Of a stretch of 64,000 nucleotides of DNA, positions 1-64,000 are shown in pieces. The translations under genes were made by a program, and so were the position numbers. The notes beneath the pieces are model-generated. The model searched no databases and was not told the DNA's origin. It worked only from the letters and a program-made list of their open reading frames with translations. Positions within the stretch are counted from its first letter, which is position 1. Each line of letters opens with the position of its first letter. This stretch comes from Patescibacteria group bacterium (GTDB lineage Bacteria > Patescibacteriota > JAQUNI01): the NCBI GenBank assembly GCA_028717685.1, contig JAQUNI010000001.1:271451-335450 (forward strand), read 5' to 3'.

Positions 1-18
1 GTTTTTAGAAGCCCTTTT

Positions 19-633
19 TTATTTATCTGGCACTTTGAACATTTTTCCATGTCCAGGAATAATATAATCTGCTATCCCTATGATTCTTTGCCGACTTTTT
101 CTCAATGCCCTTGCGTCCTTCATATAGGGATCCTTGTGGTTAATTAAGCTTACCTCGTCAGTTTCTTGCTTTTGCCCTGCCTGCCACCAAAAAAGATCAC
201 CGGCAATGACCACTTTGCCCCATTCCTTTGTCTTCACTAAAACCGAACAATGAAAGGGATCGTGCCCCGGCGTTCTGATGAGTTTAACATCCATACCCGG
301 AATTTTCCCTCTGTGTTCTCCTATCTTGCCATCCCAGGAATAAACATTACTGTCGTCCCAAACTTGCGCTTTCCGAAAAATAGCGGTTAAAAGAGCGTGG
401 TCTAAATGATAGTGGGTTAAAATAACATAATGGATCTTTTCTGGAGAAAGTTTTTCGCGCTTTAAAGCTTTTAGCAGGGATTTCCTGTCCATACCCGGAT
501 CCACGACAATATTAACGTTCTTCTCCTGAATTAAAGTGGCGGTTGAGGAGGCAAATTCCACTCCTTTTTTTTCTTTGGCATAACCTTGGACTAAAATTTT
601 AATTGCGGGCATAAGTTTTAAGAGGTTAATCAT
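19..633 (-). CDS. MBL-fold metallo-hydrolase (beta-lactamase-like)
   Basis: Complete 204-aa ORF. It has the HxHxDH zinc motif (LTHYHLDH) and downstream His/Asp residues typical of the metallo-beta-lactamase fold. Confidence 0.75.
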   Translation of the reverse strand: MINLLKLMPAIKILVQGYAKEKKGVEFASSTATLIQEKNVNIVVDPGMDRKSLLKALKREKLSPEKIHYVILTHYHLDHALLTAIFRKAQVWDDSNVYSWDGKIGEHRGKIPGMDVKLIRTPGHDPFHCSVLVKTKEWGKVVIAGDLFWWQAGQKQETDEVSLINHKDPYMKDARALRKSRQRIIGIADYIIPGHGKMFKVPDK

Positions 634-644
634 AAAAAAAATAA

Positions 645-1613
645 TCAGGCAAGTCTGCGCTTCTTTTGATGATAATATTCGCTGAAAAGGAAAATCAAAG
701 CCACCAGAACCAACAGACTAATTAAACTAAAAGCGAAACCGCCAAGCATTAAGATTACTGAATCATGAGCGCCGATGCTCTTCATTTCCAACGCATTCTG
801 ATGAAGCAAAACATTTCTTAAATCTTCGGATAGAAACCCTAAAATTAAAAGCGGCAGCAGGCTTAAGGCATTATGGATGAAGTGGTTCAAGACCGCCCAA
901 GAAAAACCATAGCGGATCCGCACAAAACCAAGCACTAATCCTAAGAAAAACTGGGGGGTAACCAGCAGCGGAATAAGAAACCAAATCTGGCTCAATTTTG
1001 TGTAGTTAAAAATATGTAATGAGGCGAAAATCAAGCTGGAGCCATAATATATCCATTGAAAATTTCTCGCGTAAAATTTTTCCGCGCGGCTTTGCTTCAC
1101 AAACTTTTTCAAAACGGAACTTAAAAGAAAACCAACTATTAAAATGAAGGAAAAATAGAAGACAAGACCACGCCAGGAAGTTAAATCAAAAACCCACGGC
1201 GGGAGCAATTTGAAAACCCGCGAAAATAAATAATCACAAACCAACATCAGAAGGAAAACAAGAGAAAAACCTAATTTGTAAGGAGAGTAGCGAAGCCCCA
1301 GCCGAAAAGTCATCTCTTCCGCCAAAGGCGCCCAAAATGCGGCAAATAAAAATAATAAAAAAATCTTCCTTTCTAAAATAAACTGCGTCAGTAAATGATT
1401 TTTTTCGTCATAACCGGCAAGGTTCAGCAAAACCGTAATCACAATGCCCAAAACCATAGCAATTAAGATGGCGAAAGACCAAAGCTTAAAAACGTCCCAA
1501 AATTTGGCTCGTGTTTTCTTTTGAATCAGGCGGATTTGATAACTGGGATGAATAATGAAATGCAAAAAGGACGCGAGAAGACTGGTATTTTCATCCTGAT
1601 TTTGAGTGTTCAT
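645..1613 (-). CDS. CPBP-family intramembrane metalloprotease (CAAX protease-like)
   Basis: 322-aa polytopic membrane protein. It carries the three CPBP motifs: EExxxR (AEEMTFR), FxxxH (FASLHIF) and HxxxN (HFIHNAL). Confidence 0.65.
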   Translation of the reverse strand: MNTQNQDENTSLLASFLHFIIHPSYQIRLIQKKTRAKFWDVFKLWSFAILIAMVLGIVITVLLNLAGYDEKNHLLTQFILERKIFLLFLFAAFWAPLAEEMTFRLGLRYSPYKLGFSLVFLLMLVCDYLFSRVFKLLPPWVFDLTSWRGLVFYFSFILIVGFLLSSVLKKFVKQSRAEKFYARNFQWIYYGSSLIFASLHIFNYTKLSQIWFLIPLLVTPQFFLGLVLGFVRIRYGFSWAVLNHFIHNALSLLPLLILGFLSEDLRNVLLHQNALEMKSIGAHDSVILMLGGFAFSLISLLVLVALIFLFSEYYHQKKRRLA

Positions 1614-1748
1614 CTTAGAATAAGAGAGAATTTATATAAGTTCATTCTACCATTAAAGCACGGCATTGAAAACAAAAAAGCGCCAAAATTTTGGCGCGTG
1701 CAAAGCAAAGTTTTGTTTATCTCCGCTCCAAAATTTTGGCGCGGGGGT

Positions 1749-4700
1749 TTACCTCATAATGATCATCTTTTTAAAAGCGGCAAAACCTCCCGCCTGAAAA
1801 GTATAAAAATAAATGCCGCTTCCCACCCTTTCTCCTTTTTCATTTTGACCATCCCAATAAGCCGCCTTATCCGGACCTGTATAAAATCCGGCGCGTTTGC
1901 GCCCCAACGGGAGTGCGCGCACAAGCTCCCCTGCTGTCGTGTAAATCATAATTTCTACATTTGCTTCGTCCCTCAATTCATAAGGAATCCACGTTTCCCC
2001 ATTAAAAGGATTAGGGTAATTTTGACCCATACTGTTATCTTGAGCAATGGTGGAAGTAGAGGGAGAATCAGGAATAGATGAGTCTTGAACCGCTGAAGGT
2101 TCTGCTTTGAACACACTCCCTGTTAAAAAAGTCTGTTCAAATGTACCATCGCCATTCGTATCCATCTGGATAGTTACTCCTTTCTCACCCGCGGCTGAAG
2201 CCTCCCAATTAATGGAATACTGATGCACTGCACCCTCGGCAATGTGGATATCCAAGGTATTAAAAATGATCGGATTCAGTCCCTCCTCCTTAAGCAGGGT
2301 AACTTCTAATTGATAATCGCCCTCGCGCGCGCCTACCACCTGAAATTGATATTCCCCCTTTGGATCAGACAAAACCACAGTTTGAGCTGCTTCTGGACCG
2401 TAATAGCCAGTGTAATAAGAATGAGGAATGTCTGTCAGAATACTACCAGCGCCCGTATAATTCCCTTCCGCGTCAATAACTTTAAGCTTGACCACTCCCC
2501 GAGCAGTAAGAGCGATATGAGGAGATTTTGGAACAGAAAAGCATTGCCAAGAACTGACCTTGCCGCCCACGATTTCTATGACCCGAAAACCGAAATCACC
2601 TTTCGTAGCGCTCGCGGTCTGCAGAAAATAAGGATCAAAGGAACCTAGCTCTTCTATCTGGCTGCCCTCGGCGTCAAAATTTTGATTTTGATGCGTATGA
2701 CCACTTAAAACTAACTGCACATTATATAATTTGCAGTAAGTAAGGAAAGGATCACGGAAGTTTGCAATCGCGGCGTCTTCATATTCTCCGCCGGTTCTCT
2801 CTCCTTTATCTTTTCTTCCAGTGAAAACCGGATGGTGCATAAAGATAATTTTTTTACTCTCTTTCTTAAAACGAGTGAGCGCAGAAATTTGGGCGTCCGC
2901 TAAGCCATTTCCTTCAGGACCCAAATCCTTTAGGTTCACTTTTTGCCAGTCGCCTGCTTCCAAGTCTAGCGCGAAATCTTCTCCTGAATCTAAACCGATA
3001 AAAAGATAGTTTTGATATTCAAACGAGAAGTTATCATAGCGCGATTCAAAATTGGCAATAAGCGGTTTGACCCCTAGATTTTCCAGATAAGGATAAGTTC
3101 CTTGATGATAGCTTCGCAACATATCATCCCCAAAACCTAAAAATCCGGAAACTGGCGCGCCATACCAAGTGTAGCGGTCATGATTGCCAGGCACAAAGTA
3201 AACTGGAATGCCGCTACCCTTGGTAAAGGTATCGATAAAGGAGATAAAGGTCGCAAACCATTCGTTTTTACTATATTCCACATTATCGCCACTTATTAAA
3301 ACAAAGGCTGGCTTCGGGTCTAAAGTGTTGATCTTTTCCAAGGTCAGGGCAAAATTGCAGTAAGACTTTTCTTCCGACCAGTCAAAGTTATTGCCGCCAA
3401 TATGAACATCGGTGATATGGACAAAGGAAAATGGCGCAGATAATGGAGGAGTATTACCAAAACGGAAAATGAATAAACCATCATAACCCGCCAAATAAAT
3501 ATAACCCCCTGCGGCACAAACCTGTCTTGCCGCTTTGGACGCATTATGAAAACCTATCTCTTGAGGATTGGCTTTGTCTCTAAGATCAATAATCCGCAGT
3601 CCTCCCCTATAATCCGCGAGATAAGCAAAATAATCATCCACATCCACAGCGTAAGCTTCACCGGGAGTATCTAGAGACCCCACAAGGCGCGGCGCTACAG
3701 GGTTGGCAACATCCAAAATCTTAAAACCCGCTCTCCAATCCGCCACGTAAGCATAAGAACCCTCTACCCGCACATCATTTGCAGAAGAAGTGGAATAAAA
3801 TCCCACTTCTTTAGGACTAGAAGGATCAGAAACATCAATAATCCTTAAACCCAGGCGAGAATCCGCCAGATAAATATAATCACCGGAAAGGTATATTCCA
3901 CTGATGCTGCACGAAATTCTGCAAACACTGACAATCCACGGCTTCTTAGGATTCGCGATATCAATAATAAGGAGCGAACAGCCGCTAACCACATAGGCAT
4001 AACCGCCTTGAACATAGACTCTATTAATATCTTGAGAAGCCTGCACCAAAGCGAGAGACTGGGGATCTGCCGGTTGGCTAATATCCACTATTTCTAACCC
4101 TTTATACCGTTTAGCTAAAAACAGAAGCGAATCCATTCCCGCGATGGCTTCAATGTCGTCAAGAACACTGTGACGAGCAATCTCTCGCGGTTCACTAGGA
4201 TCAGAAATATCCAAAATCCGCAACCCGAAACCCTCGCTGGCAACATAGGCGTAACCCTCGTGGACATAAACATCGGTAAATCTGCCGGCTGTGTCATAAT
4301 GCCCAACCTCTTGGGGATTCTTCGGATCAGCAATATTGATAATCCTCAACCCAGCGTTTTCACTGCCCACGTAAGCGAAATTACCATCAACCCAGACGCC
4401 GCGCGCGAATCCTGGCGCGACAAAAAAACCCATCTCTTGGGGATTTTCGGGGCGCGTTACATCAATAATCCGCAAGCCTTGATCTTGGTCGGCAACATAG
4501 GCATATTGTCCTCTCACAAAGACAGCAGAAACATACGCCGCAGATAAGGAACAAGAAGCGAGTTTCCGAGGCGAAAAGGGGTTAGCAATATCTATAACCA
4601 TTAAACCGTAATCGTTATAAAGCACATAGGCGCAATTTCCTTCTATAACCACACTCCAAAAACGCGCTCCAAAATTACCACTGCCTACAAGACGAGGGTT

Positions 4701-5261
4701 CTTGGGATCAGAAATATCAACAACCTTTAGTCCCTCCTTGTCTGCCGCGACATAAGCATACTGACCCGCAACCTTTACATCAGAGGCAAAGGTACTAAAA
4801 AATCCAATCTCCAGAGGATTTCCAGGGTCGGAAACGTCAATAATTCTCAAACCCCCTTCGCTGTTAGCAAGATAAACATAATGGCCGGCAACATCAATCC
4901 CGTCCGCGTAACCCGACAGATGTAAAACAGCAATCTCCCGGGGGTTGTTATGTTCAGAAACATCAATAATCCTAAGCCCTGCTACCCAATCAGCTAAATA
5001 CACTAAGTTTCCCCGGACGCAAATGTCTTTCGGCATAGAACCAAGATACAGTCTGCCCACCTCCACCGGCTGCCGAGGTTCTATAATATCTAAGATCACC
5101 AAAGCCTCACCCGCGCTCAAATAGCAGTAATCGCCCGCCACGCACACATCATACGCTGTCCCTAAACCCCACCTTGCTACCAATTCCACATTTTCTCCCA
5201 CAACGCAATTCACAAAGCAAAACAGAATCAAAAATACTATTCCTAAAAGCATCCGTTTCAT
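1749..5261 (-). CDS. Giant secreted multidomain protein. N-terminal signal peptide, about 12 LVIVD-type beta-propeller repeats, a calcineurin-like metallophosphoesterase domain, and a C-terminal Por/T9SS-type sorting-domain-like beta-sandwich.
   Basis: 1170-aa ORF. The signal peptide is MKRMLLGIVFLILFCFVNCVVG. The repeats have the form 'GLRIIDVSDPxxP..G'. Phosphoesterase motifs GDNVEYS, GNHD and GHTHQ are present. The C-terminus (NYPNPFNGETWIPYEL...VEIMIYTTAGELV...GIYFYTF) resembles the TIGR04183 C-terminal sorting domain. Confidence 0.75.
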   Translation of the reverse strand: MKRMLLGIVFLILFCFVNCVVGENVELVARWGLGTAYDVCVAGDYCYLSAGEALVILDIIEPRQPVEVGRLYLGSMPKDICVRGNLVYLADWVAGLRIIDVSEHNNPREIAVLHLSGYADGIDVAGHYVYLANSEGGLRIIDVSDPGNPLEIGFFSTFASDVKVAGQYAYVAADKEGLKVVDISDPKNPRLVGSGNFGARFWSVVIEGNCAYVLYNDYGLMVIDIANPFSPRKLASCSLSAAYVSAVFVRGQYAYVADQDQGLRIIDVTRPENPQEMGFFVAPGFARGVWVDGNFAYVGSENAGLRIINIADPKNPQEVGHYDTAGRFTDVYVHEGYAYVASEGFGLRILDISDPSEPREIARHSVLDDIEAIAGMDSLLFLAKRYKGLEIVDISQPADPQSLALVQASQDINRVYVQGGYAYVVSGCSLLIIDIANPKKPWIVSVCRISCSISGIYLSGDYIYLADSRLGLRIIDVSDPSSPKEVGFYSTSSANDVRVEGSYAYVADWRAGFKILDVANPVAPRLVGSLDTPGEAYAVDVDDYFAYLADYRGGLRIIDLRDKANPQEIGFHNASKAARQVCAAGGYIYLAGYDGLFIFRFGNTPPLSAPFSFVHITDVHIGGNNFDWSEEKSYCNFALTLEKINTLDPKPAFVLISGDNVEYSKNEWFATFISFIDTFTKGSGIPVYFVPGNHDRYTWYGAPVSGFLGFGDDMLRSYHQGTYPYLENLGVKPLIANFESRYDNFSFEYQNYLFIGLDSGEDFALDLEAGDWQKVNLKDLGPEGNGLADAQISALTRFKKESKKIIFMHHPVFTGRKDKGERTGGEYEDAAIANFRDPFLTYCKLYNVQLVLSGHTHQNQNFDAEGSQIEELGSFDPYFLQTASATKGDFGFRVIEIVGGKVSSWQCFSVPKSPHIALTARGVVKLKVIDAEGNYTGAGSILTDIPHSYYTGYYGPEAAQTVVLSDPKGEYQFQVVGAREGDYQLEVTLLKEEGLNPIIFNTLDIHIAEGAVHQYSINWEASAAGEKGVTIQMDTNGDGTFEQTFLTGSVFKAEPSAVQDSSIPDSPSTSTIAQDNSMGQNYPNPFNGETWIPYELRDEANVEIMIYTTAGELVRALPLGRKRAGFYTGPDKAAYWDGQNEKGERVGSGIYFYTFQAGGFAAFKKMIIMR

Positions 5262-5370
5262 AACGAACCCTCCTTAATAAAAATATACCAAGAATACTAG
5301 AATCCCTTTCTATATTTTCACAATAATTTGTCAAAGGACCTTTTCAAAAAATAAGATTCTGAAATTTTAC

Positions 5371-5847
5371 TTAAATATTCAGCCTCCAAATGGAAAAATT
5401 CAATATGGCTGCGAAACTTACCCAAAGTATATAGGGTAAAAGCAAAAGTCCGGCAACGCGGCTGATGCGGTAAAAAACAATAACCGTAGCTAAAATGGAA
5501 AGCCACAAAATAAGAATTTCCAGAAAGGCTATTTGGGGAGAATGCAAGCCAAAAAATAAACTTGACCACAAAACATTGAGCATAAGCTGCCCAAAAAAGA
5601 TGGAAAGCGCCCTCTCCCTTTCTCTACCCCCGCCCTTTTGCCAAACTAAATATAATGCAATCCCCATTAAGAGAAAAAGCGTGGTCCAAGCTGGCGCAAA
5701 AACCCAATTCGGCGGAGAAAAGCTGGGTTTGACCAGAGAAGCGTACCACCCCGGAATCGCCGGCATAGTAAAAAGCGAACCTAGAACTCCCACCCCTTGG
5801 CAAACCACGACAGAAACGATAAGTTGAACAATCTTTTTACTTCGCAT
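5371..5847 (-). CDS. tspO: TspO/MBR family tryptophan-rich sensory protein
   Basis: 158 aa with five TM helices. The Trp-rich conserved stretches (PGWYASLVKPSFSPPNWVFAPAWTTLF) are typical of TspO/MBR. Confidence 0.8.
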   Translation of the reverse strand: MRSKKIVQLIVSVVVCQGVGVLGSLFTMPAIPGWYASLVKPSFSPPNWVFAPAWTTLFLLMGIALYLVWQKGGGRERERALSIFFGQLMLNVLWSSLFFGLHSPQIAFLEILILWLSILATVIVFYRISRVAGLLLLPYILWVSFAAILNFSIWRLNI

Positions 5848-5993
5848 ATTTTTATTTCCCTTACGATTAATTTTTAAAAAATTAAACTAATGTTTCTTGC
5901 ACTATTGCTAATTATTATATTTTATGTTATGATAATATGTTCGTCTTAAACCACAGAGCTGGCATTATAACACAAAAAAGGAGAGATTTAGCT

Positions 5994-6347
5994 ATGGAAG
6001 AAAGATTGCAAAAAGTTCCGGCATTGAAAATTGTTCTTTCTATTTTTTTCGTCATTGTCTTGACAGGGCTACCCATCCTGCACATCTCACACGCGCCGAG
6101 AATAGAAATTAATCCAATAAAGAAGGTTGTAAATTCAATTGTTGTCGCTATCGCCTTCATCCTTACTTACGGCATAGGGTTTGTGGTGATTATTAAAGAC
6201 ATCATCAACAAATTCCGAAGGAAAAAAGTGAATAACGAAAGTTTCTTTGTTATTTGGATCCTCTTCTGTGTGGGCGTTCCTATTCTATATATGCTTTTGG
6301 GAACAATTTGGGGTAGGTTAGATCTAAGTGCGCTTTTTGACTGGTAG
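5994..6347 (+). CDS. Small polytopic membrane protein (hypothetical)
   Basis: The ORF has an RBS-like AAGGAGAG upstream of ATG at 5994 and hydrophobic helices. A hairpin followed by a T-tract lies directly after the stop. Confidence 0.45.
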   Translation: MEERLQKVPALKIVLSIFFVIVLTGLPILHISHAPRIEINPIKKVVNSIVVAIAFILTYGIGFVVIIKDIINKFRRKKVNNESFFVIWILFCVGVPILYMLLGTIWGRLDLSALFDW

Positions 6348-6348
6348 C

Positions 6349-6378
6349 CCAATCCGTACATAAGTACGGATTTTTTTA
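6349..6378 (+). terminator. Rho-independent terminator
   Basis: ATCCGTAC-ATAA-GTACGGAT hairpin followed by TTTTTTTATT. Confidence 0.6.
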
Positions 6379-6571
6379 TTACCCTTCGAAGGATTTTTAA
6401 AATCTCGCGGGACGTAAATTTTTCGGAATCTATTACAAAGCTAATCAAATCTGGAGAAAAAAACAACTGGATGTAAATGATCAGCTATAAAAACAAAAAG
6501 GCACTAACTCAATCCACTAAAATTTGTTATAATCAAAGAAAGAAAAATAAAAATCCTAACCGCCCAAATCT

Positions 6572-7237
6572 ATGTCCAAGAAAAAAACCATTTTTCTAAG
6601 CCTCGGCATTCTCATTGTGATTGCGGTGGTGATTTTTCTGGTCTGGTTTATCCCCAACTATCGCCGCCATCTAAAAGTGCAAGAAAAATATGGTCCTCTA
6701 CCCACAGAGGTGGAAAGGATGGCAGAAAAATATGAGGCAATGGAAGAACATCCGCAAGTGACTCCCGAACAAAAAGAGGCAACAATCAAAGAGATTGAAG
6801 CGATCGCTCATAATCTTGTAAACGGCACCAATGATATTGGCGAACCGATTCTACCACCGAATGAAATCTTTGTCAATCCTGAAGTCTGGGATGAAACAAA
6901 ATATAGCGTCACCCTTGAGCTTTACGCCGATGGTCAAACCAGTGATGTGGCAATTAAGAAAAAGATGTGGCCTATGATTGGGAGAATTTTGAAAACCCTC
7001 TACACCAGCAAACAACCCATCGGCAGAGTCGTGATCAGCGTAACCCAGAAAGATACCTCGTCTTATGAAAAGATGGTGCGCACTGAATTATTGCTCCTCT
7101 TTTTAACAGCATCTGATGTAGAAAAAGCCAAGATTAACTGGAACCAGGACGAGCAAACCCTATACTTTAATGTCTTGCCCAATACATGGGAAACAGTGAA
7201 CATTGACCCTAATTTTGCCACGGCGCAAATTGACTAA
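6572..7237 (+). CDS. Hypothetical membrane-anchored protein
   Basis: 221-aa ORF with an N-terminal TM helix (IFLSLGILIVIAVVIFLVWFI). No recognisable domain. Confidence 0.5.
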   Translation: MSKKKTIFLSLGILIVIAVVIFLVWFIPNYRRHLKVQEKYGPLPTEVERMAEKYEAMEEHPQVTPEQKEATIKEIEAIAHNLVNGTNDIGEPILPPNEIFVNPEVWDETKYSVTLELYADGQTSDVAIKKKMWPMIGRILKTLYTSKQPIGRVVISVTQKDTSSYEKMVRTELLLLFLTASDVEKAKINWNQDEQTLYFNVLPNTWETVNIDPNFATAQID

Positions 7238-7429
7238 GCCAACGCACTTTTCTTTGGTGGTTTAATTCTTATGAATTAAACTCAATATTTCCGTAAATTG
7301 TTGGCAAGGGAGGGAACCTAAACTAAAAACTATTGACAATATTGAAATATGTTGTATAATTATTAAGCTCCATTTCGTGCTGTTCCTTTCACTTTTATAA
7401 CGTATATTTTTTATTCAGGAGGGATTGAA

Positions 7430-7906
7430 ATGAAAAAGAATCTGATTTCGGTTGTTTTATTGATGTTCTTGATAATAACAATGGTGCCTATTTTTGCCAA
7501 CAGCGAAGAAACGCATTGCGCCATTAATATAGAACCTGCAAAGACTGGTACTGAAGACAAAACCCAGCTGATGATTGTTGGGGGGTATATTGATGAAACA
7601 ATACAGGACCTTTTGCCCACGACAACAATAATCGTAGAGCTGAATGGCGTCAAGATCCCTGCCGAGATCCACGAAAATATGACATACACCGCGACATTTA
7701 TAACATTCGGAGGATATGTCGCAGGGGTTGGCGATGCTGTGACTATATCTATGGATAAGAATGGGGTAGAGTTGTTTTCAAAAAAGCATATTCTGACCCA
7801 AACGGAGATCAATGAAAAGAATTGTATAATTGATCTCGGGCTTTCATCCACAGCTACATCCCCCCTAAAAATTTGCCCCACAACTTGGGGAGCGCTAAAA
7901 AGATGA
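7430..7906 (+). CDS. Hypothetical secreted protein
   Basis: A GGAGGG RBS sits 8 nt upstream of the ATG. Signal peptide is MKKNLISVVLLMFLIITMVPIFA. The overlapping antisense ORF 7411..7962 was rejected. Confidence 0.55.
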   Translation: MKKNLISVVLLMFLIITMVPIFANSEETHCAINIEPAKTGTEDKTQLMIVGGYIDETIQDLLPTTTIIVELNGVKIPAEIHENMTYTATFITFGGYVAGVGDAVTISMDKNGVELFSKKHILTQTEINEKNCIIDLGLSSTATSPLKICPTTWGALKR

Positions 7907-7983
7907 TTTCTGGATAAAAAATATTTTCCTAGGTTGTAACGATTTTTAATTCGGAGGTACAAAATAGTTCAAGACGCAAAGCT

Positions 7984-8015
7984 GAGGCAGTGACCATACT
8001 GCCTTTTTTATTTTT
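7984..8015 (+). terminator. Rho-independent terminator
   Basis: GGCAGTGACCATACTGCC hairpin followed by TTTTTTATTTTT. Confidence 0.5.
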
Positions 8016-8109
8016 CACGATTCTAAACTTTTTATTATATTTCCTCGTAGCTTTAGGTCTTAAGACCTAAAGCTACTCCGACGAGTTGTCTCAATCAGAA
8101 TGACTTTAC

Positions 8110-8640
8110 TTATTTAAACACAATCGGGATTTCGATCGCTGCGTCGTTTTCAGGCAGACCAGAAGGATTGTCTCGGCGCAAAATCAAAGTGCCCTTGTTA
8201 CTCACTTCAGTATTAGGTTTGGTAAATTTGATCGTGCCCTCAAAATCCACAAACTCCTCGGTCATCCATTCCCCTTTGGCTTCGGCATACCCATTGGTAA
8301 TAATTTTACCGTCCCAATCCATTAAGGACACGGGGAAGCTCCCTTCAAAATACCAAGTCCCCCGCGCTCGACCGCGCACAATTAACGGCGAGGCAATCGC
8401 CTCTCCGGGTTGCGGTGAAGTCACAACAATCATCTCATTGGTTTCCGCAGCAGGCGGGTTTGTCTCATCTCCTTCACTGTCTGATGTTGGCGGGATTGCC
8501 GTATCCTCTTCACCTTTGGGTGCAGGGGGGGTTACCTGTTGTTTTTCGCCCTGCTCACAACTTGCTCCCAAAAACAAAGAACCTGTAAGGAGCAAAAACG
8601 CCACTGTGCTAATCTTTAGGATGTTTTTTCTTTTGAGCAT
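8110..8640 (-). CDS. Secreted lipoprotein (hypothetical), Pro/Glu-rich linker plus C-terminal beta domain
   Basis: Lipobox LFLGASC follows the signal peptide. The N-terminal part is low-complexity. No confident domain call. Confidence 0.5.
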   Translation of the reverse strand: MLKRKNILKISTVAFLLLTGSLFLGASCEQGEKQQVTPPAPKGEEDTAIPPTSDSEGDETNPPAAETNEMIVVTSPQPGEAIASPLIVRGRARGTWYFEGSFPVSLMDWDGKIITNGYAEAKGEWMTEEFVDFEGTIKFTKPNTEVSNKGTLILRRDNPSGLPENDAAIEIPIVFK

Positions 8641-8768
8641 AGTTTTGTTTTGATTGGTTTGTTTAATTGCTTTTAAGTCTTTACATTAAAAATATAATGA
8701 TGGGCAAAGATATAGGCAAAAATTTATGGTTCAAATCAGGAGACCTGAATTAACAAGGATAAAAAAAC

Positions 8769-11700
8769 TTAGAGTTTTCTGTATTCGCAAATCTCCCGAA
8801 AATCACAATATTTACAGACATAGGGGTTAGGGCACGGAGCGAAGGAGGAAGATTTGATTTTTTGAATCGTTTCGGAAATGTCAGTTTTTAATTTGGTTAA
8901 CTCCTTATCGCTTCCTAAAAATGAAATCTCCTGATTATTTTTGAAAAAGTAAAAGGTTAGTTTTTGCGGCTTAAGGCGCAAAACTTCTTCCGCGGCTAAT
9001 TGGTAAAGCAGGAGCTGAGCGCGCTGGTCGCGGGTAAGACGCTCTCTTGCTTCCCCTGTTTTATAATCCACAATCGCCACCCCGCCATCTACTTCATCCA
9101 CGCGGTCAATGCGACCAATCACGACCGCGCCATCAATTTTTAAACGAAAAGCTTTTTCCACGCCCAGAACCTTGGGCCAATTGTTCTGACGCGCTTCATA
9201 AAATGTTTTCAGCTGTTTTAAGCCTTGTTGTTTATACTTTTTCTGCGTCGCTTCGTCTGGATACCAATCATCAATCCAAGCGTTCTCATAAATCTTTTTT
9301 AATGCCTCCCATGTAATTTTATTGCCCTTATTCCGCAGAGACATTACCTGCGACTTTTCTGTATTTCTAAATCCAAACAAATCGGTTTGCATGGCGTTTT
9401 CTTGGTTTTGCAAAAGATGAAACAAATCATACATTACCTTGTGCATTGCTTGACCAAAGCTATGCTGATAATGACCGCGCTTCGGGATGCGGATGCCAAA
9501 TTGAAACTTGTATTGCAAAGGGCATTTTTGGAAAGCCGCGAGCTGGGAAAAGCTAAAATGTTTAGGAAGCCTTAGGGCTTCTTGCGGAATTCTAATTGTT
9601 TTGGGAATCGCGATTTGCAAATCCTCCAAAACCCGCTTCTCTCGCGGAATAGATAGAGACGCGGAATCTTGCGTCTCTATATTTTTCGCGGCAATGTTGC
9701 ACTCAATCAAAAAGCGGGAGAGTTTTTTAGCTCTGGCGCCACCGTAATTTGCCGCCGAAGTGAAAAACACTCCTTCTTTGGCACGCGTTACGGCAACATA
9801 AAAAAGCCTCCGCTCTTCCTGAAGGTGAATATCACCTTCAGGCAAGATTTCTTTAACCAAGGAATCGGGAATCTCTATCGGGTCGCGGCGGTTGATACTC
9901 GGAAATCTTTTATCCACCATACCTACAATAAACACATAGCGGAATTCCAAGCCCTTCGCTTTATGAATCGTCATAATCTTAACCGCTTCAGGTCCGGCTT
10001 CCAGATCCATATCAAGCGCCCCCTCGTCCCCTGCTTCCTGCTCTAAGTTGATACGTTTAATAAAATCCTGGAGCCTCGCGCGGGTCGTAGTCTCGGTTTC
10101 AAAATTTTTAACTTTTTTGGCGAATTGATTTAAATAAAAAATATTGTCCCGCGTTTCCTGGTCGTCTTTGCCCCCTAAATATTTTAAATATCCAGAATCT
10201 TCCATAAAAGCGAAGAAGACGGCGTGAATTGTCGCGTCGCGGACAATTTGAGAATGTTTTTGAATCAAGGATAAAATTTTCCTGGTTTGATCCTTGCTCT
10301 CCGGGCTGATTCGCAAAAGGTCGGCTTGGAGAAGGGCGCGATACAGACTTGTGCCTTTGCGTCCCGCCCAATAATTCAATTCCACCAGATCTTCGGTTTT
10401 GATTTTGAAGATGGGAAGATTTAAAATGCGGTATAAGCTCGGGCTTTCGTGGTAATTATCCAGAAGATTAAAATAAGCGAGGACATCCATAATAATCGGC
10501 TTTTTGTATAAGCCTCGGCTCGCAGCCCAAACATAAGGCACGCCCGCTTCTTTCAAGCCGTGCGCGAAAATCTCGGAGATTTCATTGGTGCGCGACAGGA
10601 TGGCAAAATCGTTCCAAGTCAAATCTTTATTCCTTTGTATTAAATCCACCATCTTTTTGACCACTTTTTCCACTTCTCTCTTCTGATCCGAAAGATGCAA
10701 ATGTTCCACCATCCCTTTCTCGCCAGTTTGCGACTGCAACTTTTTGCTCACTTTGCCGCCGAGCTTAACCTCTAGGCGTTCCGGATTATTGAGTTTAATA
10801 AATTCATAAGATAAATCCAAAATATTCTGGCGCGAACGGTAATTATTGGTAATAAAGACTTCGGCAGAATCCGGATAGTCGCGTTTAAATTCCAAAATAT
10901 TGGAAACTGACGCCCCGCGGAATTTATAGATTGATTGGTCATCGTCGCCAGTCACGGTCAAATTGTTTTCAGGCCGGCTGAGAAGTTTCACTAATTCGTA
11001 TTGCGCGTAATTGGTGTCCTGAAATTCATCCACGAGAATATATTTAAAACGGTTTTGATAAAGGGCTAGAACCGAGGGGCGCGACTGCAAGAGTTTTAAA
11101 GCGTAATTAATAAGGTCGCCAAAGTCCAAAGCATTGTTCTGCAGTAATAAGTCTTGATATACTTTGTACGCTTTGGCGACTTCCAAAAGCCGCTCCCCTT
11201 CCCCACTCGCGCGGTCTCTTTCCTCCAGAGCCGCGCCCTGATCCAGTTTCATGTTCTCGGCATATTCCAAATATTCCGCGGGTGAGATTAATTCATCTTT
11301 TAAACGCGAGAAGTGCTGAACAAGGGCTTGGATAAATTTAGTCGGATTGCCCAAGGGTTTGTAATAATCTAGATCAAATTTGTCCAGATTTTCGCGAATT
11401 AAAATCCATTGGTCTGTGGCGTTTAATAATTTAAAATCATTGGGGAGACCGATGTCCAAGGCGTGCTCTTTTAAAATCCTTTGCCCCAGCCCGTGAAAGG
11501 TATCAATCCAAATATCCACATAGCCATAGGGCAAAAGCTCGTCCACGCGATTCTCCATTTCCTCGGCGGCTTTTTCCGTAAAGGTTACGGCTAAGATTTC
11601 TTCGGGCTTGGCTAAACCTTTGTAAATCAAATAGGCAATGCGGCGGGTAATGACCGTAGTTTTTCCAGTCCCCGCGCCAGCCACAATTAAAAGCGGACCC

Positions 11701-11822
11701 TGCCCGTGCGTTACCGCTTCCTTTTGCGCAGGGTTTAGGTTTTGCAAAAAATCTTTACTTTTTGACTCTTTTATTTTATTATCCATATCAGATTGATCAA
11801 ATAAGGGTGTTGTTGTTTTCAT
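8769..11822 (-). CDS. UvrD/PcrA-family ATP-dependent DNA helicase fused to a C-terminal PD-(D/E)XK (Cas4/AddB-like) nuclease domain with a Cys cluster
   Basis: Walker A is GAGTGKTTVITRRIAY and UvrD helicase motifs are present. The C-terminus has ...DRVDEV...IVDYKTG plus CPLQYKF...CPNPYVCKYCDFREIC, a 4-Cys arrangement as in Cas4/AddB nucleases. The start is probably the internal Met (MKTTTPLF). The track ORF extends to 11879 across a repeat element. Confidence 0.8.
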   Translation of the reverse strand: MKTTTPLFDQSDMDNKIKESKSKDFLQNLNPAQKEAVTHGQGPLLIVAGAGTGKTTVITRRIAYLIYKGLAKPEEILAVTFTEKAAEEMENRVDELLPYGYVDIWIDTFHGLGQRILKEHALDIGLPNDFKLLNATDQWILIRENLDKFDLDYYKPLGNPTKFIQALVQHFSRLKDELISPAEYLEYAENMKLDQGAALEERDRASGEGERLLEVAKAYKVYQDLLLQNNALDFGDLINYALKLLQSRPSVLALYQNRFKYILVDEFQDTNYAQYELVKLLSRPENNLTVTGDDDQSIYKFRGASVSNILEFKRDYPDSAEVFITNNYRSRQNILDLSYEFIKLNNPERLEVKLGGKVSKKLQSQTGEKGMVEHLHLSDQKREVEKVVKKMVDLIQRNKDLTWNDFAILSRTNEISEIFAHGLKEAGVPYVWAASRGLYKKPIIMDVLAYFNLLDNYHESPSLYRILNLPIFKIKTEDLVELNYWAGRKGTSLYRALLQADLLRISPESKDQTRKILSLIQKHSQIVRDATIHAVFFAFMEDSGYLKYLGGKDDQETRDNIFYLNQFAKKVKNFETETTTRARLQDFIKRINLEQEAGDEGALDMDLEAGPEAVKIMTIHKAKGLEFRYVFIVGMVDKRFPSINRRDPIEIPDSLVKEILPEGDIHLQEERRLFYVAVTRAKEGVFFTSAANYGGARAKKLSRFLIECNIAAKNIETQDSASLSIPREKRVLEDLQIAIPKTIRIPQEALRLPKHFSFSQLAAFQKCPLQYKFQFGIRIPKRGHYQHSFGQAMHKVMYDLFHLLQNQENAMQTDLFGFRNTEKSQVMSLRNKGNKITWEALKKIYENAWIDDWYPDEATQKKYKQQGLKQLKTFYEARQNNWPKVLGVEKAFRLKIDGAVVIGRIDRVDEVDGGVAIVDYKTGEARERLTRDQRAQLLLYQLAAEEVLRLKPQKLTFYFFKNNQEISFLGSDKELTKLKTDISETIQKIKSSSFAPCPNPYVCKYCDFREICEYRKL

Positions 11823-11825
11823 AAA

Positions 11826-11980
11826 GGATCGTTGGCTCCATAGTCTAAAGCGATAGCGAGGACTGTGGAGCCAGAGCACAAAATAACGTTCAATACCAGG
11901 ATAAAGTATAGAAAAGAAGAAAGGTCTGCATTATGGTCCCATAGGGCTTGCGCCACTATGGAGCCAACGATGATTGACCT
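11826..11980. repeat. Palindromic repeat (TGGCTCCATAGTC ... GACTRTGGAGCCA family), copy 1
   Basis: A TGGCTCCATAGTC-loop-GACTGTGGAGCCA hairpin, followed by GCCACTATGGAGCCAACGATG. It matches elements at 24170-24345. Confidence 0.6.
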
Positions 11981-12036
11981 TTTACCATAACTGTAATAGA
12001 TAGAAAAGGAATGACGCAAAAAGGAGGTGTGAGACG

Positions 12037-12306
12037 ATGAGAATGGAAATAAGAAAACGCGACTGGTTAGAACTTGCTCTTTTTTTGGCTATTAGCGCTA
12101 CCATTACAATTATTGGGTTTGTGCAAACGAAGAATATAGCTTGGCGCATTCTTTCCCTCCCCGTGGGAATCCTGTTCGGGGTTTGCATTGCCTATTGGGC
12201 GCCTAATTCAGTCATCAAAATTAAGAAGGCAAAGCCTAACAAGAGAATCCGGGGGAGAGTTGCTGAAGCAGTTGCTGAAATACGCCTGCGCCGGCGTCCA
12301 TTATAA
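12037..12306 (+). CDS. Small membrane protein (hypothetical)
   Basis: An AGGAGG RBS lies upstream. Two TM helices. A bidirectional terminator hairpin follows. Confidence 0.5.
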   Translation: MRMEIRKRDWLELALFLAISATITIIGFVQTKNIAWRILSLPVGILFGVCIAYWAPNSVIKIKKAKPNKRIRGRVAEAVAEIRLRRRPL

Positions 12307-12308
12307 TG

Positions 12309-12340
12309 CACAGTTCAAGCCGCAAGCTTGAACTTTTTTT
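12309..12340. terminator. Bidirectional Rho-independent terminator
   Basis: GTTCAAGC-CGCA-AGCTTGAAC hairpin followed by TTTTTTTA. It sits between convergent genes (12037..12306 on + and rmuC on -). Confidence 0.6.
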
Positions 12341-12344
12341 ATTT

Positions 12345-13460
12345 TCATAATTCCTGATTCCTAATTCCTAATTCCTGCTTCTGTTCTTTGGGCGTTTCCA
12401 GCATATCAATGCGATCAATTTTGGTGGAAAGCTTTATATATTCGTTATTGGTAGTGTCCATCATATTCTTGGCGTTATTCACATGGCGGGAAAGGATGGA
12501 AAGATTTTTACCAAATTTATCCGCATCCTGTCTAATGCCTTTTAGCGCGTTTAAAATTTCTTTGGCGGCGTCTTCGATTTTCGCTCCTTCCAAACCGACC
12601 ATCACAACTTTCAAAAAATAATAAAAACTATTCGGGGATACGAGAAACACGCGTTTACTTTGGGCATATTCATTTAAGTTATCGTCGTCCATCACAACAT
12701 CATACCAAAGACTTTCGCTCGGCACGTACATCACGGCAAAATCCACTGTCCCCTCTTGCGGCAGAATATATTTTTTGGCGATGTCATCAATATGTTTTTT
12801 AACATCGCGCAAGAATTCGCGGCGAAAAGAGGTTTTTGTGATTTCATCCGGCGCTTGGGAGGCTTTGCGAAAATTTTCCATCGGGAATTTGGAATCAATC
12901 GGAATAATATTATCTTTATTTTTGACAATCGCGTCCACAGTCTGACCTTCTTTAAATTTATACTGCAGGCTATAACAATTTTTGGGTAACATTTGATCCA
13001 ACAAGTCATGCAAAACCTGCTCGCCAAGATTGCCGCGCAGTTTGGGCGAACGCAAAAAGTCCTGGAAATCTTTCATCTGGTGACCAATCTCCTGCATTCC
13101 GCCAAGAGCCTTGGAAACTGTGCCAATAATTTTGGCGGCATTGTCTAGGCGTTCGTTGATGGATTTATTGGTTTGGGATAGTTGGGTTTGCAAATTGTTA
13201 TTCGTCTGGTTTAAATTTTGGTGCATTTCACGGCGCACTTCGTTAATCATTTCCAGAGTTTTTTGCGTGGATTCGCGCGTGTCGCGGAAAATTCTTTCAT
13301 TATCCGTTTTGGTGTTTTCCATTAAACGTTGCATCATTTCAAGGGCAGGGTCAGAATCTTTAGTTTTGTTTAAATTTTGGAGACGATAAATTAAGTACGC
13401 AATCGCGCCCAAAATAGCAAGACCGATGAGGATTAAAACTATTTCCATTTTAACTGTCAT
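12345..13460 (-). CDS. rmuC: DNA recombination protein RmuC
   Basis: 371 aa. N-terminal TM, a long coiled-coil, and a C-terminal RmuC nuclease-like domain (…VDFAVMYVPSESLWY…). Confidence 0.8.
   Translation of the reverse strand: MTVKMEIVLILIGLAILGAIAYLIYRLQNLNKTKDSDPALEMMQRLMENTKTDNERIFRDTRESTQKTLEMINEVRREMHQNLNQTNNNLQTQLSQTNKSINERLDNAAKIIGTVSKALGGMQEIGHQMKDFQDFLRSPKLRGNLGEQVLHDLLDQMLPKNCYSLQYKFKEGQTVDAIVKNKDNIIPIDSKFPMENFRKASQAPDEITKTSFRREFLRDVKKHIDDIAKKYILPQEGTVDFAVMYVPSESLWYDVVMDDDNLNEYAQSKRVFLVSPNSFYYFLKVVMVGLEGAKIEDAAKEILNALKGIRQDADKFGKNLSILSRHVNNAKNMMDTTNNEYIKLSTKIDRIDMLETPKEQKQELGIRNQEL
12346..12376. repeat. Tandem heptamer array (ATTCCTN)x4, the reverse complement of NAGGAAT
   Basis: attcctgattcctaattcctaattcctg, overlapping the 3' end of rmuC. 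The same heptamer family occurs at 47984-48050 and 48407-48440. Confidence 0.6.
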
Positions 13461-13540
13461 TCCCGTCCGCCTTAGGCGGAGGAATCCAGGATTAGTGCTT
13501 GTAGACCTGGATCCCCGATCAAGTTGGGGATGACAAATTA
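13461..13540. repeat. Structured palindromic element of about 80 nt (three hairpins), copy 1
   Basis: tcattcc-CG..GG-gaatcc / CCAGG..CCTGG / atccccga..tcggggat-gaca. Its reverse complement aligns at roughly 80% identity with 50703-50790, with compensatory substitutions in the stems. Confidence 0.6.
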
Positions 13541-13804
13541 AATTATTGAACTAAGTTTATTATATCAATAAAAGGAGGATAAAAAAAGGATTAAAAAAAA
13601 GACCAAAAATGGTCTTTAGATGCCGAGAATATTGTGAGCTATGAAATTGGCTACACGTTCGGCATTTTTTCCGTCAACGATTTTTGAATTGAAGCATGAA
13701 AAGTTAATTTGGTCAAATTTAAGGGGAAAAAATTTATAACCCCTCCAACCTCCCCTTGTCAGGGGGAAATTATTTTCAAAACCACTCTTTTAGAAAGGGA
13801 GGTT

Positions 13805-14482
13805 TTAGGGCACAATAATTACAAACTCCCCTTTCCCCTTCTTGCCTGTAAAATACTTTTTTGCTTCTTCTATATTGCCTTGAAAAATATCTTCAAACAT
13901 TTTTGTCAGCTCGCTCGCGACAATAACTTCTTTTTCCAGACTAAAAACTACAGCCAGATTCTCTAAAGCCTTTTGGAGACGGTATCGGGATTCATAAAAA
14001 ACAATGGGGCGGGTTTTTATTTCCGCCAGTTGCGCAAAAAAAGTTTGGCGACCTTTTTTGTGCGGCGGGTAGCCCAAAAAAGTAAATCTATTTGTCGGAA
14101 TGCCGGCTACAGATAAAGCCGCGATTAAGGCTGAAGGTCCGGGAATGGGAATGATTTTGGTTTCAGGTAAATTTTGACGAATAAATTGAATGAGTTTCCC
14201 CGCAGGATCCGCAATAGCAGGCGTGCCCGCATCCGTGACCAAAGCGATGTTTTGACCTTGTGCCAGCGCATTTTTAATCCCCAGATAAGTTTTTTCCCCT
14301 GAATGCTCGTGATAACTTTTTAAAGGTTTCTGAATCTCATAGCGGGCAAGCAATTTGCTCGTCACGCGCGTATCTTCGGCTAAAATTAAATCCGCGCTTT
14401 TTAAAATTTCTAAAGCGCGAAGAGTAATGTCTTTTAAGTTTCCGATGGGGGTGGCGACAATATACAAGGTCATAATTTTCAA
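13805..14482 (-). CDS. rsmI: 16S rRNA (cytidine1402-2'-O)-methyltransferase RsmI
   Basis: Tetrapyrrole-methylase fold. N-terminus LYIVATPIGNLKDITLRALEIL...ILAEDTR is characteristic of RsmI. Confidence 0.85.
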   Translation of the reverse strand: MKIMTLYIVATPIGNLKDITLRALEILKSADLILAEDTRVTSKLLARYEIQKPLKSYHEHSGEKTYLGIKNALAQGQNIALVTDAGTPAIADPAGKLIQFIRQNLPETKIIPIPGPSALIAALSVAGIPTNRFTFLGYPPHKKGRQTFFAQLAEIKTRPIVFYESRYRLQKALENLAVVFSLEKEVIVASELTKMFEDIFQGNIEEAKKYFTGKKGKGEFVIIVP

Positions 14483-14609
14483 TTTTCAATTTCTAATTTC
14501 TATTAAATTTTCAATGGATTAATTTTTAATGAAAGAATAAGGTTGTTTTATCATTTGAAAATTGAGTCATTAAAATTCATTGAAAATTGAAAATTAGTAA
14601 ATTGTGAAT

Positions 14610-15701
14610 TTATTTTATTGTTTCCCTTAATAAATCAATCACCATACTATACATCCTCAAATTATGGATTGTGGCTAAGCGGTAAGCGGCGGTGTCTTCG
14701 ATTTTGAATAAATGATGCAAATAGGCGCGGGAATAATGCTGGCAGGTGTGGCAATCGCAAAACTCACTTATGGGACGTTTATCCCGCACGTATTTTTCTT
14801 CGCCAATGCGGAAATAATCGTAAATTTTTTCTTCTTTTTGAAAATCAATCTCTTTGGGGTCTTTTTTAAAAACATAAAGCCGCTTGTGCCTGCCGTCGCG
14901 AGTCGGCAAAACGCAGTCAAAAATGTGGTAGCCCATTTTGAAGCCTTCTACGATTTCCTGCGGTTTGCCAATCCCGAGAGCGAATTTAGGAAAATGTTCG
15001 GGAATTAAAGAGGCTGTATAGCGGACAATATCAAAATTAAATTTCCCATCTTCACCCATGGGCCAGCCACCAAAAGCATAAGCGGAAAAATCTAACGCTA
15101 ATAAGCCCTTCGCGCATTCCTCGCGCAAATCTTTGTGCTCCCCGCCTTGAACCACGGCAAAAAGCAAAGGGGCATTTTCTTGGCTGATTTTACGGCTCGC
15201 AAGTTGGCGTTCATATTCTGCCTTGCACCTCCCTGCCCAGGCAATCGTTCGTTGCACGCTTCCCGCGATTTCTTCTTTGGACGCGCTTCCTTTCGGGCAA
15301 TCATCCAAACAAATCATAATATCCGAGCCGATATTAAATTGGATGGCAATGGATTTTTCAGGAGTCAATTTATATTTTTTGTTCTGCCGCTTGAAAACTA
15401 CGCCCTCGTCCCGCACTTCGCCAAGGGACTTGTTCATATAAATCATAGACAAAATCTGGAAACCGCCGGAATCAGAAGCAAGTAATCCCTGCCAACCCAT
15501 AAAATTCTTTAAGCCGCCAAATTTCTTTAATACGCTCATCCCTGGATTGTGCATCAAATGATACGCGTTCACCATTACAGCTTCAATGCCCACGCGCTTC
15601 ACATCCTCCATATCCGTACTGCGCACTACTGCCCGCGTGGCATCAGGAAGATAAAGCGGCAATTTAAAGTCGCGCCCTTTAATTTTTAATTGATTTAACA
15701 T
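14610..15701 (-). CDS. tgt: Queuine tRNA-ribosyltransferase
   Basis: LPLYLPDAT…VMVNAYHL matches the TGT catalytic region. C-terminal zinc site is CDCHTCQHYSRAYLHHL. Confidence 0.9.
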   Translation of the reverse strand: MLNQLKIKGRDFKLPLYLPDATRAVVRSTDMEDVKRVGIEAVMVNAYHLMHNPGMSVLKKFGGLKNFMGWQGLLASDSGGFQILSMIYMNKSLGEVRDEGVVFKRQNKKYKLTPEKSIAIQFNIGSDIMICLDDCPKGSASKEEIAGSVQRTIAWAGRCKAEYERQLASRKISQENAPLLFAVVQGGEHKDLREECAKGLLALDFSAYAFGGWPMGEDGKFNFDIVRYTASLIPEHFPKFALGIGKPQEIVEGFKMGYHIFDCVLPTRDGRHKRLYVFKKDPKEIDFQKEEKIYDYFRIGEEKYVRDKRPISEFCDCHTCQHYSRAYLHHLFKIEDTAAYRLATIHNLRMYSMVIDLLRETIK

Positions 15702-15847
15702 ATTTTTATCTTACCGTTTATTCCGCGCCAGGTCAAAAAGCCGACAAAAAACGGCTTACAAAAAGCCATTTTTTGAGTGGACTGTGTCACGCCGAAGGCG
15801 ATGTAATTATAGGTTATACCTGTCCGAATTCTCCAATCCATTATATC

Positions 15848-16732
15848 CTATTTCACAACATACGTCCCATCCAATAGGTCACCGATGCCTTTACGCTCAT
15901 TGACACGAGCCTTTTGCACCAGAGAGTCATACTTTATCAGTCTGGCATATTCTTGTTTCCCTTTCTTGCCGGATGCCGCCAATACATCCTCCACAATAAT
16001 CGGTTCCACCTCTACTGGAAGATCTTTAATATACTCCGCGTAAATTTTTCGTATTTTCTCTAAAGCTTGATGATCTCCATTGTCCTTATCTTCCAGAGTG
16101 TTATGGAGAATGTCTTTTATATTTTTCTTATCCTCTTCTGTTATGATATTAATGAGATTCGCGCCATCGTGTTCTATGCTGTATAAAGCATGCACGAACA
16201 TAATCCACGCGCGAGTCATATGAAACTCATTTGTGAGAATATGTATTTTTTCCAATTTACCAACTATTTCTCTATGCTCATTAACCCATGAAGCGAGGGC
16301 TTTTGCGTTTCCTTGCGTAGACCCACCCGATGGGAGCGCTGTTACGATGTTTTCCGAAAAATGATACTTTTTCAACAATTTCTCGCGAGCAGCATCCGCA
16401 CGAGATATTTCTTTTGCGGAACCATCCTCTCTTTTTATCTTTTCGGTTCCGCCTGTAGTGAAGATATGTATATTTGGATACTTCTCCTGATATTCCTGCA
16501 ACGCCCGCAAACGAGAGTCGCCGCCGCTAACTTCTTTCGGTTTTCCATCGCGTCCAATGGGCATATCCTTCTTGATTGTGTCAAGATGAAGCGGAAAATG
16601 CTCAAATTGCGCATTAGGGGTCTCACGGAGACTTGCTCCAAGCATAACCACTATCTCCATCTTCTGTTTTTCTTGCTCTCGCTTTTCAACCGCGTTTTGT
16701 GGTATCTCACTAGCTTCAGAAGAGTTTTTCAT
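15848..16732 (-). CDS. DUF218 (YdcF/ElyC-like) domain protein
   Basis: IHIFTTGG and ILTNEFHMTRAW resemble the conserved GG / vTs.yHm.Ra motifs of the DUF218 family. Moderate similarity only. Confidence 0.45.
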   Translation of the reverse strand: MKNSSEASEIPQNAVEKREQEKQKMEIVVMLGASLRETPNAQFEHFPLHLDTIKKDMPIGRDGKPKEVSGGDSRLRALQEYQEKYPNIHIFTTGGTEKIKREDGSAKEISRADAAREKLLKKYHFSENIVTALPSGGSTQGNAKALASWVNEHREIVGKLEKIHILTNEFHMTRAWIMFVHALYSIEHDGANLINIITEEDKKNIKDILHNTLEDKDNGDHQALEKIRKIYAEYIKDLPVEVEPIIVEDVLAASGKKGKQEYARLIKYDSLVQKARVNERKGIGDLLDGTYVVK

Positions 16733-16868
16733 AAAATTCAGCTTGAATAAGAATCTGATATTTTGGCGGTCGCGACGGGTACCCTACGCCTGCGGCTTCG
16801 GAATACCTGCTTCACCCTCAAGACTACGTCTACTTGGTAAAGCCATTCCAAAGCTCGCGAGCGAAGGA

Positions 16869-16944
16869 TGGCGGTCGCGACGGGAGTCGAACCCGCGATT
16901 TCCTCCGTGACAGGGAGGCGTGTTAACCACTACACTACACGACC
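16869..16944 (-). tRNA. tRNA-Asp (GTC)
   Basis: Clear cloverleaf on the reverse strand: GGTCGTG…TTCGACTCCCG…CGCGACC-G-CCA. The anticodon loop CTGTCAC gives anticodon GTC. Confidence 0.85.
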
Positions 16945-17091
16945 ATATCGCATTTTATTAAGATGAAAATATTGAAAAATATTGAGAGGGAATAAATTTG
17001 GGGCAGGGCGGGCATGTAATCTTCTGCGTGACAGGCAGACGTATTTCCAACCGAGCTTGGGCTACCGCTTCAAAAATAGAATTTGAAAATT

Positions 17092-17166
17092 TGTAGCGGT
17101 GGAGGGATTTGAACCCCCGACACGTTGGTTATGATCCAACTGCTCTAACCACTGAGCTACACCGCC
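17092..17166 (-). tRNA. tRNA-Met (CAT), elongator-type (or tRNA-Ile2 with lysidine)
   Basis: The reverse-strand cloverleaf has D-arm GCTCAGTGGTTAGAGC, anticodon loop ATCATAA and T-loop TTCAAAT. A CAT anticodon cannot distinguish Met from Ile2 without modification data. Confidence 0.7.
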
Positions 17167-17319
17167 CCAATTTCATTGTTCTATTGTTTAATTGTTCTAT
17201 TGTTAATTAAGACAAATACAACAATAATGAAGCAACGAAATAATAATAACAAAAAATTTAGAAAAATCTTCCTAAATTACTCAAAGCAATTCTGTATTGC
17301 CAACTAACATTTACCTTGT

Positions 17320-17391
17320 TGCGGGAGGGGGATTCGAACCCCCGACCTCGAGGTTATGGGCCTCGCGAGCTACCACTGCTCTATCCCGCGA
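17320..17391 (-). tRNA. tRNA-Met (CAT), possibly initiator (C1·A72 mismatch)
   Basis: Reverse-strand cloverleaf CGCGGGA…CCCATAA…GGGGGTTCGAATCCCCC-TCCCGCA-A. The acceptor end has an unpaired C1/A72, as in bacterial tRNA-fMet, but the anticodon stem has only two G-C pairs adjacent to the loop. Confidence 0.65.
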
Positions 17392-17467
17392 TAATTCAAC
17401 ATCTTATTTTAAACAAAGCATTACTTACAAATATAACATAGATTAACAAAAAAGAAAAGTCCCCATC

Positions 17468-17580
17468 GGAATTTTAAATTTTAATTTCTAAATTTTAAAT
17501 CAATTTTAAAATCCTAATTTTAAAATAAATAAAAAGAGAGGAAATTTTAAAATTAAAAAATTTAGAATTTAAAATTAGTT
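17468..17580. repeat. AT-rich dispersed repeat of about 110 nt, copy 1
   Basis: This stretch is about 85% identical to 35565-35700: caattttaaaatcctaattttaaa…aaaattaaaaaatttaRaatttRRatt. Both copies lie directly 3' of the stop codon of a minus-strand gene. Confidence 0.6.
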
Positions 17581-19037
17581 TAAATATTCGGTTTCTTTTT
17601 ATGCCAATCTGTCGCCTGCTCATACTGATAGGCTACCTGCAAAACCTGCTCCTCACCCCACCACGGACCGATAATCTGCAAACCCACGGGCAAATTATGA
17701 GAAAAGCCGCAAGGAATGGAAATCGCCGGCACGCCTGCGATATTCACAGGCACAGTGAACACATCAGACAAATACATAGAAAGCGGGTCTGACGCTTTTT
17801 CGCCAATCTTGAAAGCAGGGGTCGGAGAAACGGGAGTAACCAGCGCGTCCACTTTGCGAAACACCTGCTTAAAATCATTGATAACCAGCGTCCGCACCTG
17901 CTGCGCTTTTTTGTAATAAGCGTCATAATAGCCCGCGGACAAAACATAAGCGCCGAGCATAATCCGGCGGCGCACTTCAGATCCAAAACTCTCGGCACGC
18001 GAATTGAAATAATGCTCCTCCAGATTTTTCGCCTCTTTAGCGGCGTAGCCATAACGAATACCATCAAAACGCGCTAAATTCGCCGAAACCTCCGCAGGCA
18101 TTAAAATATAGTAAACCGCCAAGGCGTACTTAGTATGGGGCAAGCTTACTTTCCTCACTTTCGCCCCCAGCTCTTTGAGTTGTTCTACCGCGTTATTTAT
18201 TTGTTCCGCCACTCCCTCTTCCATACCTTCCCCCGCATATTCTTGCGGCACGCCGATTTTCAAATTATGAAGACCGCGAGTCAATGTTTCCGTGTAATCC
18301 GGCATAGCATTAGTGCCGCTTGTTGAATCGCGAGAATCATGGCCGGAAATTATATTTAAAACATAAGCGCAATCTTCCACGGTTTTCGCAAACGGTCCAA
18401 TCTGGTCTAAAGAAGAAGCCATAGCATGCAAACCATATCTGGAGACCCGACCATAAGTCGGTTTTAAGCCCACCACCCCGCACAAAGCCGCAGGCTGGCG
18501 GACAGAACCACCGGTATCCGAACCTAAAGCATAAATACATTCATCTGAAGCCACCGCGGCTGCAGAACCGCCGGAAGATCCACCCGGGACGCACCCCAAA
18601 TTCCACGGATTATGCGTTATCTGAAAAGCGGAATTTTCCGTGGAAGAACCCATCGCGAATTCATCCATATTGGTTTTGCCGAGCATGATTGCCCCTGCTT
18701 TTTTTAATTTTTGAACCACAGTGGCATCATAAGGCGGAACATAATTTTGGAGCGTCCGCGAAGCCGAACTCGTAATAACGCCTTTTGCACTAAGGTTATC
18801 TTTAAGAGCCACGGGAATCCCTTCCAAGGGACCAAGTTTCTTACCCCTTCTAATTTTCTCATCTACTTTTTCCGCGGCAGCGAGCGCTTGCTCTCCAGTC
18901 ACTCTTAAAAAAGCATTGATTTGCGGGTCTACTTGTTCAATGCGCCGCAAACAAACCTGGCTTAACTCTGTCGCAAAAATATCTCCGCTCTGGAGTTTGT
19001 CGTGCGCTTCTTGAATTGTGAGCTCGTTGAGATTCAT
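17580..19037 (-). CDS. gatA: Asp-tRNA(Asn)/Glu-tRNA(Gln) amidotransferase subunit A
   Basis: 485 aa. Amidase signature GGSSGGSAAAVA. Lies directly downstream of gatC. Confidence 0.9.
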   Translation of the reverse strand: MNLNELTIQEAHDKLQSGDIFATELSQVCLRRIEQVDPQINAFLRVTGEQALAAAEKVDEKIRRGKKLGPLEGIPVALKDNLSAKGVITSSASRTLQNYVPPYDATVVQKLKKAGAIMLGKTNMDEFAMGSSTENSAFQITHNPWNLGCVPGGSSGGSAAAVASDECIYALGSDTGGSVRQPAALCGVVGLKPTYGRVSRYGLHAMASSLDQIGPFAKTVEDCAYVLNIISGHDSRDSTSGTNAMPDYTETLTRGLHNLKIGVPQEYAGEGMEEGVAEQINNAVEQLKELGAKVRKVSLPHTKYALAVYYILMPAEVSANLARFDGIRYGYAAKEAKNLEEHYFNSRAESFGSEVRRRIMLGAYVLSAGYYDAYYKKAQQVRTLVINDFKQVFRKVDALVTPVSPTPAFKIGEKASDPLSMYLSDVFTVPVNIAGVPAISIPCGFSHNLPVGLQIIGPWWGEEQVLQVAYQYEQATDWHKKKPNI

Positions 19038-19117
19038 TTATTTTAGTTCCTCCCCTGATAAGGGGAGGGTAGAAGGGATTATTAACCCCCTTTAATTCCC
19101 CCTTGTCAGGGGGAAAA

Positions 19118-19402
19118 TTAGAGGATTGGCTTTGTCTTCACACATCCCCCCTGATGCTCTGGTGCCATCTCTATAAGCTCTTTTTCCTGACCGAATTTCT
19201 CTACTTCGTCTTTGCGCATCACATTGGCAAAACCAGTCACTTGGCTTGTCGGTTCCACATTTTCCGTATCTACCTTATTGAGTTCATTTACATAATTAAG
19301 AATGGAAGATAATTCGCTCGCGAATTTTTCTTTCTCTTCAGGAGATATCCCAAGCCGCGCTAAATGGGCAATATGTTCTGTTTGTTGTTTAGTTAATTTC
19401 AT
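19118..19402 (-). CDS. gatC: Asp-tRNA(Asn)/Glu-tRNA(Gln) amidotransferase subunit C
   Basis: 94-aa protein. LTKQQTEHIAHLARLGISPEE is the typical GatC N-terminus. Positioned upstream of gatA. Confidence 0.85.
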   Translation of the reverse strand: MKLTKQQTEHIAHLARLGISPEEKEKFASELSSILNYVNELNKVDTENVEPTSQVTGFANVMRKDEVEKFGQEKELIEMAPEHQGGCVKTKPIL

Positions 19403-19478
19403 AAGTGTTTTAAAACTAAATTCATTCTAACATAATAAAATAACTATTGATAGAAATCTGTTTGTACCCATGGGTTTT

Positions 19479-21521
<2,043 letters not shown>

Positions 21522-21561
21522 TTAAAGTGAAAAATTTAAAATTGCAATTTAAAATTCAAAA

Positions 21562-21933
21562 TTACTTTCTACCTTTTAGCCTAAGCATAGAAGCACCTAA
21601 AATTTTGGAGAGTTCAATTGCCTCTCGCAATAAAGGGTCAACCAATTCTAGCTTGATCATCTTACTATCTCTAACTAAGCACAGCCAATACTTTGTTTCA
21701 TTAGCAGATTTTAAACTATGATTCATAAAATTTTTAAAATCGTTTTTAGAAGATGCCGCCTGGGCCTCAATAATATTGGCTCCTATAGAGGTTGCTGATC
21801 TTAGAAGCTGGTGATTAATAATTTTACAAACCCCGGAAGAAGATGTGCCATTAATTAGCTTTATAATATTGAGGGAGAATTTATAAGCTCTTAACTTCAG
21901 ATCATTTTTAAATTTTGAATTGCAATTTTGCAT
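21562..21933 (-). CDS. Four-helix-bundle protein (TIGR02436 family, the '23S rRNA intervening-sequence protein' family)
   Basis: 123 aa. FKNDLKLRAYKFSLNIIKLIN…LRSATSIGANIIEAQAASSKNDFKNFMNHSLKSANETKYWL matches this family. The gene is flanked by inverted AT-rich repeats at 21510-21560 and 21905-21955. Confidence 0.75.
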   Translation of the reverse strand: MQNCNSKFKNDLKLRAYKFSLNIIKLINGTSSSGVCKIINHQLLRSATSIGANIIEAQAASSKNDFKNFMNHSLKSANETKYWLCLVRDSKMIKLELVDPLLREAIELSKILGASMLRLKGRK

Positions 21934-21967
21934 TTGTAATTTTGAATTTTACATTATTATCATTATA

Positions 21968-22005
21968 CAAAAAAACCCGCTCTTTTGAAAGGAGCGAGTT
22001 TTGGC
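21968..22005 (-). terminator. Rho-independent terminator (minus strand) after the Cys-rich protein gene
   Basis: Reverse-complement sequence CGCTCCTTTCAAAAGAGCGGG followed by TTTTTTT. Confidence 0.55.
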
Positions 22006-22032
22006 TTTTTAAATTTTAAGTTTCAAAAAATA

Positions 22033-23583
22033 TTACGGCACTGGATCCAGAGTGGGTTGCCAGGGAGGCTGGTTAGCATTTAAAGTTTTAGCGGTGATAC
22101 GGGGAGAATAGGCGGAGCAACTGCAGAGATCGCACGCCGCCACTTCAAGCCAATAGCTGGTACTAGGAGTAAGACCAGATTGCAAACGGGTGGTCACATT
22201 GCCGACATTGACCGGCGTATTGTTATTGAGATGCGCTAAATAATAAGTGGCGCCAGAAACCGCATTCCAAGCCCAAGTGATAGAGGTAGTGGTTTGAGCC
22301 GTAGAACGCGCGTTTAGAGGAGCAGGGAGAGAGGGACAGGTGACAGTGATATTAGTTGTTGCGGTGGTGGTTAACCCGCCACGCGTTACAGTAATGCTGG
22401 CAGTTTTAGTCCCAGGCGTAGAATACCTGCATCTAAAAGAGCCACCACTAATATTGGAAATAGTGCCATCAGCGCCGCAACTCCGAGCCGAATAAGTGAT
22501 AGTGCCTGTGATTGTGCCGCCGACCGCGGTGGTAAGATCAGAAGCTTGGCCAGTGATAACACTAGCTGGACTAGCTGTCAAAGTGGCAGTTAGTGTGCCC
22601 GTGACTGTGATGCTAGATGACGCTGTTGTAGTTAACCCAGCTCGCGTTACCGTAATACTGGGATATTTATAGCCTGGTGTAGAATAGGTGCAGCTAAAAC
22701 TGCCATTGGTATAATTAATGTTGGAAATCGTGCCACCAGTACCGCAGCTCTGACCAGAATAAGTAATAGCGCCTGTGGCTGTGCCGCCGACCGTGGTAGT
22801 GAGATTAGATACTTGACCAGTAGTAATGCTAGCCGGACTGGCAGACAAAGCAGCAGTTAAGGTAAGGCAAGATTTTGTGCCCGCGCAGGTGCCGCCACAG
22901 CCATTAGAGCAAGTAGAACCAGTACAAGTATTAGCCGCGCAAGCACAGCTCGGAGCCTTGGTGCCCGCGCAGGTGCCGCCACAGCCATTAGAACAAGTAG
23001 AGCCAACGCAAGTATTGGCAGCACAAGAACAACTCGGCGACTTAGTACCTGCGCAAGTACCGCCACAACTATTATAACAAACAGAACCGACACAGGTGGA
23101 AGCAGCACAAGAACAATCTGTAATTTTGCAACCCACGTAATAGGTGGCACCACAACTATCAGAACAAGTAGAACCGGGACAAGTGTATAAGGCGCACTCA
23201 GAACTATGTATGCAACCATCACTACAACTCCCAGTATTAAATGTCTGGCCGTAAGTTTGGCAATACCCGCCACAAGAGGTGTCCTGCCCGTAACGGCTGA
23301 AATAATCAAGTCTTGCAGTTAGGACGCTGCCATTAGAGCAAGTCAAAGACGGCGTAGCGCAACCGACATAATTACCTGGGTTGCTTCCTGTGCACGTAGA
23401 ATCAATAAAAGTTGAGCTACATATTGACCAGCTCCCATCAGCACAATATATACAAATCCATCCTTGATAACAAGCAGTATGACATGTGTAGGAATAGGCG
23501 GCATTAGCTGTATGAGTGCCGAAAATAAGAATACCAAAAAAAATAGCAATCAAAATAACAACGTATTTACCTTGATGGATCAT
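22033..23583 (-). CDS. Secreted Cys-rich repeat protein with C-terminal fibronectin-III-like domain (paralog A)
   Basis: 516 aa with a signal peptide. Three tandem 26-aa repeats PSC(S/A)CAANTC(V/T)GSTCSNGCGGTCAGTK are encoded by 78-nt DNA repeats at about 22862-23095. Two roughly 95-aa Ig-like repeats follow (LTAxLxASPASxxTGQxSxLTTxVGG…). The C-terminal Fn3-like domain is about 90% identical at DNA level to the 3' end of 24350..26386. Confidence 0.75.
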   Translation of the reverse strand: MIHQGKYVVILIAIFFGILIFGTHTANAAYSYTCHTACYQGWICIYCADGSWSICSSTFIDSTCTGSNPGNYVGCATPSLTCSNGSVLTARLDYFSRYGQDTSCGGYCQTYGQTFNTGSCSDGCIHSSECALYTCPGSTCSDSCGATYYVGCKITDCSCAASTCVGSVCYNSCGGTCAGTKSPSCSCAANTCVGSTCSNGCGGTCAGTKAPSCACAANTCTGSTCSNGCGGTCAGTKSCLTLTAALSASPASITTGQVSNLTTTVGGTATGAITYSGQSCGTGGTISNINYTNGSFSCTYSTPGYKYPSITVTRAGLTTTASSSITVTGTLTATLTASPASVITGQASDLTTAVGGTITGTITYSARSCGADGTISNISGGSFRCRYSTPGTKTASITVTRGGLTTTATTNITVTCPSLPAPLNARSTAQTTTSITWAWNAVSGATYYLAHLNNNTPVNVGNVTTRLQSGLTPSTSYWLEVAACDLCSCSAYSPRITAKTLNANQPPWQPTLDPVP

Positions 23584-23588
23584 AAAAA

Positions 23589-24128
23589 TTATTTTTTATA
23601 AACAGCTTTAGCCACGAAAGAATTCTGGTCAGAAATGCCCTGCTCGCTCAAAACAATAACCGTATCGCCAATTTCAAAATCAGTAAAAATTAAAACAGGC
23701 CAAGAATCTGCTTGACTTTGTGTGGAAGTACCCGAACCAAGACTAACTATTTCGGTTTGATCGTTTTTTTTAATAATTGAATAGGCACCACTCAACTGTT
23801 TCATTAGCGTTTTATCCGCAATTACCACCGCAAAGATCTTGCCTTTAAGAACTGGATTAAGCTCTTTATTATAAGATTTAATCATCAACGTCTGAGCTGA
23901 CGTATCAATACTTTCAACCGTGCCATTTAATACCGTGGCAGCGCCGGGCTCATATTCAAAGTGTTTGACATCGGCTTGTTCTTTGCCAGTCGTAGATAAT
24001 GGCGCTGGCTGATTAGTGTTACCGGGTGATATTTTAGAAGGAATGACAAAGAATATCCAATACACCAAAACAGCCCCTGCCAGAACCACTGCCGCGATAA
24101 TAATAATTATCAAAGTCTTTTTCCCCAT
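23589..24128 (-). CDS. Small N-terminally membrane-anchored protein (paralog family with 27501..27986 and 29704..30342)
   Basis: 179 aa. TM helix IIIIIAAVVLAGAVLVYWIFFVI. The C-terminal motif DFEIGDTVIVL…AKAVY is shared with the two paralogs. It lies 5 nt upstream of the Cys-rich protein gene and appears co-transcribed. Confidence 0.6.
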   Translation of the reverse strand: MGKKTLIIIIIAAVVLAGAVLVYWIFFVIPSKISPGNTNQPAPLSTTGKEQADVKHFEYEPGAATVLNGTVESIDTSAQTLMIKSYNKELNPVLKGKIFAVVIADKTLMKQLSGAYSIIKKNDQTEIVSLGSGTSTQSQADSWPVLIFTDFEIGDTVIVLSEQGISDQNSFVAKAVYKK

Positions 24129-24169
24129 AAAATAAATACGTATCCTATATATAAAAAAGGTATTTTATT

Positions 24170-24345
24170 AGCTGGCTCCATAGTCTACGAGGCTAGTGAT
24201 AGTAGAGCCAGAATATACAAGATGGAGGCGTTAAAGTCGTTCAGACTTCTTCAGAACTAGAAGATCTGAAGAGATTAAAAATAACGGCCTGTATTTTGGC
24301 TCCACAGCCCCTCGCTTCGCTCGGGGACTATGGAGCCAACGATGG
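24170..24345. repeat. Palindromic repeat (TGGCTCCATAGTC family), copies 2 and 3
   Basis: tggctccatagtctacgaggctagtgatagtagagccag and tggctccacagcccctcgcttcgctcggggactatggagccaacgatgg. They share the half-sites and the GGAGCCAACGATG tail with 11826-11980. Confidence 0.6.
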
Positions 24346-24349
24346 AATA

Positions 24350-26386
24350 TTATGGCACCGGTTCCAGAGTAGGTTGTCCGGGAGGCTGGTTACCACTTAG
24401 AGTATTAACCGTGACACGAGGAGAATAGGCGGAGCAACCGCAAAGATTGCACGCCGCCACTTCAAGCCAATAGCTGGTATTAGGAGTAAGACCGGATTGT
24501 AAACGAGTGGTCACATTGCCGACATTGACCGGCGTATTGTTATTGAGATGCGCTAAATAATAAGTGGCGCCAGAAACCGCATTCCAAGCCCAAGTGATAG
24601 AGATGGTGGTTTGAGCCGTAGAATGCACATTGGCAGGGCTGGGAAGAGAGAAAGCGGTATAGCACTGCCCATTCATTACATAGTCGTTGGCATTGCAACA
24701 AGCCGCCGTGCCGTCGCAAGCGCGAGCATTGGTGGGACTAATATACACTTCGCTGGCATCGTCGCTGCAACATTGAGCTTGGTTATTGGGCGGGGCAGAC
24801 TCTGGAAATTGAGAAGAGAGAAGCCAAACTCCGGTGGCTGTGGCTTTATTCGGGTTAGTTGCCGTGTTGTCCCATAGATTGGTTGCTCCTGTGCAGCAAG
24901 CCTGGCTCGTGTCAGGAGTGCAAGTGGCAGGGGCAACACAATTCACTGTGCATTCTTGTTTTTCATTAATATTACCACCTGAATATGTATTAGCGGGACA
25001 GGTAAAACTACCGGTGTCGGCAAAGCAACCGGCAGTAATCTTTAAATTTCCAGCAGTAACAGGACATTTCACGGTTCGCGATTCACTGCTCCAAGATCCC
25101 TGACCATTAATGTTAGAAGATTGACACCAGAGCACATCCCCCGAGCCAGATGTACATCCCGCGGCAGGTTGAATATTAGTAAGCCCCATCCTGACCTCAT
25201 AAGGAGAGCTAGGTCCGGTGTTGAAATATTCATAAGAAACATTAAAATTGGAACCGACATTAGCGCTAGTCGGACAGCTTAAATTGCGCAAGGAGCAGGT
25301 AGGATAATTAGTGCAATCTTTTGTGCCCGCGCAAGTGCCGCCGCAGCCATTAGAACAAGTGGAACCAGTGCATGTGTTCGCCGCGCAAGAACAATTAGGA
25401 GTTTTCGTGCCGGCAGGACATTTCTGACCACAACCATTATCTGGCTCCTGACCTAGACAATATGTGGAAGGGGCGGGACAAGAGGGCTGTTTGGTTCCCG
25501 GCGTGGAACAACTCCCGCCACAGCCATTACTCGGATGTTGGTTAGCGCAATAAGTGGAAGGATCAGGGCAGGAAGGGGCGCAAGGAGGACTTTGACAGAC
25601 TCCCCCGACACAATTGTGATTGCAACAATCTCCGGCAGAAATACAGCCTGAGACGCCATCCTCTAAACAAGGACCGCAGCAATCGCAGGTTCCGGAGGCG
25701 CAGGCGCTTTCAGGAATTCCGACGGCGGACAACAAATTTGGGCAAACATCATTCCCTACTCTGCAGGAAGCGCTTGTTGCTTGGCTGGTAGCACCCCTAT
25801 AAGAGCAAAAATCCACATTACAGGCGCGGCATTGCCTCCCTTCGCAAAAGGATCCACCGCAACACTCTGTGGCTGTACTACACGATTCACCAAGGGATTT
25901 GCAGGAGGGAGTTGAAGAACATTTACTTCCATATGAATCTTTATTGCATTGACATTTTTCCCCACTAGGACATCCGCTGCCCTCCCAACTATCCGTATGC
26001 CCTATAAAAGTATAAGAAGGTGTTCCATACCCCCCTATATCACACCTATGTGTCTCCTCTATATTACAATATACACATAAATCGGGTGTAATATCGTGGC
26101 AAGACCTTATCGAACCAGTCGTGCACCAACCACTTAGCTCTTGATAATTGAATCCATAAAACCAACCACTTGGACAACTATAATCTATCCACTTATTATT
26201 AGATCCCCACTTAAAATTATCATCCACAATACCACAGCTTTGTTCGCATGGTGTTACAGCTTTAGCTTCAGAATATAGGAAACTGAAAAAAATTATTGTA
26301 ATAAATAAAGGAGAAATAATTTGAAAAAATTTTACGGATAGCCATGAATTAGATAATTTTGCTATTTTTTGATTTTTATGTTTCAT
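24350..26386 (-). CDS. Secreted Cys-rich repeat protein with C-terminal fibronectin-III-like domain (paralog B)
   Basis: 678 aa with signal/TM, about 90 Cys, and repeats CPxPSTYCxxQxPxNGCGxxCxxGTKxPxC x2. It has one copy of the NCSCAANTCTGSTCSNGCGGTCAGTK repeat. The C-terminal 100 aa are nearly identical to paralog A. Confidence 0.75.
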   Translation of the reverse strand: MKHKNQKIAKLSNSWLSVKFFQIISPLFITIIFFSFLYSEAKAVTPCEQSCGIVDDNFKWGSNNKWIDYSCPSGWFYGFNYQELSGWCTTGSIRSCHDITPDLCVYCNIEETHRCDIGGYGTPSYTFIGHTDSWEGSGCPSGEKCQCNKDSYGSKCSSTPSCKSLGESCSTATECCGGSFCEGRQCRACNVDFCSYRGATSQATSASCRVGNDVCPNLLSAVGIPESACASGTCDCCGPCLEDGVSGCISAGDCCNHNCVGGVCQSPPCAPSCPDPSTYCANQHPSNGCGGSCSTPGTKQPSCPAPSTYCLGQEPDNGCGQKCPAGTKTPNCSCAANTCTGSTCSNGCGGTCAGTKDCTNYPTCSLRNLSCPTSANVGSNFNVSYEYFNTGPSSPYEVRMGLTNIQPAAGCTSGSGDVLWCQSSNINGQGSWSSESRTVKCPVTAGNLKITAGCFADTGSFTCPANTYSGGNINEKQECTVNCVAPATCTPDTSQACCTGATNLWDNTATNPNKATATGVWLLSSQFPESAPPNNQAQCCSDDASEVYISPTNARACDGTAACCNANDYVMNGQCYTAFSLPSPANVHSTAQTTISITWAWNAVSGATYYLAHLNNNTPVNVGNVTTRLQSGLTPNTSYWLEVAACNLCGCSAYSPRVTVNTLSGNQPPGQPTLEPVP

Positions 26387-26391
26387 AAAAG

Positions 26392-26421
26392 CTTGACATA
26401 ATTAAAGAATTAATTTATACT
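26392..26421 (+). promoter_or_regulatory. Sigma70-like promoter for the dockerin-like gene
   Basis: TTGACA, a 17-nt spacer, then TATACT, about 100 nt upstream of the ATG at 26520. Confidence 0.45.
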
Positions 26422-26519
26422 AAATTTAGTGATTGCTTCTAAAATCGTCTCTGAAATGTTTTGATTAAAGGATGATTAGCAAGAATTTTGTGACTCTTAG
26501 ATACCATGGAGGGTTTAAA

Positions 26520-27284
26520 ATGAAAAGAACTTTGATTGTTTTAGTTGTGTCCTTTATATTCGTATTAATGGTCAATGCTGATACCTCGGAAATATATATT
26601 CAGACGAAAAACCAGTCAGACATAGTGACATCAATTCCCGTTTTGTTTACTCAATCTAGATTTCTCATAATCTCCGTAGGGTTGCCGACATCAGAATTAA
26701 ACCCGAATATAACCACCGCAAAGGTTGCCCTAAACTGTAAGGTTATTGCTGTAGTAAGTAATTGCATCGCATCTATAAACGAAAACCAAGTTACCTTTAG
26801 CTGTATCCGTCCCGAGGGAGGATTTGGTAAAATTCTAGCTGAATGGCAAAGTGGACAAATTCCCACACTACCTAAATGTGATCCCCCTTCCTTGGCGATA
26901 GAAATGGAAAACCCTAAGATTTGGTCAGCCTCAGCACAACTACCGTTGGGCAGTATCTGTCAGATCAAAGCAATGGGTAGTACAATATGGGTCAAAGGAA
27001 GCAAGGTACGTTGGACCGATTGGAGTAATGTTGAACTCATTAATAGACCCGGCGACATAAATCTGGATGGTGTCGTGAATATTCTGGATTTAGTGGCAAT
27101 ATCAAAACAATTTGGTGTTCCAGTATCTCCAGAGGTCCCGGAGGATATGAACTGGGATGGAGTGATTAATAGAGAAGATCTAATGTTGGTGGGCGAAAAA
27201 TTCGGTACGAAATATAGTAGTGTCCCCCAACCCGCGCCTCCCAATCGGACCATTATAACCTGGTCTTCCATCAAATTAAGGTGA
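26520..27284 (+). CDS. Secreted protein with C-terminal dockerin-like (double Ca-binding repeat) domain
   Basis: GGAGGG RBS. Signal peptide MKRTLIVLVVSFIFVLMVNA. The C-terminus DINLDGVVNILDLVAISKQFG…DMNWDGVINREDLMLVGEKFG matches the two-segment dockerin type I repeat. Confidence 0.65.
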   Translation: MKRTLIVLVVSFIFVLMVNADTSEIYIQTKNQSDIVTSIPVLFTQSRFLIISVGLPTSELNPNITTAKVALNCKVIAVVSNCIASINENQVTFSCIRPEGGFGKILAEWQSGQIPTLPKCDPPSLAIEMENPKIWSASAQLPLGSICQIKAMGSTIWVKGSKVRWTDWSNVELINRPGDINLDGVVNILDLVAISKQFGVPVSPEVPEDMNWDGVINREDLMLVGEKFGTKYSSVPQPAPPNRTIITWSSIKLR

Positions 27285-27288
27285 ATTC

Positions 27289-27345
27289 TGACCACAATCA
27301 AAGAGCCTTTCCGTTCTTTGCACTGTGGTCTTTTTTATTATTTCA
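27289..27345 (+). terminator. Rho-independent terminator
   Basis: Long hairpin GACCACAATCAAAGAGCC…GCACTGTGGTC followed by TTTTTTATTATTT. Confidence 0.55.
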
Positions 27346-27500
27346 AAAAGCTCGGATAACCCCCTCTACCCCTTTTGAGGAAAAACATTAGACCCCCTCT
27401 CACACTCCCCGCAGGTCAAGGAGAAGAAGTGCAACTGCTGGACTCCATAGTTTTCCGTTCAAGCCGGACTATGGAAACAACGCGCGAGCAAGGTTTGGAA

Positions 27501-27986
27501 TTATTTTATCTCCACCACCTGCACGGCGGCGGCGGTAATAGTGTTTTTGCCGTTGATATTTTCCCCTGCCACAATATTCACTTCATCCCCCACTTTAAGA
27601 TCGGACAAAGAGATATCCTCGGTTTTTAAAGGATCATCAGGATTAGAAGGAACAACGCGGCGGGAGTAATGTGTGTCTTCCTGCAATTCAGCTGTAAAAT
27701 CAGTGTCTTCTGCTAAAAAATAATTCTGCTCCTTTTTCGCCTGAACCTTTAACGCGCCATCTTGAATTTCCGTAATCTTACCCATTAAAGAATAAAATAC
27801 CTCTTCCGTGTTCACGGCGAAAGAGGGATTCTGGGGCGGGGAGAAAACTGCGGGAGTTTTTTCTCCTTTAGGCCAGAAAAAGGCAACAAAGATCAAACCC
27901 CCCACAATAACAACTCCAATTACAAAAAGAATAATCCAGGAAGCAAGACCGGATTTTTTATTTTGAGCGCGTAAGGTTGAAGACAT
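27501..27986 (-). CDS. Small membrane-anchored protein (paralog of 23589..24128 and 29704..30342)
   Basis: 161 aa. TM helix ILFVIGVVIVGGLIFVAFFW. C-terminus DLKVGDEVNIVAGEN…TAAAVQVVEIK. Confidence 0.55.
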   Translation of the reverse strand: MSSTLRAQNKKSGLASWIILFVIGVVIVGGLIFVAFFWPKGEKTPAVFSPPQNPSFAVNTEEVFYSLMGKITEIQDGALKVQAKKEQNYFLAEDTDFTAELQEDTHYSRRVVPSNPDDPLKTEDISLSDLKVGDEVNIVAGENINGKNTITAAAVQVVEIK

Positions 27987-28100
27987 ATAATTTTAATAAA
28001 ATATTAGTTTTTATTTTAACGCTAACAACTCCCTTTCATTAGATTATGTTTAGCGGCTTGCTTCTATTATACTACGGACTAAGAATGCCGTAAAATCCAA

Positions 28101-29717
28101 TCAAGGTTTAATGCCAGACCAAGAAGGAAGAAGCGTGGCGGGGTCCAAAAATCCCGGCGGAGGATTCACCAGAACCCGGCCATCATATTTCACTAATTCT
28201 GAAGGCGTATTATCGGCGTCTGTATATCTTCTTTCCAAATTCAAAGCATTGCGGGCAACGAGGGATCCCTCAATAACCAATCCCGTGTCTTCGGTATCAG
28301 CCGTATAAACATCGCCCCAGACATAAAAATTACCCACGATATGCTTCACATTGGCTTGAATTATTAAATCCCCGCCTATGACAAAGCCCGCCGACGGTAT
28401 TTTCGCCCGTTCATCCACCGTCCCCATATTCGGATCATAATAAACATTATTGGCAATAGACAAATCGCCATCCACGACCACCGTCCCCCCTCTTGCTAAA
28501 AAGAGGGCGGGGGGCTCGCTATTCAAAATAGCGGGCGGCTTTGGAATAATGGGATTCGCCGCGATTGTTAAATTGCCATCGCAGTAACGAATATTGCGGT
28601 CGCGCTGGTCACCATTCCCCCATAAAGAAGTGGTTTGGGGTAAAATGGGAGAATCCGGAATATGCACTGCCTGCCAATAACTATCCGAACAATTCGGGCT
28701 TAACCCTTCCGTTAAAGATTGTTTATCCACTGCCGTAAAAACAAGATTCTTATGAGGAGGATAAGGAGTGAAAATTTGGTTAATGCCGCTTGTAACATTG
28801 CTATTAATGCCTTGTCGGGCGGTAATCACGGAATCGGCTGTATTGTTTCCCCGCGTCTCTCTATTGTTAATGCCGCCATTGCTGTGAATGTCGCCCCAGA
28901 TCGTCTGCCACCAAGCTTCGCCCACAATCACCCATTTGTCATCTTGACACCCTCCACTCCCACAGTCAGGATTCGCCGCGGTAATCTCAACATGATTTTG
29001 CACCGTACTATTAATTCTTAAACTTAACTGAATGCTGTAACTGCCTGGCGCCACAGTATTAAAATCCCAATAAAAAGTGTCTCCCACCCGTCGACTCCAA
29101 GTTGGATTAGCGCCTAAAACTACAGCTCCCCCGCCCACGGGTGTATACTTTATTTCTAAACCGTAAGCGTTGTCATTAGCCACGGTATAACTAATGGAAT
29201 AGGAAGCGGTAGTACCCGCGCTGACCCTTGAGGGACCGCTATCAAAATCAACGGTTAAAAGCGCGTTATTATGAATATCGCAAGAGATGTTAGATGAGGG
29301 ACTAGAAGTATTCCCATTAATATCAGTGGCTGTGCTGTAAACAGAGTACAGATTCTTAATGGAAAAGCTATGATTTGCCTGCTGCAACGTACCCGAAGGA
29401 ACAGTACCGGAGCTAGGCGCTCTGGTATTACTGCTGCCATCATTCCAAAAAAATGTGTAGTAAAGCTGATCACCTTCTGGATCGCTGGCTCTGGATTCAA
29501 AAGTGTAACCCTGATTTACAAAGCCTATGCAAATGGGCTGACTGAGGCGGCTGCATCTGCATTTGCCGTTAGCGTCAGGGTCACAGTTAAAAAAAGTGGC
29601 GGCTTGGGCGATCAAAAGATTAAAAAAGAACGTCGCGGAGACGAAAATAAAAACCGCGCCTAAGATTTTGATGTTTTTTATCGTTTTAGAACTCATAAGA
29701 AAATTAACGATAATCAC
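28101..29717 (-). CDS. Secreted protein with PKD-like domain and C-terminal beta-rich region (hypothetical adhesin)
   Basis: 538 aa with a signal peptide. An N-terminal PKD-like segment (YYTFFWNDGSSNTRAPSSGTVP…HSFS) is followed by Ig-like repeats. It overlaps the upstream small membrane-protein gene by 14 nt. Confidence 0.6.
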   Translation of the reverse strand: MIIVNFLMSSKTIKNIKILGAVFIFVSATFFFNLLIAQAATFFNCDPDANGKCRCSRLSQPICIGFVNQGYTFESRASDPEGDQLYYTFFWNDGSSNTRAPSSGTVPSGTLQQANHSFSIKNLYSVYSTATDINGNTSSPSSNISCDIHNNALLTVDFDSGPSRVSAGTTASYSISYTVANDNAYGLEIKYTPVGGGAVVLGANPTWSRRVGDTFYWDFNTVAPGSYSIQLSLRINSTVQNHVEITAANPDCGSGGCQDDKWVIVGEAWWQTIWGDIHSNGGINNRETRGNNTADSVITARQGINSNVTSGINQIFTPYPPHKNLVFTAVDKQSLTEGLSPNCSDSYWQAVHIPDSPILPQTTSLWGNGDQRDRNIRYCDGNLTIAANPIIPKPPAILNSEPPALFLARGGTVVVDGDLSIANNVYYDPNMGTVDERAKIPSAGFVIGGDLIIQANVKHIVGNFYVWGDVYTADTEDTGLVIEGSLVARNALNLERRYTDADNTPSELVKYDGRVLVNPPPGFLDPATLLPSWSGIKP

Positions 29718-30342
29718 TTTTATCTATTCGGATTGCCCGAAACACCGTATCACGAGCGCTCTTCACCATACCCAAAACAAGAATTTGATCGCCGATTTCA
29801 AGTTCACTGACTTTGATCTTGCTCACCTGAAATAATACCTTGCCATCTTCCGCTTCCACGGTGCGCGGCACAGTAACCAATCTTATTTCCGTATCCGCAG
29901 TGATTTGCGCTTTGAGCTTTTTCTGGCCTTGTTCCGCGGACGGCTCCTCAAAGGCAAGGAAATCCGACCCTATTTCTGTAATGGAGCCGCTGTGCATAAT
30001 AATGAATTCACTAGGCGCGCTCGGCACCTTTGGCTTCGCTTCAGCGGTGGAAGATCTAGACCCACTTGCTTCTTGCTCGAGTGTTTCACTGGTAGAAGAT
30101 GGCGAGGCGCCGCTCGGAGCGCTTTCCTGCTCGCTCCCCTTCGCAATACTACCCTCATAATCGGGAGGGGCTACTGGAATCTTTTGATGCTCCGGAAAAT
30201 TTGTCGCAACTGGACTGGTATCGCCCGAAGGAAAGGATGGAACAATCTCTTCTGGTTTTTGTACAAAATAAATCTGGTAAACGCAAAACCCAGCAATAAC
30301 CAATAAGAAAAATAAAAATAGGAAAAGTTTATGGGAAAGCAT
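29704..30342 (-). CDS. Small membrane-anchored protein with Ser/Glu-rich linker (paralog of 23589..24128 and 27501..27986)
   Basis: 212 aa. TM helix LFLFLFFLLVIAGFCVYQIYFV. C-terminus ELEIGDQILVLGMVKSARDTVFRAIRI. Confidence 0.55.
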   Translation of the reverse strand: MLSHKLFLFLFFLLVIAGFCVYQIYFVQKPEEIVPSFPSGDTSPVATNFPEHQKIPVAPPDYEGSIAKGSEQESAPSGASPSSTSETLEQEASGSRSSTAEAKPKVPSAPSEFIIMHSGSITEIGSDFLAFEEPSAEQGQKKLKAQITADTEIRLVTVPRTVEAEDGKVLFQVSKIKVSELEIGDQILVLGMVKSARDTVFRAIRIDKSDYR

Positions 30343-30469
30343 TAAATGTCCAAATTTTTAATTTTTATTTCTTAATTTTTAGCTAATTTTTATCGTGTTA
30401 TTGAATTATTGTTTCTATTTACAATGACAATAAAAATTAGTTAAAAATTAAAAATCAAGAATTTGAAAT

Positions 30470-31300
30470 TCACTTGCTTAGGCTCTGCTCGGAAAAAATT
30501 ACATAGTCAAAATAACCCGACACTCCGGCCTTAGTGCTGCTATAAGTGGACTCGATCGCTTTTTTATAAGACGAAAAAATGCCTACAGAATCAATTCTTA
30601 CTTTATCCGTAATATCAACTCCATTATCAAAACAAATCTGAAAATCGGAAACAAAATCCTTCAATGGTTTAACGCGCACTAGGTTATTCGGTTTATTCAC
30701 AAGTTGCCGCACAATTTCTCCTCCTTCACTCTGTAACTCCCCATAATCAAAGGTCTCTTTATAAACCGTCTGCGTTCCCTGCCCAAATTTATAATTAGCT
30801 AAACTTTCAGGACCAAAGTCGCTAAAATTGTCTTCCCAGCCCAACCACGTTACCTCCACCTCTTCATTGGCATTACCCAGCCTTTGCGACCAAGACAAAT
30901 GCATTCTCGTGGAATTGCCTAGATTATCAAAATCTAAGGTTTCATCCATATCTAAACTATCTTGGGTATAATAATTGCTACAATTAAAAGTATCATCCAC
31001 GGTGTAGCTATAATTGGCGCTCGTCAGTTCGCGAAGGGGGGTATTAGGCATATTACTGGTATTCCCATTAACCATAATCTCATAAAGAGCTCTTTCCATG
31101 CCGCTGTCCGCCGCGTAATAAGCAATAATACCGCTACCCACATCCCTGGCCATCTTGATATTTCTCAAGGTGAGGGTGGCAATTATTAAACTAACCAAAG
31201 AGACAGTGCCTAATACAAGAAGGGCATAAAGCAAGGCAACACCGGACCTAGATGTTTTCAAAAATACACGGTGATTTAATTTTAATCTTGCTGACCTCAT
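30470..31300 (-). CDS. PilX-like type IV pilus minor component (PilX N-terminal domain)
   Basis: 276 aa. The N-terminus RSGVALLYALLVLGTVSLVSLIIATL…AYYAADSGMERALYEI resembles PilX_N. It is the last gene of the minor-pilin block. Confidence 0.5.
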   Translation of the reverse strand: MRSARLKLNHRVFLKTSRSGVALLYALLVLGTVSLVSLIIATLTLRNIKMARDVGSGIIAYYAADSGMERALYEIMVNGNTSNMPNTPLRELTSANYSYTVDDTFNCSNYYTQDSLDMDETLDFDNLGNSTRMHLSWSQRLGNANEEVEVTWLGWEDNFSDFGPESLANYKFGQGTQTVYKETFDYGELQSEGGEIVRQLVNKPNNLVRVKPLKDFVSDFQICFDNGVDITDKVRIDSVGIFSSYKKAIESTYSSTKAGVSGYFDYVIFSEQSLSK

Positions 31301-31999
31301 TTATCTTTTATAAATCCTCTGCGTGATTGTGGTCTGAACCCGAATAGAAGCCTGCTCTTCCGGCTTTGCTGTATTTTTGCTCTGGCTTAAACTCAAAACG
31401 ATTGTTACCCGCGGCTGTTCATTTGTTCCTCCGGAAACAAAAGGGTCAGTCACGGGCACAATCCAGAATTTCAAATCATCCACCTTCACCTGATTACTTA
31501 AAATATTCTCTGCCGCCGCCGTCCCTATCTGCATTTTTAATTTATTGTCGCCGCCTTTAAAAAAGGTAATACTCTCCTTGTCCTGACGCACTAAAACCAA
31601 GGAAGAGGCGGGGTTATTGATAGAACCACTGTAATCAATACCATACCGCCTTACCGTTTGGGCGATTGTTTCCAGGGCATGAGATGCCTCGAACTGCACC
31701 TTTTGATCAATGCTATTCTTGCGTTGAGCTTTTGTGATGGACAAAAAAATGCCGCAGATTGCCACTAGCGCCAAAGCAAATACCGCCATTGCCACCAACA
31801 TTTCAATGACTGTAAACCCCGTTAGCCCCGTTAAGAATTTATTTCTAACGGGATGAACTTTCTTTAACGGGATAAACCCCCTGCCGCGTTTTTTAAACCA
31901 AACCGCGCGCGACAAAAATCCGCATCTCTCTCTTGATGCCGCGAAAATTTCAACATTGCGTGTTTGCGTATTATTTGTTGATCCCATATATTGCTTCAT
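31301..31999 (-). CDS. Type IV minor pilin (prepilin-type N-terminal cleavage/methylation domain); start uncertain
   Basis: Class III signal LTGLTG|FTVIEMLVAMAVFALALVA, with E at +5. The track ORF gives an improbable roughly 60-aa leader. The real start is unresolved. A palindromic element (31815-31853) overlaps the leader-coding region. Confidence 0.6.
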   Translation of the reverse strand: MKQYMGSTNNTQTRNVEIFAASRERCGFLSRAVWFKKRGRGFIPLKKVHPVRNKFLTGLTGFTVIEMLVAMAVFALALVAICGIFLSITKAQRKNSIDQKVQFEASHALETIAQTVRRYGIDYSGSINNPASSLVLVRQDKESITFFKGGDNKLKMQIGTAAAENILSNQVKVDDLKFWIVPVTDPFVSGGTNEQPRVTIVLSLSQSKNTAKPEEQASIRVQTTITQRIYKR

Positions 32000-32044
32000 C
32001 CACAGCGGGATACCCCATCATGTGGTTTCCCATTTGCTCTAAAA

Positions 32045-32677
32045 CTAAAAATCACGCCAATTATATAAATGCGCTTCTACTTTGACTATTTTGTTTTTCC
32101 AACCCACTTCGCTCACAATCACAACCGCATTGCCGCTTGTATATTTACGGATTGCACGGCTGTATTGTGTTGCTGTTCCTGCCGCGTGAGTATAAAACCC
32201 GTTTGCGTCTAGATAAAGCTGTTTGTTCGCCGAGGGAGAACATCCCCCTCCTCTGCACCCCAAATAACCAGTGTAATCCACTACGTAATAATCATTGGCG
32301 CTGTTGTTGCGGTTATTTTTCATAGGATTACTGCCGCTAAAAAGATTATCGCCTGCGAGCCAATAGGAATCGCGGGAAGCGCGCACTAATTCTATGCCCT
32401 CTTCGGCTAAATAGTAGGCAGTGGTTTTTTCCTTCATCTGACGCATCGCCGTAGTGGAATATATGACCAAAGAAAGACTGCCAATAAGTCCAACAACGAT
32501 GATAAAAATCGCGATCAGAGTCTCCAGAAGCGTCATCCCTTCTTCCCCATTCGCCACGGGCTTACGAGGCGCAACGCGGCAATATGCAGGGCGCTGGGCA
32601 GGCGGGAATATCCCGCTGCAGCATCTATAAATAAATGTTAACGGGATGAAAAAGAATCGTTTTAAATTAATTTTCAT
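32045..32677 (-). CDS. Type IV minor pilin (PilV-like); probable GTG start near 32557
   Basis: Prepilin motif ANGEEG|MTLLETLIAIFIIVVGLIG. A GTG codon (PVANGEEG) would give a canonical 7-aa leader. The upstream 40 aa of the track ORF are Cys/Arg-rich and probably not coding. Confidence 0.6.
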   Translation of the reverse strand: MKINLKRFFFIPLTFIYRCCSGIFPPAQRPAYCRVAPRKPVANGEEGMTLLETLIAIFIIVVGLIGSLSLVIYSTTAMRQMKEKTTAYYLAEEGIELVRASRDSYWLAGDNLFSGSNPMKNNRNNSANDYYVVDYTGYLGCRGGGCSPSANKQLYLDANGFYTHAAGTATQYSRAIRKYTSGNAVVIVSEVGWKNKIVKVEAHLYNWRDF

Positions 32678-32771
32678 AAAATTAATTCTTCAGCAAGCCC
32701 CGTTAGAAATTTATTTCTAACGGGGCTAACGGGGTAAAGTTCAGGATAATATTCTGAATAAATCCGAAGCA

Positions 32772-33266
32772 TTAAAAACTGCTCTCTATTAACCCTGAAC
32801 TAGCGTCTACAAAAACTGTGCCTATATGTCCTATGCTATTTGTAAAAGTAATCGTTAAAGATTCATGTCCATTAATCCACATCGCGCCGTGGGGGGACTT
32901 GAAAATAATAGTGTCATTTATAGGATTCATCGTGATTTTAGAAGGCAGAGTAATAACCTCCAAAGCCTCGCCTGAATCGCTCTGACCGTTATCGTTTTTG
33001 TCCGCGAAAAAAGTATAAACATTGTTTGAGGTCAAATAAACTCCGCACCCGCCAGGGACGCTGCCGTTGATTATCTTGCCGCCAGCAACCATTGTCTGCG
33101 CCTGCCTTAAAACATTGGCCATATTTTGCACCGCAAAGCGCAGGTTGGTCTCCTCATTGCCTTTGCGCATATTAGCCACCAAGATCGCGGCAATCAACCC
33201 AATAACAAAACTCACTATGAGCATTTCTACTATAGTGAAGCCCCTTTGAAAAAAAACGCTTTTTTT
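32772..33266 (-). CDS. Type IV pilin; N-terminus extended beyond the ATG-called ORF (non-ATG start)
   Basis: Translating upstream of the annotated Met gives …KKSVFFQRG|FTIVEMLIVSFVIGLIAAIL, a textbook prepilin cleavage site. There is no in-frame ATG before the TAG at about 33270. Start is probably ATT/ATA/CTG, or a frameshift is present. Confidence 0.6.
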   Translation of the reverse strand, partial: KKSVFFQRGFTIVEMLIVSFVIGLIAAILVANMRKGNEETNLRFAVQNMANVLRQAQTMVAGGKIINGSVPGGCGVYLTSNNVYTFFADKNDNGQSDSGEALEVITLPSKITMNPINDTIIFKSPHGAMWINGHESLTITFTNSIGHIGTVFVDASSGLIESSF

Positions 33267-33506
33267 GCGACGCAGTATGTATGGAATAATTTTTAATTTC
33301 TAATTTTTCTGGCTTCGCTAGATCTCGCACAGCGAGACAATTTTTATTAAATTTATAATTAACTATTTTTTAAACTTGTATCAATCAGGGGGTGAAAAAG
33401 TTTGAAAATTAACTTATTGAAAATTTAATAAAAATTAGAAATTGAAAATTGTTCCAACCTTCTTGTCAACGGTTGGGTTCTTACTTTTGTGAAATGGTTT
33501 CATTCT

Positions 33507-33896
33507 TTACCCCGGGCCAGTCTCGCCACCGCTTTTGTATCCCTCATACGGAATAAAAGGGTTATCCCGCCCTACTGGCCCCACCTCTATAGGCACCTCG
33601 CCAAATATAACCAACTGGGAAAAACGCGGATCAGTAAGTAAATCGGTTTTGAGCTTAGAAGAGGGAATATTTTGCGAGGGAGTGGCAATACTGGGGGCAG
33701 CCACAATCGCCCCAGGCACTACCGGAGTAATATCAGGCACTGCTCCAAGTTCTGCTGGCACAGGCTCTGAAGATTTCTTGCCAAAAAAACTAGTATATAA
33801 TAGATAACCAGCTACTAAAATCGCTACCAGAAAAATACCTATAAGTATTGTTTGCTTGCGTTTAGCTTTGTCCATAATAGTAAATTTATTACTCAA
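33507..33896 (-). CDS. Hypothetical membrane-anchored protein in the pilus locus (PilP-like position)
   Basis: 129 aa with an N-terminal TM helix and a Pro/Val-rich linker. Lies between the pilO and pilin genes. Confidence 0.5.
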   Translation of the reverse strand: MSNKFTIMDKAKRKQTILIGIFLVAILVAGYLLYTSFFGKKSSEPVPAELGAVPDITPVVPGAIVAAPSIATPSQNIPSSKLKTDLLTDPRFSQLVIFGEVPIEVGPVGRDNPFIPYEGYKSGGETGPG

Positions 33897-33968
33897 TTGT
33901 TCGATTGCTCAATTGTTGGAATTTAACCTTCATCTTCAACTTCAACAATAGAACAATCAAACAATAAT

Positions 33969-34688
33969 TTATTTTAAGTAGTACGTCCTTAACTCTATTT
34001 TAAAAGTTAAAACCCTGTCTTCAAATTTCACTCCACCCACCTCGCCTTCACCGCTCTTACTGGATTGAGAATCGCCTCCTTTGGTGTCAAAATCCACGGA
34101 AACTACATCTAAAAACCGTAAGTTTTTTTGCACATCTTCTAAATATCGCATAAAAACATCATACCGTCCGGTTAAAGAGAGAGAGACTTTTAAAGTCGCA
34201 TAACCTTCGCTTGGAGCTGGAGAGACTAGAGGAACCATCGCGGGAAGATTAGAGGCAGTATTATTATCTTGGGTTTTATTTTGCCCTAAATCCGCCGCGT
34301 CTGTCGCTGGAGGCTCTATAGGATTCTCACTCCCCTTCTTAATTTCTTCGCTATAACTCACTTCTTCCATGAGGATTCCATTTTTTATGGCGAGAGCTTC
34401 CAGTTGAACCAAAAGATTGGGTATATCCTTTTCCGAAGGCAAGGCTAAACTCAAAGTGCGCACCTGCTCTTTGACGCCCTCATAATCTTTGACTAACTTT
34501 TTTGTGTCTTCTAGAGCCTTCTTGCTGTTCGCGAGACTTGTTTCTTCTCCTTTGATCTGCGTCCCTATATTCCTCCAAGCATCATACTGCGGCTTTAAGA
34601 AATAAAAACCCGCCCCTATCGCCACCAAAATGACTACTATAATGATCAGATTTGAATTTTTGTAAATCGTCTTAATGTTAAATTGCAT
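33969..34688 (-). CDS. pilO: Type IV pilus inner-membrane component PilO-like
   Basis: 239 aa. TM helix plus coiled-coil, then LSLALPSEKDIPNLLVQLEALAIKNGI, typical of PilO. Confidence 0.6.
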   Translation of the reverse strand: MQFNIKTIYKNSNLIIIVVILVAIGAGFYFLKPQYDAWRNIGTQIKGEETSLANSKKALEDTKKLVKDYEGVKEQVRTLSLALPSEKDIPNLLVQLEALAIKNGILMEEVSYSEEIKKGSENPIEPPATDAADLGQNKTQDNNTASNLPAMVPLVSPAPSEGYATLKVSLSLTGRYDVFMRYLEDVQKNLRFLDVVSVDFDTKGGDSQSSKSGEGEVGGVKFEDRVLTFKIELRTYYLK

Positions 34689-34927
34689 AATGTCAGAACT
34701 TTTTAATTTTTAATGCTTCGGCTTTGCTCAGCGCCTCTTCAAGCTCTTCGAGTCTGAAGACTCATCCCGTTCAGGATCTGAGACCCTTCAGGGTCGAACG
34801 ACAGAGTCTGAACGGCCTGAACTTTGCTGGAGGGTTAATTTTTTAGCCCAAGGCGCCCTAGAAGCGCGGAAATTTTGAATTTATCCCGCAACTTCGTGAG
34901 AGAATACCATGTAGGGAGGCGCGGGAT

Positions 34928-35482
34928 TTATTTTTGCCACGCCTCTTCCTTAAAGGTTAAATCAGCCTGGAAAGAAATCACGGCTTGATCTTCAGTAACA
35001 TCCAAGCTCGCAGATGCGACCTCCACTTTTTCTATAGATTGTTGCTGCTCCCAGGCTTTAAGTTGGCGGGCTAAAGATTGATAATTTCGCGTATAAGCGG
35101 GGAGGCTAACCTTACGGCTATCAATATCACCTTTGAAACTCGTATAAAAAACATCGGGAATAGTAACATCACCCAAGGTCTGAAAAAACGCGACCCAATA
35201 CATCCGACGGTTCAAAAGCCGATCCAAACTATCCAACTGTTTCTGGGCGATAAGCGCTTGAGCAAGCTGTGCTTTCGAATCTTGGATTTCTTTATTCACC
35301 CCTTCAGCCTGGCTCTTTAGACCACTTAGTTTGGCATCCTCTCTCTTCTGCAAGAAAGAAAAACCAAAATATACCCCTCCTCCTAAAAGTATAATCAAGG
35401 CCAATACAAAAATACTGATGTTGCGCAACTTCTTCTTGCGTTTTTCCCCTTCATCTTCAGGGATTAAATCAATTTTGAGCAT
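34928..35482 (-). CDS. pilN: Type IV pilus component PilN-like
   Basis: 184 aa. N-terminal KIDLIPED plus a TM helix (fimbrial assembly PilN pattern), then coiled-coil. Confidence 0.55.
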   Translation of the reverse strand: MLKIDLIPEDEGEKRKKKLRNISIFVLALIILLGGGVYFGFSFLQKREDAKLSGLKSQAEGVNKEIQDSKAQLAQALIAQKQLDSLDRLLNRRMYWVAFFQTLGDVTIPDVFYTSFKGDIDSRKVSLPAYTRNYQSLARQLKAWEQQQSIEKVEVASASLDVTEDQAVISFQADLTFKEEAWQK

Positions 35483-35564
35483 AAAATTTTAATATTTTAT
35501 TTTGATTTCGTTGAGAACTAATTATCTAACTGATGTGATATAATTATCCTCCTTAATTTGATAA

Positions 35565-35700
35565 TTTTAAATTTTAATTCAATTTTAAAATCCTAATTTT
35601 AAATTTTAAAACCAAGGGAAAGAAGAAAGGGTTTTAAAATTAAAAAATTTAAAATTTGGATTTGATTTAAAATTTAGAATTTAAAATTCAAATTATTTAC
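35565..35700. repeat. AT-rich dispersed repeat of about 110 nt, copy 2
   Basis: See 17468-17580. Confidence 0.6.
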
Positions 35701-36329
35701 TCTACTTTCTTCCCGCATCTCAAGCACTTCAAAAATCCCGTAACCCATTTCCCTTCCCTGCCCGTGTCCTGCACCACATCTAAAACTAAAGAGCCGCCGC
35801 AACTTCCGCAAGAAAATTTGGGATCCACCCCTAAAGCTTTTGCCAACCGCACTGCATCGCCACGGTATTGATCTAACCTTAAATTAAAATGCCCTCCTAA
35901 TTTCTCACCCCCTGAAGATACTACAGACTTCGGTCTTCCTAGATGCCCTCTCACTTTTTCCACGACATCATCAGGCGAAAAGGTCGCTTGAATCAAAAAA
36001 TCATCCGCCCCCAAAGATAAGGCTTTGTCAATATCCTCCTGACGACCTAAATGTGAAAAAACCAAAACCGGAGTATCCTTCATCTGGGCGTCTTTTTTTA
36101 AAGTATTGATTACTTCAAAACCATCTACGCGCGGCATCATAATCCCCGTAATCACTAGATCCGGCTTTTTCTCAAAAGCGACGTTTAAACCATCTAATCC
36201 ATCTTTTGCTTCAAAAACATCAAAGCCTTCCTGCTTAAACTTTTTAGCATAAATTCCCCTTAAATCTACCGCGTCATCAATAAGTAAAACACTAGATCTT
36301 TTGCTTTGATTTTGATCTTTTTGATTCAT
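35697..36329 (-). CDS. Response regulator receiver protein with C-terminal Cys4 zinc-ribbon (PilH-like position)
   Basis: REC domain (LLIDDAVD…DLVITGIMMPRVDG…FSHL…LGADDFL) followed by CGSCGGS…CLRCGKK. Confidence 0.7.
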   Translation of the reverse strand: MNQKDQNQSKRSSVLLIDDAVDLRGIYAKKFKQEGFDVFEAKDGLDGLNVAFEKKPDLVITGIMMPRVDGFEVINTLKKDAQMKDTPVLVFSHLGRQEDIDKALSLGADDFLIQATFSPDDVVEKVRGHLGRPKSVVSSGGEKLGGHFNLRLDQYRGDAVRLAKALGVDPKFSCGSCGGSLVLDVVQDTGREGKWVTGFLKCLRCGKKVE

Positions 36330-36344
36330 AAAATAAGATTTAAA

Positions 36345-37112
36345 TTAAGTAATTAAATTCAAATACCATTTCAAAATTCTCTCCCCCTCCAGCATAGTAA
36401 TGATAGCCGCGATGGTTAGAAAAGTGCCAAAAGGCACCGCGCTCTTTAAAGTCTTCTTCTGGAGAGCTATCAATAACAAACCAACTATACTGCCCAAGAC
36501 AAAGGCAATAAACAATGCGACTAAAACTTGAGACCAGCCCAAAATGAAGCCTAAAAGAAATCCGAGTTTAACATCCCCTCCCCCCATCCACTTGCCTTTG
36601 GACACTAAAACAATTATAGCAAAAAATCCTCCTGATATCAAACTGCCTAAAAGCGCTGCCGGAAAACTAGGCTTCCCTAAGAAGATAGTTGCCAGAATTG
36701 CCAATGTCGCGCCCAACAAGATTATTTTATCAAGAATTAAATAATACTTCAAATCATACACAAAGATCACAACGAAAATACTAACAAAAAATAAATTAAA
36801 AAACAGCAAAGGATTTATACTTCCGACTTTTATATAGAAAAGAGCAAATAAAACGCCGCAAGTCAGCTCAACCAAAGGATACTGCCAGCTTACTCTTTTA
36901 TGACAGTAACGGCACTTGCCGCCTAGGATAATAAAACTTGCTACCGGAATCAAATCATACCAAGCTAAGCGGTGTTTACAGAAAGGGCAAAAGGAGGAGG
37001 GGTGAATAAGAGACTTTTTGATTTTGGAGCGATAAATGACGACATTAAGAAAACTGCCGACAGAGAGACCGAATAAAAATATAATTAATAAATTTAATGT
37101 AGGTATTAGCAA
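36345..37112 (-). CDS. pilD: Prepilin peptidase (A24 family)
   Basis: N-terminal zinc cluster CPFCKHRL…CRYCHKRV, eight TM helices and conserved Asp residues. Confidence 0.85.
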   Translation of the reverse strand: MLIPTLNLLIIFLFGLSVGSFLNVVIYRSKIKKSLIHPSSFCPFCKHRLAWYDLIPVASFIILGGKCRYCHKRVSWQYPLVELTCGVLFALFYIKVGSINPLLFFNLFFVSIFVVIFVYDLKYYLILDKIILLGATLAILATIFLGKPSFPAALLGSLISGGFFAIIVLVSKGKWMGGGDVKLGFLLGFILGWSQVLVALFIAFVLGSIVGLLLIALQKKTLKSAVPFGTFLTIAAIITMLEGERILKWYLNLIT

Positions 37113-37403
37113 AATTTTTAATTTCTAATTTTCAATTTTCATTAAATTTCTATTTTTGAAATTTCTAAACTGAAAAAGTTAATCTCTCAACGTTTAAAAA
37201 TTAATTCATTAAAAATTTAATAGAAATTAAAAATTTAAAATTAGAAATTATTACACAATAAAGCAAATATATTAACGTTTTACTAAAGGCGTGTCTTCTA
37301 AAAGAAACTTAAAATCCACGCCCTTAGTGAGGTAGTGAAATCCTAGCCAGGATCCTGTTCTGCGCACATCCAGGATTTGCAATCTACCCCACTATAACCT
37401 AAT

Positions 37404-37811
37404 TTAAGGCTTGCACCAACCGCCGACAGGATTACTATTCTCCAAAGTCGTGCAAATCGTGTAAGAACTAGGCGGGGTGCCAGTAGGAGTGTAAGTATAT
37501 CCCGCTCCTTCCGCTGCGCAGGCATTTTGAGGATCGCAAGGCACTTTCGCGGTGGGGAAATATTTATCAAGCCCCGCATCTGTCAACGCTGCCGGGTATT
37601 GAGGGGTAGTCTGATCATCATAATACATCTCTAAAGCAAGACTGATATTAGTAACATCGCTCTTCCTTTGGGCATCGCGGGCTTTGCTACGCGCCGAGTT
37701 TAAAGAAACCATTACAACTGCCGCCAAAATACCGATAATCGCGATCACAACCAGCAACTCAATCAGGGTAAACCCTCCTTTTTTACGAAAAATTTTACGC
37801 ATTGAAGTCAC
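37404..37811 (-). CDS. pilA: Type IV major pilin paralog 1
   Basis: KGG|FTLIELLVVIAIIGILAAVVMVSLNSARSKARDAQRKSDV; C-terminal Cys pair. Confidence 0.85.
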   Translation of the reverse strand: MTSMRKIFRKKGGFTLIELLVVIAIIGILAAVVMVSLNSARSKARDAQRKSDVTNISLALEMYYDDQTTPQYPAALTDAGLDKYFPTAKVPCDPQNACAAEGAGYTYTPTGTPPSSYTICTTLENSNPVGGWCKP

Positions 37812-38014
37812 CTCCTTTCTTTGATATTGATTTTTAAATAAATCGATGATTTATTTTTGTTTAAATTTACCTTCGCACCAGAAAGCCACGAGCTTAAAGC
37901 CCTGTAAACACGAAGACTGATTTTTTCCCAACACCTTTTTTTGTTCCTTAATCCGCTCTTTTGAAGAAGGATAATCTATCTCTCGCCGGTCCCTTCAAGA
38001 CAAATTGCGGTACC

Positions 38015-38443
38015 CTACGGTTTGCCAAAATAGTCTGTATCATTATCCAACTGAGCGGACAGGCAATAATTACTGCAGGGTTGAGCGGCGCAGGCAGTGC
38101 CGCAGGCACCACAGGAACCATTAGCGGCTTTAGGCACAACGGCATTACAACCTACATAAGTGTATGTATGACCACCGGGGTCGGTGGGAATTTTCGGCAT
38201 ATAAGTTGTCAAAACAGCTAAACCTTGCGCTGTGGTTGGATAGCTAGGGGTCGTTTGGGCATCATAATACATTTCTAATGCCAAACTAAAATTGGTAATA
38301 TCACTTTTTCTCTGGGCATCGCGGGCTTTAGCGCGCGCTGAATTGAGGGAAACCATCACAATCGCAGCTAGAAGTCCGATAATCGCGATCACAACCAGCA
38401 ATTCTATTAGGGTAAACCCTCTAGACCTGAAAATTTTGCGCAT
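38015..38443 (-). CDS. pilA: Type IV major pilin paralog 2
   Basis: SRG|FTLIELLVVIAIIGLLAAIVMVSLNSARAKARDAQRKSDITN; Cys-rich C-terminus. Confidence 0.85.
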   Translation of the reverse strand: MRKIFRSRGFTLIELLVVIAIIGLLAAIVMVSLNSARAKARDAQRKSDITNFSLALEMYYDAQTTPSYPTTAQGLAVLTTYMPKIPTDPGGHTYTYVGCNAVVPKAANGSCGACGTACAAQPCSNYCLSAQLDNDTDYFGKP

Positions 38444-38498
38444 TTATTTTATCCACCTCCCTTCTGATGAAATTTTAAATTCAGAATTAAAAATTAAT

Positions 38499-38978
38499 TT
38501 ACGGACCTGTGGTGTGCTGACCTTCGCTGCCAGCAGTAGAATTGGTCTCTAAAGTATACCGAAATTGATACTTCTTTGTGGTTGACGCGTAACAATATTC
38601 ATAAACCTGCGCCGGATACAAAGGATCATGCGGCGCGTCTCCGACTGAAAAAAGTTTTTGACCAATAAGAGCGGCAGATAAGGCATCGCTCGCGCCATTC
38701 ATAGTAATCCACGTATTATTATCGCAATCACCTGCCACGACATAAGTACCAATATTATTATTATAAAACTCTAATCCGGTTTTAATATTCTTCACATCAG
38801 CAATCCTTCGCGCGTCCCGCGACTTCGCCTTTGTATTAGTCAAGCTTACCACCACTATCGCCGCCAACAAGCCAATAATGGCGATTACAACGAGCAACTC
38901 AACTAAGGTAAAACCCCACGCCAAAGATTTTGGTATGGGAGTAATTCCATTCTTGTTTTGTAATTTCTTATTTTGCAT
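38499..38978 (-). CDS. pilA: Type IV major pilin paralog 3 (22-aa leader)
   Basis: …SLAWG|FTLVELLVVIAIIGLLAAIVVVSLTNTKAKSRDARRIADV. Confidence 0.8.
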   Translation of the reverse strand: MQNKKLQNKNGITPIPKSLAWGFTLVELLVVIAIIGLLAAIVVVSLTNTKAKSRDARRIADVKNIKTGLEFYNNNIGTYVVAGDCDNNTWITMNGASDALSAALIGQKLFSVGDAPHDPLYPAQVYEYCYASTTKKYQFRYTLETNSTAGSEGQHTTGP

Positions 38979-39035
38979 TTTTATTTTACCTACTCGCCTT
39001 GCAGAGCGAGGCGGGCGGGCGTTTTGTGTTATACG

Positions 39036-39085
39036 CTTTCCGCTTTCAGCAGGACGAAATTAGCTTTCAGCGTGACAAAGTCCGT
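39036..39085. repeat. 21-nt tandem repeat (…CAGCRGGACGAARTTAGCTTY…), copy 1
   Basis: ccgctttcagcaggacgaaattagctttcagcgtgacaaagtccg. It is about 85% identical to 48565-48630, where the unit repeats three times. Confidence 0.55.
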
Positions 39086-39086
39086 T

Positions 39087-40295
39087 TTATATCGCATTGG
39101 CCATACCATAAATCGGCATTAGAATCGCCGAGACCATCACCGCTACTCCGAGACCCAAGATGACCATAATCGCTGGCTCAATAAGTGAAACAAGACCCTT
39201 CACCGCCTCATTCACTTCCCGATCATAAAATTCTGAAAGCTTCTTTAAAACATCTACTAACCTTCCGGTGCGTTCCCCGACCCGCGCCATTTGGGAAACA
39301 ATGGGTGGGAAAACCGGTTCGCGTTTAAAGATGCGCGCCAAAGACTCCCCGCTCTCAATCCCCTGCCGCACGCGCAAACAAGCGTCAGAGTAAATCCAAT
39401 TATCCATCACTCCACTCACAATCTTCAAAGCCTCGCCAATGGGCACACCCCCCGCGAGAAGCGTGGACAAATTGCGGGTAAACCTCACTAAATAAATACG
39501 GCTAAAGAGCATGCTCACCACGGGAATTTTGATCTTTAAAAAGTCGACGATACGCTGACCGGAGGGATAGTGCAAGAAAATACGGCCGCCCACAACAAGC
39601 CCCAACAATCCCATTAAAAAAGCCCACCAGTAACCCTTCAACGCTTTACTTGTCCCAACCAAAATCCTCGTCGTGAACGGCAGTCCCTGTCCCCCTTCTT
39701 CTAACACGCTCGTTAGTTGAGGAATAACAAAAATCATCATTAAAATCCCCACTGCCACCATACCGACGACAATAAAGGCAGGATAAATCATCGCCCCTTT
39801 TATCTTGCTCATTAAATCATAATCTTTCTCAGTTTGATCAGCAAGATAAAGCAGTGTTTGGTCTAAATTGCCGCTCGTTTCTCCAGCACGAATCATTCCG
39901 ATGTAAAACTCAGAAAAAATACGCGGATATTGAGCAAGGGCCGCAGAAAGAGAAGACCCCCCTTCCACCTCTTGGATAATATGATCAATCATATCCTTCA
40001 ACTTAACCTTCTTAGTCTGGCCGCTTAAGATCTTTAAGGATTGAAGCACAGGCAAAGTCGCTTCAATCATAGTGGCGAACTGCCGGAAAAACATTAGTTT
40101 ATCCTTGGCAGTGATGCGGTTTAGAAAATTAAGGGAAATACCCAAGAGAGGAGGCTTCTCCCGAGCCTCTAAAGAAATAACGGTCAAACCTTGTTCATGC
40201 AAGGTGTTTTCAGCAAGGGTTTTGTTGGAGGCTTCCACAATCCCTTCTTGAATCTCTCCTTTGCTGTTACTCGCTTTGTAAGAAAATGTAGGCAC
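39087..40295 (-). CDS. pilC: Type IV pilus platform protein PilC (GspF family)
   Basis: 402 aa with two GspF repeats and three TM segments. Confidence 0.85.
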   Translation of the reverse strand: MPTFSYKASNSKGEIQEGIVEASNKTLAENTLHEQGLTVISLEAREKPPLLGISLNFLNRITAKDKLMFFRQFATMIEATLPVLQSLKILSGQTKKVKLKDMIDHIIQEVEGGSSLSAALAQYPRIFSEFYIGMIRAGETSGNLDQTLLYLADQTEKDYDLMSKIKGAMIYPAFIVVGMVAVGILMMIFVIPQLTSVLEEGGQGLPFTTRILVGTSKALKGYWWAFLMGLLGLVVGGRIFLHYPSGQRIVDFLKIKIPVVSMLFSRIYLVRFTRNLSTLLAGGVPIGEALKIVSGVMDNWIYSDACLRVRQGIESGESLARIFKREPVFPPIVSQMARVGERTGRLVDVLKKLSEFYDREVNEAVKGLVSLIEPAIMVILGLGVAVMVSAILMPIYGMANAI

Positions 40296-40333
40296 GGAAA
40301 TAAAGTTAAAAGTGAAAAGTGGAGAATGAAATC

Positions 40334-41410
40334 TTATTTGAGCAGGGAACGAAAGTTTCTGGGATCTTGAGAATACATTAAAGCATGAGTTATATCAACC
40401 ACTCCCTCCTTAACCAAACGGGCAAGGGATTTATCCAAAGGAACCATCCCTTCCTCGGCTCCGGTCTGTAAAACACTTTCAATCTGGTGAGTTTTTTGTT
40501 CGCGAATAAGATTGCGGACCGCCGCGTTAACCATCATAATTTCACAAGCCACGGCCAAACCCCCGCCGATGCGGGGCAATAGTCTTTGAGAGACAATTCC
40601 GCCTAGGACATTAGCCAATTGAAAACGCACTTGATTTTGTTGATGCGAAGGGAAAACATCAATAACCCGATCAATCGTCTGGGGAGCATTATTGGTATGG
40701 ACCGTGGAAAAAACTAAATGTCCTGTCTCGGCTACGGTCACCGCTGTCGCAATCGTATCCAAGTCCCGCATTTCTCCCACCATCACCACATTCGGATCTT
40801 CTCGGAGCGCCGCGCGCAACGCTTCGGGAAAAGAATTGGTATCCTGGTATAACTCTCTTTGGTCAATGAGACACTTGTCTTGGGTAAAGAGATATTCGAT
40901 AGGATCTTCAACAGTGATAATATGTTCGGCGCGCTTATGATTAATTAAATCCAAAAGGGCAGCTAGGCTGGTTGATTTACCATGCCCGGAAGGACCGACG
41001 AGAAGAATGAGACCCTGGATTAAATCTGTCAACCCCTCTAAAATCGGAGGGAGACCCAATTCGCCAATCGTTCTAATCTTCATAGGAATAAGGCGAAAGG
41101 CAGCACTCAAAAAACCGCGTTGATAAAAAACATTAATCCGGAAACGCGCTTTCTCTTGAAATTCATAGGACAAATCTACCGATTTTTCATTCATTAAACG
41201 TTCTTTTTGTTTTTCATTCAGTAAACCTAAACAAATTTTTTCCGTATCACTCGGATCAAGCATCTTTTCTTCTTTCATGGTGATTAATTCACCATCAATC
41301 CTTAAGGTAGGATAGCGACCCACCGAAAGATGAAGATCCGAAGCATTCCTCTGGGCAGCGGCAAGAAGAAATCGCTTAATTGTTAATTGTACATTATCAT
41401 AAAAAGCCAT
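40334..41410 (-). CDS. pilT: Twitching-motility/retraction ATPase PilT
   Basis: 358 aa. Walker A GPSGHGKST, Asp box, Walker B, His box. The PilT-size protein lacks the N-terminal PilB extension. Confidence 0.8.
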   Translation of the reverse strand: MAFYDNVQLTIKRFLLAAAQRNASDLHLSVGRYPTLRIDGELITMKEEKMLDPSDTEKICLGLLNEKQKERLMNEKSVDLSYEFQEKARFRINVFYQRGFLSAAFRLIPMKIRTIGELGLPPILEGLTDLIQGLILLVGPSGHGKSTSLAALLDLINHKRAEHIITVEDPIEYLFTQDKCLIDQRELYQDTNSFPEALRAALREDPNVVMVGEMRDLDTIATAVTVAETGHLVFSTVHTNNAPQTIDRVIDVFPSHQQNQVRFQLANVLGGIVSQRLLPRIGGGLAVACEIMMVNAAVRNLIREQKTHQIESVLQTGAEEGMVPLDKSLARLVKEGVVDITHALMYSQDPRNFRSLLK

Positions 41411-41481
41411 AAATTAAAAGTTAAATCTTAAGTTCATTTTATCCCTAGCCTTAACTTTTGCGATCTGACCTCTAACTTTTT

Positions 41482-43287
41482 CTAAATGTTCGTTGCCTTA
41501 AGCACTTCTTCTAAAGTAGTCTCACCACGCAGAACCTTCAGAATCCCATCCTGTCTCATATTAATAAGCCCTTTTTTAACCATAACTTCTTCAATTTGAT
41601 TTTCGGAAGGTTTGGAAAGAATTAATTCCTGCAAGTCAGGTGTTAAAGGAATGGTTTCAAAAATACCAATTCTCCCCTTGTAGCCTTCGTTATTACAGTG
41701 CTTACAACCCTTACCCTTGTAAATAATAACTTTGTCTTTGTTCGGATTAAGCCCTTCTTTTTCAAAATCCGGAATCATCTCCCACTCTTTAAGGATAATC
41801 TTGCGAATTTCCTCACTAGCTTCCACCTTCTCCATGCACTCCCTACAAAGCTTCCGCACAAGCCTTTGGGCGATCAAAACGTTTGTCGCCGCGCTGATTA
41901 AAAAGGGTTGGATGCCCATGTCAATCAGGCGAGGCACGGCGCCTACCGCGCTATTAGTGTGCAAAGTGGAAAGAACGACATGCCCTGTCAGTGAAGCATG
42001 AATAGCCATTTCCGCGGTCTCCTGATCGCGAATCTCGCCGACCATAATAATGTCCGGGTCCTGACGCAAAATAGAACGCAAGCCTGAGGCAAAAGTCAAT
42101 CCCACTTCCGGGTGAACCTGGGCTTGAGCAATACCAGGGATAAAGTACTCCACAGGATCCTCCAAGGTCACAATATTCACATCTTCTTGATTTAAAATCC
42201 CTAAAATTGAATAAAGCGTGGTAGACTTGCCGCTCCCCGTGGGACCCGTCACTAATAATAAACCATGCGCTTTGATTATTTCCGCTTTAATATGTTGCAA
42301 TCTTAAACCCGTCAAACCTAATTCCTCCAAAGAAAACATTCTTGCCCCAGTTTCCAGAATTCTCATTACGATCTTCTCTCCGCTCATTGTGGGCAGTGTG
42401 GAAATCCGAAAATCTACCGGATGACCGCCAAATTCCAGACGAATGCGACCATCTTGAGGAATCCGCGTTTCGTCAATCTTCATATTGGCAAGCACCTTCA
42501 CCCGGGAAACAATACCCTCGCGAATTTTAATAGGTAAGGAAAGGGTAGTCCGCATCACACCATCAATCCGATAACGCACCCTCACCATTTTATCTTCAGG
42601 TTCAATATGAATATCCGAAGCCCTCGCTTCCACCGCGTGCTTGATAATCCCTTGTAAAATTTTGGAAATGGGAGCCGCTTCCACTAATTTAACAATCTCT
42701 TTTTCTCTATCTTCTAAAACCTTCTTCTCTTCGTGCTTTTTCTCCACGACCTCTTCCAAGGCTTTCGTCACTTCCTCCTTAAGACTCTGCTCATACTGCC
42801 GAAGAACAAAATCCAAGCTCGCCTTATTGGTAATATAGATGGCTGTAGAAAAACCCTGTCTCCCCGTCGCAAACTCTAAAGCTTCCAGAGCTTTAAAATC
42901 CGCAGGATCAGCCATCGCTACTTTCACGACATTATCTTCCCCGCGCTCAAAAGCAACCATATGATAAGAGACAGCGACTTCTTGAGGAATCAATTTTAGG
43001 ATATGCGGCGGAATAGGACGCGTCTCTAAATCTACAAACTCCACGCCTAAAAATTCACCTACTACTTGGACTAAGGATTTCTCCGGCACGAGATCTAAAT
43101 CACGGATTAGCTGTTCTAAAGGAAGGTCGGTTTTCTGGGCTTCCTTTTCAATCAACTTCCGCTTTTCTTCATCAATCAGTTGCTTCTCTTCTAAAACATC
43201 TAATAAATTTTTTTTCTCCCACTTTCTGCCCCGCATTTTTTGCAAAACAGCTTTAGTGGAATTCTCTGATGATTTTACTTCCTTCAT
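41482..43287 (-). CDS. pilB: Type IV pilus assembly ATPase PilB (GspE family)
   Basis: 601 aa. N-terminal GspII_E domain, Walker A GPTGSGKSTT, C-terminal tetracysteine motif CRECM…CKHC. Confidence 0.85.
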   Translation of the reverse strand: MKEVKSSENSTKAVLQKMRGRKWEKKNLLDVLEEKQLIDEEKRKLIEKEAQKTDLPLEQLIRDLDLVPEKSLVQVVGEFLGVEFVDLETRPIPPHILKLIPQEVAVSYHMVAFERGEDNVVKVAMADPADFKALEALEFATGRQGFSTAIYITNKASLDFVLRQYEQSLKEEVTKALEEVVEKKHEEKKVLEDREKEIVKLVEAAPISKILQGIIKHAVEARASDIHIEPEDKMVRVRYRIDGVMRTTLSLPIKIREGIVSRVKVLANMKIDETRIPQDGRIRLEFGGHPVDFRISTLPTMSGEKIVMRILETGARMFSLEELGLTGLRLQHIKAEIIKAHGLLLVTGPTGSGKSTTLYSILGILNQEDVNIVTLEDPVEYFIPGIAQAQVHPEVGLTFASGLRSILRQDPDIIMVGEIRDQETAEMAIHASLTGHVVLSTLHTNSAVGAVPRLIDMGIQPFLISAATNVLIAQRLVRKLCRECMEKVEASEEIRKIILKEWEMIPDFEKEGLNPNKDKVIIYKGKGCKHCNNEGYKGRIGIFETIPLTPDLQELILSKPSENQIEEVMVKKGLINMRQDGILKVLRGETTLEEVLKATNI

Positions 43288-43333
43288 AAATTACTTCTTA
43301 CGCTTTAGGATGTCGCTCGCGAACGACATCCTT

Positions 43334-44410
43334 TTAGGGTAATAATTCCCGCAGAGCTAAGCCGACCGCCACATCAAATGTGGGGCCCAGTTCATCCAGA
43401 ACCTTTTTGAGCTCTTGGGGAATAATAATTTTACTCCAGGGATCAGCCACGACAATCTTATTGTCTAAAAAGAGAGATAAATAGCTCGTGAACTCGGGTA
43501 ATTTCGCGCTCCCGCCAGAAAGGATAATTTGCGACACTTGACTGCCGCCGCGGTTATAGAATAAATTCAAACAATGACGAATCTTTTCCACAATCACATC
43601 AATTACAGGCTTGATGGCGCGCGGAATCTCCCCTCCCATCTTCTCGCGGGATACACCGAAATCTTTTTTAAATTGCTCGGCGCGCTCAAAACTTACCTGA
43701 AGACTATGGGCAATGACGCGGGTGAGGGCGTTTCCGCCCATATCTACGCTCAAATTTAACTTAGGGAAACCATCTTCAATAATACAAATCTCCGTCGCCG
43801 TGGCTCCAATATCCACAATCATAGCCCCTTCTTTTTGCGTATCTACCAAGACGCGCGCCAAAGCCATTGCTTCAGGTTCCAGACCCACTAGCTCTAAATT
43901 AGCCTTCTTGAAAACATCACCATATCTTTTCACGATATTCTTGGGCACAGCGGTTAAAAAAACTTCTATTCCTTCTTGAGGTTTTAAGGCTTCAGCCTTC
44001 TGATTTTTCCGGGAGGATTTGGGCGTAATAACCTCCCAATCTAAAATAATTTCCTCAATAGGAAAAGGAATATAGCGCTTGGATTCCCACTTGACCGCGG
44101 AAGCCAATTCTTCTTCTTCCATCTTCGGCAGATTTAAAATCGTCGTAAAAACCGAGAACCCGGGCAAAGAAGCGATCGCGCGCGAACCCTTCGCTCCACT
44201 TTCTTTAACAATTCTTTGAAGGCTTTTGCAGATTTTTTCCCGTACCGCGGGTGAATCGCTTCTAATCACATCGTCGGCTAAATCAATCGCGCCATAGGTA
44301 GATAAATTCACTCCCCCTTTCCATCTATTCAGCTCCACAATTTTTAAATTAGAAGTGCCAATATCTACGCCCAAATAACGATTTTTGGATTTAATACCAA
44401 AAAATCCCAT
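43334..44410 (-). CDS. pilM: Type IV pilus assembly protein PilM (actin-like ATPase)
   Basis: 358 aa. LGVDIGTSNLKIVEL gives the actin/HSP70-fold phosphate-1 motif. Confidence 0.8.
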   Translation of the reverse strand: MGFFGIKSKNRYLGVDIGTSNLKIVELNRWKGGVNLSTYGAIDLADDVIRSDSPAVREKICKSLQRIVKESGAKGSRAIASLPGFSVFTTILNLPKMEEEELASAVKWESKRYIPFPIEEIILDWEVITPKSSRKNQKAEALKPQEGIEVFLTAVPKNIVKRYGDVFKKANLELVGLEPEAMALARVLVDTQKEGAMIVDIGATATEICIIEDGFPKLNLSVDMGGNALTRVIAHSLQVSFERAEQFKKDFGVSREKMGGEIPRAIKPVIDVIVEKIRHCLNLFYNRGGSQVSQIILSGGSAKLPEFTSYLSLFLDNKIVVADPWSKIIIPQELKKVLDELGPTFDVAVGLALRELLP

Positions 44411-44601
44411 TGTATTGATGTCAAAAAAAATTTAATATTTGATCTTTATTTTTTAAAACCCATAAAACTAACTCTTTTTTTATTCTAACACAAAAAAGGA
44501 TATCCGCCAAACAGATTGTGCATAAATTACTAAGGAGAGAAAAATTAAAAAGCGCAATCGCCGAACAGTTTCCAGTTTTAGAAAGTCACGAAAAAAATTA
44601 T

Positions 44602-44670
44602 GTCTTGACCTTCACCTTTGGCTAAGGTCTTCACCTTTATGAAAGGTGAAGACTAAAGGTGAAGGTCTTG
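44602..44670. promoter_or_regulatory. Nested perfect palindrome immediately upstream of the Clp ATPase gene (candidate repressor operator)
   Basis: gtcttgaccttcaccttt-ggctaag-GTCTTCACCTTT-atg-AAAGGTGAAGAC-taaaggtgaaggtcttg. A 12-bp perfect inverted repeat with a 3-nt spacer sits inside a second 16-bp inverted repeat. Confidence 0.55.
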
Positions 44671-44720
44671 CTGAAAGTCCTAATTTATTATACAATAAAC
44701 TCGCGAAAATTAAAATATGT

Positions 44721-47297
44721 ATGATTAATAATAAATTTACCGCCCAATTTAAACAAACATTAAAGACCGCTTCTTCTCTAGCGCGCCAGGAAAATAAAGA
44801 CTACATCACGACGGCCCACCTCTTATCCGCTTTAATCCACCAAAAAGGCAGTTTGGCTTGGAAAATTTTGCATTATAAAAAAACTCCAATTCAAACACCA
44901 AACAAAAAAGATGACGCGCTGAATATTCCCGGAGGAAAAGAGGGAAAAAATAGGGAGAAACAATTTAGGCTGGACCATTTCCGCTTCTCCCTAACCGCCA
45001 AAGAGGCTATTGCCAAAGCAGTCGCCCTCGCCTATGAAGGTCAACATTGTTTCGTGGGCACGGAACACCTCCTCTCCGCTCTCGTTAAAATGAAAAGGGG
45101 GCGCGCTTATCTTCTCTTACGAAAAAATAAGTTTGATCTGGATGATTTAGAAAAACACTTGGAACTGCTCCTTGAAAATGCCACGAAATTTTCTCAAATC
45201 ATCCAACCGTTCGCGAGGAACAAAGGGAAAAAATATAAAAAAGATTCAGATAACTTTCTTCGCTGCTTTGGCACGGACTTAAATCAAAAAGCTATTGCCG
45301 GCGGCATTGATCCGGTTATTGGCCGAGAAAAAGAACTTGAAAGAATCATTAATATCTTGGGCCGCCGCAAGAAGAATAATCCCGTTTTAATCGGCGAAGC
45401 GGGCGTCGGGAAAACCGCGATTGCAGAGGGTTTAGCCTCCAGAATCGTCCAGGATAGCGTGCCTCCTTTTTTAAAGAATAAAAGGATTCTGCTTTTAGAT
45501 CTGACGGCTCTTGTCGCAGGCACAATGTTTCGCGGAGAATTTGAATCGCGCCTCAAAAAGATTCTAAACCAAATTGAAGCAGATCCCAACATTATTCTCT
45601 TTATTGACGAATTACATACTGTGATTGGGGCGGGCGGAGCCTCGGGAGGCTTGGATACGGCTAATATTCTGAAACCAGCCCTTGCCCGCGGCTTACTGCG
45701 CTGCATCGGCGCGACCACGCTTGCTGAATACCAAAAACATATTGAAAAGGACCCCGCCCTTGAGCGCAGGTTTCAACCTGTAATAATCAAAGAATCATCT
45801 CCCGAAGAAACCATTGAAGTATTGGAAGGCGTAAGGGAAAACTATGAAAAATATCATCAAATCCACATCACTCCTCCAGCTATTCGCGCGGCGGCTTATT
45901 TAGCGCACCGCTACATTACAGACCGCGCTCTCCCTGACAAAGCGATTGATTTAATTGATGAGGCAGCCTCCCGAGAAAAAATGAAAGTGAAATTACCTCA
46001 AGTAATTTTGAACTTAGAAAAATATGAACGAGAACTCCAAAAAATTCAGGAAGCAAAGCAAGAAGCAGTCAGGGCGGAAAATTACCACGAAGCAAGCATC
46101 TTGAAAAAAGCAGAAGTCAAACTCCAGAAAGAAATTAAGAGAGTCAAGCAAAAAATTGAAAAGCTGCCGCAACTTTTTCGGGGTCAAATCACGGATCAGG
46201 AAATTAAATTGATTGTAAGCGAAATGACGGGAATTCCCTTGGAATCCCTCACCCTCTCTGAAAAAACAAAACTTCTCAATCTTGAGAAAGCATTAAACGC
46301 GAAGGTCGTCGGACAAGAAGAGGCTATAAAAAATATCTGCCAGTGTATCCGGAGAATGAAAGCGGGGCTGGCTAACCCGAACCGCCCTTTAGGTTCTTTT
46401 ATTTTCCTCGGACCTTCGGGGGTGGGCAAAACCTATCTGGCTCAAATTCTAGCACAGGAGATTTTCGGGGACATCCAAAATTTAGTCCGCATTGATATGT
46501 CCGAATTTCATGAATCATTTAATGTTTCACGCTTGGTGGGCGCCCCAGCAGGTTATATTGGCTACGAAGAAGGAGGACATCTCACGGAAAAAATCCGCCA
46601 TCAGCCTTATTCCGTGGTTCTATTTGACGAAATAGAGAAAGCCCATCCTGACGCTTTAAACCTTCTCCTCCAAATTCTGGAAGACGGACAATTAAGCGAC
46701 GCCCAAGGGCGCGCGATTAACTTTAAAAATACTATTGTGGTGATGACTTCCAATATTGGCGCGGCGAAATTGTCCCAAACGCAAAAATGGGGTTTTCAGA
46801 TGGCAACGCAAAATAAAAAAACCAAAAATTTAGAAGAAGAATGGGCGTTAAAATATGAATATCTTAAAAAAGAGATTTTAAAAGAGATTGAAGATAAATT
46901 TAAACCCGAGTTCTTAAACCGCATTGACAAAGTGATTGTTTTCAGATCTTTAGATCTTACCGAACTTGCCAAAATTGCCGCGCTCCAAATTCAAGAGCTG
47001 CAAAAAAGAGTGGAGGACCAAAAAATCTCCTTGAATTTACAGCCCCAAGCGGCTTACTTTTTAGCCGAAAAATCATTTAATCCGGCGCGCGGCGCGCGAC
47101 CTTTGCGCCGCTTAATTTCAGACCTCGTGGAAGATCCCCTCTCGGCATTGATCCTCGCTGAAAAAATTAAGGCGGGTCAAAAAGTATGTGTCAAATTGGA
47201 AAAAGGAGAAGTGGCTTTAAGGATTAATGGAAAGGAATCCCCGCACCAAAGCAAGCTTGGTCCGGGGCAAGCAGGAAGTATGAACGAAGAATTATGA
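44721..47297 (+). CDS. Clp-family AAA+ chaperone ATPase (ClpC/ClpB-like, two AAA modules)
   Basis: Two Clp_N repeats. Walker A1 GEAGVGKTAI, Walker A2 GPSGVGKTYLA, a middle coiled-coil and a sensor-2 region. The track ORF starts at GTG 44646, inside the palindrome. ATG 44721 (MINNKFTAQF) fits the Clp_N start. Confidence 0.85.
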   Translation: MINNKFTAQFKQTLKTASSLARQENKDYITTAHLLSALIHQKGSLAWKILHYKKTPIQTPNKKDDALNIPGGKEGKNREKQFRLDHFRFSLTAKEAIAKAVALAYEGQHCFVGTEHLLSALVKMKRGRAYLLLRKNKFDLDDLEKHLELLLENATKFSQIIQPFARNKGKKYKKDSDNFLRCFGTDLNQKAIAGGIDPVIGREKELERIINILGRRKKNNPVLIGEAGVGKTAIAEGLASRIVQDSVPPFLKNKRILLLDLTALVAGTMFRGEFESRLKKILNQIEADPNIILFIDELHTVIGAGGASGGLDTANILKPALARGLLRCIGATTLAEYQKHIEKDPALERRFQPVIIKESSPEETIEVLEGVRENYEKYHQIHITPPAIRAAAYLAHRYITDRALPDKAIDLIDEAASREKMKVKLPQVILNLEKYERELQKIQEAKQEAVRAENYHEASILKKAEVKLQKEIKRVKQKIEKLPQLFRGQITDQEIKLIVSEMTGIPLESLTLSEKTKLLNLEKALNAKVVGQEEAIKNICQCIRRMKAGLANPNRPLGSFIFLGPSGVGKTYLAQILAQEIFGDIQNLVRIDMSEFHESFNVSRLVGAPAGYIGYEEGGHLTEKIRHQPYSVVLFDEIEKAHPDALNLLLQILEDGQLSDAQGRAINFKNTIVVMTSNIGAAKLSQTQKWGFQMATQNKKTKNLEEEWALKYEYLKKEILKEIEDKFKPEFLNRIDKVIVFRSLDLTELAKIAALQIQELQKRVEDQKISLNLQPQAAYFLAEKSFNPARGARPLRRLISDLVEDPLSALILAEKIKAGQKVCVKLEKGEVALRINGKESPHQSKLGPGQAGSMNEEL

Positions 47298-47983
47298 ACG
47301 AGGAATCAGAAGCTAAAAATTGGCTGACTAAAATCGGAAAATTTATAGCCGATTTGATTTTTCCCGTGCAATGTTTGGGCTGCCACCGCGCCGGAAAATG
47401 GCTTTGCGAACGTTGTTATTATCAAATTAAGTCTCACTGCTCCCCCTTTCCTCCTCATTTAAAAAAATCCCCGTTCAATAGATTGATTGCGCCATTTTCT
47501 TATCGCGACCCCCTCATCAAAAAACTGATCAAGGCTTATAAATATCATTTCGTGCAGGATATCAGCGAAATTTTAAGCCGGCTCTTAATTGAATACTTAA
47601 AACCGCTCTTCAGAAACATTGAACCGCAAAATTTTGTTTTAATCCCCGTCCCTTTGCACAAAAGGCGCTTGCGCTTCCGCGGTTTCAATCAAGCCGAACT
47701 CTTAGCCGAACATATAGCGCGGGAATTTAATCTGCCCTTTGCCAAAGATATTTTAATCCGCCGCAGAAACACTACCCCGCAAGCGCAGCTTAAAGAAAAA
47801 GAACGGCGGCAAAACATCCACGAGGCTTTTGCCGCTGTCCGCAATCCCTCTTTAAAAAACAAAATTATTATCCTGCTTGATGATGTGCTGACGAGCGGCG
47901 CGACTTTGGAAGAGTGCGCCCGCGTTTTGCGTCGGACCTGCCGCCCAAAGGCAATTTGGGGATTAGCGGTGGCGAGAGGATAA
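47294..47983 (+). CDS. comFC: ComF family protein (ComFC-type phosphoribosyltransferase)
   Basis: N-terminal 4-Cys finger CLGCHRAGKWLCERCY. C-terminal PRTase motif IILLDDVLTSGATL. Overlaps the clp stop by 4 nt. Confidence 0.8.
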   Translation: MNEESEAKNWLTKIGKFIADLIFPVQCLGCHRAGKWLCERCYYQIKSHCSPFPPHLKKSPFNRLIAPFSYRDPLIKKLIKAYKYHFVQDISEILSRLLIEYLKPLFRNIEPQNFVLIPVPLHKRRLRFRGFNQAELLAEHIAREFNLPFAKDILIRRRNTTPQAQLKEKERRQNIHEAFAAVRNPSLKNKIIILLDDVLTSGATLEECARVLRRTCRPKAIWGLAVARG

Positions 47984-48050
47984 GGCAGGAAGCAGGAATC
48001 AGGAATCATGAATTAGGAATAAGGAATGAGGAATCAGGAATGAGGAGGTG
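47984..48050. repeat. Tandem heptamer array (NAGGAAT)x8
   Basis: caggaatcaggaatcatgaattaggaataaggaatgaggaatcaggaatgagga, directly after the comFC stop. Confidence 0.65.
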
Positions 48051-48163
48051 AGGAAAAATAAAATTCATTATTCATTATTCCCAATTCCCCGCCCGCCATC
48101 GCTACGCTTCAGGCGTTAGCGGGCGCGGTCGGCTTGCGTGGCGGGCGGGCTTATTCCAAGATT

Positions 48164-48371
48164 GGTGGGTTGGCAGAGTGGTTTAATGCACTGGTCCTGC
48201 CCCGCAACAGAACGGAGAGGTGCTAGAGCGGTTTAATAGGACGGTCCTGAAAACCGTTGTCCCTTCAACGGGACCGTGAGTTCGAATCTCACCCTCTCCG
48301 CCCTTGTGCGGGGTCGCGAAAAACCAGAACCCGCTTTTTGCGGGTCGTAGGTTCAAATCCTACACCCACCG
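48164..48371 (+). tRNA. Split or interrupted class-II (Ser-like, G73) tRNA whose halves flank tRNA-Ser(TGA)
   Basis: 5' part GGTGGGT-TG-GCA-GAGTGGTTTAA-TGC-A-CTGGT at 48164-48195. 3' part ACCAG-A-CCCGC-TTTTT-GCGGG-TC-GTAGG-TTCAAAT-CCTAC-ACCCACC-G at 48325-48371. Acceptor, anticodon-stem and variable-arm pairings all span the insert. An 8-bp helix GCCCCGCA/TGCGGGGT brackets the inner tRNA. Confidence 0.4.
48214..48300 (+). tRNA. tRNA-Ser (TGA)
   Basis: GGAGAGG…ACGGT-CCTGAAA-ACCGT, long variable arm TGTCCCTTCAACGGGACC, GTGAG-TTCGAAT-CTCAC, CCTCTCC-G. It has the unusual C33. Confidence 0.75.
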
Positions 48372-48406
48372 CATAACTTAATTTTAAATTTTTAATTCTT
48401 AATTTT

Positions 48407-48440
48407 TATTCCTCATTCATAATTCCTGATTCATAATTCC
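48407..48440. repeat. Heptamer-type repeat (ATTCMTR family)
   Basis: ttcctcattcataattcctgattcataattccc. Together with 47984-48050 it flanks the tRNA pair. Confidence 0.5.
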
Positions 48441-48446
48441 CAATAT

Positions 48447-48533
48447 GGAGAGGTGGCTGAGTGGCTGAAAGCAGCACACTGCTAATGTGCTGACCTCGTA
48501 AGGGGTCCGTGGGTTCGAATCCCACCCTCTCCG
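48447..48533 (+). tRNA. tRNA-Ser (GCT)
   Basis: GGAGAGG-TG-GCT-GAGTGGCTGAA-AGC…GCACA-CTGCTAA-TGTGC, long variable arm, GTGGG-TTCGAAT-CCCAC, CCTCTCC-G. Confidence 0.85.
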
Positions 48534-48564
48534 CCTTCGCCACGCTGAAGCGTGGCTACGGCGT

Positions 48565-48630
48565 GACGAAGTCCGCTTCCAGCAGGACGAAGTTAGCTTC
48601 CAGCGCGACGAAATCTGCCAGTAGACACGC
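48565..48630. repeat. 21-nt tandem repeat x3 (copy 2 of the family at 39036-39085)
   Basis: cgtgacgaagtccgcttccag / caggacgaagttagcttccag / cgcgacgaaatctgccag. Confidence 0.55.
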
Positions 48631-48646
48631 GAAAGCGGGCCATCGT

Positions 48647-48880
48647 ATGTACTACGTTTACAGCTTAAAGTGTAAAGGTGGTTATTATATTGGTTGTACC
48701 GATAATCTTAAAGATAGAATTGATAGGCACCGAAAGGGCCAAGTGTCAGCTACAGTAAATAGGCTACCCATAAAATTGGATTTTTATTTTGCAATATCTG
48801 ATAAATATAAAGCATTTGAATTTGAAAAGTATCTGAAGTCTGGTTCTGGGAGGGCTTTTATAAATAGACATATATTGTAG
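48647..48880 (+). CDS. Small GIY-YIG nuclease family protein
   Basis: MYYVYSLKCKGGYYIGCTDNLKDRIDRHRKG…KLDFYFAISDKYKAFEFEKYLKSGSGRAF carries the GIY/YIG, Arg, His and Glu motifs. The upstream part of the track ORF (48509..) is repeat sequence plus the tRNA 3' end, so the ATG at 48647 is preferred. Confidence 0.7.
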   Translation: MYYVYSLKCKGGYYIGCTDNLKDRIDRHRKGQVSATVNRLPIKLDFYFAISDKYKAFEFEKYLKSGSGRAFINRHIL

Positions 48881-48961
48881 CCTAATCAGACAATTGAAAC
48901 TATGGCAAAAATCGCCAAAGGATTAAGTGTTTTAATTGATGATTTAATGAAATAAAAAAAT

Positions 48962-49957
48962 ATGCAATGGAATGATAAAGTAAAATTGATTATTTCTGAT
49001 GTGGACGAAACCATTGCTGATTTGTATATTGAGGCAAAGCCCGAAATGATAGCAGAATTGGAAAAATTACTTGCCGATAATAAGGTGTTATTTTTGATAT
49101 CCGGTCAGAGTGTAAAAAGTATCCAATGGCGCATTATTGACCATATTAGAAAAGATTTGAGACAAAGAATTATCGTAGGCCACTGTAGCGGCGCTGAGGT
49201 GTGGGGTTTTGACGAAGAAGGAAAATTAAGAGATACGCCGTTCTATAGTCTCTACGAAACCGCTTTGTCAAAAGAGCAAAAGAAAAGTTGGCGAGAAGTA
49301 ATTCGTGAACTTGTTGATGAATTTAAGCTGAAAACTTTACCAACAATGCCAATTGCGGAGTTTGAGAAGAAGTCCAATGGAGACCCGCTAACTATTATGC
49401 TCGAAGACCGTGGTCCACAAATAACCTTTGAAATAATAAATGGCTACGATCTATCTCCAGAACAAGAGCAAAAACTTGAAATTGAAGTGCCGGAAACTCA
49501 TGGCCATTACGATTTGCGAATTCCCATTTTAGAGTGTGCTGAGAAATTATTTGAAGAAAGAGGCTTGCCCGTTACACCCAGAGTAGCAGGTGTGTTTGCG
49601 ATTGATTTTGCCATTAAGAGAGTTTCCAAAACGACCGCGGTTAAATATGTCATCGAACACGATTCAATTTTAAACTCGCTAGGAATTCGAAAAACTGATA
49701 TTGAGAATCCGGAAAGTATGGAAGTTTGGGGAGATAAATTTTCCGTTGTTCGAGGTGGCACGGATAGACATATTAGCGAAGCTTTACCGAAAGAAGTTCG
49801 TTCCATAACTTTCCGAGAGGAAAGACCCGAAGAATTTTTGGGAGGATATAATATTGTTGTTTGGGACGGAAAAGAGCATTTGCACGATGGTCTTTTGGAA
49901 TTTTTAAAATCAAGGAATTTGAAAGAATTTGCCGCCAAAGAGGAAAATCAGTTATGA
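48962..49957 (+). CDS. HAD-superfamily hydrolase-like protein (hypothetical)
   Basis: N-terminal IISDVDETIAD fits HAD motif I hhhDxDxT. An ISGQS motif-II-like Ser/Thr and a C-terminal GDKFSVVRGGTD acidic motif are present. No specific subfamily assignable. Confidence 0.4.
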   Translation: MQWNDKVKLIISDVDETIADLYIEAKPEMIAELEKLLADNKVLFLISGQSVKSIQWRIIDHIRKDLRQRIIVGHCSGAEVWGFDEEGKLRDTPFYSLYETALSKEQKKSWREVIRELVDEFKLKTLPTMPIAEFEKKSNGDPLTIMLEDRGPQITFEIINGYDLSPEQEQKLEIEVPETHGHYDLRIPILECAEKLFEERGLPVTPRVAGVFAIDFAIKRVSKTTAVKYVIEHDSILNSLGIRKTDIENPESMEVWGDKFSVVRGGTDRHISEALPKEVRSITFREERPEEFLGGYNIVVWDGKEHLHDGLLEFLKSRNLKEFAAKEENQL

Positions 49958-50033
49958 TTTCCCTTGCGGGCTACCGCCCGTGAAAAACTTGAAATCGTAA
50001 AAAACATTTTTAAAAAAATAAAAAACACATTCT

Positions 50034-50600
50034 ATGCCTCAAAATCAAATCATGGCTACGCCGGACTTCAGTCCTGAGGACTCCAGTCCGAAGGATCTTC
50101 AGACAAACAATCCCGCTGCGCCTCGAGAAAATTACGGCAAAATTTTAATATCCTGGCGCGCGCCAGAATATGAAAAACAACCCAAAAGCCGCAATTGGTA
50201 TATCGCCACTTTTTCCATCGGCGCCTTTTTGGTGGGTTCCAGCATTTGGATGAAAAATTATCTCCTCATTATTGTCGTCGCGATGTTCGGGATCGTGCTT
50301 TACATTCTGAATAAAAAAGAACCTCTGACGCTTGATTTTGCCCTGACGGAAAAAGGAGTGAAGATGGGAGAGAAATTTTACCCTTATAACACCCTCCAAG
50401 AATTTTGGATTATTTACGATCCGCCGGTAAAAACCCTCAATTTCAAGAACAACCGCACTTTTTTCCCGGAAATCTCCATGCAGATTACGGATCAAAACCC
50501 CGTAAAAATAAGGGAGATTTTACTCCCCTTCCTGGATGAAGACCTAGAAAAAACCGAGGAATCAACCACCGACCGTTTATCGCGGTTATTGAAAATATAA
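50034..50600 (+). CDS. Hypothetical membrane protein (two TM helices)
   Basis: 188-aa ORF. Hydrophobic segments WYIATFSIGAFLVGSSIW and LLIIVVAMFGIVLYIL. Confidence 0.45.
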   Translation: MPQNQIMATPDFSPEDSSPKDLQTNNPAAPRENYGKILISWRAPEYEKQPKSRNWYIATFSIGAFLVGSSIWMKNYLLIIVVAMFGIVLYILNKKEPLTLDFALTEKGVKMGEKFYPYNTLQEFWIIYDPPVKTLNFKNNRTFFPEISMQITDQNPVKIREILLPFLDEDLEKTEESTTDRLSRLLKI

Positions 50601-50702
50601 GAAGGGCGGAGTATAATAATTTTTAATTTTTATTGGCTTATCGTGTTATTAAGTTTCCAGCCTGTCCGCGGCAGGCATCAATGAAAATAGGACTTCGCGT
50701 TT

Positions 50703-50790
50703 GATGTCATCCCCGACCTGATCGGGGATCCAGATTAATAGCACTAATTCTGGATTCCCGCTTTCGCGGGAATGACAATAAGCATATTTG
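50703..50790. repeat. Structured palindromic element of about 80 nt, copy 2
   Basis: tgtcat-CCCCGAcctgaTCGGGG-atCCAGAttaatagcactaaTTCTGGat-TCCCGCtttcGCGGGA-atgaca. Three hairpins are closed by a 6-bp terminal stem. See 13461-13540. Confidence 0.6.
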
Positions 50791-50854
50791 ATTGAATTGT
50801 TACCAAACGTGAAAGTCCTGGAAAACAAAAATTAAGAATGAAAAATTGGCTTTC

Positions 50855-50928
50855 GCCCTTGTAGCTCAATTGGATAGAGCGTGAGCTTGCGGAGCTCAAG
50901 GTTGCAGGTTCGATCCCTGCCAAGGGCA
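50855..50928 (+). tRNA. tRNA-Arg (GCG)
   Basis: GCCCTTG-TA-GCTC-AATTGGATA-GAGC-G-TGAGC-TTGCGGA-GCTCA-AGGTT-GCAGG-TTCGATC-CCTGC-CAAGGGC-A. The anticodon loop is read as GCG. Confidence 0.7.
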
Positions 50929-51078
50929 CAATAATAATTTTTAATTTCTAATTTTTAATTTTTATTGAATTTTCAATTCTAAAATTTTCAAACAGAAATT
51001 TTAATATTTAATGCTATTGTTTAAAAATTAAGTCATTATAAATTTAATAAAAATTAGAAATTGAAAATTAGAAATTAT

Positions 51079-53091
51079 ATGCTATCCCCTTCCTCTCCCC
51101 TTTCCTCCCTCTATGGCGTGGGGGCGCAAAAACAAAAAGCTTTGAAAAAATTGGGTCTAGAAAAAATTCATGACCTAATTTTTTATTTCCCCTTTCGTTA
51201 TAATGATTTTAGTAAAATCGTTACCATCCGAGATTTGCAACCTGGAAAAATCATCACGGTCTTGGGAAAAATCCAAAAGATTCGGACGATCCGCACGCCG
51301 CGTAAAAGAATGTTTCTGACAGAGATAGAAGTGGCGGATGAAACCGGAGTCATTTCCTGCCTCTTTTTCAATCAGCCGTATCTCGCGGAGACTCTTAAAG
51401 AAGACATGCTTGTATATTTAAGCGGTCAAGCGGCATACGGGATTCCTTACTATACAATGCAGAATCCGGAATACGAAATCTACAAACCCCGCACTACGCA
51501 TACCGCTCGGATTGTTCCGATCTATAATGTGACCTACGGCATCTCGCCGAAATGGTTGCGCTATTTGGTAAGCCTGGTGATGCCCTCAATTCAAAAAATT
51601 CCTGATTATTTACCTTCTCAAATCCGGCAAAAATACCACTTCCTTCCTCTTGCCAAAGCCTTAACCGAGATTCATTTTCCTTCCACATTCCCCAAAATGG
51701 AGAAAGCAAAAAGGCGCCTTGCTTTTGATGAATTTTTTATCTTGCAAACCGCGGCTTTAGCATATAAAAAAAACTTAGCCAAACAAAAGGCGCCCTCCAT
51801 ACCTATGGATGTGAAACTCGCCCAGTCATTCGTTCGCTCTCTGCCTTTTCTTTTAACTTGCGACCAACGCAAATGCGCTTATGAGATTTTGAAAGATCTC
51901 GAAAAAACGCAGCCTATGAACCGTCTTTTAAACGGCGATGTGGGGAGCGGCAAGACCGTGGTCGCGGCAATGGCGCTACTGCAAACCGCGGCTGCCGGAT
52001 GGAATGCGGTTCTGATGGCGCCCACGGAAATTTTAGCCGAGCAGCATTTTCAAGAAATCTCCCGTTTGCTCCAAAAATTTAAAATAAAAATTGGCCTTTC
52101 AACCGGCGCAAAAAAAATAAAACTAGAAGCCCAAATCTTAATTGGCACCCACGCTTTGATTCAAAAAAAGGCGCGGCTTAAAAATTTGGGATTAGTGGTC
52201 GTGGATGAACAGCACCGCTTTGGCGTAAAGCAACGCGGGGAGCTTCAGCATAAAACGACCTCCCTTATTCCCCACTTTCTTTCTATGACCGCCACGCCGA
52301 TCCCCCGCTCGCTTGCCCTCACCCTCTATGGCGACTTGGATATCTCGCTTATTCGGGAAATGCCCCCGGGGCGCAAAAAAGTAATCACCAAAATCGTTCC
52401 TCCCGAAAAAAGAAATCTCGCTTATGAATTTATCCGCAAAAAGATCCAGGCTCACGAACAGGTCTTTGTGGTCTGCCCCCTCATTTTGGAATCTGACAAA
52501 CTCGGCGTGAAATCCGCGACTAAAGAGTACGAAAAACTGCGAAAAGAAATTTTTCCGGAATTTAAAATCGGCCTGCTCCACGGCAAACTGAAAACAGGAG
52601 AAAAAGAAAAGGTGATGATGGATTTCAAAGCGGGTCACACCAAAATTTTAGTCGCCACCGCAGTGGTGGAAGTAGGGATTGATGTGCGAAACGCCACGAT
52701 TATGATGATTGAAGGGGCGGAACGATTTGGTCTTGCTTCTCTGCACCAGTTTCGCGGCCGGGTGGGACGCGGCGAGAAACAAGCCTACACTTTTGTTTTC
52801 ACGGAATCAAACGAGCCAAGGACTTTAAAAAGATTGAAGGCGCTGGTTTCGGCGCGTGATGGTTTTGAGCTGGCAGAATATGATTTGCAATTTCGCGGTC
52901 CAGGCGAAATTTACGGCACGCGCCAAGCGGGTTATTTAGATTTAAAAATCGGCTCTCTTTGGGATTTAGATTTAATCAAAACCGCAAGGCAGGAGGCGAA
53001 AGAGCTTTTAGAAAAGAATCCAAACCTAAATAAATATCCCCTCCTCCAAGAAAAAATAACAAAAAAACTAAGCGAGATTAGCTTAGTATAA
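51079..53091 (+). CDS. recG: ATP-dependent DNA helicase RecG
   Basis: N-terminal wedge domain, Walker A DVGSGKTVVA, DEQH box, helicase C-terminal motifs (QFRGRVGRG), and the TRG motif region. Confidence 0.85.
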   Translation: MLSPSSPLSSLYGVGAQKQKALKKLGLEKIHDLIFYFPFRYNDFSKIVTIRDLQPGKIITVLGKIQKIRTIRTPRKRMFLTEIEVADETGVISCLFFNQPYLAETLKEDMLVYLSGQAAYGIPYYTMQNPEYEIYKPRTTHTARIVPIYNVTYGISPKWLRYLVSLVMPSIQKIPDYLPSQIRQKYHFLPLAKALTEIHFPSTFPKMEKAKRRLAFDEFFILQTAALAYKKNLAKQKAPSIPMDVKLAQSFVRSLPFLLTCDQRKCAYEILKDLEKTQPMNRLLNGDVGSGKTVVAAMALLQTAAAGWNAVLMAPTEILAEQHFQEISRLLQKFKIKIGLSTGAKKIKLEAQILIGTHALIQKKARLKNLGLVVVDEQHRFGVKQRGELQHKTTSLIPHFLSMTATPIPRSLALTLYGDLDISLIREMPPGRKKVITKIVPPEKRNLAYEFIRKKIQAHEQVFVVCPLILESDKLGVKSATKEYEKLRKEIFPEFKIGLLHGKLKTGEKEKVMMDFKAGHTKILVATAVVEVGIDVRNATIMMIEGAERFGLASLHQFRGRVGRGEKQAYTFVFTESNEPRTLKRLKALVSARDGFELAEYDLQFRGPGEIYGTRQAGYLDLKIGSLWDLDLIKTARQEAKELLEKNPNLNKYPLLQEKITKKLSEISLV

Positions 53092-53282
53092 AAAAAGACC
53101 CCTTTTAGAAAACAATGGCAGAAAATCTTTTCATTCAACTATTTATATCGTCTCTAAATGGGGGCTGTAATGGGGAGGCGCAGGGAAAACCTCGGGTTGC
53201 GGCGGCATGGGGTATTACACCAAAGATTATTTCCCTTTGCCTTGACTCTATTATATTACATATCCTTAAAATTTGTCAAATC

Positions 53283-53311
53283 TTGACATTTACAATGATT
53301 CAGTTATAGTG
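53283..53311 (+). promoter_or_regulatory. Strong sigma70-like promoter
   Basis: TTGACA, 16 nt, then TATAGT. It lies about 160 nt upstream of the ATG at 53471, implying a long leader. Confidence 0.45.
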
Positions 53312-53470
53312 AAAGTAATGGATCTTTATGTCTTTGGCGATTCTCTCGCTAAGAAGACACAACTGCAACCGGAGGCACGATATGAACGCTATTTGGATTC
53401 GTGATCACCACCCCCCCTGATTTTGCTCCTATCTTACTTATCTTTTTGGAAGGTATTATGAAATGCGGCA

Positions 53471-53968
53471 ATGGCAAAAAGTGTAAGAAGGAGCGGAACA
53501 ATGTCGAAGAACTATGACCAAAGGATAGATGAATGCACTGGGAGTGCGTTCACTGCGGAAATTTTGCATTTAGGAAATGGTGTCCACGTCACTGCCCATC
53601 AAAAGGCAGAAGAAGACAGGAACCACAGGATGAGATTAAGGGAATTAGAAACGTATACTGTAGATTTAGAACTGCCTGAAGCAGTAAAAAACCGTGGATG
53701 GTTTCCTGTTGTACAAAGTGGATCTTTTAAGATCGTTAAAGATCCGCGGGGAATTATTCCCCTGAACGGAGAAATTCCTCAAATAACGTCGGAGCAGGCT
53801 CAAAATGTCCTTTTTTTGTCCCGCAACACAATTGTTCAAAGTGGAATAGATAAATATGGTGGCATGATGCTGACTAAGACTGAAGTGCCTTACAGTGAAA
53901 TTATAGATTATATGAATAAGGCTAGAGTCTTTAATATTTGCCATGAGGCAAATAAGCTTGGTCTATAA
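53471..53968 (+). CDS. Hypothetical protein
   Basis: 165-aa ORF with no recognisable motifs. Confidence 0.45.
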   Translation: MAKSVRRSGTMSKNYDQRIDECTGSAFTAEILHLGNGVHVTAHQKAEEDRNHRMRLRELETYTVDLELPEAVKNRGWFPVVQSGSFKIVKDPRGIIPLNGEIPQITSEQAQNVLFLSRNTIVQSGIDKYGGMMLTKTEVPYSEIIDYMNKARVFNICHEANKLGL

Positions 53969-54116
53969 CCTCCCTTGGATTCCCGCTGGAATTTAATTTT
54001 ATTGCGAGGGAATAGCAACAAAGACAACGCCATACCTAAACTGGATTGTGCAGGTATGGCTATTTTTTCTAAAAATAAAAACAAAAAATACGGGCTTTTG
54101 AGGCCCGATTTTTTAT

Positions 54117-54360
54117 TTGGTGAAAAGGGTGCCTGTCCGCTATGCTCTTAGCGGCAGCATGGCAGGCGGGAGACCTCTTCTAACTCCCCACAGGTCAAGG
54201 GAAGGAAGATTTTCACTCCCCCTGCCCGAGGGGGAGATGGAGGGGGTGGGAGCTTCAGAACCCCTCCCATCCTCCCCCTTGGAAAGGGGAGGTGAAATGC
54301 ACTCCCCCTTCCACCCTAAGAGCGGACACAGTGGCAAGAGGGAGGGTATTATTACATTTA
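54117..54360. repeat. GC-rich multi-hairpin repeat (CTCCCC…GGGGAG family), copy 1
   Basis: Hairpins CTCCCCC-tgcccga-GGGGGAG and CTCCCC-cttggaaa-GGGGAG. About 75% of this matches 59650-59800 on the other strand. The spurious ORF 54117..54395 lies within it. Confidence 0.6.
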
Positions 54361-55716
54361 TTTTACTTTCTCAATTGCTTCCTGAATTGTGTTGACCTTA
54401 ATAATTTCCATTCCTCCTGTGTTTTGAAGAGTAGAAAAAGAGGGTAAAATTATTTTCTTAAACCCTAAAATCGCCGCTTCTTTAATTCTTTTTTCTATAT
54501 TATTTACCCGACGCACCTCGCCCGATAAGCCCACTTCACCCAGGGCGATTAAGTCCGAAGGCAAGGGCTTATCCGTGAGGGAGGAAAAAATCGCCAAGGC
54601 AATCGCTAAATCAATGGCGGGTTCAGCCACGCGAAATCCGCCGGCGATATTAGCATAAATATCCTGATTAGCGAGCCGCAATTTAGCTCTCTTGCTTAAA
54701 ACCGCAATAATAAGTTCCAAACGCCGAGCATTAATGCCGGAAGCCGCTCTTTTCGGATAACCAAAAATAGTCGTGGTGCATAGCGCCTGCACCTCCACTA
54801 AAAAAACACGCACGCCCTCAATAGTGGCGGTAACGCAAGAGCCGGGCAAACCCTCCCGCCGTTCCTCTAAAAAAATTTGGGAAGGATTTTTGACCTCTGC
54901 CAAACCTTGCCCCGTCATTTCAAAAACGCCGGTTTCGTCCGTCGCACCAAAACGGTTTTTTACGCCACGCAAAATGCGAAAAGTATGGTAACGCTCCCCT
55001 TCTAAATACAAAACTACATCTACTAAATGCTCCAGGGTTTTAGGTCCCGCGACATTGCCTTCTTTGGTCACATGACCAATTAAAAAAATCGGGATATTAT
55101 TTGTTTTCGCCACTTGAGCGAGCTTTTGCGTCGCGAGGCGCACTTGGGTGATACCGCCGGCTTCGCCTGGAATGTCTTCAGAAGACATTGTTTGAATGGA
55201 ATCAATCACCGCCAAAGACGGCTTCAAACTTTCTATGGTGGCGCAAACCGCGTCAATATTCCGCTCTCCCAGAAAGATAAGTTCGCCCGCGGGAAAACCT
55301 AAGCGGTCGGCGCGCAATTTCACTTGAGCGCCTGATTCTTCGCCGGAGACATAGAGAACCTTCTTCAACTCGCTAACCCTGCTTGCGGCTTGCAAAATCA
55401 AAGTGGATTTGCCAATCCCGGGCTCTCCGCCTAACAAAATAAGGGATCCTGGAACAATCCCTCCGCCTAAAACCCGGTCAAATTCGGAAAAATAAGTAGT
55501 AAGCCGTGTAAAATCTGTGTTTTGGATATCGCCTAAAACTTCTGTGGCGGCTGGGAGAGCGGCGCTTTTCGCGTTCCGCACTTCCCCTCTTGCCTCCGCC
55601 ACTAAACTATTCCACTCCCCGCAAGTCGTGCATCTTCCCTGCCAAGTCAAAAACTCGGCTCCGCACTTAGAACAGATATAAATTGTCTTGACCTTGCTCA
55701 TTTTTCCAGAAATCAA
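54358..55716 (-). CDS. radA: DNA repair protein RadA (Sms)
   Basis: N-terminal zinc finger CSKCGAEFLTWQGRCTTCGEW. Walker A GGEPGIGKSTL, KNRFG motif, C-terminal Lon-like domain. Confidence 0.9.
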   Translation of the reverse strand: MISGKMSKVKTIYICSKCGAEFLTWQGRCTTCGEWNSLVAEARGEVRNAKSAALPAATEVLGDIQNTDFTRLTTYFSEFDRVLGGGIVPGSLILLGGEPGIGKSTLILQAASRVSELKKVLYVSGEESGAQVKLRADRLGFPAGELIFLGERNIDAVCATIESLKPSLAVIDSIQTMSSEDIPGEAGGITQVRLATQKLAQVAKTNNIPIFLIGHVTKEGNVAGPKTLEHLVDVVLYLEGERYHTFRILRGVKNRFGATDETGVFEMTGQGLAEVKNPSQIFLEERREGLPGSCVTATIEGVRVFLVEVQALCTTTIFGYPKRAASGINARRLELIIAVLSKRAKLRLANQDIYANIAGGFRVAEPAIDLAIALAIFSSLTDKPLPSDLIALGEVGLSGEVRRVNNIEKRIKEAAILGFKKIILPSFSTLQNTGGMEIIKVNTIQEAIEKVK

Positions 55717-55944
55717 TACTATCTTATTATTCTAAACAGCTTAATTAAAAATGTAAAATGCAAAATTAAAAATTACAATTCAAAATTTAAAAATTAACTT
55801 TGTAAAACCCAAATCAAATTGTCGTCCCATTAATCTCTAAAAGATAACAAAAATCAATTTTAAACCTTAAACTGTAATTTTGCCACGCCCGCCATGCTAG
55901 CCTAAGCGGCTAGATTAGACGTTGCGGACGGGCATTTTAAACTT

Positions 55945-56835
55945 TTAATTTTGAACTTTATTTAGCTCTGCCTCTATGATTCCGCTCAACTCTTCAAACG
56001 ACACTGCTCCCTCCACTTTTTGATTATTCACAAACAATGTCGGGGTGGCGGAAATGCCGGCGGAAATGCCGGCATCTAAATCTTCCATTATTTTCAACTT
56101 CGATTCACCCTGATTCATGCAGGTATTGAATTTTGTCATTTCCAAACCCGCTTTTTCCGCTAAGGAGGCAAGAAGGCTTTCGGTAATACGGGCGCTGTTC
56201 GCGAAAATTAAATCGTGGAGCTCCCAAAACTTGCCCTGCTCCCACGCGCATTCCCCCATCTCGTGCGCCAGCGGGGAAAGAGGATGGATATTTTCAATCG
56301 GTAAATCCCGAAAAACAAATTTCACCCGCGTGCCATACTTACTTTTTAATTGAGGCAAGGCGGTCTTGGCAAACTCGGCGCAATAGGGGCATAAAAAATC
56401 AGAAAATTCCACAATGGTTACTTTGGCGCCCTCCGGCCCCCACGAAGGATTCCCTTCGCCGGCTAAATTATTATATCCCGCGCTTCCCGCCACCATTTGG
56501 GACGGATTATCAGCGCTTGGCGCGGAAGGAGCGGCTTCCGTCCCTTCTTCTATTGTTGTTTCGCCGGCGGTATTCTCACTTTTAGCGCGGGCTAAATAAC
56601 TGTTTTCCGGGGTCTGCAACGCGTGTATTCCCTCCTCATCATAGGCGAAAAGTTTGCCTTGGTCCACATTGTCCGTGTTTGGACTCACGACTTCAGCTAA
56701 ATTCCCCCCCATTTGCGTTCCTAACGCACTAAAAGAAATCTGCCGGCTCTTCATCCCTCGCCAAAAAAGAACTCCGCCGCCAACGGCGGTTAGAGTGATA
56801 ACTAGAAGGATAACTTTATCTAAACGATGAATCAT
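55945..56835 (-). CDS. DsbA-family thiol:disulfide oxidoreductase (membrane-anchored)
   Basis: N-terminal TM helix. Thioredoxin fold with the active site CPYCAEF. Confidence 0.75.
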   Translation of the reverse strand: MIHRLDKVILLVITLTAVGGGVLFWRGMKSRQISFSALGTQMGGNLAEVVSPNTDNVDQGKLFAYDEEGIHALQTPENSYLARAKSENTAGETTIEEGTEAAPSAPSADNPSQMVAGSAGYNNLAGEGNPSWGPEGAKVTIVEFSDFLCPYCAEFAKTALPQLKSKYGTRVKFVFRDLPIENIHPLSPLAHEMGECAWEQGKFWELHDLIFANSARITESLLASLAEKAGLEMTKFNTCMNQGESKLKIMEDLDAGISAGISATPTLFVNNQKVEGAVSFEELSGIIEAELNKVQN

Positions 56836-56996
56836 ATCTGAAGATTACTGAATAAAAAGTGTTAAGTTTAAATCTTGTAACTTGTAACTCATAACCTATA
56901 ACTCAAGCACTTTCCTTCTTGTGTTACAAGTTACAAGTTTCAAGTTACAAATCCTTTATCTAAATTTTACGTTTTTCGTTCTACATTGTGCGCTAT

Positions 56997-58139
56997 TTAA
57001 TCCAACCTTAATGCATACACCCCGTTACCCGCGTCGGTAAAATAAAGTTTGTCTTCGGTGGATGAAAGCCAAAGGTTAGTGGCGTCAAATCTCGCGTCCG
57101 ATTCGGATTCATCATAAAGTTTTCGCTTTTCCCCGGTTTTGGTATTGATTTCCCAAAAATTATCAATGCTTTCATCGTCCACGCTCGCTTGCGCGCCAAG
57201 GGGCTCTGAAGGCACGGCGCAATAAAGCTTCTCACTCGTTTTATTCCAGACGCATTTCTCAATAAAGCTCTTGATCCCTAAATTATAATTGTTCGTCCCG
57301 GTCAAGTCAACGACCCAGAGATATTGTTCATAATTCTCCGCCGATACCGCCTCGTAAAGCAAACGACTGCCGTCCCGGCTCCACTTTGCTTTTTCGCCAT
57401 AGCCTTCTAAGCGGATCGGGACGCCCGCCGCCCCATCCTTATAAACCAGATAGACGCTGCGTTCCGCCCCGTAAGCGTAATTCTGCAATATCGCCACGGG
57501 TCCGTTTAATTGCGGCGAACTTCCGGCAAGCAGCTTGGCATAACCTAAATCCTTAATCTTTTCCCAGTTATTGCCATCCGCGTCCGCGATAATGAGCTGC
57601 CTTTCCCCTTCGTTTTCCTGCCACTCGTATACAATCTTAGTACCGTCGGCAAACCAGGAAAACTGGGTCGCGGCGGGCATTAGTTTAGTGGACTGACCCG
57701 TCCCCACATTAAAATGATAATGATCGCCATTCCCGAAACCCAGAATCGCCTGCGTCTTGTCCGGAGACCAAATTACCTCGCTGACATTAGTAAAAACACT
57801 GTCGCTGTAAGGAACGGCTTCTCTGCCATCTTGCAAGACGCGAAAAAACTTGCCTTGATCAACATCATAATAAACAATTTCATTGCCTTTCAAAGCGAAA
57901 CTTAAAACGCGATTCTCCACAACCTGGGTTACTTTAGAAACCTCGGGCACAATGGTTTGACCATTCGCTTGCGCTGGCGCCGTCGCTTGCGGCTCCGCAA
58001 CGGGAGCGGACGCGGAAGGGGCAGGAGGTAATTTTTGCGGCGGACTGGAAAAAAATAAAAGATAAATAAGCGATCCTAAAATCACCAGAATTAAAACGCC
58101 AATAATGATAAGGAAAACTTTACGGGACATAGTAGACAA
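56997..58139 (-). CDS. Membrane-anchored beta-propeller protein (TolB/PD40-like repeats)
   Basis: 380 aa. N-terminal TM, Pro/Ala linker, and repeated W..DG…Y motifs (VIWSPDKTQAILGF, SWFADGTKIVYE, KWSRDGSRLLYEA). Confidence 0.55.
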   Translation of the reverse strand: MSTMSRKVFLIIIGVLILVILGSLIYLLFFSSPPQKLPPAPSASAPVAEPQATAPAQANGQTIVPEVSKVTQVVENRVLSFALKGNEIVYYDVDQGKFFRVLQDGREAVPYSDSVFTNVSEVIWSPDKTQAILGFGNGDHYHFNVGTGQSTKLMPAATQFSWFADGTKIVYEWQENEGERQLIIADADGNNWEKIKDLGYAKLLAGSSPQLNGPVAILQNYAYGAERSVYLVYKDGAAGVPIRLEGYGEKAKWSRDGSRLLYEAVSAENYEQYLWVVDLTGTNNYNLGIKSFIEKCVWNKTSEKLYCAVPSEPLGAQASVDDESIDNFWEINTKTGEKRKLYDESESDARFDATNLWLSSTEDKLYFTDAGNGVYALRLD

Positions 58140-58388
58140 ATTAAAATGTAAAAATCTCCACCCTAGACGGATCGGCCTCGGGCCGAAAAATTAAAATGAC
58201 AGTGTAAAATTTTAAAATGAGAATTCACCATTTAAGATTTCATTGGAGGTCGCGCGAAAGCGCGACACGAGTCAGTGTCAGACTTTCGTCTTTACAGGGC
58301 CTTCGGTCTGACCTCCAAAGCGCGACGCGGTAAATACCGTGGCATGGATTCCCCTAAAATCAAGTTTTTTACTTAGCACAATCCATAA

Positions 58389-59609
58389 TTATTGTGTTTG
58401 TAACAGAACTGTATTGCACTTATAGTTATTACCATCTTTTTGACAAAGTCCATACTGGCCGCCTATTGCTTGTTGGCAAGCTCTTTCCATTGCAACATCT
58501 TTATCCGTACACTGCCGTGTGGGTTCGGAGGGGGATATTAACAGATGCGAGCTGCCATTGAAGCAAACTGCTGTCGGCGGCTTACTCCAATCAGCTGGGT
58601 TAATAGGTTTTCCGTGGCATTTTTCCCTTAAATCCTCTGTCCCCTTGTTAGAATCTCCACTACAGGTAGGGGAACAAATCTCGGTTAAACTAGAACATAG
58701 ATTTTTTCCTCCCAGGCAAAAACCATCTTTACCGTCTTTTTTACAAGGATACATTCCCTTGCAATTCAGATCTGGCACATCCTTGAGACGGGTGAAGCCG
58801 CATTCTGTGTCGTTGGTGCAAAGACTCTGAATATCTAGACATGTCACCACACCAACTTCTTCCAAACAAGTTCCCTGCTTATTGGTATTGATGGCGGTGT
58901 AGCAGGCCTTATTTTTACAAATAGTTTTCGGATTGCCATTGCATTCTTCAGCGCAATTGGTTTTGTCGACATCACAAGCGCAAATGCCGCCAACATTGGA
59001 TTGTGGCGCGCAATAGCCCGGTATGGCACCCTTTTTACAAACATCTCCTACTCGCTTTTTCAAGGCAGGACTGCATTCTGGCACCGAATCCGTGGGGCAG
59101 AAGGCGGCGCCGGCTGAATTATCTTGCTCAATCTTAGTCACTGCCTCCCTCAAACTCTCGGACAGCTTTTCGTTGTCCCACGTCAAATTAATTAAATCAG
59201 GATTCACAAACCTCAACAGGACAAAAGACGTTAAACCCAAAGCCAAGCCGCCGATAGCGTAAAAAATACGGGTCTTCGCTTGTTTCGCCTGATCCCCGCC
59301 CAAAGAGGTTAGGTATTGATAACCGCCGACCATTATCATCACCACTCCCGCGATCGCCATTAAGACTAAACCCAAGTCATAAAGAATGAAAATTAAAACC
59401 ACGGGATTTTTAATACAGCGGCCGTTCTGTGTGTAGTCTTTCAACGATCCTAACCCTGTCAAATTTCTATCAAATACAACTGGAAGGGGAAATTTTAACC
59501 AAGTCCCTTCCGTCTTTTCGCATTCTGTTTGAGTTGCGCGGCTGACGCTAGGCATAGCCAAACCGCCAAGGAAAATCACCAAGAAAATAAGGAAAAAATA
59601 TTTTTTCAT
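58389..59609 (-). CDS. Cys-rich polytopic membrane / secreted protein (signal peptide, two TM helices, about 250-aa Cys-rich extracellular domain)
   Basis: The real start is probably MKKYFFLIFLVIFLGGLAMPSVSRA at 59609. The track ORF N-terminal extension (to 59858) is the GC-rich repeat. The VirB2/TrbC-like topology call is an inference only. Confidence 0.55.
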   Translation of the reverse strand: MKKYFFLIFLVIFLGGLAMPSVSRATQTECEKTEGTWLKFPLPVVFDRNLTGLGSLKDYTQNGRCIKNPVVLIFILYDLGLVLMAIAGVVMIMVGGYQYLTSLGGDQAKQAKTRIFYAIGGLALGLTSFVLLRFVNPDLINLTWDNEKLSESLREAVTKIEQDNSAGAAFCPTDSVPECSPALKKRVGDVCKKGAIPGYCAPQSNVGGICACDVDKTNCAEECNGNPKTICKNKACYTAINTNKQGTCLEEVGVVTCLDIQSLCTNDTECGFTRLKDVPDLNCKGMYPCKKDGKDGFCLGGKNLCSSLTEICSPTCSGDSNKGTEDLREKCHGKPINPADWSKPPTAVCFNGSSHLLISPSEPTRQCTDKDVAMERACQQAIGGQYGLCQKDGNNYKCNTVLLQTQ

Positions 59610-59649
59610 AAGAATTTGTGTTTTGAGATTTGAGTGCTGTGAATTATGG

Positions 59650-59800
59650 AACTTTCGTAAAATCATAAAATATTCATGAGGAGCCTCTCCCTCCCCCTCT
59701 TGTCTCCCCTCTTCGGGCAAGGGGAGTGAAAATCTTCCTCCCCTTGGAAAGCGGGAGGTGGGGTGGGGTTCTGGGTTTTTCCAAATAAAGTGAATTTCAT
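59650..59800. repeat. GC-rich multi-hairpin repeat, copy 2
   Basis: CTCCCCT-cttcgggca-AGGGGAG and CCTCCCC-ttggaaag-CGGGAGG. See 54117-54360. Confidence 0.6.
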
Positions 59801-59830
59801 AATTCAAGATAAAAAATAGAATGCTGCAAA

Positions 59831-61339
59831 TTATGGCGGAGTCAAATTCTCCGCGCAATCACACTCCGCGTCCTTGATGCTCAAATGAATATGATTAGCA
59901 CTTGTGGTCTCGTTCAGAAAACCCGCGTCAAGATTCATCTGTGTGCCACACAAACTTGCTTCCGCCCTTAACCGGACATAGATTTGATCACCAATTTTAT
60001 TTCTTTTTGTGCTATCAACAGGTTGAACATCAAAAGCCACTGACTGGTTGCAATTATGCCCTCCATAATGGCAGGACCATTGACCATGGGCGCAGGCGGG
60101 ATCGGTCCAGTTATTTCCCTGACAGGTGGCAAGACCCGCGCCATCAGAAAGAGAGGTAACCTGCCAGGCATTAGTGTCAGCAGGAAAACCGCTATGAATA
60201 CAATTAATAAAATCAATGAGCTGCGGATCCGCTTCATTTAACTGACTACCCCCCGCGACCAAATTAGCTTGCCAGCCATTGGGCTCTCCCGTCTCGCCAG
60301 AAGATCCATAAGAAGAACCGCCCAGATTGCCATAGCCCATGCCCCCTGGCGTTTTAAAAACAGAGCAGAAAGCCTGACCCGAAGCAGTGCCGTCACAGTC
60401 TTTTTGCGCTTTGACATAAAAAACAATTACTACCACTAAGATAATGACTAATATAATAATTGCGATAATAAGAGCCACTAACCCGCCTCCTGCCACTATC
60501 GCGGCGCCCGCCCTTGCAAGAGCAGAACCTGCCGCCCTTCCTGCGCCTCCCGCAGCTCTTCCCGCGGCTCCCGCGGCCGGACCCGCTTTTGGCACGGCAG
60601 CTCGCGGCCGAAGTTTGGCAGGAACTTTGATTTTCGCAGGTTTTTTGGGCGCTATTTTCTCCGGCTGCCGCAACTCCTTCAAACGTCTCTGAAATTCTGC
60701 TTCTTTTCTTCTTTTTTTTATCTCTTTCTTACCCCTCTCTTCTGCCGCCTTCTTTATCCTGTCCATTATATCTTCGCCTTCCTCCTCTTCGCCTGCTCCC
60801 TCCCCCTCCACCTCCCCCTCGGGCAGGGGGAGAGCCTCTCCTTCCCCTTCTTCGCCCGCTCCCTCGCCCTCCCCTTCTTCCTCCGGAACTTCCCCGAATT
60901 CCGGGACTTCCTCTTTTTCCTCTTTCTCTTGGTCTGCCGCTGGCTTCTCCTCTTTCTCCTTGCCCACGCCCTGACCGGATAAAGCTTCTCTCCTTTTATA
61001 TTCTTCCTCCTGCCTTCTTGCTTCCTCTTCTCGTGCCGCTTGGCGGGCAAGATAGCTTTTCTTTTTTGCCTTTGCCGCTATTCCAGCCACCGCGGCTCCT
61101 ATTGCTACCTTTTTAATCCTGCGCCGCGCTGTGTCCCATTGCTTCTTATATTCCTCATCCAAAACGCCAGCAACCCCTTGATCTCCTTCCTCGGTAATGC
61201 GAGTATCTTTGCGCTTAATCGGGGTTCCGCGAGTCCCGCGTCCTACTGCCTTGAGCGACGCGGACTTTTGCACATCTATATCCATATTCTTACCGCTAAA
61301 ATCAATATTTTGTCCTTGAGAATTATCACGTTCTGCCAT
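59831..61339 (-). CDS. Bitopic membrane protein. Cytoplasmic K/E-rich region with acidic GEGEGAGEE repeats, Ala/Gly-rich tract, one TM helix, about 190-aa Cys-containing extracellular domain.
   Basis: 502 aa. TM helix LVALIIAIIILVIILVVVIVFYV. The C-terminal domain is CDGTASGQAFCS…CQGNNWTDPACAHGQWSCHYGGHNCNQ…HIHLSIKDAECDC. Confidence 0.6.
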   Translation of the reverse strand: MAERDNSQGQNIDFSGKNMDIDVQKSASLKAVGRGTRGTPIKRKDTRITEEGDQGVAGVLDEEYKKQWDTARRRIKKVAIGAAVAGIAAKAKKKSYLARQAAREEEARRQEEEYKRREALSGQGVGKEKEEKPAADQEKEEKEEVPEFGEVPEEEGEGEGAGEEGEGEALPLPEGEVEGEGAGEEEEGEDIMDRIKKAAEERGKKEIKKRRKEAEFQRRLKELRQPEKIAPKKPAKIKVPAKLRPRAAVPKAGPAAGAAGRAAGGAGRAAGSALARAGAAIVAGGGLVALIIAIIILVIILVVVIVFYVKAQKDCDGTASGQAFCSVFKTPGGMGYGNLGGSSYGSSGETGEPNGWQANLVAGGSQLNEADPQLIDFINCIHSGFPADTNAWQVTSLSDGAGLATCQGNNWTDPACAHGQWSCHYGGHNCNQSVAFDVQPVDSTKRNKIGDQIYVRLRAEASLCGTQMNLDAGFLNETTSANHIHLSIKDAECDCAENLTPP

Positions 61340-61357
61340 AATGTTTTTTAGAAAATT

Positions 61358-61954
61358 TTAATCCGCCCAAGAAGCGCGATCCACCCTCCATTCATCTTGA
61401 CCGGCGAGGTTCGTTTCCACGACCAAATTTAAAAGAAGATTGGCATAATGGCTCTCGCTTACTTCACCCCTTTGGATCGTGCGCTCGGTTACTGCTAAAA
61501 TCTTTGCTTGTTTCTTCTCTTGGCTCAAAACAACTGTTTCCAAGACCATGGTTTTCCATTCAAATGGTAAGCCGCTATATCGTTCAGCGCATTGTTCTTC
61601 AATGATGCCTTCAGACTCGGCGCGGAAACGGCCCGACATATAATCTAAAAGAGCTTTGATGTTTTGACAATTATCCGCGCTGGAAAAAGTGCCCCACACC
61701 TCCGTAAAATCGCGGGCTAAGGTTCTCAATTCTGATTCGGCATTTATCCCTTCATCAACAACATCCACGGCTTGCGGCGCTACGGGCAAAGACGGCGCGG
61801 AAGACGGGGTTGTCTCCGTCGCTATTCCCGAAGGAGTGATAGAAGGAGACGCGCTTCCATCCCCTGTTTTATTTTTGCAACCGAAACCCCCTGTCGTCAT
61901 CAGGATAAAACAGAGAGTCATAAAAATGGTGAATTTTTTATTTTTTAAAAGCAT
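61358..61954 (-). CDS. Lipoprotein (NTF2-like; possible VirB8/TcpC-type T4SS component)
   Basis: Lipobox TTGGFGC, a Ser/Pro-rich linker, and a roughly 120-aa alpha+beta domain. Confidence 0.5.
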   Translation of the reverse strand: MLLKNKKFTIFMTLCFILMTTGGFGCKNKTGDGSASPSITPSGIATETTPSSAPSLPVAPQAVDVVDEGINAESELRTLARDFTEVWGTFSSADNCQNIKALLDYMSGRFRAESEGIIEEQCAERYSGLPFEWKTMVLETVVLSQEKKQAKILAVTERTIQRGEVSESHYANLLLNLVVETNLAGQDEWRVDRASWAD

Positions 61955-62124
61955 GCTTAAAGGATAATTTTCAATTTCTAATTTCTAATTTTTATTAAAT
62001 TTTCAATGAATCAATTTTTAATGCTTAAATAATTTAGAGGACTGAATAATTTCGAAAGACTGTTTAGAAATTTAAGAATTAAAAATTGATTAAAAATTAA
62101 AAAATAAAAATTAAAAATTTATCA

Positions 62125-64000
62125 TCACTCTGCGCTTTTTGTCTCATCTTCATTTAACTCCATACCTTCGTTTGCTGACATTTCCACACCATTTTGCCCT
62201 TGCGCTCGCGCGAAATCTTCCTTCGCGCGGGCAATCTCAATCAACTGCTTCGGGTCGGAAGTAATAATCTGGTCCTCGGAATAAGAAGCGACGATTTTAA
62301 TCGCCACATGCTTATTGCCGGCAAAGAAGATGCCCTCGCCCACATCCGAAGCTAAAAGCAAATATTTCTCTTCTTGGGTGAGATGGAAAACAGAGGCGAC
62401 CAAATCAATCGCGGCTGGGGATTGCCGCAGAAGGAGCTGAATTGAAGAATTAGTAACAATCGCCTGACCATGCCGCGTGGATAAGAAGTCATTAACGTCC
62501 TGGCTAATCGTAGTCAAACCGAGATAATATTTACGCGCTCTCTTGGCAATAGAAAAAAGAAACATCGCGGAATCTTCATGCTCCATCAGCCACCACGCCT
62601 CATCCACCATCAGAATCCTTTTTTTGAGTTCTGCCCGCACAATATTCCAGATATAATTCAAAACAATATACATCCCAATCGGACGCAGTTCGTCTTCCAA
62701 ATCGCGGATACTGAAAACGACGAACTGCTTGTCCAGACTGATATTAGTCGGCTCGTTAAATATGCCCGCGAAAGTCCCCTCGGTAAATTTAGAAAAAACC
62801 TGGGCAATGCTCTGCGCCCCTTCGGTGCTTTGCAAAATACGCTCAAAGTCCGTCATCGTCGGCATTTCTTTGCCCTCCCAAGAAGTATCAGGCGTAATGC
62901 CTTTGGAAGCATAAGTTTGAATCAATACTTCATCCAGCAGGGCGTCAGCTTCAGGGGTGATGCCGCCTAAGATTAATTTTGCCAACCCTTTAAGATTAAT
63001 AATCGCCTCCCGTAAAATATCAGTGGGATTAGTTTCGTGGGAGGCAATGGTTAAATCAAAGGGGTTAATGCGATAAGGAGAGGCTAAAGAAATTTCCAAA
63101 AAGCTCCCTCCCACCGCGTTCGCCAAATATTTATATTCATTTTCAGGGTCAATCACTAAAACATCCGCCCCCAGCATTAGGCTGCGCAAAATCTCTAGTT
63201 TAATCGCATAGCTTTTCCCCGCTCCGGATTTTCCGAAAACGACTGCGTTCGCGTTTTCCAAGGAAAAACGATCAAAAAGGACTAAACTATTATTGTGGCG
63301 GTTGATGCCGTAGAGAACTCCCTCGTTAGAAGAAAGTTCATAGGACACGAAGGGAAAACTCGTGGACAGAGGGGAGGTATTGAGATTATTGGTGATAAAA
63401 ATCTCATCATTGCCCAAGGGAAGGGTGGAAATAAAACCCTGTTCGGCTTGGAAAACCGCCTGTTTGGTGTAAATCAAACGCGAACCGAGGAGATTTTCCA
63501 CTCTCTTCGTATTTTTATTTAATTGTTTTAAGGAACTGCCATAGATTGTAATGTAGAGAGCGAACTTAAACAACCTCTCGGTCCCCTGCTGCAGAGAATC
63601 GCGCAAGGCTTCCACATTCTTGTAGGCATTTTCCAAAACCGGATTGCGCACCTTGCCATGCTCCTGCTCCACCGCGATACTAGAAGATATCTTAGCTAGA
63701 GTTTTGGTGAGATTCTTCAAAACCGTGTTTGAGCTTTGGGGATAAATGAACATCCCAACATCAAAAATGGCGTCCATATTGATCACCGGCGTAAACCAAT
63801 CCGTATGCAAATAACGCGGATAAGTATAAACAAAGAGGGTGCGGGAAAAATACTCGCCAATCTGGACATAGCGCGAAGTAACGCGCATTGCCGAAGGGGC
63901 TAAGAGATCTCGCAAGGTCGCTACCCCTTCCAAATATGCCTTTTGCGCCTCCAGAATATTAATCTTCTCCTCCTGGCTTAAACCTAAACGCGAAGGCGCG
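62125..64000 (-). CDS. VirB4/TrbE-like type IV secretion ATPase (5'-partial; continues beyond the window)
   Basis: Walker A VFGKSGAGKSY. VirB4 signature VLVIDPENEY. Walker B ILMVDEAWWLM. The ORF is open to the window edge; the 'M' at 63933 in the track is a TTG codon within a longer open frame. Confidence 0.75.
   Translation of the reverse strand, partial: APSRLGLSQEEKINILEAQKAYLEGVATLRDLLAPSAMRVTSRYVQIGEYFSRTLFVYTYPRYLHTDWFTPVINMDAIFDVGMFIYPQSSNTVLKNLTKTLAKISSSIAVEQEHGKVRNPVLENAYKNVEALRDSLQQGTERLFKFALYITIYGSSLKQLNKNTKRVENLLGSRLIYTKQAVFQAEQGFISTLPLGNDEIFITNNLNTSPLSTSFPFVSYELSSNEGVLYGINRHNNSLVLFDRFSLENANAVVFGKSGAGKSYAIKLEILRSLMLGADVLVIDPENEYKYLANAVGGSFLEISLASPYRINPFDLTIASHETNPTDILREAIINLKGLAKLILGGITPEADALLDEVLIQTYASKGITPDTSWEGKEMPTMTDFERILQSTEGAQSIAQVFSKFTEGTFAGIFNEPTNISLDKQFVVFSIRDLEDELRPIGMYIVLNYIWNIVRAELKKRILMVDEAWWLMEHEDSAMFLFSIAKRARKYYLGLTTISQDVNDFLSTRHGQAIVTNSSIQLLLRQSPAAIDLVASVFHLTQEEKYLLLASDVGEGIFFAGNKHVAIKIVASYSEDQIITSDPKQLIEIARAKEDFARAQGQNGVEMSANEGMELNEDETKSAE

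Follow-up and report, generated by a model that had tools for sequence, protein, structure and literature searches.

Cysteine-rich secreted proteins and small membrane proteins encoded beside the type IV pilus genes of a Patescibacteria bacterium

The window analyzed here is a stretch of 64,000 nucleotides from an ultrasmall Patescibacteria group bacterium (GCA_028717685.1, JAQUNI010000001.1:271451-335450). A preliminary description, made from the sequence alone, had singled out seven open reading frames (ORFs) in it as an accessory island of cell-surface genes. All seven ORFs were recovered in place, and they are listed here with their surroundings:

30470..44410, minus strand: complete type IV pilus cluster, on the region's strand and immediately upstream of it (Pfam and NCBIfam matches)
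29704..30342, minus strand: sm3, 212 aa, the first gene past the minor-pilin block of the pilus cluster (ORF call)
28101..29717, minus strand: 538-aa PKD protein (ORF call)
27501..27986, minus strand: sm2, 161 aa (ORF call)
27441..27478, no strand assigned: GGCTCCATAGTC-family hairpin between the convergent dockerin and sm2 genes
26472..27284, plus strand: dockerin protein, 270 aa, on the opposite strand to its neighbours (ORF call)
24350..26386, minus strand: B, 678 aa (ORF call)
24174..24337, no strand assigned: two-hairpin composite element between B and sm1
23589..24128, minus strand: sm1, 179 aa, 5 nt upstream of A (ORF call)
22033..23583, minus strand: A, 516 aa (ORF call)

The region is not free-standing, as it continues a complete pilus cluster on the same strand. 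This cluster encodes PilM, PilB, PilT, PilC, three pilins, PilD, a response regulator, PilN, PilO, two minor pilins, and a PilX-like protein, and the PilX-like gene is separated from sm3 by an AT-rich spacer of 127 nt. Past sm2, the gene order in the window is the dockerin gene, B, sm1, A, and a 23S-IVP gene. The region is best explained as the distal end of the type IV pilus gene cluster of a Patescibacteria genome related to Candidatus Doudnabacteria, and its genes as three tandem cassettes, each of which pairs a gene for a small single-pass membrane protein with a following gene for a large, Sec-secreted protein that lacks an anchor of its own. On this reading, the cassettes are sm3 with the 538-aa PKD protein, sm2 with B (the dockerin gene being inserted between them, so that B has no sm gene immediately upstream), and sm1 with A.

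The order PilX-like gene, sm3, 538-aa homolog, sm2 was also found in the relatives L002, L003, and L006 (94% identity) and in L007 and L016 (70%). The pair of sm3 and the 538-aa homolog, whose stop and start codons overlap or nearly abut, was additionally found in L005 (34%) and L019 (38%); the pilus neighbourhood itself is visible in three closely related lineages only, the contigs of L005 and L019 ending earlier. An sm3 ortholog immediately precedes the 538-aa homolog in L002/L003, L005, L007, L016, and L019, with a 4–14 nt overlap or a 7-nt gap at the junction, and orthologs of sm2 follow it in L002, L007, L016, and L018. As the pair was kept, tightly coupled, in every relative found, it is not accessory. 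That label does fit the dockerin gene and the content downstream of sm2, where the gene set differs between lineages: in L002, B is preceded by a coiled-coil gene and by one for an unrelated secreted protein, retropepsin-like and NTase-like genes lie downstream in L007, L016, and L018, an IS630-like transposase lies downstream in L019, and L005 has ligA directly downstream and a B-like gene upstream instead. The first cassette has thus been retained next to pilus genes in related lineages, while the downstream genes form a variable, shuffled set.

The 3 small proteins had been taken for paralogs. Sm3 consists of an N-terminal transmembrane segment, a low-complexity linker, and a C-terminal beta-rich ectodomain, and sm2 and sm1 are likewise small, single-pass membrane proteins. 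Sm2 and sm3 belong to homologous families (hhalign 96.7%, E 4.3e-10), but sm1, which has an ortholog in L001, shares with them only this architecture and a short, weak C-terminal motif, and has no demonstrable homology to them. The best match of the small proteins to DUF5666 (PF18914) had an E-value of 0.068 (13.9 bits against 27; 2 of 9 members matching), and no relative was found in the PDB. Pairs of a small anchored and a Cys-rich secreted protein recur in two other Patescibacteria lineages. In L008 (Pacebacteria), an sm-type gene with 30% identity to sm2 (BLASTP 4e-16) lies 24 nt upstream of the gene for the module-rich protein P0007. L014 carries two tandem sm plus Cys-rich cassettes, whose large genes have a common C-terminal domain with 86–88% nucleotide identity and a sharp boundary.

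The large protein of the first cassette contains a Sec-type signal, a PKD-like domain (residues ~57–145), a second beta domain, and the invariant motif WGDIHS; its C-terminal region consists of short beta strands, and the protein ends in LLPSWSGIKP. The ATG at 29696 is its probable true start, since homologs begin with MSSKTIKN; only 8 of these were found among 5.8 billion proteins. The PKD-like assignment of the preliminary description stood: while the Pfam match was sub-threshold (PF00801, 13.8 against 23.5 bits), the family profile matched the PKD domain 4xed (E 3.7e-6). An AlphaFold2 (AF2) model was mostly of low confidence (mean pLDDT 46.6), and its one confident segment, at residues ~65–145, matched 4xed in Foldseek as well (TMt 0.81, rmsd 2.2).

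The position of this gene past the minor pilins resembles that of PilY1 in Pseudomonas and Myxococcus and of PilX1/PilX2 in TM7x, where PilV/PilW/PilX-like minor pilin genes are immediately followed by the gene for a large product, and these adhesins carry accessory binding-type domains as well. In the Saccharibacterium TM7x, neither PilX1 nor PilX2 has a canonical prepilin signal, and host binding requires PilX2 (PMC11623550). Unlike PilY1 and PilX, however, the 538-aa protein has no pilin-like N-terminal helix and no detected beta-propeller or sequence similarity, the C-terminal half of its model being of low confidence, and it has a small membrane protein gene tightly coupled upstream.

Neither the 538-aa protein nor A, B, the dockerin protein, or sm1–3 matched the N_methyl model of a class III prepilin signal; the N-termini of the region's proteins are of the Sec type, with AxA-like sites. 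A, B, and the 538-aa protein are therefore not pilins. No C-terminal sorting motif with a hydrophobic helix (LPXTG or PEP-CTERM-like) and no NCBIfam sorting-domain match was found in these three either, and A and B end in NQPPxQPTLxPVP without a hydrophobic stretch. The proposal that the large proteins are secreted agrees with their Sec-type N-termini, their high cysteine content, and the exclusively extracellular domains that accompany the cysteine module elsewhere; judged by these features, they look extracellular. PADLOC anti-phage models gave 0 matches for all seven proteins.

A and B are both composed of a signal peptide, an N-terminal Cys-rich region, cysteine modules, a middle part, a fibronectin type III (Fn3) domain, and a short tail (NQPPWQPTLDPVP in A, NQPPGQPTLEPVP in B). 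Their mapped parts are:

22867-23118, minus strand: A, three canonical 28-aa six-cysteine modules
22336-22866, minus strand: A, two 89-aa repeats
22069-22335, minus strand: A, Fn3
22134..22318, minus strand: A, gene-conversion tract inside Fn3
25397-25573, minus strand: B, two 4-Cys variant modules
25313-25396, minus strand: B, one 6-Cys module
24386-24640, minus strand: B, Fn3
24451..24635, minus strand: B, gene-conversion tract inside Fn3

A is identical to NCBI PHW01_01535 (P0004), while the NCBI record of B (P0001) starts 190 aa too late. B contains 69 cysteines, and its N-terminal region carries two C-x6-7-C-x5-CC-x3-4-C-x4-C motifs; its middle part consists of beta-rich and Cys-rich domains. 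Contrary to what had been proposed, A and B are not full-length paralogs, but mosaics whose likeness is confined to the modules and the C-terminal 99 aa (85% identical). Of the Ig-like repeats attributed to both, two 89-aa copies (79% nucleotide identity) exist in A only; they matched nothing in Pfam or the PDB, and their Ig-like fold is putative. The Fn3-like end domain was upheld. Although the Pfam scores (PF00041; 16.4 bits for A, 20.4 bits for B) fall below the cutoff of 25, a profile of six sequences matched only Fn3 domains in the PDB over a domain of ~90 aa (RPTP-sigma, 4.7e-6; chitinase A1, 8e-5; neogenin; and others), and a single sequence matched 1k85 at 0.002.

The cysteine module had been given a length of 26 aa, but its period is 84 nt, or 28 aa. 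It does occur in both proteins, in three canonical copies in A, and in one canonical copy and two four-cysteine variants in B. The six cysteines occupy positions 2, 4, 9, 14, 18, and 22, and AF2 modelled the module array with a mean pLDDT of 94.9, each module forming a short helix and a beta-hairpin. EGF, TSP_1, and other Pfam repeats were rejected as identifications: the arrays had no Pfam match even at E ≤ 10, the fold had no Foldseek match in the PDB or BFVD, and no NCBIfam model covers the module. This 28-residue, putatively disulfide-bonded module is undescribed, and it is rare, with only 87 clusters carrying it among 1.84 billion representatives.

Across 203 module instances, C2 and C22 were jointly lost in 23 (15 proteins) and C4 and C14 in 15 (11 proteins), an aromatic residue replacing the lost cysteine at position 22 or 14, and these four were seldom lost singly. 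Because they are lost in pairs, disulfides C2-C22 and C4-C14 are predicted; C9 was lost alone in 41 modules, so that the putative C9-C18 bond is assigned by elimination. With about 30 residues, six cysteines, an extracellular location, and tandem spacers, the module resembles EGF-like domains, TSP_1, and knottins. The connectivity in EGF is 1-3, 2-4, 5-6, that in knottins 1-4, 2-5, 3-6, and that in alpha-defensins C1-C6, C2-C4, C3-C5. The predicted pairs (C1-C6, C2-C4, C3-C5) would thus differ from EGF and knottins and follow the alpha-defensin pattern, while the predicted helix and hairpin differ from the three-stranded defensin sheet.

Elsewhere, the module is accompanied by TSP_1, fn3, dockerin, RCC1, SdrD_B, S8 protease, and type IV pilin N-termini. 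TSP_1 repeats adjoin it in 7 of 74 proteins, the TSP_1 matches in relatives being separate domains. The genes of module-bearing proteins elsewhere mostly lie away from pilus genes. In P0012/14/17, the module is fused to an RCC1 propeller, which is the domain of PilX2, and in P0040 it is grafted onto a true type IV pilin with the N-terminus GFTLVE. PilB and PilC of Streptococcus sanguinis are described as modular type IV pilins that carry grafted C-terminal domains (PMC8179133). P0040 is alike in this respect, while A and B differ in having ordinary Sec signals.

The 3′ ends of A and B, reported as about 90% identical, are 89% identical over 300 nt (22029-22328 against 24346-24645). The identical stretch that had been noted in them exists as well, its longest run being 96 nt rather than 95, and similarity stops sharply upstream, where the preceding 63 columns are 47.5% identical. 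That this end was recently homogenized is supported by a four-sequence test against the related genome L001, which showed gene conversion: in a 185-nt tract (alignment columns 64–248), 16 sites group by genome and 0 by gene, while the flanks group by gene. Within the tract, paralogs are 93.5% identical in the window and 100% in L001, whereas orthologs are 87–88% identical. On these site patterns, the ~185-nt Fn3 tract has been kept alike through recurrent gene conversion. An assembly collapse or chimera has next to no chance of explaining the A/B identity. Repeats do break assemblies here, as two JGI contigs end inside a B homolog; however, one 722-kb contig crosses both A and B, the two copies are distinct at 11% of their sites and have gene-specific flanks, and L001, assembled independently from a related organism, carries B′, sm1′, and A′ in the same design on one contig, so that the pair is no assembly artefact. 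Surface-protein paralogs in concerted evolution by gene conversion are known from Neisseria opa/pil and from the MgPa repeats of Mycoplasma. The window's paralogs, too, are closer than orthologs over a bounded tract; in A and B, though, it is the constant C-terminal Fn3 that is homogenized, the N-terminal part being variable, and no sign of silent cassettes or phase variation was seen.

The dockerin-like call was confirmed by Pfam (Dockerin_1, PF00404; 1.1e-7, 32.4 bits against a cutoff of 22.9). The type I dockerin lies at the C-terminus (residues 193–241, DNA 27048-27194), and its duplicated Ca-binding segment is visible as DINLDGVVNILD and DMNWDGVINRED. This gene is a lineage-specific insertion; the closest relative has no counterpart of it, and an unrelated gene fills the same slot. 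The palindromic repeats reported between the genes were also borne out, with 8 matches to GGCTCCATAGTC at ≤2 mismatches against 2.8 expected; the matches form hairpins at 24174-24337, at 27441-27478 (−18.3 kcal/mol, z −3.0, minus strand), and, outside the region, at 11834-11965, which is a sister copy of the composite element. The element at 24174-24337 is bounded by a 12-nt inverted repeat, GGCTCCATAGTC / GACTATGGAGCC. Its second hairpin, beside the stop of B (−32.6 kcal/mol, z −6.5), is the only one present in L001.

A and B are probably surface or attachment proteins, and the role in host or partner attachment, or in a surface layer, that the preliminary description put forward is plausible. 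We propose that A, B, and the 538-aa protein would be exported by Sec and oxidized by a DsbA-like enzyme, which would lock each module, as a short helix and beta-hairpin, with three disulfides. Tandem modules could then form a stiff, protease-resistant stalk; the proteins would be retained non-covalently at the surface, most likely via the adjacent small membrane proteins and/or the shared C-terminal domain, and the variable N-terminal parts could be shown to a host cell or substrate alongside the pilus. Tethering by the sm proteins, surface display, and a role in adhesion are inferred, as is the disulfide pattern, and to the reading as a whole, of pilus-cluster cassettes displaying tethered module-stalk proteins for attachment, we would give an even chance.

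A, B, and the 538-aa protein may instead be structural proteins of the cell wall or S-layer zone, near the pilus genes by chance or through shared envelope regulation. All are secreted and beta-rich or disulfide-rich, the Fn3 and tail common to A and B could bind the wall, and module proteins elsewhere have housekeeping neighbours. We nevertheless consider this unlikely, given how rare the family is (18 and 8 homologs in 5.8 billion proteins), the variation in gene content between close relatives, which is unusual for core envelope components, and the lack of SLH, LysM, or other wall-binding domains. It is more doubtful still that they are effectors or toxins acting on a host through Cys-rich N-termini, with the sm proteins as cognate immunity or escort proteins. 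The knottin-like C-C-CC-C-C motifs in the Cys-rich N-terminal part of B, the recurrence of tight small and large gene pairs in several lineages, the variable N-terminal parts on a constant C-terminal part, and the RHS and S8 protease domains among module-bearing proteins could be read in this way. However, searches of A, B, and the 538-aa protein revealed no domain of a toxin or enzyme, polymorphic toxins usually vary C-terminally, and the small gene lies upstream, its product having a large extracellular domain, unlike immunity proteins, which are typically compact.

A cellulosome-like complex, with a cohesin scaffold docking the dockerin protein and with the proteins bearing Fn3, PKD, and Cys modules acting in carbohydrate binding or degradation, is very improbable. 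The dockerin is a true type I domain with two Ca-binding-type repeats, as in cellulosomes, the module protein P0033 also ends in one, and Fn3 and PKD domains are frequent in glycoside hydrolase systems (the best PDB matches include the chitinase A1 Fn3 and a collagenase PKD). Yet no cohesin, CBM, glycoside hydrolase domain, or other enzyme partner was found in the region's proteins or the window ORFs scanned, and the dockerin gene is strain-specific. Metal binding by reduced modules, as in metallothionein or MopE, is scarcely credible: it would fit the very high cysteine density and a Cu-binding_MopE match in one module-bearing protein, but cysteines are lost in specific pairs to aromatic residues, as expected for buried disulfides, and the AF2 fold is confident, with regular secondary structure. 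Signal peptides and a DsbA-like enzyme also argue against it. The DsbA-like gene of the window (55945..56835, minus strand), reported earlier, matched Thioredoxin_4 (1.3e-29) and DSBA (5.5e-21), and the gene for P0006, a protein with 13 modules, likewise has a DsbA-like gene 3 kb away.

All seven ORFs named in the preliminary description were present as it described them. They lie on a contig of 722,217 bp from an NCBI metagenome-assembled genome and are listed here together with the other features of the locus.

Features of the locus (window positions)
30470-44410, minus strand: type IV pilus cluster encoding PilM, PilB, PilT, PilC, three pilins, PilD and a response regulator, continuing with PilN, PilO, two minor pilins and a PilX-like protein
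29704-30342, minus strand: sm3, small single-pass membrane protein; first ORF in minus-strand order
28101-29717, minus strand: 538-aa secreted PKD-like protein; second ORF
27501-27986, minus strand: sm2, small single-pass membrane protein; third ORF
27441-27478: single hairpin of the GGCTCCATAGTC family
26472-27284, plus strand: 270-aa dockerin gene, between sm2 and B
24350-26386, minus strand: B, large Cys-rich secreted protein (678 aa); fourth ORF
24451-24635: conversion tract inside the Fn3 domain of B
24174-24337: composite two-hairpin element, with a sister copy at 11834-11965
23589-24128, minus strand: sm1, small single-pass membrane protein; fifth ORF
22033-23583, minus strand: A, large Cys-rich secreted protein (516 aa); sixth ORF
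22134-22318: conversion tract inside the Fn3 domain of A

A and B are extracellular mosaic proteins. Each of the 4 large proteins starts with basic residues, followed by a hydrophobic segment and an AxA-like site, which reads as a Sec-type signal on inspection of the sequence. Neither a prepilin motif nor a C-terminal anchor was found in any of the 4, by sequence, Pfam, or NCBIfam. The protein deposited as PHW01_01535 is identical to A. The NCBI record of B (P0001, 488 aa) uses an internal start codon, by which the N-terminal 190 aa and the signal peptide are lost; as the full 678-aa ORF encodes a signal peptide, and its N-terminal 190 residues can be aligned with the homologous proteins P0002 and P0003, the deposited sequence is too short. 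No record was returned for exact-protein look-ups of A or P0001.

The locus had been regarded as an accessory island, which overlooked its context: immediately upstream of it, and encoded on the same strand, is a complete type IV pilus cluster. Homologs of the 538-aa protein are very rare (8 in 5.8 billion proteins), and at every locus found, their gene is preceded by an sm3-type gene, the stop of which overlaps or nearly abuts the start of the homolog. Wherever the upstream side was visible (3 lineages), the gene order was minor pilins, PilX-like protein, sm3, 538-aa homolog, and sm2. Downstream of this block, the gene content differed. In the closest relative, B', the counterpart of B, comes after a gene for a coiled-coil protein and one for an unrelated secreted protein; L007 (at 13044-14556), L016, and L018 carry genes for a retropepsin-like and a nucleotidyltransferase-like protein; and L019 carries an IS630-like transposase (2625-3671). 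In the distant relative L005, the pair is followed directly by ligA, and a B-like gene lacking Fn3 sits upstream of the pair instead. The first cassette (sm3 and the 538-aa gene) is thus conserved together with the pilus genes, to whose operon it is physically linked, and only the remainder qualifies as a shuffled accessory set. The mobile-type genes downstream of the sm3-538(-sm2) block suggest an integration hot spot.

Pairs of this kind, in which a gene for a small membrane protein accompanies one for a large anchor-less secreted protein, recur. In a Pacebacteria genome, the gene for the module-rich P0007 is preceded at 24 nt by one for an sm-type protein (BLASTP 4e-16 to sm2), and another Patescibacteria-type contig (L014:216-3721) contains 2 tandem cassettes of a small protein and a Cys-rich secreted protein. 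In view of these pairs, the locus can be read as 3 cassettes: sm3 with the 538-aa gene, sm2 with B, between which the dockerin gene is inserted, and sm1 with A. The large genes of L014 share a 3' end of about 240 nt with 86-88% nucleotide identity and a sharp boundary, encoding a C-terminal domain unlike that of A and B; this is the same design, evolved in parallel. The small proteins had been called 3 paralogs. This held for the sm2 and sm3 families, which are homologous (hhalign 96.7%), while sm1 resembles them in architecture and in a short C-terminal motif only. Profile searches of the small proteins against Pfam, NCBIfam, and PDB gave nothing significant.

Among the large proteins, the one described as dockerin-like is encoded on the plus strand and contains a genuine type I dockerin that passes the Pfam threshold. 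The PKD-like domain of the 538-aa protein was likewise borne out by a profile match to 4xed (3.7e-6), on which the confident model segment superimposes with a TM-score of 0.81. Only this part of the model, built from a 7-sequence alignment, is usable; with a mean pLDDT of 46.6, its Foldseek matches are mostly generic Ig-fold noise. Residues 269-279 of this protein, WWQTxWGDIHS, are invariant or nearly so in the family down to 35% identity and fall in the low-confidence part of the model. The label “Ig-like” for the 89-aa repeats of A is putative, as these match nothing in Pfam or PDB.

The Cys-rich modules, previously given as 26 aa, have a repeat period of exactly 84 nt, or 28 aa, with cysteines at positions 2, 4, 9, 14, 18, and 22. 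A contains 3 canonical modules; B contains 1, along with two 4-Cys variants. A word-indexed profile search with the module yielded only 2 new proteins, which a local check traced to a limit in candidate selection; 1.84 billion representative proteins were therefore searched exhaustively with the profile, which returned only 87 clusters at E<=0.001.

Cysteine patterns among 203 module instances
All six present: 116
C9 alone missing: 41
C2 and C22 both missing: 23
C4 and C14 both missing: 15

Such double losses occur in 15 proteins (C2/C22) and 11 proteins (C4/C14), an aromatic residue takes the place of a cysteine lost at position 22 or 14, and single losses at C2, C4, C14, or C22 are rare. This pattern argues for disulfides C2-C22 and C4-C14, with C9-C18 as the probable third by elimination. 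The 28-aa disulfide module is new: this compact three-disulfide unit, the fold of which is predicted with confidence, matches neither a described family nor a known structure, and no Cys-rich modules in Patescibacteria were found in the literature. Elsewhere, the module is accompanied by TSP_1, fn3, dockerin, RCC1, SdrD_B, S8 protease, and Laminin_G, all extracellular domains, and it could mark extracellular proteins in poorly annotated genomes of this kind. TSP_1 was rejected as the identity of the module itself, as the TSP_1 matches are separate, neighboring domains. One module-bearing protein, P0040 (L010:574-1914), is a true type IV pilin (N-terminal GFTLVEIIVV, Pfam N_methyl) with four 28-aa modules after the pilin head and 2 PilZ-domain genes downstream. 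In another small-genome organism, a DsbA-like gene (L011:163-999) lies 3 kb upstream of the gene for the 13-module protein P0006, echoing the DsbA-like gene of the window.

A and B had been taken for paralogs, which applies to the modules and to the C-terminal 99 aa, where identity is 85%; the rest of the two sequences cannot be aligned, and they are not full-length paralogs. At the DNA level, the last 300 nt are 89% identical with an identical run of 96 nt, close to the earlier values of about 90% and 95 nt, and the similarity ends abruptly upstream. This end encodes an Fn3 domain that scores below the Pfam threshold; a six-sequence profile of it matched only Fn3 domains in PDB (best 4.7e-6). 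L001, from a related organism (Candidatus Doudnabacteria MAG, JGI Ga0265296_1002408), has the gene order of the window, with B', sm1', A', and ligA, so that informative sites could be counted in an alignment of the four 3' ends (A, B, A', and B').

Informative sites in the four-sequence alignment
Columns 1-63: 26 sites group by gene, 0 by genome
Columns 64-248: 0 by gene, 16 by genome
Columns 249-349: 6 by gene, 2 by genome

Over the middle tract of 185 nt, paralog identity amounts to 93.5% for the window and 100% for L001, against only 87-88% for the orthologs. This site pattern is the signature of gene conversion, which acted in both lineages within the Fn3 domain, and it bears out the recent homogenization proposed earlier. 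Assembly collapse was rejected, since independent assemblies show the same design and the flanks of the copies remain gene-specific. The locus thus illustrates cleanly how gene conversion keeps a constant C-terminal domain uniform while the rest of 2 surface proteins diverges. Two contigs from a single JGI assembly, Ga0265296_1002408 (start of L001) and Ga0265296_1001359 (end of L003), both end inside the B homolog, consistent with repeats breaking short-read assemblies. L005:1-507, upstream of the small-protein and 515-aa pair, encodes the C-terminus of a protein that resembles B (CxPDTxQACC ... NQPPDPPVIEPP) but lacks Fn3; this comparison suggests that Fn3 was inserted into B at a later stage, between its Cys-rich domain and the conserved tail.

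The lifestyle of Patescibacteria is one of attachment to other microbes. Type IV pili are their only attachment machinery with experimental proof so far, obtained in Saccharibacteria, where hosts are bound via pilus-operon proteins with accessory domains and non-canonical signals (PMC11623550). The role proposed here fits those proteins, although no similarity between them and the window proteins was found. Candidate host-recognition factors are the secreted, conserved PKD protein and the small membrane protein paired with it, both encoded at the end of the pilus operon and fused to it, and the variable mosaic proteins adjoining them are further candidates; the gene arrangement is suggestive of a functional tie to type IV pili. 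In such a scheme, the small membrane proteins would tether their anchor-less neighbors at the surface, the module arrays would act as stiff stalks, and the set would serve host or substrate contact together with the pilus. We consider it rather unlikely that the cassette goes further and forms an unrecognized two-component surface display system of Patescibacteria, in which the ectodomain of the small protein, with its sub-threshold likeness to DUF5666, captures the neighbor, possibly via the constant converted C-terminal domain, and sm3 and the 538-aa protein are a working part of the pilus, such as a tip or base-associated adhesin setting host specificity.

Compared with host or substrate contact, other roles are less well supported, be it as structural envelope proteins, effector/immunity pairs, or a cellulosome-like complex. 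The same holds for metal binding by the Cys modules, against which the paired cysteine losses and the aromatic replacements argue. A reading as a defense system was rejected, as PADLOC gave 0 hits for the seven proteins. As modular surface proteins under concerted evolution, the locus is of a type known from bacteria, with a small domain that is undescribed; it overturns no current view and adds a specific, testable piece.

The palindromic repeats between the genes are real, with 8 matches to GGCTCCATAGTC against 2.8 expected, and in L001, only the hairpin adjoining the stop of B is present. They match no Rfam family; over the whole window, Rfam detected only tRNAs. Both copies of the composite element (130-165 nt) are bounded by a 12-nt inverted repeat (GGCTCCATAGTC/GACTATGGAGCC) and contain an internal hairpin pair, and AACGATG follows each copy; the element looks like a MITE or REP element. 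The copy at 11834-11965 overlaps the 5' end of an ORF for an AddA-like helicase (8769-11879). A gene for a 23S-rRNA-intervening-sequence protein, a four-helix bundle (21562-21933; region 21518-21949), lies between 44-nt AT-rich inverted repeats that are 82% complementary; as it is absent from the A-ligA junction of L001 and L005, it looks like an inserted cassette. Elsewhere in the window, a minus-strand gene (1749-5261) encodes a 1170-aa protein with ten LVIVD repeats, a metallophosphatase domain, and a FlgD-Ig domain. Finally, a VirB4/TraG-like ATPase (62125-63933) follows 3 large ORFs without a Pfam match (56997-61339), and this minus-strand region (56997-63933) is possibly a type IV secretion or conjugation-like module.

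What the first reader, a model, noticed from the sequence alone, without database searches (positions are those of the whole stretch)
48164..48371. Apparent nested tRNA: two halves of a Ser-like tRNA base-pair around a complete tRNA-Ser(TGA)
Positions 48164-48195 fold as acceptor 5' strand, D-arm and the 5' strand of an anticodon stem (CTGGT). Positions 48325-48371 give the matching 3' anticodon-stem strand (ACCAG), a class-II variable-arm hairpin (CCCGC-TTTTT-GCGGG), a T-arm (GTAGG-TTCAAAT-CCTAC) and acceptor 3' strand ACCCACC plus G73. Between them lie a full tRNA-Ser(TGA) (48214-48300) and an 8-bp bracketing helix (GCCCCGCA / TGCGGGGT).

Either (i) the outer tRNA carries a roughly 125-nt intervening sequence in its anticodon loop that itself encodes a tRNA, or (ii) RNase P/Z release of the inner tRNA yields two half-molecules that could reassemble through the bracketing helix, as in archaeal split tRNAs, or (iii) a tRNA gene was destroyed by insertion. 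No such arrangement is known to me in Bacteria. NAGGAAT heptamer arrays (47984-48050, 48407-48440), GC hairpins (48089-48150, 48539-48557) and a GIY-YIG nuclease gene are immediate neighbours.
Basis: seen in the sequence. Interest (0 to 1): 0.7.

Follow-up and report, generated by a model that had tools for sequence, protein, structure and literature searches.

The report
tRNA gene inserted inside another tRNA gene
A serine tRNA gene of a Patescibacteria (CPR) bacterium is split exactly in its anticodon by a 120-bp cassette that carries a second complete serine tRNA with the same anticodon; relatives show this is a recurrent DNA insertion that replaces the invaded gene, not a spliced intron.

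Summary
Window 48164-48199 plus 48320-48371 are the two halves of a tRNA-Ser(UGA) gene. They are separated by 120 bp (48200-48319): a 14-nt leader, a complete tRNA-Ser(UGA) (48214-48300) and a 19-nt trailer. Removing the 120 bp in silico restores a canonical 89-nt tRNA.

Relatives with the same gene order (ClpC-ComF-tRNA) carry this tRNA uninterrupted at the same site (L136, L145, L139). So the split is a DNA insertion between nt 35 and 36.

It is not a one-off:
- A metagenome contig (L146) has a cassette of exactly 120 bp at the same position. It has the same ends (G|CCCCG...CGGGGTCGCGA|AAAACC) and a compensated bracket helix. Host and cargo are swapped: the window's host tRNA type is the cargo there.
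- A third combination occurs in eight assemblies (L126-L133).
- In those cases the invaded gene has decayed. In the window it is still perfect, and a 94%-identical sister strain has a different locus. The event is therefore probably young.

Small GIY-YIG nuclease genes behind GC-rich hairpins sit at tRNA genes throughout these lineages. In one relative such a gene sits in the same 35/36 site. They are the likeliest driver, but this is unproven.

The intron and split-tRNA options are not.

The parts
48164..48199 (+). Host (outer) tRNA-Ser(UGA) gene, nt 1-35: acceptor 5' strand, D arm, anticodon-stem 5' strand and loop bases C32 C33 U34 G35.
   Evidence: Apart from one D-loop base and T33C, it is identical to the intact orthologue in L136.
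48200..48213 (+). Cassette leader (14 nt). CCCCGCA at 48200-48206 is the 5' strand of the bracket helix.
   Evidence: L146 has a leader of the same length starting with the same CCCCG.
48214..48300 (+). Cargo (inner) tRNA-Ser(UGA), GGAGAGG type, anticodon loop CCUGAAA (C33). This is probably the working gene.
   Evidence: Rfam RF00005 at 51.9 bits; ARAGORN.
48301..48319 (+). Cassette trailer (19 nt). TGCGGGG at 48307-48313 is the 3' strand of the bracket helix. The conserved right end is GGGGTCGCGA, 48310-48319.
   Evidence: L146 has an identical right end and an identical trailer length. The ending GCGA|AAAACC is also seen in L126-L131.
48320..48371 (+). Host (outer) tRNA-Ser(UGA) gene, nt 36-73: loop bases AAA, anticodon-stem 3' strand, variable arm, T arm, acceptor 3' strand and G73. 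G73 is followed by CAT, where the intact orthologues have CCA.
   Evidence: The 39 nt spanning the right junction (48316-48354) are 94.9% identical to the relic in L129.
48447..48535 (+). tRNA-Ser(GCU), the tRNA gene that the GIY-YIG cassette follows.
48536..48646 (+). GC-rich hairpin leader of the GIY-YIG cassette (TTCGCCACGCTGAAGCGTGGCTACGGCGTGACGAAGTCCGCT...).
   Evidence: Near-identical leaders follow a tRNA 3' end in L154, L164 and L181, and L177 has a clearly related one.
48647..48880 (+). 77-aa protein consisting only of a GIY-YIG catalytic domain; candidate nuclease behind the turnover at this locus.
   Evidence: Pfam PF01541, E = 1.8e-12. The 120 best homologues listed, from several candidate phyla of Patescibacteria, are 75-86% identical.
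47984..48163 (.). Upstream spacer: an AGGAAT heptamer array that pairs with a following ATTCC array, then a long GC-rich hairpin (about 48087-48152). The hairpin contains a unit resembling the GIY-YIG leader hairpin.
   Evidence: The same heptamer arrays flank the tRNA-Ser genes in L129, L136 and L137.

Best explanation
This is a DNA-level insertion, not an RNA-processing device. A 120-bp cassette has been placed between nucleotides 35 and 36 of the resident tRNA-Ser(UGA) gene. The cassette is a 14-nt leader, a complete tRNA-Ser(UGA) gene and a 19-nt trailer. The leader and trailer pair as a GC-rich bracket helix, and the cassette ends in GGGGTCGCGA.

The insertion kills the resident gene, and the cargo tRNA supplies the same decoding function, so the cell is unharmed.

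Shown:
- the insertion site
- the uninterrupted ancestral state in relatives
- recurrence of the same cassette geometry with other host/cargo pairs
- decay of the invaded gene elsewhere
- rapid turnover of this locus

Inferred:
- The outer halves are now only leader and trailer of the inner pre-tRNA. RNase P and 3' processing would remove them.
- The bracket helix keeps the inner tRNA folding as its own domain, or else is a terminal inverted repeat needed for mobility.
- The insertion is started by a nuclease that cuts tRNA-gene loops, and the break is then repaired by copying from a cassette-bearing donor (homing-like gene conversion). The most likely nuclease is one of the small GIY-YIG proteins encoded next to tRNA genes in these lineages.

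The window's nest is a young example, because the invaded gene has not yet accumulated a disabling change.
For: 1. Ancestral state. L136 (ComF 60% identical), L145 and L139 (ComF 50% identical) have the same gene order and an uninterrupted GGTGGGT-type tRNA-Ser(TGA) immediately after ComF. Deleting 48200-48319 from the window restores that tRNA.

2. Recurrence. L146 has a cassette of exactly 120 bp after G35 of a GGAAGCG-type tRNA-Ser. It has a 14-nt leader, a 19-nt trailer and the same ends (CTTG|CCCCG...CGGGGTCGCGA|AAAACC). Its bracket helix is CCCCGTA/TACGGGG against CCCCGCA/TGCGGGG in the window, a compensatory C-G to T-A change. Its cargo is the GGTGGGT type, which is the host type in the window. 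L126-L133 come from eight assemblies and carry a GGAAGCG-type cargo inside GGTGGGT-type relics. L126-L131 show the right junction GCGA|AAAACCAG; L132 and L133 end before it. Among the non-Streptomyces loci in hand, GCGAAAAACC occurs only at these nests plus one unrelated hit.

3. The invaded gene dies. The L146 host has about 23 extra nt in the D arm and lacks T31. The L129 host has lost its D-stem and anticodon-stem pairing and its acceptor 3' strand, and has a hairpin insert in its T loop. ARAGORN does not recognise either host after in-silico excision.

4. The window's event is young. Flanking genes are 94% identical between the window and L134, yet L134 carries a different tRNA-Ser(UGA) type with only a stub of the old host. 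The right junction plus the 3' half is 94.9% identical between the window and L129, while ComF and ClpC are about 71% and the working tRNA-Ser(GCU) is 88.8%. This is the mosaic pattern expected from conversion tracts.

5. Nuclease association. The window's 77-aa GIY-YIG has 75-86% identical homologues in several candidate phyla of Patescibacteria. In 5 of 5 lineages examined it lies directly 3' of a tRNA gene, behind a similar GC-hairpin leader. In L126-L128 and L130 an 81-aa GIY-YIG cassette sits in the same 35/36 site of tRNA-Ser(UGA). That cassette is absent from L129 and L131, which encode the identical ComF protein. In L164 another GIY-YIG sits in the D loop of tRNA-Ser(GCU), with the tRNA 5' part duplicated.

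6. Precedent. T4 SegB, a GIY-YIG homing endonuclease encoded in a tRNA gene cluster, recognises the conserved tRNA T-psi-C motif and drives inheritance of the neighbouring tRNA genes (PMC2330249).
Against: - No enzyme has been tied to the cassette. It contains no ORF, and the L146 nest has no GIY-YIG ORF of 60 aa or more within about 1 kb; the one adjacent ORF checked against Pfam is not GIY-YIG.
- The 77-83-aa GIY-YIG proteins lack the DNA-binding domain that characterised homing endonucleases have (the comparison rests on my own knowledge).
- There is no target-site duplication.
- I cannot explain how cassettes with nearly identical ends and identical length come to carry different cargo tRNAs.
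- The outer gene in the window is flawless. That is also what a still-functional gene would look like.
- The inner-to-outer 3' junction in the window has no second assembly behind it.
- Only three host/cargo combinations were found, because the large DNA scans were exhausted.
Confidence: 0.78

Rival explanations
1. True intron. The outer gene is still expressed as a working tRNA-Ser(UGA). The 120-nt insert is removed at the RNA level, either by an unknown endonuclease plus ligase or by RNase P and RNase Z release of the inner tRNA followed by trimming and ligation. One nested gene would then give two tRNAs.
For: - The outer halves are structurally perfect.
- The bracket helix brings the two junctions together and shows one compensatory change between the window and L146.
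Against: - There is no group I core: no Rfam intron hit at E up to 10. Only 33 nt of the insert are not tRNA.
- There is no bulge-helix-bulge. The 5' junction lies at the base of an 8-bp helix and the 3' junction in an asymmetric A-rich loop.
- No splicing endonuclease or RtcB is encoded in the 64-kb window.
- Hosts in L146 and L129 have decayed.
- L134 has lost the host almost completely.
- The spliced product would duplicate the anticodon of the inner tRNA, so nothing selects for it.
Confidence: 0.06
2. Split, two-piece RNA. After the inner tRNA is cut out, the two outer halves stay paired through the acceptor stem, anticodon stem and bracket helix. They would act as a tRNA-like molecule that might still be charged by SerRS, which does not read the anticodon, for a non-decoding role.
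For: - About 20 base pairs would hold the halves together.
- The acceptor stem, D arm, long variable arm, T arm and G73 are all intact.
- Serine identity elements lie outside the anticodon (established knowledge; not tested here).
Against: - The halves decay or are lost in relatives.
- The outer gene has CAT after G73 where the intact orthologues have CCA.
- There is no evidence for any such role.
Confidence: 0.03
3. The outcome is the same (insertion and gene replacement) but the mover is not a GIY-YIG nuclease. Candidates are a single-strand (HUH/Y1, IS200/REP-like) transposase acting on GC-rich hairpin elements, a serine recombinase using the symmetric anticodon stem-loop as its site, or plain illegitimate recombination between paralogous tRNA-Ser genes.
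For: - Cargo-less GC double hairpins sit at exactly the same 35/36 site (L126). Others sit in T loops (L129, L138) and in the D arm (L146), that is, at sites that are loops only in single-stranded nucleic acid.
- A Y1 transposase gene lies near one GIY-YIG locus (L156).
- Large serine recombinase genes abut the tRNA-Ser genes in L126 and L139-L143.
- Position 35/36 is at the dyad centre of the anticodon stem-loop (read from the sequence).
- The L146 nest has no GIY-YIG nearby.
Against: - No transposase or recombinase is encoded in the window.
- The bracket repeat is not placed symmetrically about the junctions: TCGCGA intervenes on the right side only.
- There is no common target motif at the three kinds of loop site.
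Confidence: 0.2
4. Assembly artefact: two tRNA-Ser loci were chimerically joined.
For: - Logan contigs of the same population break at 48295/48298 and resume only at 48539/48546.
- The 3' junction is therefore supported by the window assembly alone.
Against: - The 5' junction is reproduced in two other assemblies.
- A chimera would not restore a perfect tRNA when exactly 120 bp are removed.
- The same 120-bp architecture occurs in an unrelated JGI contig (L146), and a related one occurs in eight further assemblies.
Confidence: 0.02

Closest known systems
Free-standing GIY-YIG homing endonucleases in tRNA gene clusters (phage T4 SegB; PMC2330249)
   Same: - A GIY-YIG gene lies among tRNA genes.
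- A conserved tRNA-gene loop is the target; SegB recognises the T-psi-C motif.
- Neighbouring tRNA genes are inherited together with the nuclease gene by gene conversion, and the recipient's markers are lost.
   Different: - The proteins here are 77-83 aa and consist only of the catalytic domain, with no DNA-binding domain.
- The hosts are cellular Patescibacteria, not phages.
- The nested cassette itself carries no nuclease gene.
- The result is a tRNA gene lodged inside another tRNA gene, which has not been described for SegB.
Group I introns at position 35/36 of Patescibacteria tRNA genes (PMC13011429)
   Same: Same phylum, and the same unusual insertion position between anticodon nucleotides 35 and 36.
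   Different: [quoted passage not shown]
- The insert here is 120 nt, of which 87 nt are a tRNA.
- It has no ribozyme core (no Rfam hit).
- The invaded gene decays in relatives.
Archaeal split and intron-containing tRNA genes (Nanoarchaeum half genes; bulge-helix-bulge introns, some of which contain another RNA gene such as the C/D box RNA in the tRNA-Trp intron). From my own knowledge.
   Same: - The tRNA is interrupted in the anticodon loop.
- A GC-rich helix brings the two halves together.
- Another RNA gene sits within the intervening sequence.
   Different: - No bulge-helix-bulge geometry.
- No splicing endonuclease was seen in the window.
- The organism is a bacterium.
- The host halves are not conserved in relatives.
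- The function is already supplied by the inner gene.
Integrative elements that target tRNA genes and carry a replacement copy of the displaced part. From my own knowledge.
   Same: A tRNA gene is the target, and the incoming DNA restores the function that the insertion would destroy.
   Different: - Those elements are kilobases long.
- They encode an integrase.
- They replace only the 3' part of the gene and leave a direct repeat.
- Here a 120-bp unit with no gene for a mover brings a whole tRNA and leaves both halves of the old gene in place.
Mobile endonuclease ORFs with a duplicated gene end, and GC-rich double-hairpin elements, in fungal mitochondrial DNA (Allomyces). From my own knowledge; not retrieved by literature search.
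   Same: - GC-rich double hairpins are scattered in an AT-richer genome and inserted into RNA genes.
- Endonuclease ORFs insert into a gene and bring a copy of the displaced gene part.
   Different: - The genome type is different and the targets are protein-coding genes.
- No nested tRNA has been reported there.
- Any homology between the hairpin families is untested.

Membership tests
Bulge-helix-bulge (archaeal/eukaryal type) tRNA intron | Both exon-intron junctions lie in 3-nt bulges separated by a 4-bp helix. | tested here: not met
   In the minimum-free-energy fold the 5' junction (48199|48200) lies at the base of the 8-bp bracket helix. The 3' junction (48319|48320) lies at the edge of a 4-nt A bulge. 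The two are not separated by a 4-bp helix.
Bulge-helix-bulge (archaeal/eukaryal type) tRNA intron | The genome encodes a splicing endonuclease (EndA) and a ligase (RtcB). | tested here: inconclusive
   Neither is among the 47 ORFs of the 64-kb window scanned against Pfam. The rest of the genome is not available.
Bulge-helix-bulge (archaeal/eukaryal type) tRNA intron | The interrupted gene stays functional, so its exons are conserved in relatives. | tested here: not met
   The hosts of the equivalent nests in L146 and L129 have decayed and are not recognised as tRNA after excision. L134 keeps only a stub.
Group I intron in a tRNA anticodon loop | Insertion within the anticodon loop (35/36 in Patescibacteria). 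| tested here: met
   The insert lies between G35 (48199) and A36 (48320), by comparison with L136. The 35/36 site is reported in PMC13011429.
Group I intron in a tRNA anticodon loop | A group I ribozyme core is present. | tested here: not met
   No Rfam group I hit in 47900-48700 at E up to 10. The insert is 120 nt, of which 87 nt are a tRNA.
Split tRNA genes (Nanoarchaeum type) | The halves are the only source of that tRNA and are joined to make it. | tested here: not met
   A complete tRNA with the same anticodon lies between the halves. Joining could not be tested.
Free-standing GIY-YIG homing endonuclease cassette at tRNA genes (SegB-like) | A GIY-YIG ORF lies adjacent to tRNA genes. | tested here: met
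   48647-48880 matches PF01541 at E = 1.8e-12 and lies 111 nt after tRNA-Ser(GCU). The same arrangement is seen in 5 of 5 lineages.
Free-standing GIY-YIG homing endonuclease cassette at tRNA genes (SegB-like) | Presence/absence polymorphism between close relatives, with flanking sequence carried along. | tested here: met
   This was seen in relatives only. The 81-aa GIY-YIG cassette in the 35/36 site is present in L126-L128 and L130 and absent from L129 and L131, which encode an identical ComF. It comes with a duplication of about 100 nt of the 5' flank.
Free-standing GIY-YIG homing endonuclease cassette at tRNA genes (SegB-like) | A site-specific DNA-binding domain besides the catalytic domain. 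| tested here: not met
   The proteins are 77-83 aa and are covered almost end to end by the catalytic-domain profile.
Free-standing GIY-YIG homing endonuclease cassette at tRNA genes (SegB-like) | The protein cleaves the empty target site. | not testable with these tools
   This needs purified protein and tRNA-Ser(UGA) DNA substrates.
Transposon or MITE with terminal inverted repeats | Terminal inverted repeats and a target-site duplication. | tested here: not met
   There is a 7-bp inverted repeat, CCCCGCA/TGCGGGG, but it is offset by TCGCGA on the right. There is no direct repeat of the target.
Integrase-mediated integration into a tRNA gene | The element carries an integrase gene and is bounded by a direct repeat of part of the tRNA. 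| tested here: not met
   The insert is 120 bp with no ORF and no repeated tRNA segment at its ends.

The most novel reading that the evidence does not exclude
The outer gene is not dead. The nested transcript would yield two tRNAs: the inner tRNA is released by RNase P and 3' processing, and the outer halves, held together by the bracket helix, are then trimmed and ligated. This would be a bacterial tRNA intron that is neither group I nor group II and that is itself a tRNA gene.
Probability: 0.05. Interest if true: 0.92.

Novelty: new variant of a known kind. Interest (0 to 1): 0.6.

Why it matters
tRNA genes are known as landing sites for large integrating elements and, in phage T4, as targets of a homing endonuclease. 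Here the incoming DNA is itself a tRNA gene in a 120-bp package. It lands in the anticodon of a gene with the same anticodon and takes over its job, and host and cargo types can swap roles between lineages.

If this is confirmed as a mobile unit, three things follow:
- It would be a minimal selfish element whose only cargo is the function it destroys.
- It would explain why at least five different tRNA-Ser(UGA) backbones occupy one syntenic site in related Patescibacteria.
- It would explain why tRNA fragments, GC hairpins and tiny GIY-YIG genes pile up there.

Practically, such nests and fragments can mislead tRNA annotation, isoacceptor counts and assembly of these small genomes. The link between GIY-YIG genes and tRNA genes also gives a testable lead on the function of one of the commonest unexplained small genes in this phylum.

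Tried and rejected
1. Genome-collection scan with the outer T arm and acceptor (GGTTCAAATCCNNNACCCACCG). Only L058 and L081 were useful; both show ordinary GGTGGGT-type tRNA-Ser genes.

2. ARAGORN's own reading of the outer gene: anticodon CGA with a 118-nt intron. I rejected it because it needs a shifted anticodon stem with a C-A mismatch and two bases between the D and anticodon stems. The orthologues show the ancestral loop was CTTGAAA, anticodon TGA.

3. Viral-contig scans for the right junction and for both tRNA types, and a phage BLAST. These gave only chance matches or ordinary phage tRNAs, so there is no evidence that the cassette comes from a phage.

4. Protein search with the spurious 57-aa antisense ORF that spans the nest, hoping to catch other nests through miscalled genes. 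Nothing was found.

5. Literature searches for nested tRNAs, or for GIY-YIG genes at tRNA genes, in Patescibacteria. No report was found. The closest is the group I intron paper.

6. The idea that the window and L129 share a single old insertion and that selection has kept the outer halves perfect. I rejected this because the 94%-identical strain L134 has a different locus, and because identity between the window and L129 is mosaic: 76% for the 5' half and 95% for the 3' junction.

7. Target-site duplication or a symmetric recombinase site at the junctions. Neither is present.

8. A sigma-70 promoter or terminator inside the nest. No promoter was found. The one terminator-like site, on the minus strand, is simply the variable-arm hairpin.
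Full report
**What is in the sequence**

- Positions 48164-48199 are nt 1-35 of a class II tRNA: acceptor strand GGTGGGT, D arm, anticodon-stem strand CTGGT and loop bases CCTG.
- Positions 48320-48371 are nt 36-73: loop bases AAA, stem strand ACCAG, a paired variable arm, the T arm GTAGG-TTCAAAT-CCTAC, acceptor strand ACCCACC and G73 (coordinates).
- Between them lie 120 bp: a 14-nt leader (48200-48213), a complete tRNA-Ser(TGA) (48214-48300) and a 19-nt trailer (48301-48319).

The inner tRNA scores 51.9 bits against Rfam RF00005 and is called by ARAGORN. Leader and trailer pair as GCCCCGCA/TGCGGGGT.

Its reading is anticodon CGA with a 118-nt intron. That needs a shifted, mismatched anticodon stem, so I reject it. 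Removing exactly 48200-48319 gives a canonical 89-nt tRNA-Ser(TGA) with every stem intact. The 209-nt region folds as one nested structure with a z-score of -5.2.

**Is it an assembly error?**

Logan assemblies of three other sequencing runs carry the identical ComF gene. Two of them (L001, L003) run from ComF through the outer 5' half into the inner tRNA with no difference from the window. They stop at 48295 and 48298. Contigs carrying the downstream gene start at 48546 and 48539.

So the 5' junction is independently confirmed and the 3' junction is not. A mis-join is nevertheless very unlikely. Deleting 120 bp restores a perfect tRNA, and the same architecture exists in unrelated assemblies, as described below.

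**What relatives have at this site**

The window comes from a Patescibacteria (CPR) genome. Its ComF and GIY-YIG homologues are annotated as such, and the gene order is type IV pilus genes, ClpC, ComF and then the tRNAs. I fetched the neighbourhoods of ComF homologues.

Three relatives carry, directly after ComF, an uninterrupted tRNA-Ser(TGA) of the same GGTGGGT type. They are L136 (ComF 60% identical), L145 and L139 (ComF 50% identical). L136's copy is 79/91 identical to the window's outer gene once the insert is removed. The differences are one D-loop base, T33C, the variable arm (which still forms a paired stem) and the bases just 3' of G73.

The ancestral state is an ordinary gene, and the window has an insertion between nt 35 and 36.

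**The insertion is recurrent and site-specific**

The single metagenome scan, using the outer 5' half as the pattern, returned three contigs. One of them, L146, holds the reverse nest.
- A GGAAGCG-type tRNA-Ser is interrupted after G35 by a cassette of exactly 120 bp.
- The cassette has a 14-nt leader starting CCCCG, a 19-nt trailer ending CGGGGTCGCGA, and then AAAACC of the host.
- The cargo is an intact GGTGGGT-type tRNA-Ser(TGA), the type that is the host in the window.
- The bracket helix is CCCCGTA/TACGGGG against CCCCGCA/TGCGGGG in the window, a compensatory C-G to T-A difference.

A third combination occurs in eight assemblies (L126-L133) of a relative with 74% ComF identity. There a GGAAGCG-type cargo sits inside GGTGGGT-type relics. 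L126-L131 show the right junction GCGA|AAAACCAG and a recognisably related left junction; L132 and L133 end before the right junction.

Across relatives, the site after ComF holds at least five different tRNA-Ser(UGA) backbones: GGTGGGT, GGAAGCG, GGAGAGG, GGCGGGA and GGAGGGG.

**The invaded gene dies**

- The L146 host has about 23 extra nucleotides of GC-rich hairpin in its D arm and lacks T31.
- The L129 host has lost its D-stem and anticodon-stem pairing, has GC hairpins inserted in its T loop, and has no acceptor 3' strand.
- ARAGORN recognises neither as a tRNA after the cassette is removed in silico.
- L134 is 94% identical to the window in ComF and ClpC. It keeps only a stub of the old host in front of a GGAAGCG-type tRNA.
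- L138 keeps only a 3' relic, with a hairpin insert in its T loop.

These decays argue against any splicing that would keep the host in use.

**Why the outer gene in the window is still perfect**

The locus turns over quickly. The window and L134 differ by about 6% in flanking genes yet have entirely different tRNA loci.

Identity between the window and L129 is mosaic:
- ComF 71.7% and ClpC 70.2%
- the working tRNA-Ser(GCU) 88.8%
- the outer 5' half against its relic 75.7%
- the 39 nt across the right junction 94.9%

That pattern fits repeated copying of the cassette together with variable lengths of flank. It does not fit a single old insertion under selection. The window's nest is therefore probably young. 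One possible first sign of decay is that the bases after G73 read CAT where the intact orthologues have CCA.

**What moves it**

The cassette has no ORF. The neighbourhood, however, contains one family of elements.

The window ORF 48647-48880 is a 77-aa protein made only of a GIY-YIG catalytic domain. Its listed homologues are 75-86% identical across several candidate phyla of Patescibacteria and lie mostly on short contigs. In five of five lineages examined the gene lies immediately 3' of a tRNA gene, behind a similar GC-rich hairpin leader. The tRNA is Ser-GCU three times, Trp-CCA once and Ser-GGA once.

Related 81-83-aa genes sit inside tRNA genes:
- In L126-L128 and L130 one occupies the same 35/36 site of tRNA-Ser(UGA). 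Two 15-nt hairpins precede it, and a duplicated copy of the tRNA 5' part follows it. It is absent from L129 and L131, which encode the identical ComF protein.
- In L164 one sits in the D loop of tRNA-Ser(GCU), again with the 5' part duplicated.

Cargo-less GC hairpins also sit in T loops at TTC|GAAT in two lineages.

Phage T4 SegB is a GIY-YIG homing endonuclease encoded among tRNA genes. It recognises the conserved T-psi-C motif and drives inheritance of the surrounding tRNA genes (PMC2330249). A nuclease-initiated, homing-like gene conversion is therefore my preferred mechanism.

It remains an inference. The small proteins lack a DNA-binding domain, and the L146 nest has no GIY-YIG nearby. 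Other candidate movers appear in some relatives: a Y1 transposase in L156 and serine recombinases in L126 and L139. I cannot explain how cassettes with the same ends and the same length carry different cargo tRNAs.

**RNA-level alternatives**

- No group I core is present.
- The junctions do not form a bulge-helix-bulge.
- The 47 ORFs of the window scanned against Pfam include no splicing endonuclease, RtcB, transposase or integrase.
- The recent survey of Patescibacteria tRNA introns reports only group I introns. [quoted passage not shown]

Splicing or a two-piece tRNA cannot be excluded for the window itself, because the halves are intact. I give these two readings together less than 10%.

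**Verdict**

The added finding is that this is one instance of a recurrent 120-bp cassette that carries a tRNA, inserts at 35/36 of tRNA-Ser(UGA) genes and replaces them, within a locus rich in GIY-YIG and hairpin elements. I found no description of this arrangement in the literature. I rate it a new variant of a known kind: mobile DNA that targets a tRNA gene and restores the function it disrupts. I score its interest at 0.6.

Noticed in passing
window 48247 (inner), 48197 (outer), 17318-17390 (minus strand); L134 3359-3448: Position 33 of the anticodon loop is C instead of the near-universal U. This is seen in the inner tRNA-Ser(UGA), in the outer gene, in the sister strain's different tRNA-Ser(UGA) backbone (L134) and in the window's initiator-like tRNA-Met (loop CCCATAA). 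More distant relatives have U33 in tRNA-Ser(UGA). It could be lineage tolerance, or escape from a nuclease that recognises the loop.
   Followed up: partly
window 48536-48880; L154 1892-2234; L164 1861-2234; L177 1424-1734; L181 1427-1734: A 77-aa protein made only of a GIY-YIG domain has listed homologues 75-86% identical across several candidate phyla of Patescibacteria. In 5 of 5 lineages checked it lies directly 3' of a tRNA gene, behind a conserved GC-rich hairpin leader (TTCGCCACGCTGAAGCGTGGCTACGGCG...). It looks like a widespread mobile cassette associated with tRNA genes.
   Followed up: partly
L129 6840-6905; L138 5975-6030; L146 5135-5165; L126 6965-6994; L164 1486-1506: Short GC-rich hairpins, often in pairs such as TCACCCTACGGGTGA + TCGCCCGTAGGGCGA, are inserted into the loops of tRNA genes or tRNA relics. 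The sites are the T loop at TTC|GAAT in two lineages, the D loop, and the anticodon loop at 35/36.
   Followed up: partly
L126 7883-7960 and 9470-9550: A large serine recombinase gene (7831-9402, minus strand) is flanked by inverted repeats of about 75 bp that start in the 3' end of tRNA-Ser(GCU). This may be an invertible or mobile segment. L139-L143 also have a serine recombinase gene abutting tRNA-Ser(UGA).
   Followed up: no
window 47984-48085 and 48400-48440; L129 6545-6640; L136 4180-4215; L137 1810-1850: Arrays of the heptamer NAGGAAT, or of its complement, flank the tRNA-Ser genes in several relatives. In the window the upstream array can pair with an adjacent inverted array. Their function is unknown. 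No sigma-70 promoter match was found here.
   Followed up: no
window 48295-48298 and 48539-48546: Independent Logan assemblies of the same population break at the 3' end of the inner tRNA and resume just after tRNA-Ser(GCU). This hints at strain heterogeneity, or at a second copy of these sequences in the samples.
   Followed up: partly
L134 3481-5029; L131 2326-6041; L126 7831-11171: The region downstream of ComF and the tRNA-Ser genes is a variable island. Depending on the strain it holds a restriction-modification system (L134), an OLD-family nuclease with Holliday-junction-type endonucleases (L131), or a recombinase with an HTH protein (L126).
   Followed up: no
window 21562-21933 (minus strand): An ORF matches the '23S rRNA-intervening sequence protein' family (PF05635), although no rRNA gene is nearby in the window.
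   Followed up: no

Follow-up and report, generated by a model that had tools for sequence, protein, structure and literature searches.

Chromosomal T4SSs of the Patescibacteria (CPR) have been catalogued by Quinonero-Coronel et al. 2025 (PMC12102498), and the T4SS was essential for the epibiotic growth of Southlakia epibionticum (Wang et al. 2023; PMC10633639). The available text of the 2025 catalogue records a relaxase close to virB4 in no more than 15 of about 2,500 cases, reports a VirB8-like protein mainly in the class ABY1 and describes comF, recG and radA near the T4SS of that class, for which functional coordination was suggested. Analysis of the 64,000 nucleotide stretch studied here (the window) revealed six genes on the minus strand, between 55945 and 64000, which encode a VirB4 ATPase, a lipoprotein, a bitopic protein, a Cys-rich two-TM protein, a beta-propeller and a DsbA. 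This region is most probably the distal (downstream) half of a chromosomal, relaxase-less T4SS of the Patescibacteria type, derived from Gram-positive MPF-FATA conjugation machinery and with the ABY1 organisation. Like the published systems it has an MPF-FATA-like VirB4 with TrsD, PrgI/VirB3 and VirB6 upstream (in the relative L002), a VirB2-like PF18895 pilin in a monoderm and a VirB8-like protein; a relaxase or T4CP is not nearby and the radA/recG neighbourhood is that typical of ABY1. It differs from them in having one pilin and one LAS protein, not a 6-gene pilin array. As the available text of PMC12102498 and PMC10633639 indicates, both the T4SS type and its ABY1-class radA/recG neighbourhood are already published. 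The novelty implied by a preliminary description of this DNA was overstated, the system having been described in 2025.

All six genes were found in the ORF listing of the window where the preliminary description had placed them, including virB4, whose frame was open through base 64000 and ran off the window. The gaps between most of the genes were 160-250 nt, and a promoter/terminator scan of the cluster gave no signal above chance; an operon structure was not seen. Housekeeping genes lay on either side of the cluster (the window encodes LigA, GatA, TGT, RmuC, an AddA-like helicase, ClpB, RecG, RadA and tRNAs), a T4P cluster was located 10 kb away and the GC content of the window was unremarkable. 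As had been described, relaxase, integrase and coupling-protein domains were not detected, here at E <= 1e-5 among the window ORFs of at least 500 aa.

The upstream half of the system is known from the relative L002 and not from the window's own genome. L002 had the same gene order, with 86-96% nucleotide identity to the window, and encoded an extended VirB6/TrbL, two unknowns, PrgI/VirB3 and TrsD. PrgI was matched with an E of 8e-8 and matches to TrsD and the N-terminal part of VirB4 were also found, while a 1174-aa protein had a polytopic core with homologues (1e-14 to 1e-25) that matched TrbL/VirB6 PF04610 in 5/10 cases. No relaxase, integrase or coupling protein was found in the 10 kb upstream of the cluster in L002. 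A synteny comparison of 80 Patescibacteria loci gave the consensus order VirB6L - u445 - PrgI - TrsD - VirB4 - (VirB8-like) - pilin(s) - propeller, and in the independent genome L083 the T4SS cluster was closed by pilin - pilin+LAS - propeller. Dozens of independent genomes of Patescibacteria have this gene order, and the clustering of the genes is not chance.

The homology of VirB4, TrsD, PrgI and VirB6 to Gram-positive conjugation proteins, together with the naming of the best NCBIfam match of VirB4 as a conjugal transfer ATPase, would fit a chromosomally integrated conjugative element (ICE or plasmid), either active or a remnant. Such an origin is nevertheless very improbable, as relaxase, T4CP and integrase were lacking from the large ORFs of the window and from the 10 kb upstream in L002, the GC content was unremarkable, housekeeping genes lay on both sides, the gene order was kept in many lineages at chromosomal sites of one kind and relaxases are so rare near virB4 in the published catalogue. 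The chromosomal, non-conjugative T4SS proposed in the preliminary description was therefore borne out by the surroundings, by the upstream half in L002 and by the match to the systems in the available text of PMC10633639 and PMC12102498. That description had suggested looking upstream for T4SS genes and had named an upstream ICE module or an orphan VirB4 as evidence against its reading; in L002 the upstream genes were VirB6-like, PrgI/VirB3 and TrsD, not an ICE or plasmid module, and virB4 is no orphan.

The virB4 gene (62125..64000, minus strand), which encodes a TrsE-type, MPF-FATA-like T4SS ATPase, was represented by its C-terminal 624 codons, the 5′ end lying beyond the window. The translated sequence matched the Pfam families P-loop_TraG (1.5e-24), AAA_10, DUF87 and CagE_TrbE_VirB, and contained the Walker A motif GKSGAGKS (63211-63234) and the Walker B motif MVDEAW (62593-62610). 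The full-length orthologue in L002 (659 aa) scored 359 bits on NCBIfam conju_CD1110 (cutoff 325); it is split in the TrsD + TrsE style and adjoins PrgI/VirB3 and the extended VirB6. As a member of this family, VirB4 would be a membrane-associated hexamer whose ATPase activity drives assembly and/or the movement of substrate and pilin. The split TrsD and TrsE(VirB4), the PrgI-like VirB3 and a VirB8-like scaffold of the PrgL/TraM type are shared with the Gram-positive T4SSs of pGO1/pSK41 (Trs) and pCF10 (Prg). In contrast to those systems, the locus is chromosomal, lacks a relaxase, T4CP, oriT and PrgB-type adhesin, and encodes a VirB2-like pilin, which the Gram-positive systems do not have.

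The components other than VirB4 had been described as lacking recognisable homology and as possibly novel. This part of the earlier interpretation did not hold, whereas the reading as a chromosomal T4SS in which no relaxase, coupling protein or integrase is visible did: for most of the cluster genes taken as unknown, a known fold or family has now been recognised, namely a PF18895 pilin, a VirB8 fold, a TolB/PD40 propeller and a LAS-type domain. The first of them (61358..61954, minus strand) encodes a membrane-anchored (lipo)protein of 198 aa with a signal/TM segment, a GFGC lipobox-like motif at Cys26 and, past a low-complexity linker, an NTF2-like domain (residues about 68-198; 61361-61753), for which AF2 predicted an alpha+beta fold with pLDDT above 90. 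The top Foldseek PDB matches were CagV, IcmL-like, the VirB8 of Rickettsia, Brucella, Bartonella and Agrobacterium, DotI, TcpC, TraH and TrwG; PARC6 and the CaMKII hub were likewise among the matches, NTF2-like folds being common. Sequence similarity to the VirB8 family was not significant (best PrgL E 2.1; Pfam VirB8 0.06). The lipoprotein is thus assigned to the VirB8 fold on its structural model. Features in common with the VirB8 family (VirB8, CagV, DotI, TcpC, TraM/TraH, PrgL) are an N-terminal membrane anchor ahead of an NTF2-like domain of ~130 aa and a gene that adjoins virB4, and the family also supplied the best structural matches; the anchor differs in being a lipobox-like Cys and not a plain TM, some homologues having the TM only. 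A VirB8-like gene was found directly after virB4 in 21/80 loci, and the family was undetectable in Moranbacteria- and Paceibacteria-type loci. Its fold and gene position suggest that the lipoprotein would be a VirB8-like scaffold at the membrane's outer face.

The two-TM protein (58389..59609, minus strand) consists of a signal peptide, a two-TM hairpin (residues 70-137; 59199-59402) and, as a long C-terminal extension, a Cys-rich extracellular domain (residues 150-406; 58392-59162) with 26 Cys in 256 residues. Its start, as used in the preliminary description, is the ATG at 59609, which gives a protein of 406 aa and is supported by the 404-aa orthologue in L002; judged by the length of this orthologue, a longer TTG ORF reaching 59858 was spurious. 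The hairpin matched PF18895 T4SS_pilin (3.2e-3) and NCBIfam Mbov_0395 pilin-like (3.6e-3), the 50 direct phmmer matches in 43 loci all fell on residues 72-144, and 8/10 of the homologues tested passed the PF18895 gathering score. The C-terminal domain had only 2 homologues among 1.84 billion representatives and is an orphan. By these sequence matches the protein is a PF18895 VirB2-like pilin with an orphan Cys-rich domain. Pilin modules of relatives were fused to wall hydrolases, with SLT in L046 and L034 and LAS in L060 and L045. The family and topology are those of a hairpin that would insert in the membrane or pilus, and the lineage-specific, disulfide-rich C-terminal domain would be exposed on the outside, where its most plausible role is that of a host-specific adhesin.

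The bitopic protein (59831..61339, minus strand; 502 aa) has a K/E-rich cytoplasmic part with acidic GE repeats (residues 1-286), one TM (287-309; 60413-60481) and a Cys-containing extracellular domain (about 354-502; 59834-60280). Residues 1-310 had no Cys, and the remaining 192, at the C-terminus, had 10. The extracellular domain carries the motifs SCHYGG (60059-60076), AFD and HIH (59879-59893), and a family alignment showed S.SD, C, H, SCHYGG, S.A.D and H.H to be invariant columns. No Pfam model matched it. It had 164 database homologues, most of 260-330 aa and many annotated PF18895, in keeping with its usual fusion to PF18895 pilins elsewhere, and was found near virB4 in only 4/80 loci. 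The top 4 Foldseek matches of its AF2 model were M15 L-Ala-D-Glu peptidases; 23/26 of its profile-vs-PDB matches were hedgehog N-domains, aligned on the Zn motif; and hhalign with Shh-N gave a pairwise E of 1.6e-4 and a probability of 51%. These signals, none individually significant (Foldseek E 1.5e-2 to 0.15, HMM E 0.065, hhalign 51%), converge and point to an unannotated hedgehog/M15 (LAS) zinc-peptidase-like domain.

LAS fold enzymes were compared with this domain (MEROPS M15 L-Ala-D-Glu and D-Ala-D-Ala peptidases such as phage T5 EndoT5, ChiX and VanX, and the Hedgehog N-domain). An alpha/beta sandwich is predicted here too, and S-x-H-Y-G-G ... A-x-D ... E ... H-x-H aligned with the hedgehog SLHYEGRAVD ... 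E ... HxH (Zn ligands). The spacing from H to D is 12 residues, however, compared to 6 in classical M15/hedgehog, there are extra conserved cysteines, and the domain is joined either to the hairpin of a T4SS pilin or, in this protein, to one TM with a large cytoplasmic tail. Hedgehog-type sites can be non-catalytic, and catalysis by this domain is only predicted. In Gram-positive Trs/Prg T4SSs a bitopic membrane-anchored cell-wall hydrolase (PrgK/TraG-type) accompanies the channel. A bitopic, membrane-anchored putative wall hydrolase alongside the channel is therefore common to those systems and this locus, with a LAS/hedgehog-like domain here and SLT/CHAP there. Held outside the cell on its single TM, with the long K/E-rich tail in the cytoplasm, the predicted LAS-type domain would most likely cut peptidoglycan peptide stems of the cell's own or the host wall and let the apparatus through. 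With this activity, suggested by its fold and conserved metal-ligand motif, the protein would be a functional analogue of VirB1/PrgK/TraG.

The product of the propeller gene (56997..58139, minus strand) has a TM at its N-terminus and, beyond a Pro/Ala-rich linker, a propeller in which two Cys are nearly invariant. The family profile (A5) matched TolB propeller structures (2e-12 to 7e-11) and a WD40-type propeller (1e-18), and PD40 was found in 17/30 family members, so that the protein is classed from its profile as TolB/PD40-like. Profile detection indicates a PD40-type six-bladed propeller, as in TolB (Tol-Pal), but the TolB N-terminal domain and Tol-Pal partners are lacking, the organism is monoderm, the anchor is a TM, the gene is syntenic with those of T4SS pilins, and the NCBIfam TolB score was only 19 bits, far below the cutoff of 343. 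Of the 51 loci with a flank of 6 kb or more, 28 had a propeller gene behind the pilin genes, on the strand of virB4 and no more than 9 kb downstream of it; in L083 the propeller gene directly followed the pilin+LAS gene. The last gene (55945..56835, minus strand) encodes a membrane-anchored DsbA-type thiol:disulfide oxidoreductase (Thioredoxin_4 1.3e-29, DSBA 5.5e-21) with the CPYC motif at residues 149-152 (56380-56391). A DsbA was present in the T4SS neighbourhood of only 7/80 loci and is lineage-restricted, the loci belonging by title to Doudna-, Komeili- and Kerfeldbacteria and to some mislabelled or unclassified bins.

It is conceivable, although unlikely, that the virB4-to-pilin genes alone belong together and that the propeller and DsbA genes are unrelated envelope housekeeping genes downstream. 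Gaps of about 250 nt and about 160 nt precede the propeller gene and dsbA respectively, the roles of TolB-like propellers and DsbA in the envelope are general ones, and the scarcity of DsbA near the T4SS agrees with this. The propeller synteny argues otherwise, since it extends across lineages whose VirB4 was only about 55-63% identical to that of the window and whose other flanking genes differed, and L083 again has the propeller. Furthermore, Cys is unusually frequent in the exported parts of the cluster (26/256 and 10/192 residues compared to a 1.7% background). As part of the T4SS cluster, the propeller would be a conserved membrane-anchored extracytoplasmic accessory, possibly a wall-spanning scaffold or a wall/host-ligand binding module. 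DsbA may be a mere neighbour, because only 7/80 loci have it next to the cluster; its adjacency and the Cys content suggest that it would oxidise the many cysteines of the exported domains. The available text of PMC12102498 and PMC10633639 mentions neither a conserved TolB-like propeller or DsbA nor the LAS-type domain on many pilins or its bitopic version. The LAS-armed pilins and the conserved propeller are modestly new side findings.

Directly after the cluster is radA (54358..55716, minus strand; Pfam AAA_25, KaiC-type ATPase, ChlI, Zn ribbon, Lon_C), and recG (51061-53091, plus strand; RecG_wedge, DEAD, Helicase_C) adjoins it. In related loci radA was matched in 8/80 and recG in 10/80, one or both following the cluster in a lineage-restricted subset. 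By this synteny they are conserved neighbours in the lineage, with only putative membership of the machine. A ComB-like T4SS for DNA uptake/exchange, in which pilus and channel import DNA that RadA and RecG process for recombination, would explain this recurrence, the coordination suggested for ABY1 and the absence of relaxase and T4CP. We consider it improbable. Competence, and not viability, was lost with comEC in the one species that has been tested genetically, in which the T4SS was essential and T4P mediated competence (PMC12857230); the T4P cluster of the window could likewise serve competence. Moreover, recG is on the opposite strand, both genes are housekeeping genes that may be passive neighbours, and a DNA-binding component was not identified among the cluster genes. 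Because relaxase and T4CP are absent, and given the published Tn-seq in Saccharibacteria, the T4SS probably serves host interaction (macromolecule transfer or acquisition) and not plasmid conjugation.

Two repeats were located within the cluster. A copy of a GC-rich palindromic dispersed repeat (60795..60832; family D20) lies in frame in the acidic region of the 502-aa gene, where it encodes LPLPEGEVEGEGAG, and forms the inverted repeat I16 with 54216-54253 (95% complementarity); alignment showed this segment to be missing from the L002 orthologue. An AT-rich intergenic repeat pair (61964..62121; families D1-D8, inverted pairs I2, I4 and I6) lies between virB4 and the 198-aa lipoprotein gene. 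A repeat search showed its family to be present in several intergenic regions of the window, and it may therefore mark a separate transcription unit.

The preliminary description of the window had named six minus-strand ORFs in a T4SS-like cluster (55945-64000), and all six were found. The VirB4 ORF left the window as described, the frame from 62125 being open through base 64000. This fragment matched Pfam P-loop_TraG (1.5e-24, 86.9 bits; cutoff 25.8) and CagE_TrbE_VirB (22.9 bits; cutoff 21) as well as AAA_10 and DUF87, and contained a Walker A (GKSGAGKS) and a Walker B (MVDEAW) motif. The closest related locus, L002 from a Candidatus Doudnabacteria MAG, had DNA 86-96% identical to the window and an identical gene order. 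Its 659-aa VirB4 orthologue showed 99% amino acid identity (tblastn) and 96% nucleotide identity to that of the window and scored 359.4 bits against NCBIfam NF045971 (conju_CD1110; cutoff 325). By these matches the ORF is predicted to encode a T4SS ATPase of the VirB4/TrbE/TraC family, MPF-FATA, CD1110/TrsE type. In a first pass against Pfam and NCBIfam, the lipoprotein, bitopic, Cys-rich and propeller proteins encoded next to it had no match above a curated threshold; there were weak matches to a pilin model on the Cys-rich protein and to PD40/TolB on the propeller.

Analysis of the region 5′ of virB4 in L002 revealed a protein of 1174 aa, in which a Cys-rich N-terminus precedes and a long cytoplasmic tail follows a polytopic core. 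Also encoded there were two unknowns of 445 aa and 483 aa, PrgI/VirB3 (8e-8) and a 257-aa TrsD-type protein, the counterpart of the VirB4 N-terminal domain. A VirB4-fragment scan of species-representative genomes gave 80 loci, in which ORFs were called and searched with each window protein. These were mostly titled Patescibacteria and some only 'bacterium'; about ten were titled Bdellovibrionales, Gammaproteobacteria or Pacearchaeota and are presumably mislabelled bins. The recurring order was VirB6-like, u445, PrgI, TrsD, VirB4, small protein, pilin-like gene(s) and propeller. The core of the 1174-aa protein was homologous to same-position proteins in 33 other loci, and half of the ten homologues tested matched TrbL/VirB6. 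As PrgI, TrsD and a VirB6/TrbL-like gene were located 5′ of virB4 both in L002 and in the majority of the 80 loci, they are expected upstream of virB4 in the window's own genome too. The conserved u445 family (27 loci) was always encoded between the VirB6-like gene and PrgI, an interval that in L002 (4984-8037) also contains the gene of the 483-aa protein; neither protein matched a Pfam model, and both may be further T4SS components. Genes or gene fragments for 23S-rRNA-intervening-sequence proteins (four-helix bundle, PF05635) were wedged among PrgI, TrsD and VirB4 in L002 (a fragment at 9652-9864, 5′ of virB4), L006, L007, L033 and L039, with up to three copies between the T4SS genes of L007.

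No relaxase, T4CP or integrase was found among window ORFs of at least 500 aa at E <= 1e-5, and no relaxase, integrase or coupling protein was present within 10 kb of upstream sequence in L002. The earlier remark that none of these genes was visible was thus upheld for the large window ORFs. A reading as an ICE or plasmid was dropped since the relaxase and T4CP that define a conjugative T4SS were not found in these ORFs or in this flank, and an ICE remnant, which the VirB4 type might suggest, is very improbable. The large window ORFs instead encoded housekeeping proteins (LigA, GatA, TGT, RmuC, an AddA-like helicase, ClpB, RecG and RadA). They also included a type IV pilus cluster (39087-44410), at a distance of approximately 10 kb from the T4SS genes, consisting of PilC (39087-40295), PilT-like (40334-41410), PilB (41482-43287) and PilM (43334-44410). 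A chromosomal, non-conjugative Patescibacteria T4SS is therefore the best-supported reading of the cluster. The same system was surveyed across about 2,500 Patescibacteria genomes in 2025 (PMC12102498); in that survey the Patescibacteria VirB4 formed a clade related to MPF-FATA, TrsD, PrgI/VirB3, VirB6 and VirB2-like pilins (PF18895, PF04956) were abundant, VirB8 was rare and mostly confined to class ABY1, and relaxases were almost absent. A T4SS cluster was essential in Southlakia epibionticum (Wang et al. 2023, PMC10633639), and a 2025 review (PMC12857230) counts the Patescibacteria system as a new T4SS type. Given these accounts, the preliminary reading of a chromosomal Patescibacteria T4SS was right in outline; it is not new, as PMC12102498 already describes exactly this system.

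Downstream of the cluster lie radA (54358-55716) and, on the plus strand, recG (51061-53091). The survey lists comF, recG and radA as frequent neighbours of the T4SS in ABY1 (PMC12102498), which is what a ComB-like DNA-uptake machine tied to radA and recG might lead one to expect. Among the 80 loci, radA was found in eight and recG in ten, following the cluster in a lineage-restricted subset. We regard such a machine as unlikely. A promoter and terminator scan of the window gave nothing above chance, and an operon structure was not demonstrable. The independent genome of L083 (1-12055) had its T4SS cluster near dnaA, with genes for an Rce1-like CAAX protease and an unknown protein of 930 aa in the virB4-to-pilin interval.

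The 198-aa lipoprotein (61358-61954) belonged to a family encoded directly after virB4 in 21 of the 80 loci. In an alignment of 19 locus homologues, a low-complexity linker connected the N-terminal anchor to a conserved domain of ~130 aa; some members had an anchor with a lipobox-like FGC, whereas in others it was simply a TM. The protein itself had no match in Pfam or NCBIfam, and sequence similarity of the family to VirB8/PrgL/TraM models was not significant (one of 19 members matched Pfam VirB8 at E 0.06; E 2.1 to PrgL 7aed). An AlphaFold2 model built from 38 sequences had a pLDDT >90 over the domain. In a Foldseek search of the PDB, VirB8-family structures were its main match group (E 1e-5 to 4e-3, target-normalised TM 0.6-0.7), comprising CagV, IcmL-like, DotI, TcpC, TraH, TrwG, TraE and VirB8 of Rickettsia, Brucella, Bartonella and Agrobacterium; the generic NTF2-like proteins PARC6 and the CaMKII hub were also matched. 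The model and its matches support an NTF2-like domain behind the N-terminal anchor, in line with the NTF2-like lipoprotein noted at first. Because of its modelled fold, anchor and position, the 198-aa protein was assigned as a putative VirB8-like component. hhalign found no similarity between this family and the same-position genes of ~200 aa in Moranbacteria- and Paceibacteria-type loci.

The 406-aa Cys-rich protein (58389-59609) starts at the ATG at 59609. A 489-aa ORF with a TTG start was rejected because its extra N-terminus spans a dispersed repeat (59705-59746) and the orthologue begins at the ATG. Its topology, read from the sequence, consisted of a signal peptide (MKKYFFLIFLVIFLGGLAMPSVSRA), TM1 at residues 70-100 and a short positively charged loop (TSLGGDQAKQAKTR) leading to TM2, which ends at residue 137; this agreed with the VirB2-like arrangement of a signal peptide and two TMs suggested earlier. 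The protein scored 17.9 bits (E 3.2e-3) against PF18895 (T4SS_pilin), below the cutoff of 26.6, and matched NCBIfam NF045849 at 3.6e-3. Direct phmmer matches (50 proteins encoded near virB4 in 43 loci, down to 1.7e-13) all fell on the two-TM hairpin at residues 72-144, and eight of ten homologues tested exceeded the PF18895 cutoff, so that the 406-aa protein is classed by homology as a putative VirB2-like pilin. Its C-terminal 257 residues contained 26 Cys, and a search of 1.84 billion representative proteins found only two homologues of this part, including the L002-type orthologue. The extracellular domain is lineage-specific and plausibly a host-specific adhesin; a C-terminal extension of ~270 aa is atypical for a polymerising pilin. 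Some pilin-like proteins of the Moranbacteria-type loci (L018-L047, e.g. L047 4077-5027) had two tandem PF18895-like hairpins. These loci encoded two pilin genes 5′ of PrgI, lacked a propeller and carried a conserved uncharacterised set of ~200, 508, 321 and 267 aa 3′ of virB4.

Domain-only queries were used for the 406-aa and 502-aa families, as iterated HMM searches had merged the two via hydrophobic and low-complexity segments. The 502-aa protein (59831-61339) had no Pfam or NCBIfam match. As the preliminary description had it, the protein was bitopic with a K/E-rich N-terminal part (residues 1-286, no Cys) and one TM (287-309), which aligned with TM2 of the pilin in a hydrophobic-segment alignment that does not prove homology. 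Its C-terminal domain of ~150 aa with 10 Cys (59834-60280), here called the LAS domain, matched no Pfam model and shared homology with the C-terminal regions of pilin-like proteins encoded in L060 and L045. A profile of this domain retrieved 164 database proteins, mostly of 260-330 aa and many annotated with PF18895 or named "pilin"; by this homology it is a C-terminal domain that is common among the T4SS pilins of Patescibacteria and has no annotation. The invariant or near-invariant columns were S.SD, C, H, S-C-H-Y-G-G, S.A.D, E and H.H. In an alignment of 26 sequences H, D and H were invariant, with near-invariance at E and at the first H of HxH; an alignment of 78 sequences contained the same H/D/H motif.

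A four-sequence LAS profile matched nothing among PDB sequences. The AF2 model of the domain had a pLDDT of 80-90 over most of its length and in the 70s in places, and its top four PDB matches in Foldseek were M15 L-Ala-D-Glu peptidases (the LysECD7, ChiX, RB49 and T5 endolysins), all of them weak (E 1.5e-2 to 0.15, target-normalised TM 0.45-0.63). Matches in BFVD included Peptidase M15A, again with weak E-values. By profile against the PDB, 23 of 26 matches were hedgehog N-terminal domains (best E 0.065), and pairwise hhalign of LAS with Shh-N gave E 1.6e-4. In these alignments SCHYGG..AxD and E..HxH of LAS corresponded to the hedgehog zinc-site motif SLHYEGRAVD / E ... HxH, although the spacing of the zinc ligands in LAS differed from that of classical M15 and hedgehog domains. 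These lines, none of them individually significant, converge on a putative zinc-peptidase-like domain of the LAS (hedgehog/DD-peptidase) fold. Gram-positive T4SSs have bitopic wall hydrolases (PrgK/TraG), which the 502-aa protein resembles in its single TM, large cytoplasmic tail and LAS domain. A role for LAS as a universal neighbour of virB4 was dropped, since it was near virB4 in only four of the 80 loci. The cluster of L083 terminated in a pilin, a pilin with LAS and a propeller, and in Kerfeldbacteria loci the equivalent pilin paralogue carried an SLT lytic transglycosylase in place of LAS. The Kerfeldbacteria proteins (L046 15864-17171 and L034 15873-17402, directly after the propeller gene) joined PF18895 to SLT and are classed, from their domains, as pilin/VirB1-type fusions.

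A 30-member profile of the propeller family (56997-58139 in the window) matched TolB propellers at 2e-12 to 7e-11 and a WD40-type propeller at 1e-18, and PD40 was found in 17 of the 30 members, in keeping with the membrane-anchored, TolB-like beta-propeller recorded at first. Against the TolB equivalog TIGR02800 the protein scored 19.1 bits (cutoff 343), with only the propeller region matching; the profiles identify it as a PD40-type propeller and not TolB. The DsbA protein (55945-56835) was solidly identified, as Thioredoxin_4 (1.3e-29, 103.9 bits) and DSBA (5.5e-21, 75.7 bits) both exceeded their Pfam cutoffs and CPYC was present at residues 149-152 behind an N-terminal TM. Of the 51 loci whose downstream flank measured at least 6 kb, 28 encoded the propeller on the strand of virB4 and no more than 9 kb downstream of it. 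In view of its strong synteny with the pilin genes, the propeller is a candidate T4SS component. DsbA was near the T4SS in seven of the 80 loci, a lineage-restricted subset. Its link to the system is weaker than that of the propeller; the high Cys content of the exported domains, compared with a background of 1.7%, makes it plausible. That both proteins are mere neighbours of the T4SS would fit the narrow distribution of DsbA better than the synteny of the propeller, and we consider it rather improbable. The searched portions of the published T4SS accounts contained no relevant mention of a propeller (PD40, TolB), of DsbA/thioredoxin or of pilin fusions.

Taken as a non-conjugative T4SS, the apparatus would have VirB4 with TrsD, VirB3 and VirB6 as membrane motor and channel and the 198-aa lipoprotein as a VirB8-like scaffold. 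The 406-aa pilin would be the display platform for an adhesin-like domain, the 502-aa LAS protein a predicted wall-peptide hydrolase, the propeller an extracytoplasmic accessory and DsbA the supplier of disulfides. The locus does not represent a new kind of system. Folds can be assigned to several grey-box genes in the ABY1-type cluster, whose products comprise a VirB8-like scaffold, a domain resembling wall peptidases and a pilin that bears an orphan, adhesin-like domain. No T4SS other than that of Patescibacteria is known to be essential for growth of its owner. A bolder and still doubtful proposal is that the VirB2-like hairpin is a general carrier of wall-cutting C-terminal domains and the propeller an undescribed structural part, the apparatus being an enzymatically armed, wall-piercing host-feeding device and not a passive conjugation-type pilus. 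The cargo may then include LAS (>160 proteins), SLT (Kerfeldbacteria) and lineage-specific Cys-rich adhesin domains. The pilin-wall-hydrolase fusions, with an un-annotated LAS domain on T4SS pilins, and the TolB-like propeller travelling with pilin genes go unmentioned in the searched parts of the papers and are candidates for crossing two cell walls and for host recognition.

The window also contained two families of repeats. A GC-rich palindromic dispersed repeat (core CTCCCCCTGCCCGAGGGGGAG) was located at 54196-54253, 59705-59746, 60795-60832, 13740-13769 and 19087-19116. Copies were mostly intergenic; one lay in frame inside the 502-aa gene, encoding LPLPEGEVEGEGAG, and was missing at the same spot in L002; traces of a comparable motif were also seen in translations of unknown L002 genes. 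The repeat may represent a small mobile or REP-like element whose insertion into coding sequence of low complexity is tolerated. AT-rich intergenic repeats of ~60 nt, often in inverted pairs, were located at 61964-62121, 50932-51078, 37110-37254, 14469-14612, 33339-33459 and 55717-55804, one of these sites being the gap that separates virB4 from the VirB8-like gene; they may serve as promoter or terminator modules or represent a MITE. A pair of paralogous ORFs with an extremely high Cys content (22033-23583, 44 Cys in 516 aa; 24350-26386, 69 Cys in 678 aa) had no Pfam match, contained 84-nt tandem repeats and shared 300-nt ends with 89% identity; they are probably repeat-built surface proteins. 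Additionally, an 1170-aa protein (1749-5261) combined seven LVIVD (beta-propeller) repeats, a calcineurin-like metallophosphoesterase and a FlgD-Ig-like C-terminus, an unusual surface-enzyme architecture.
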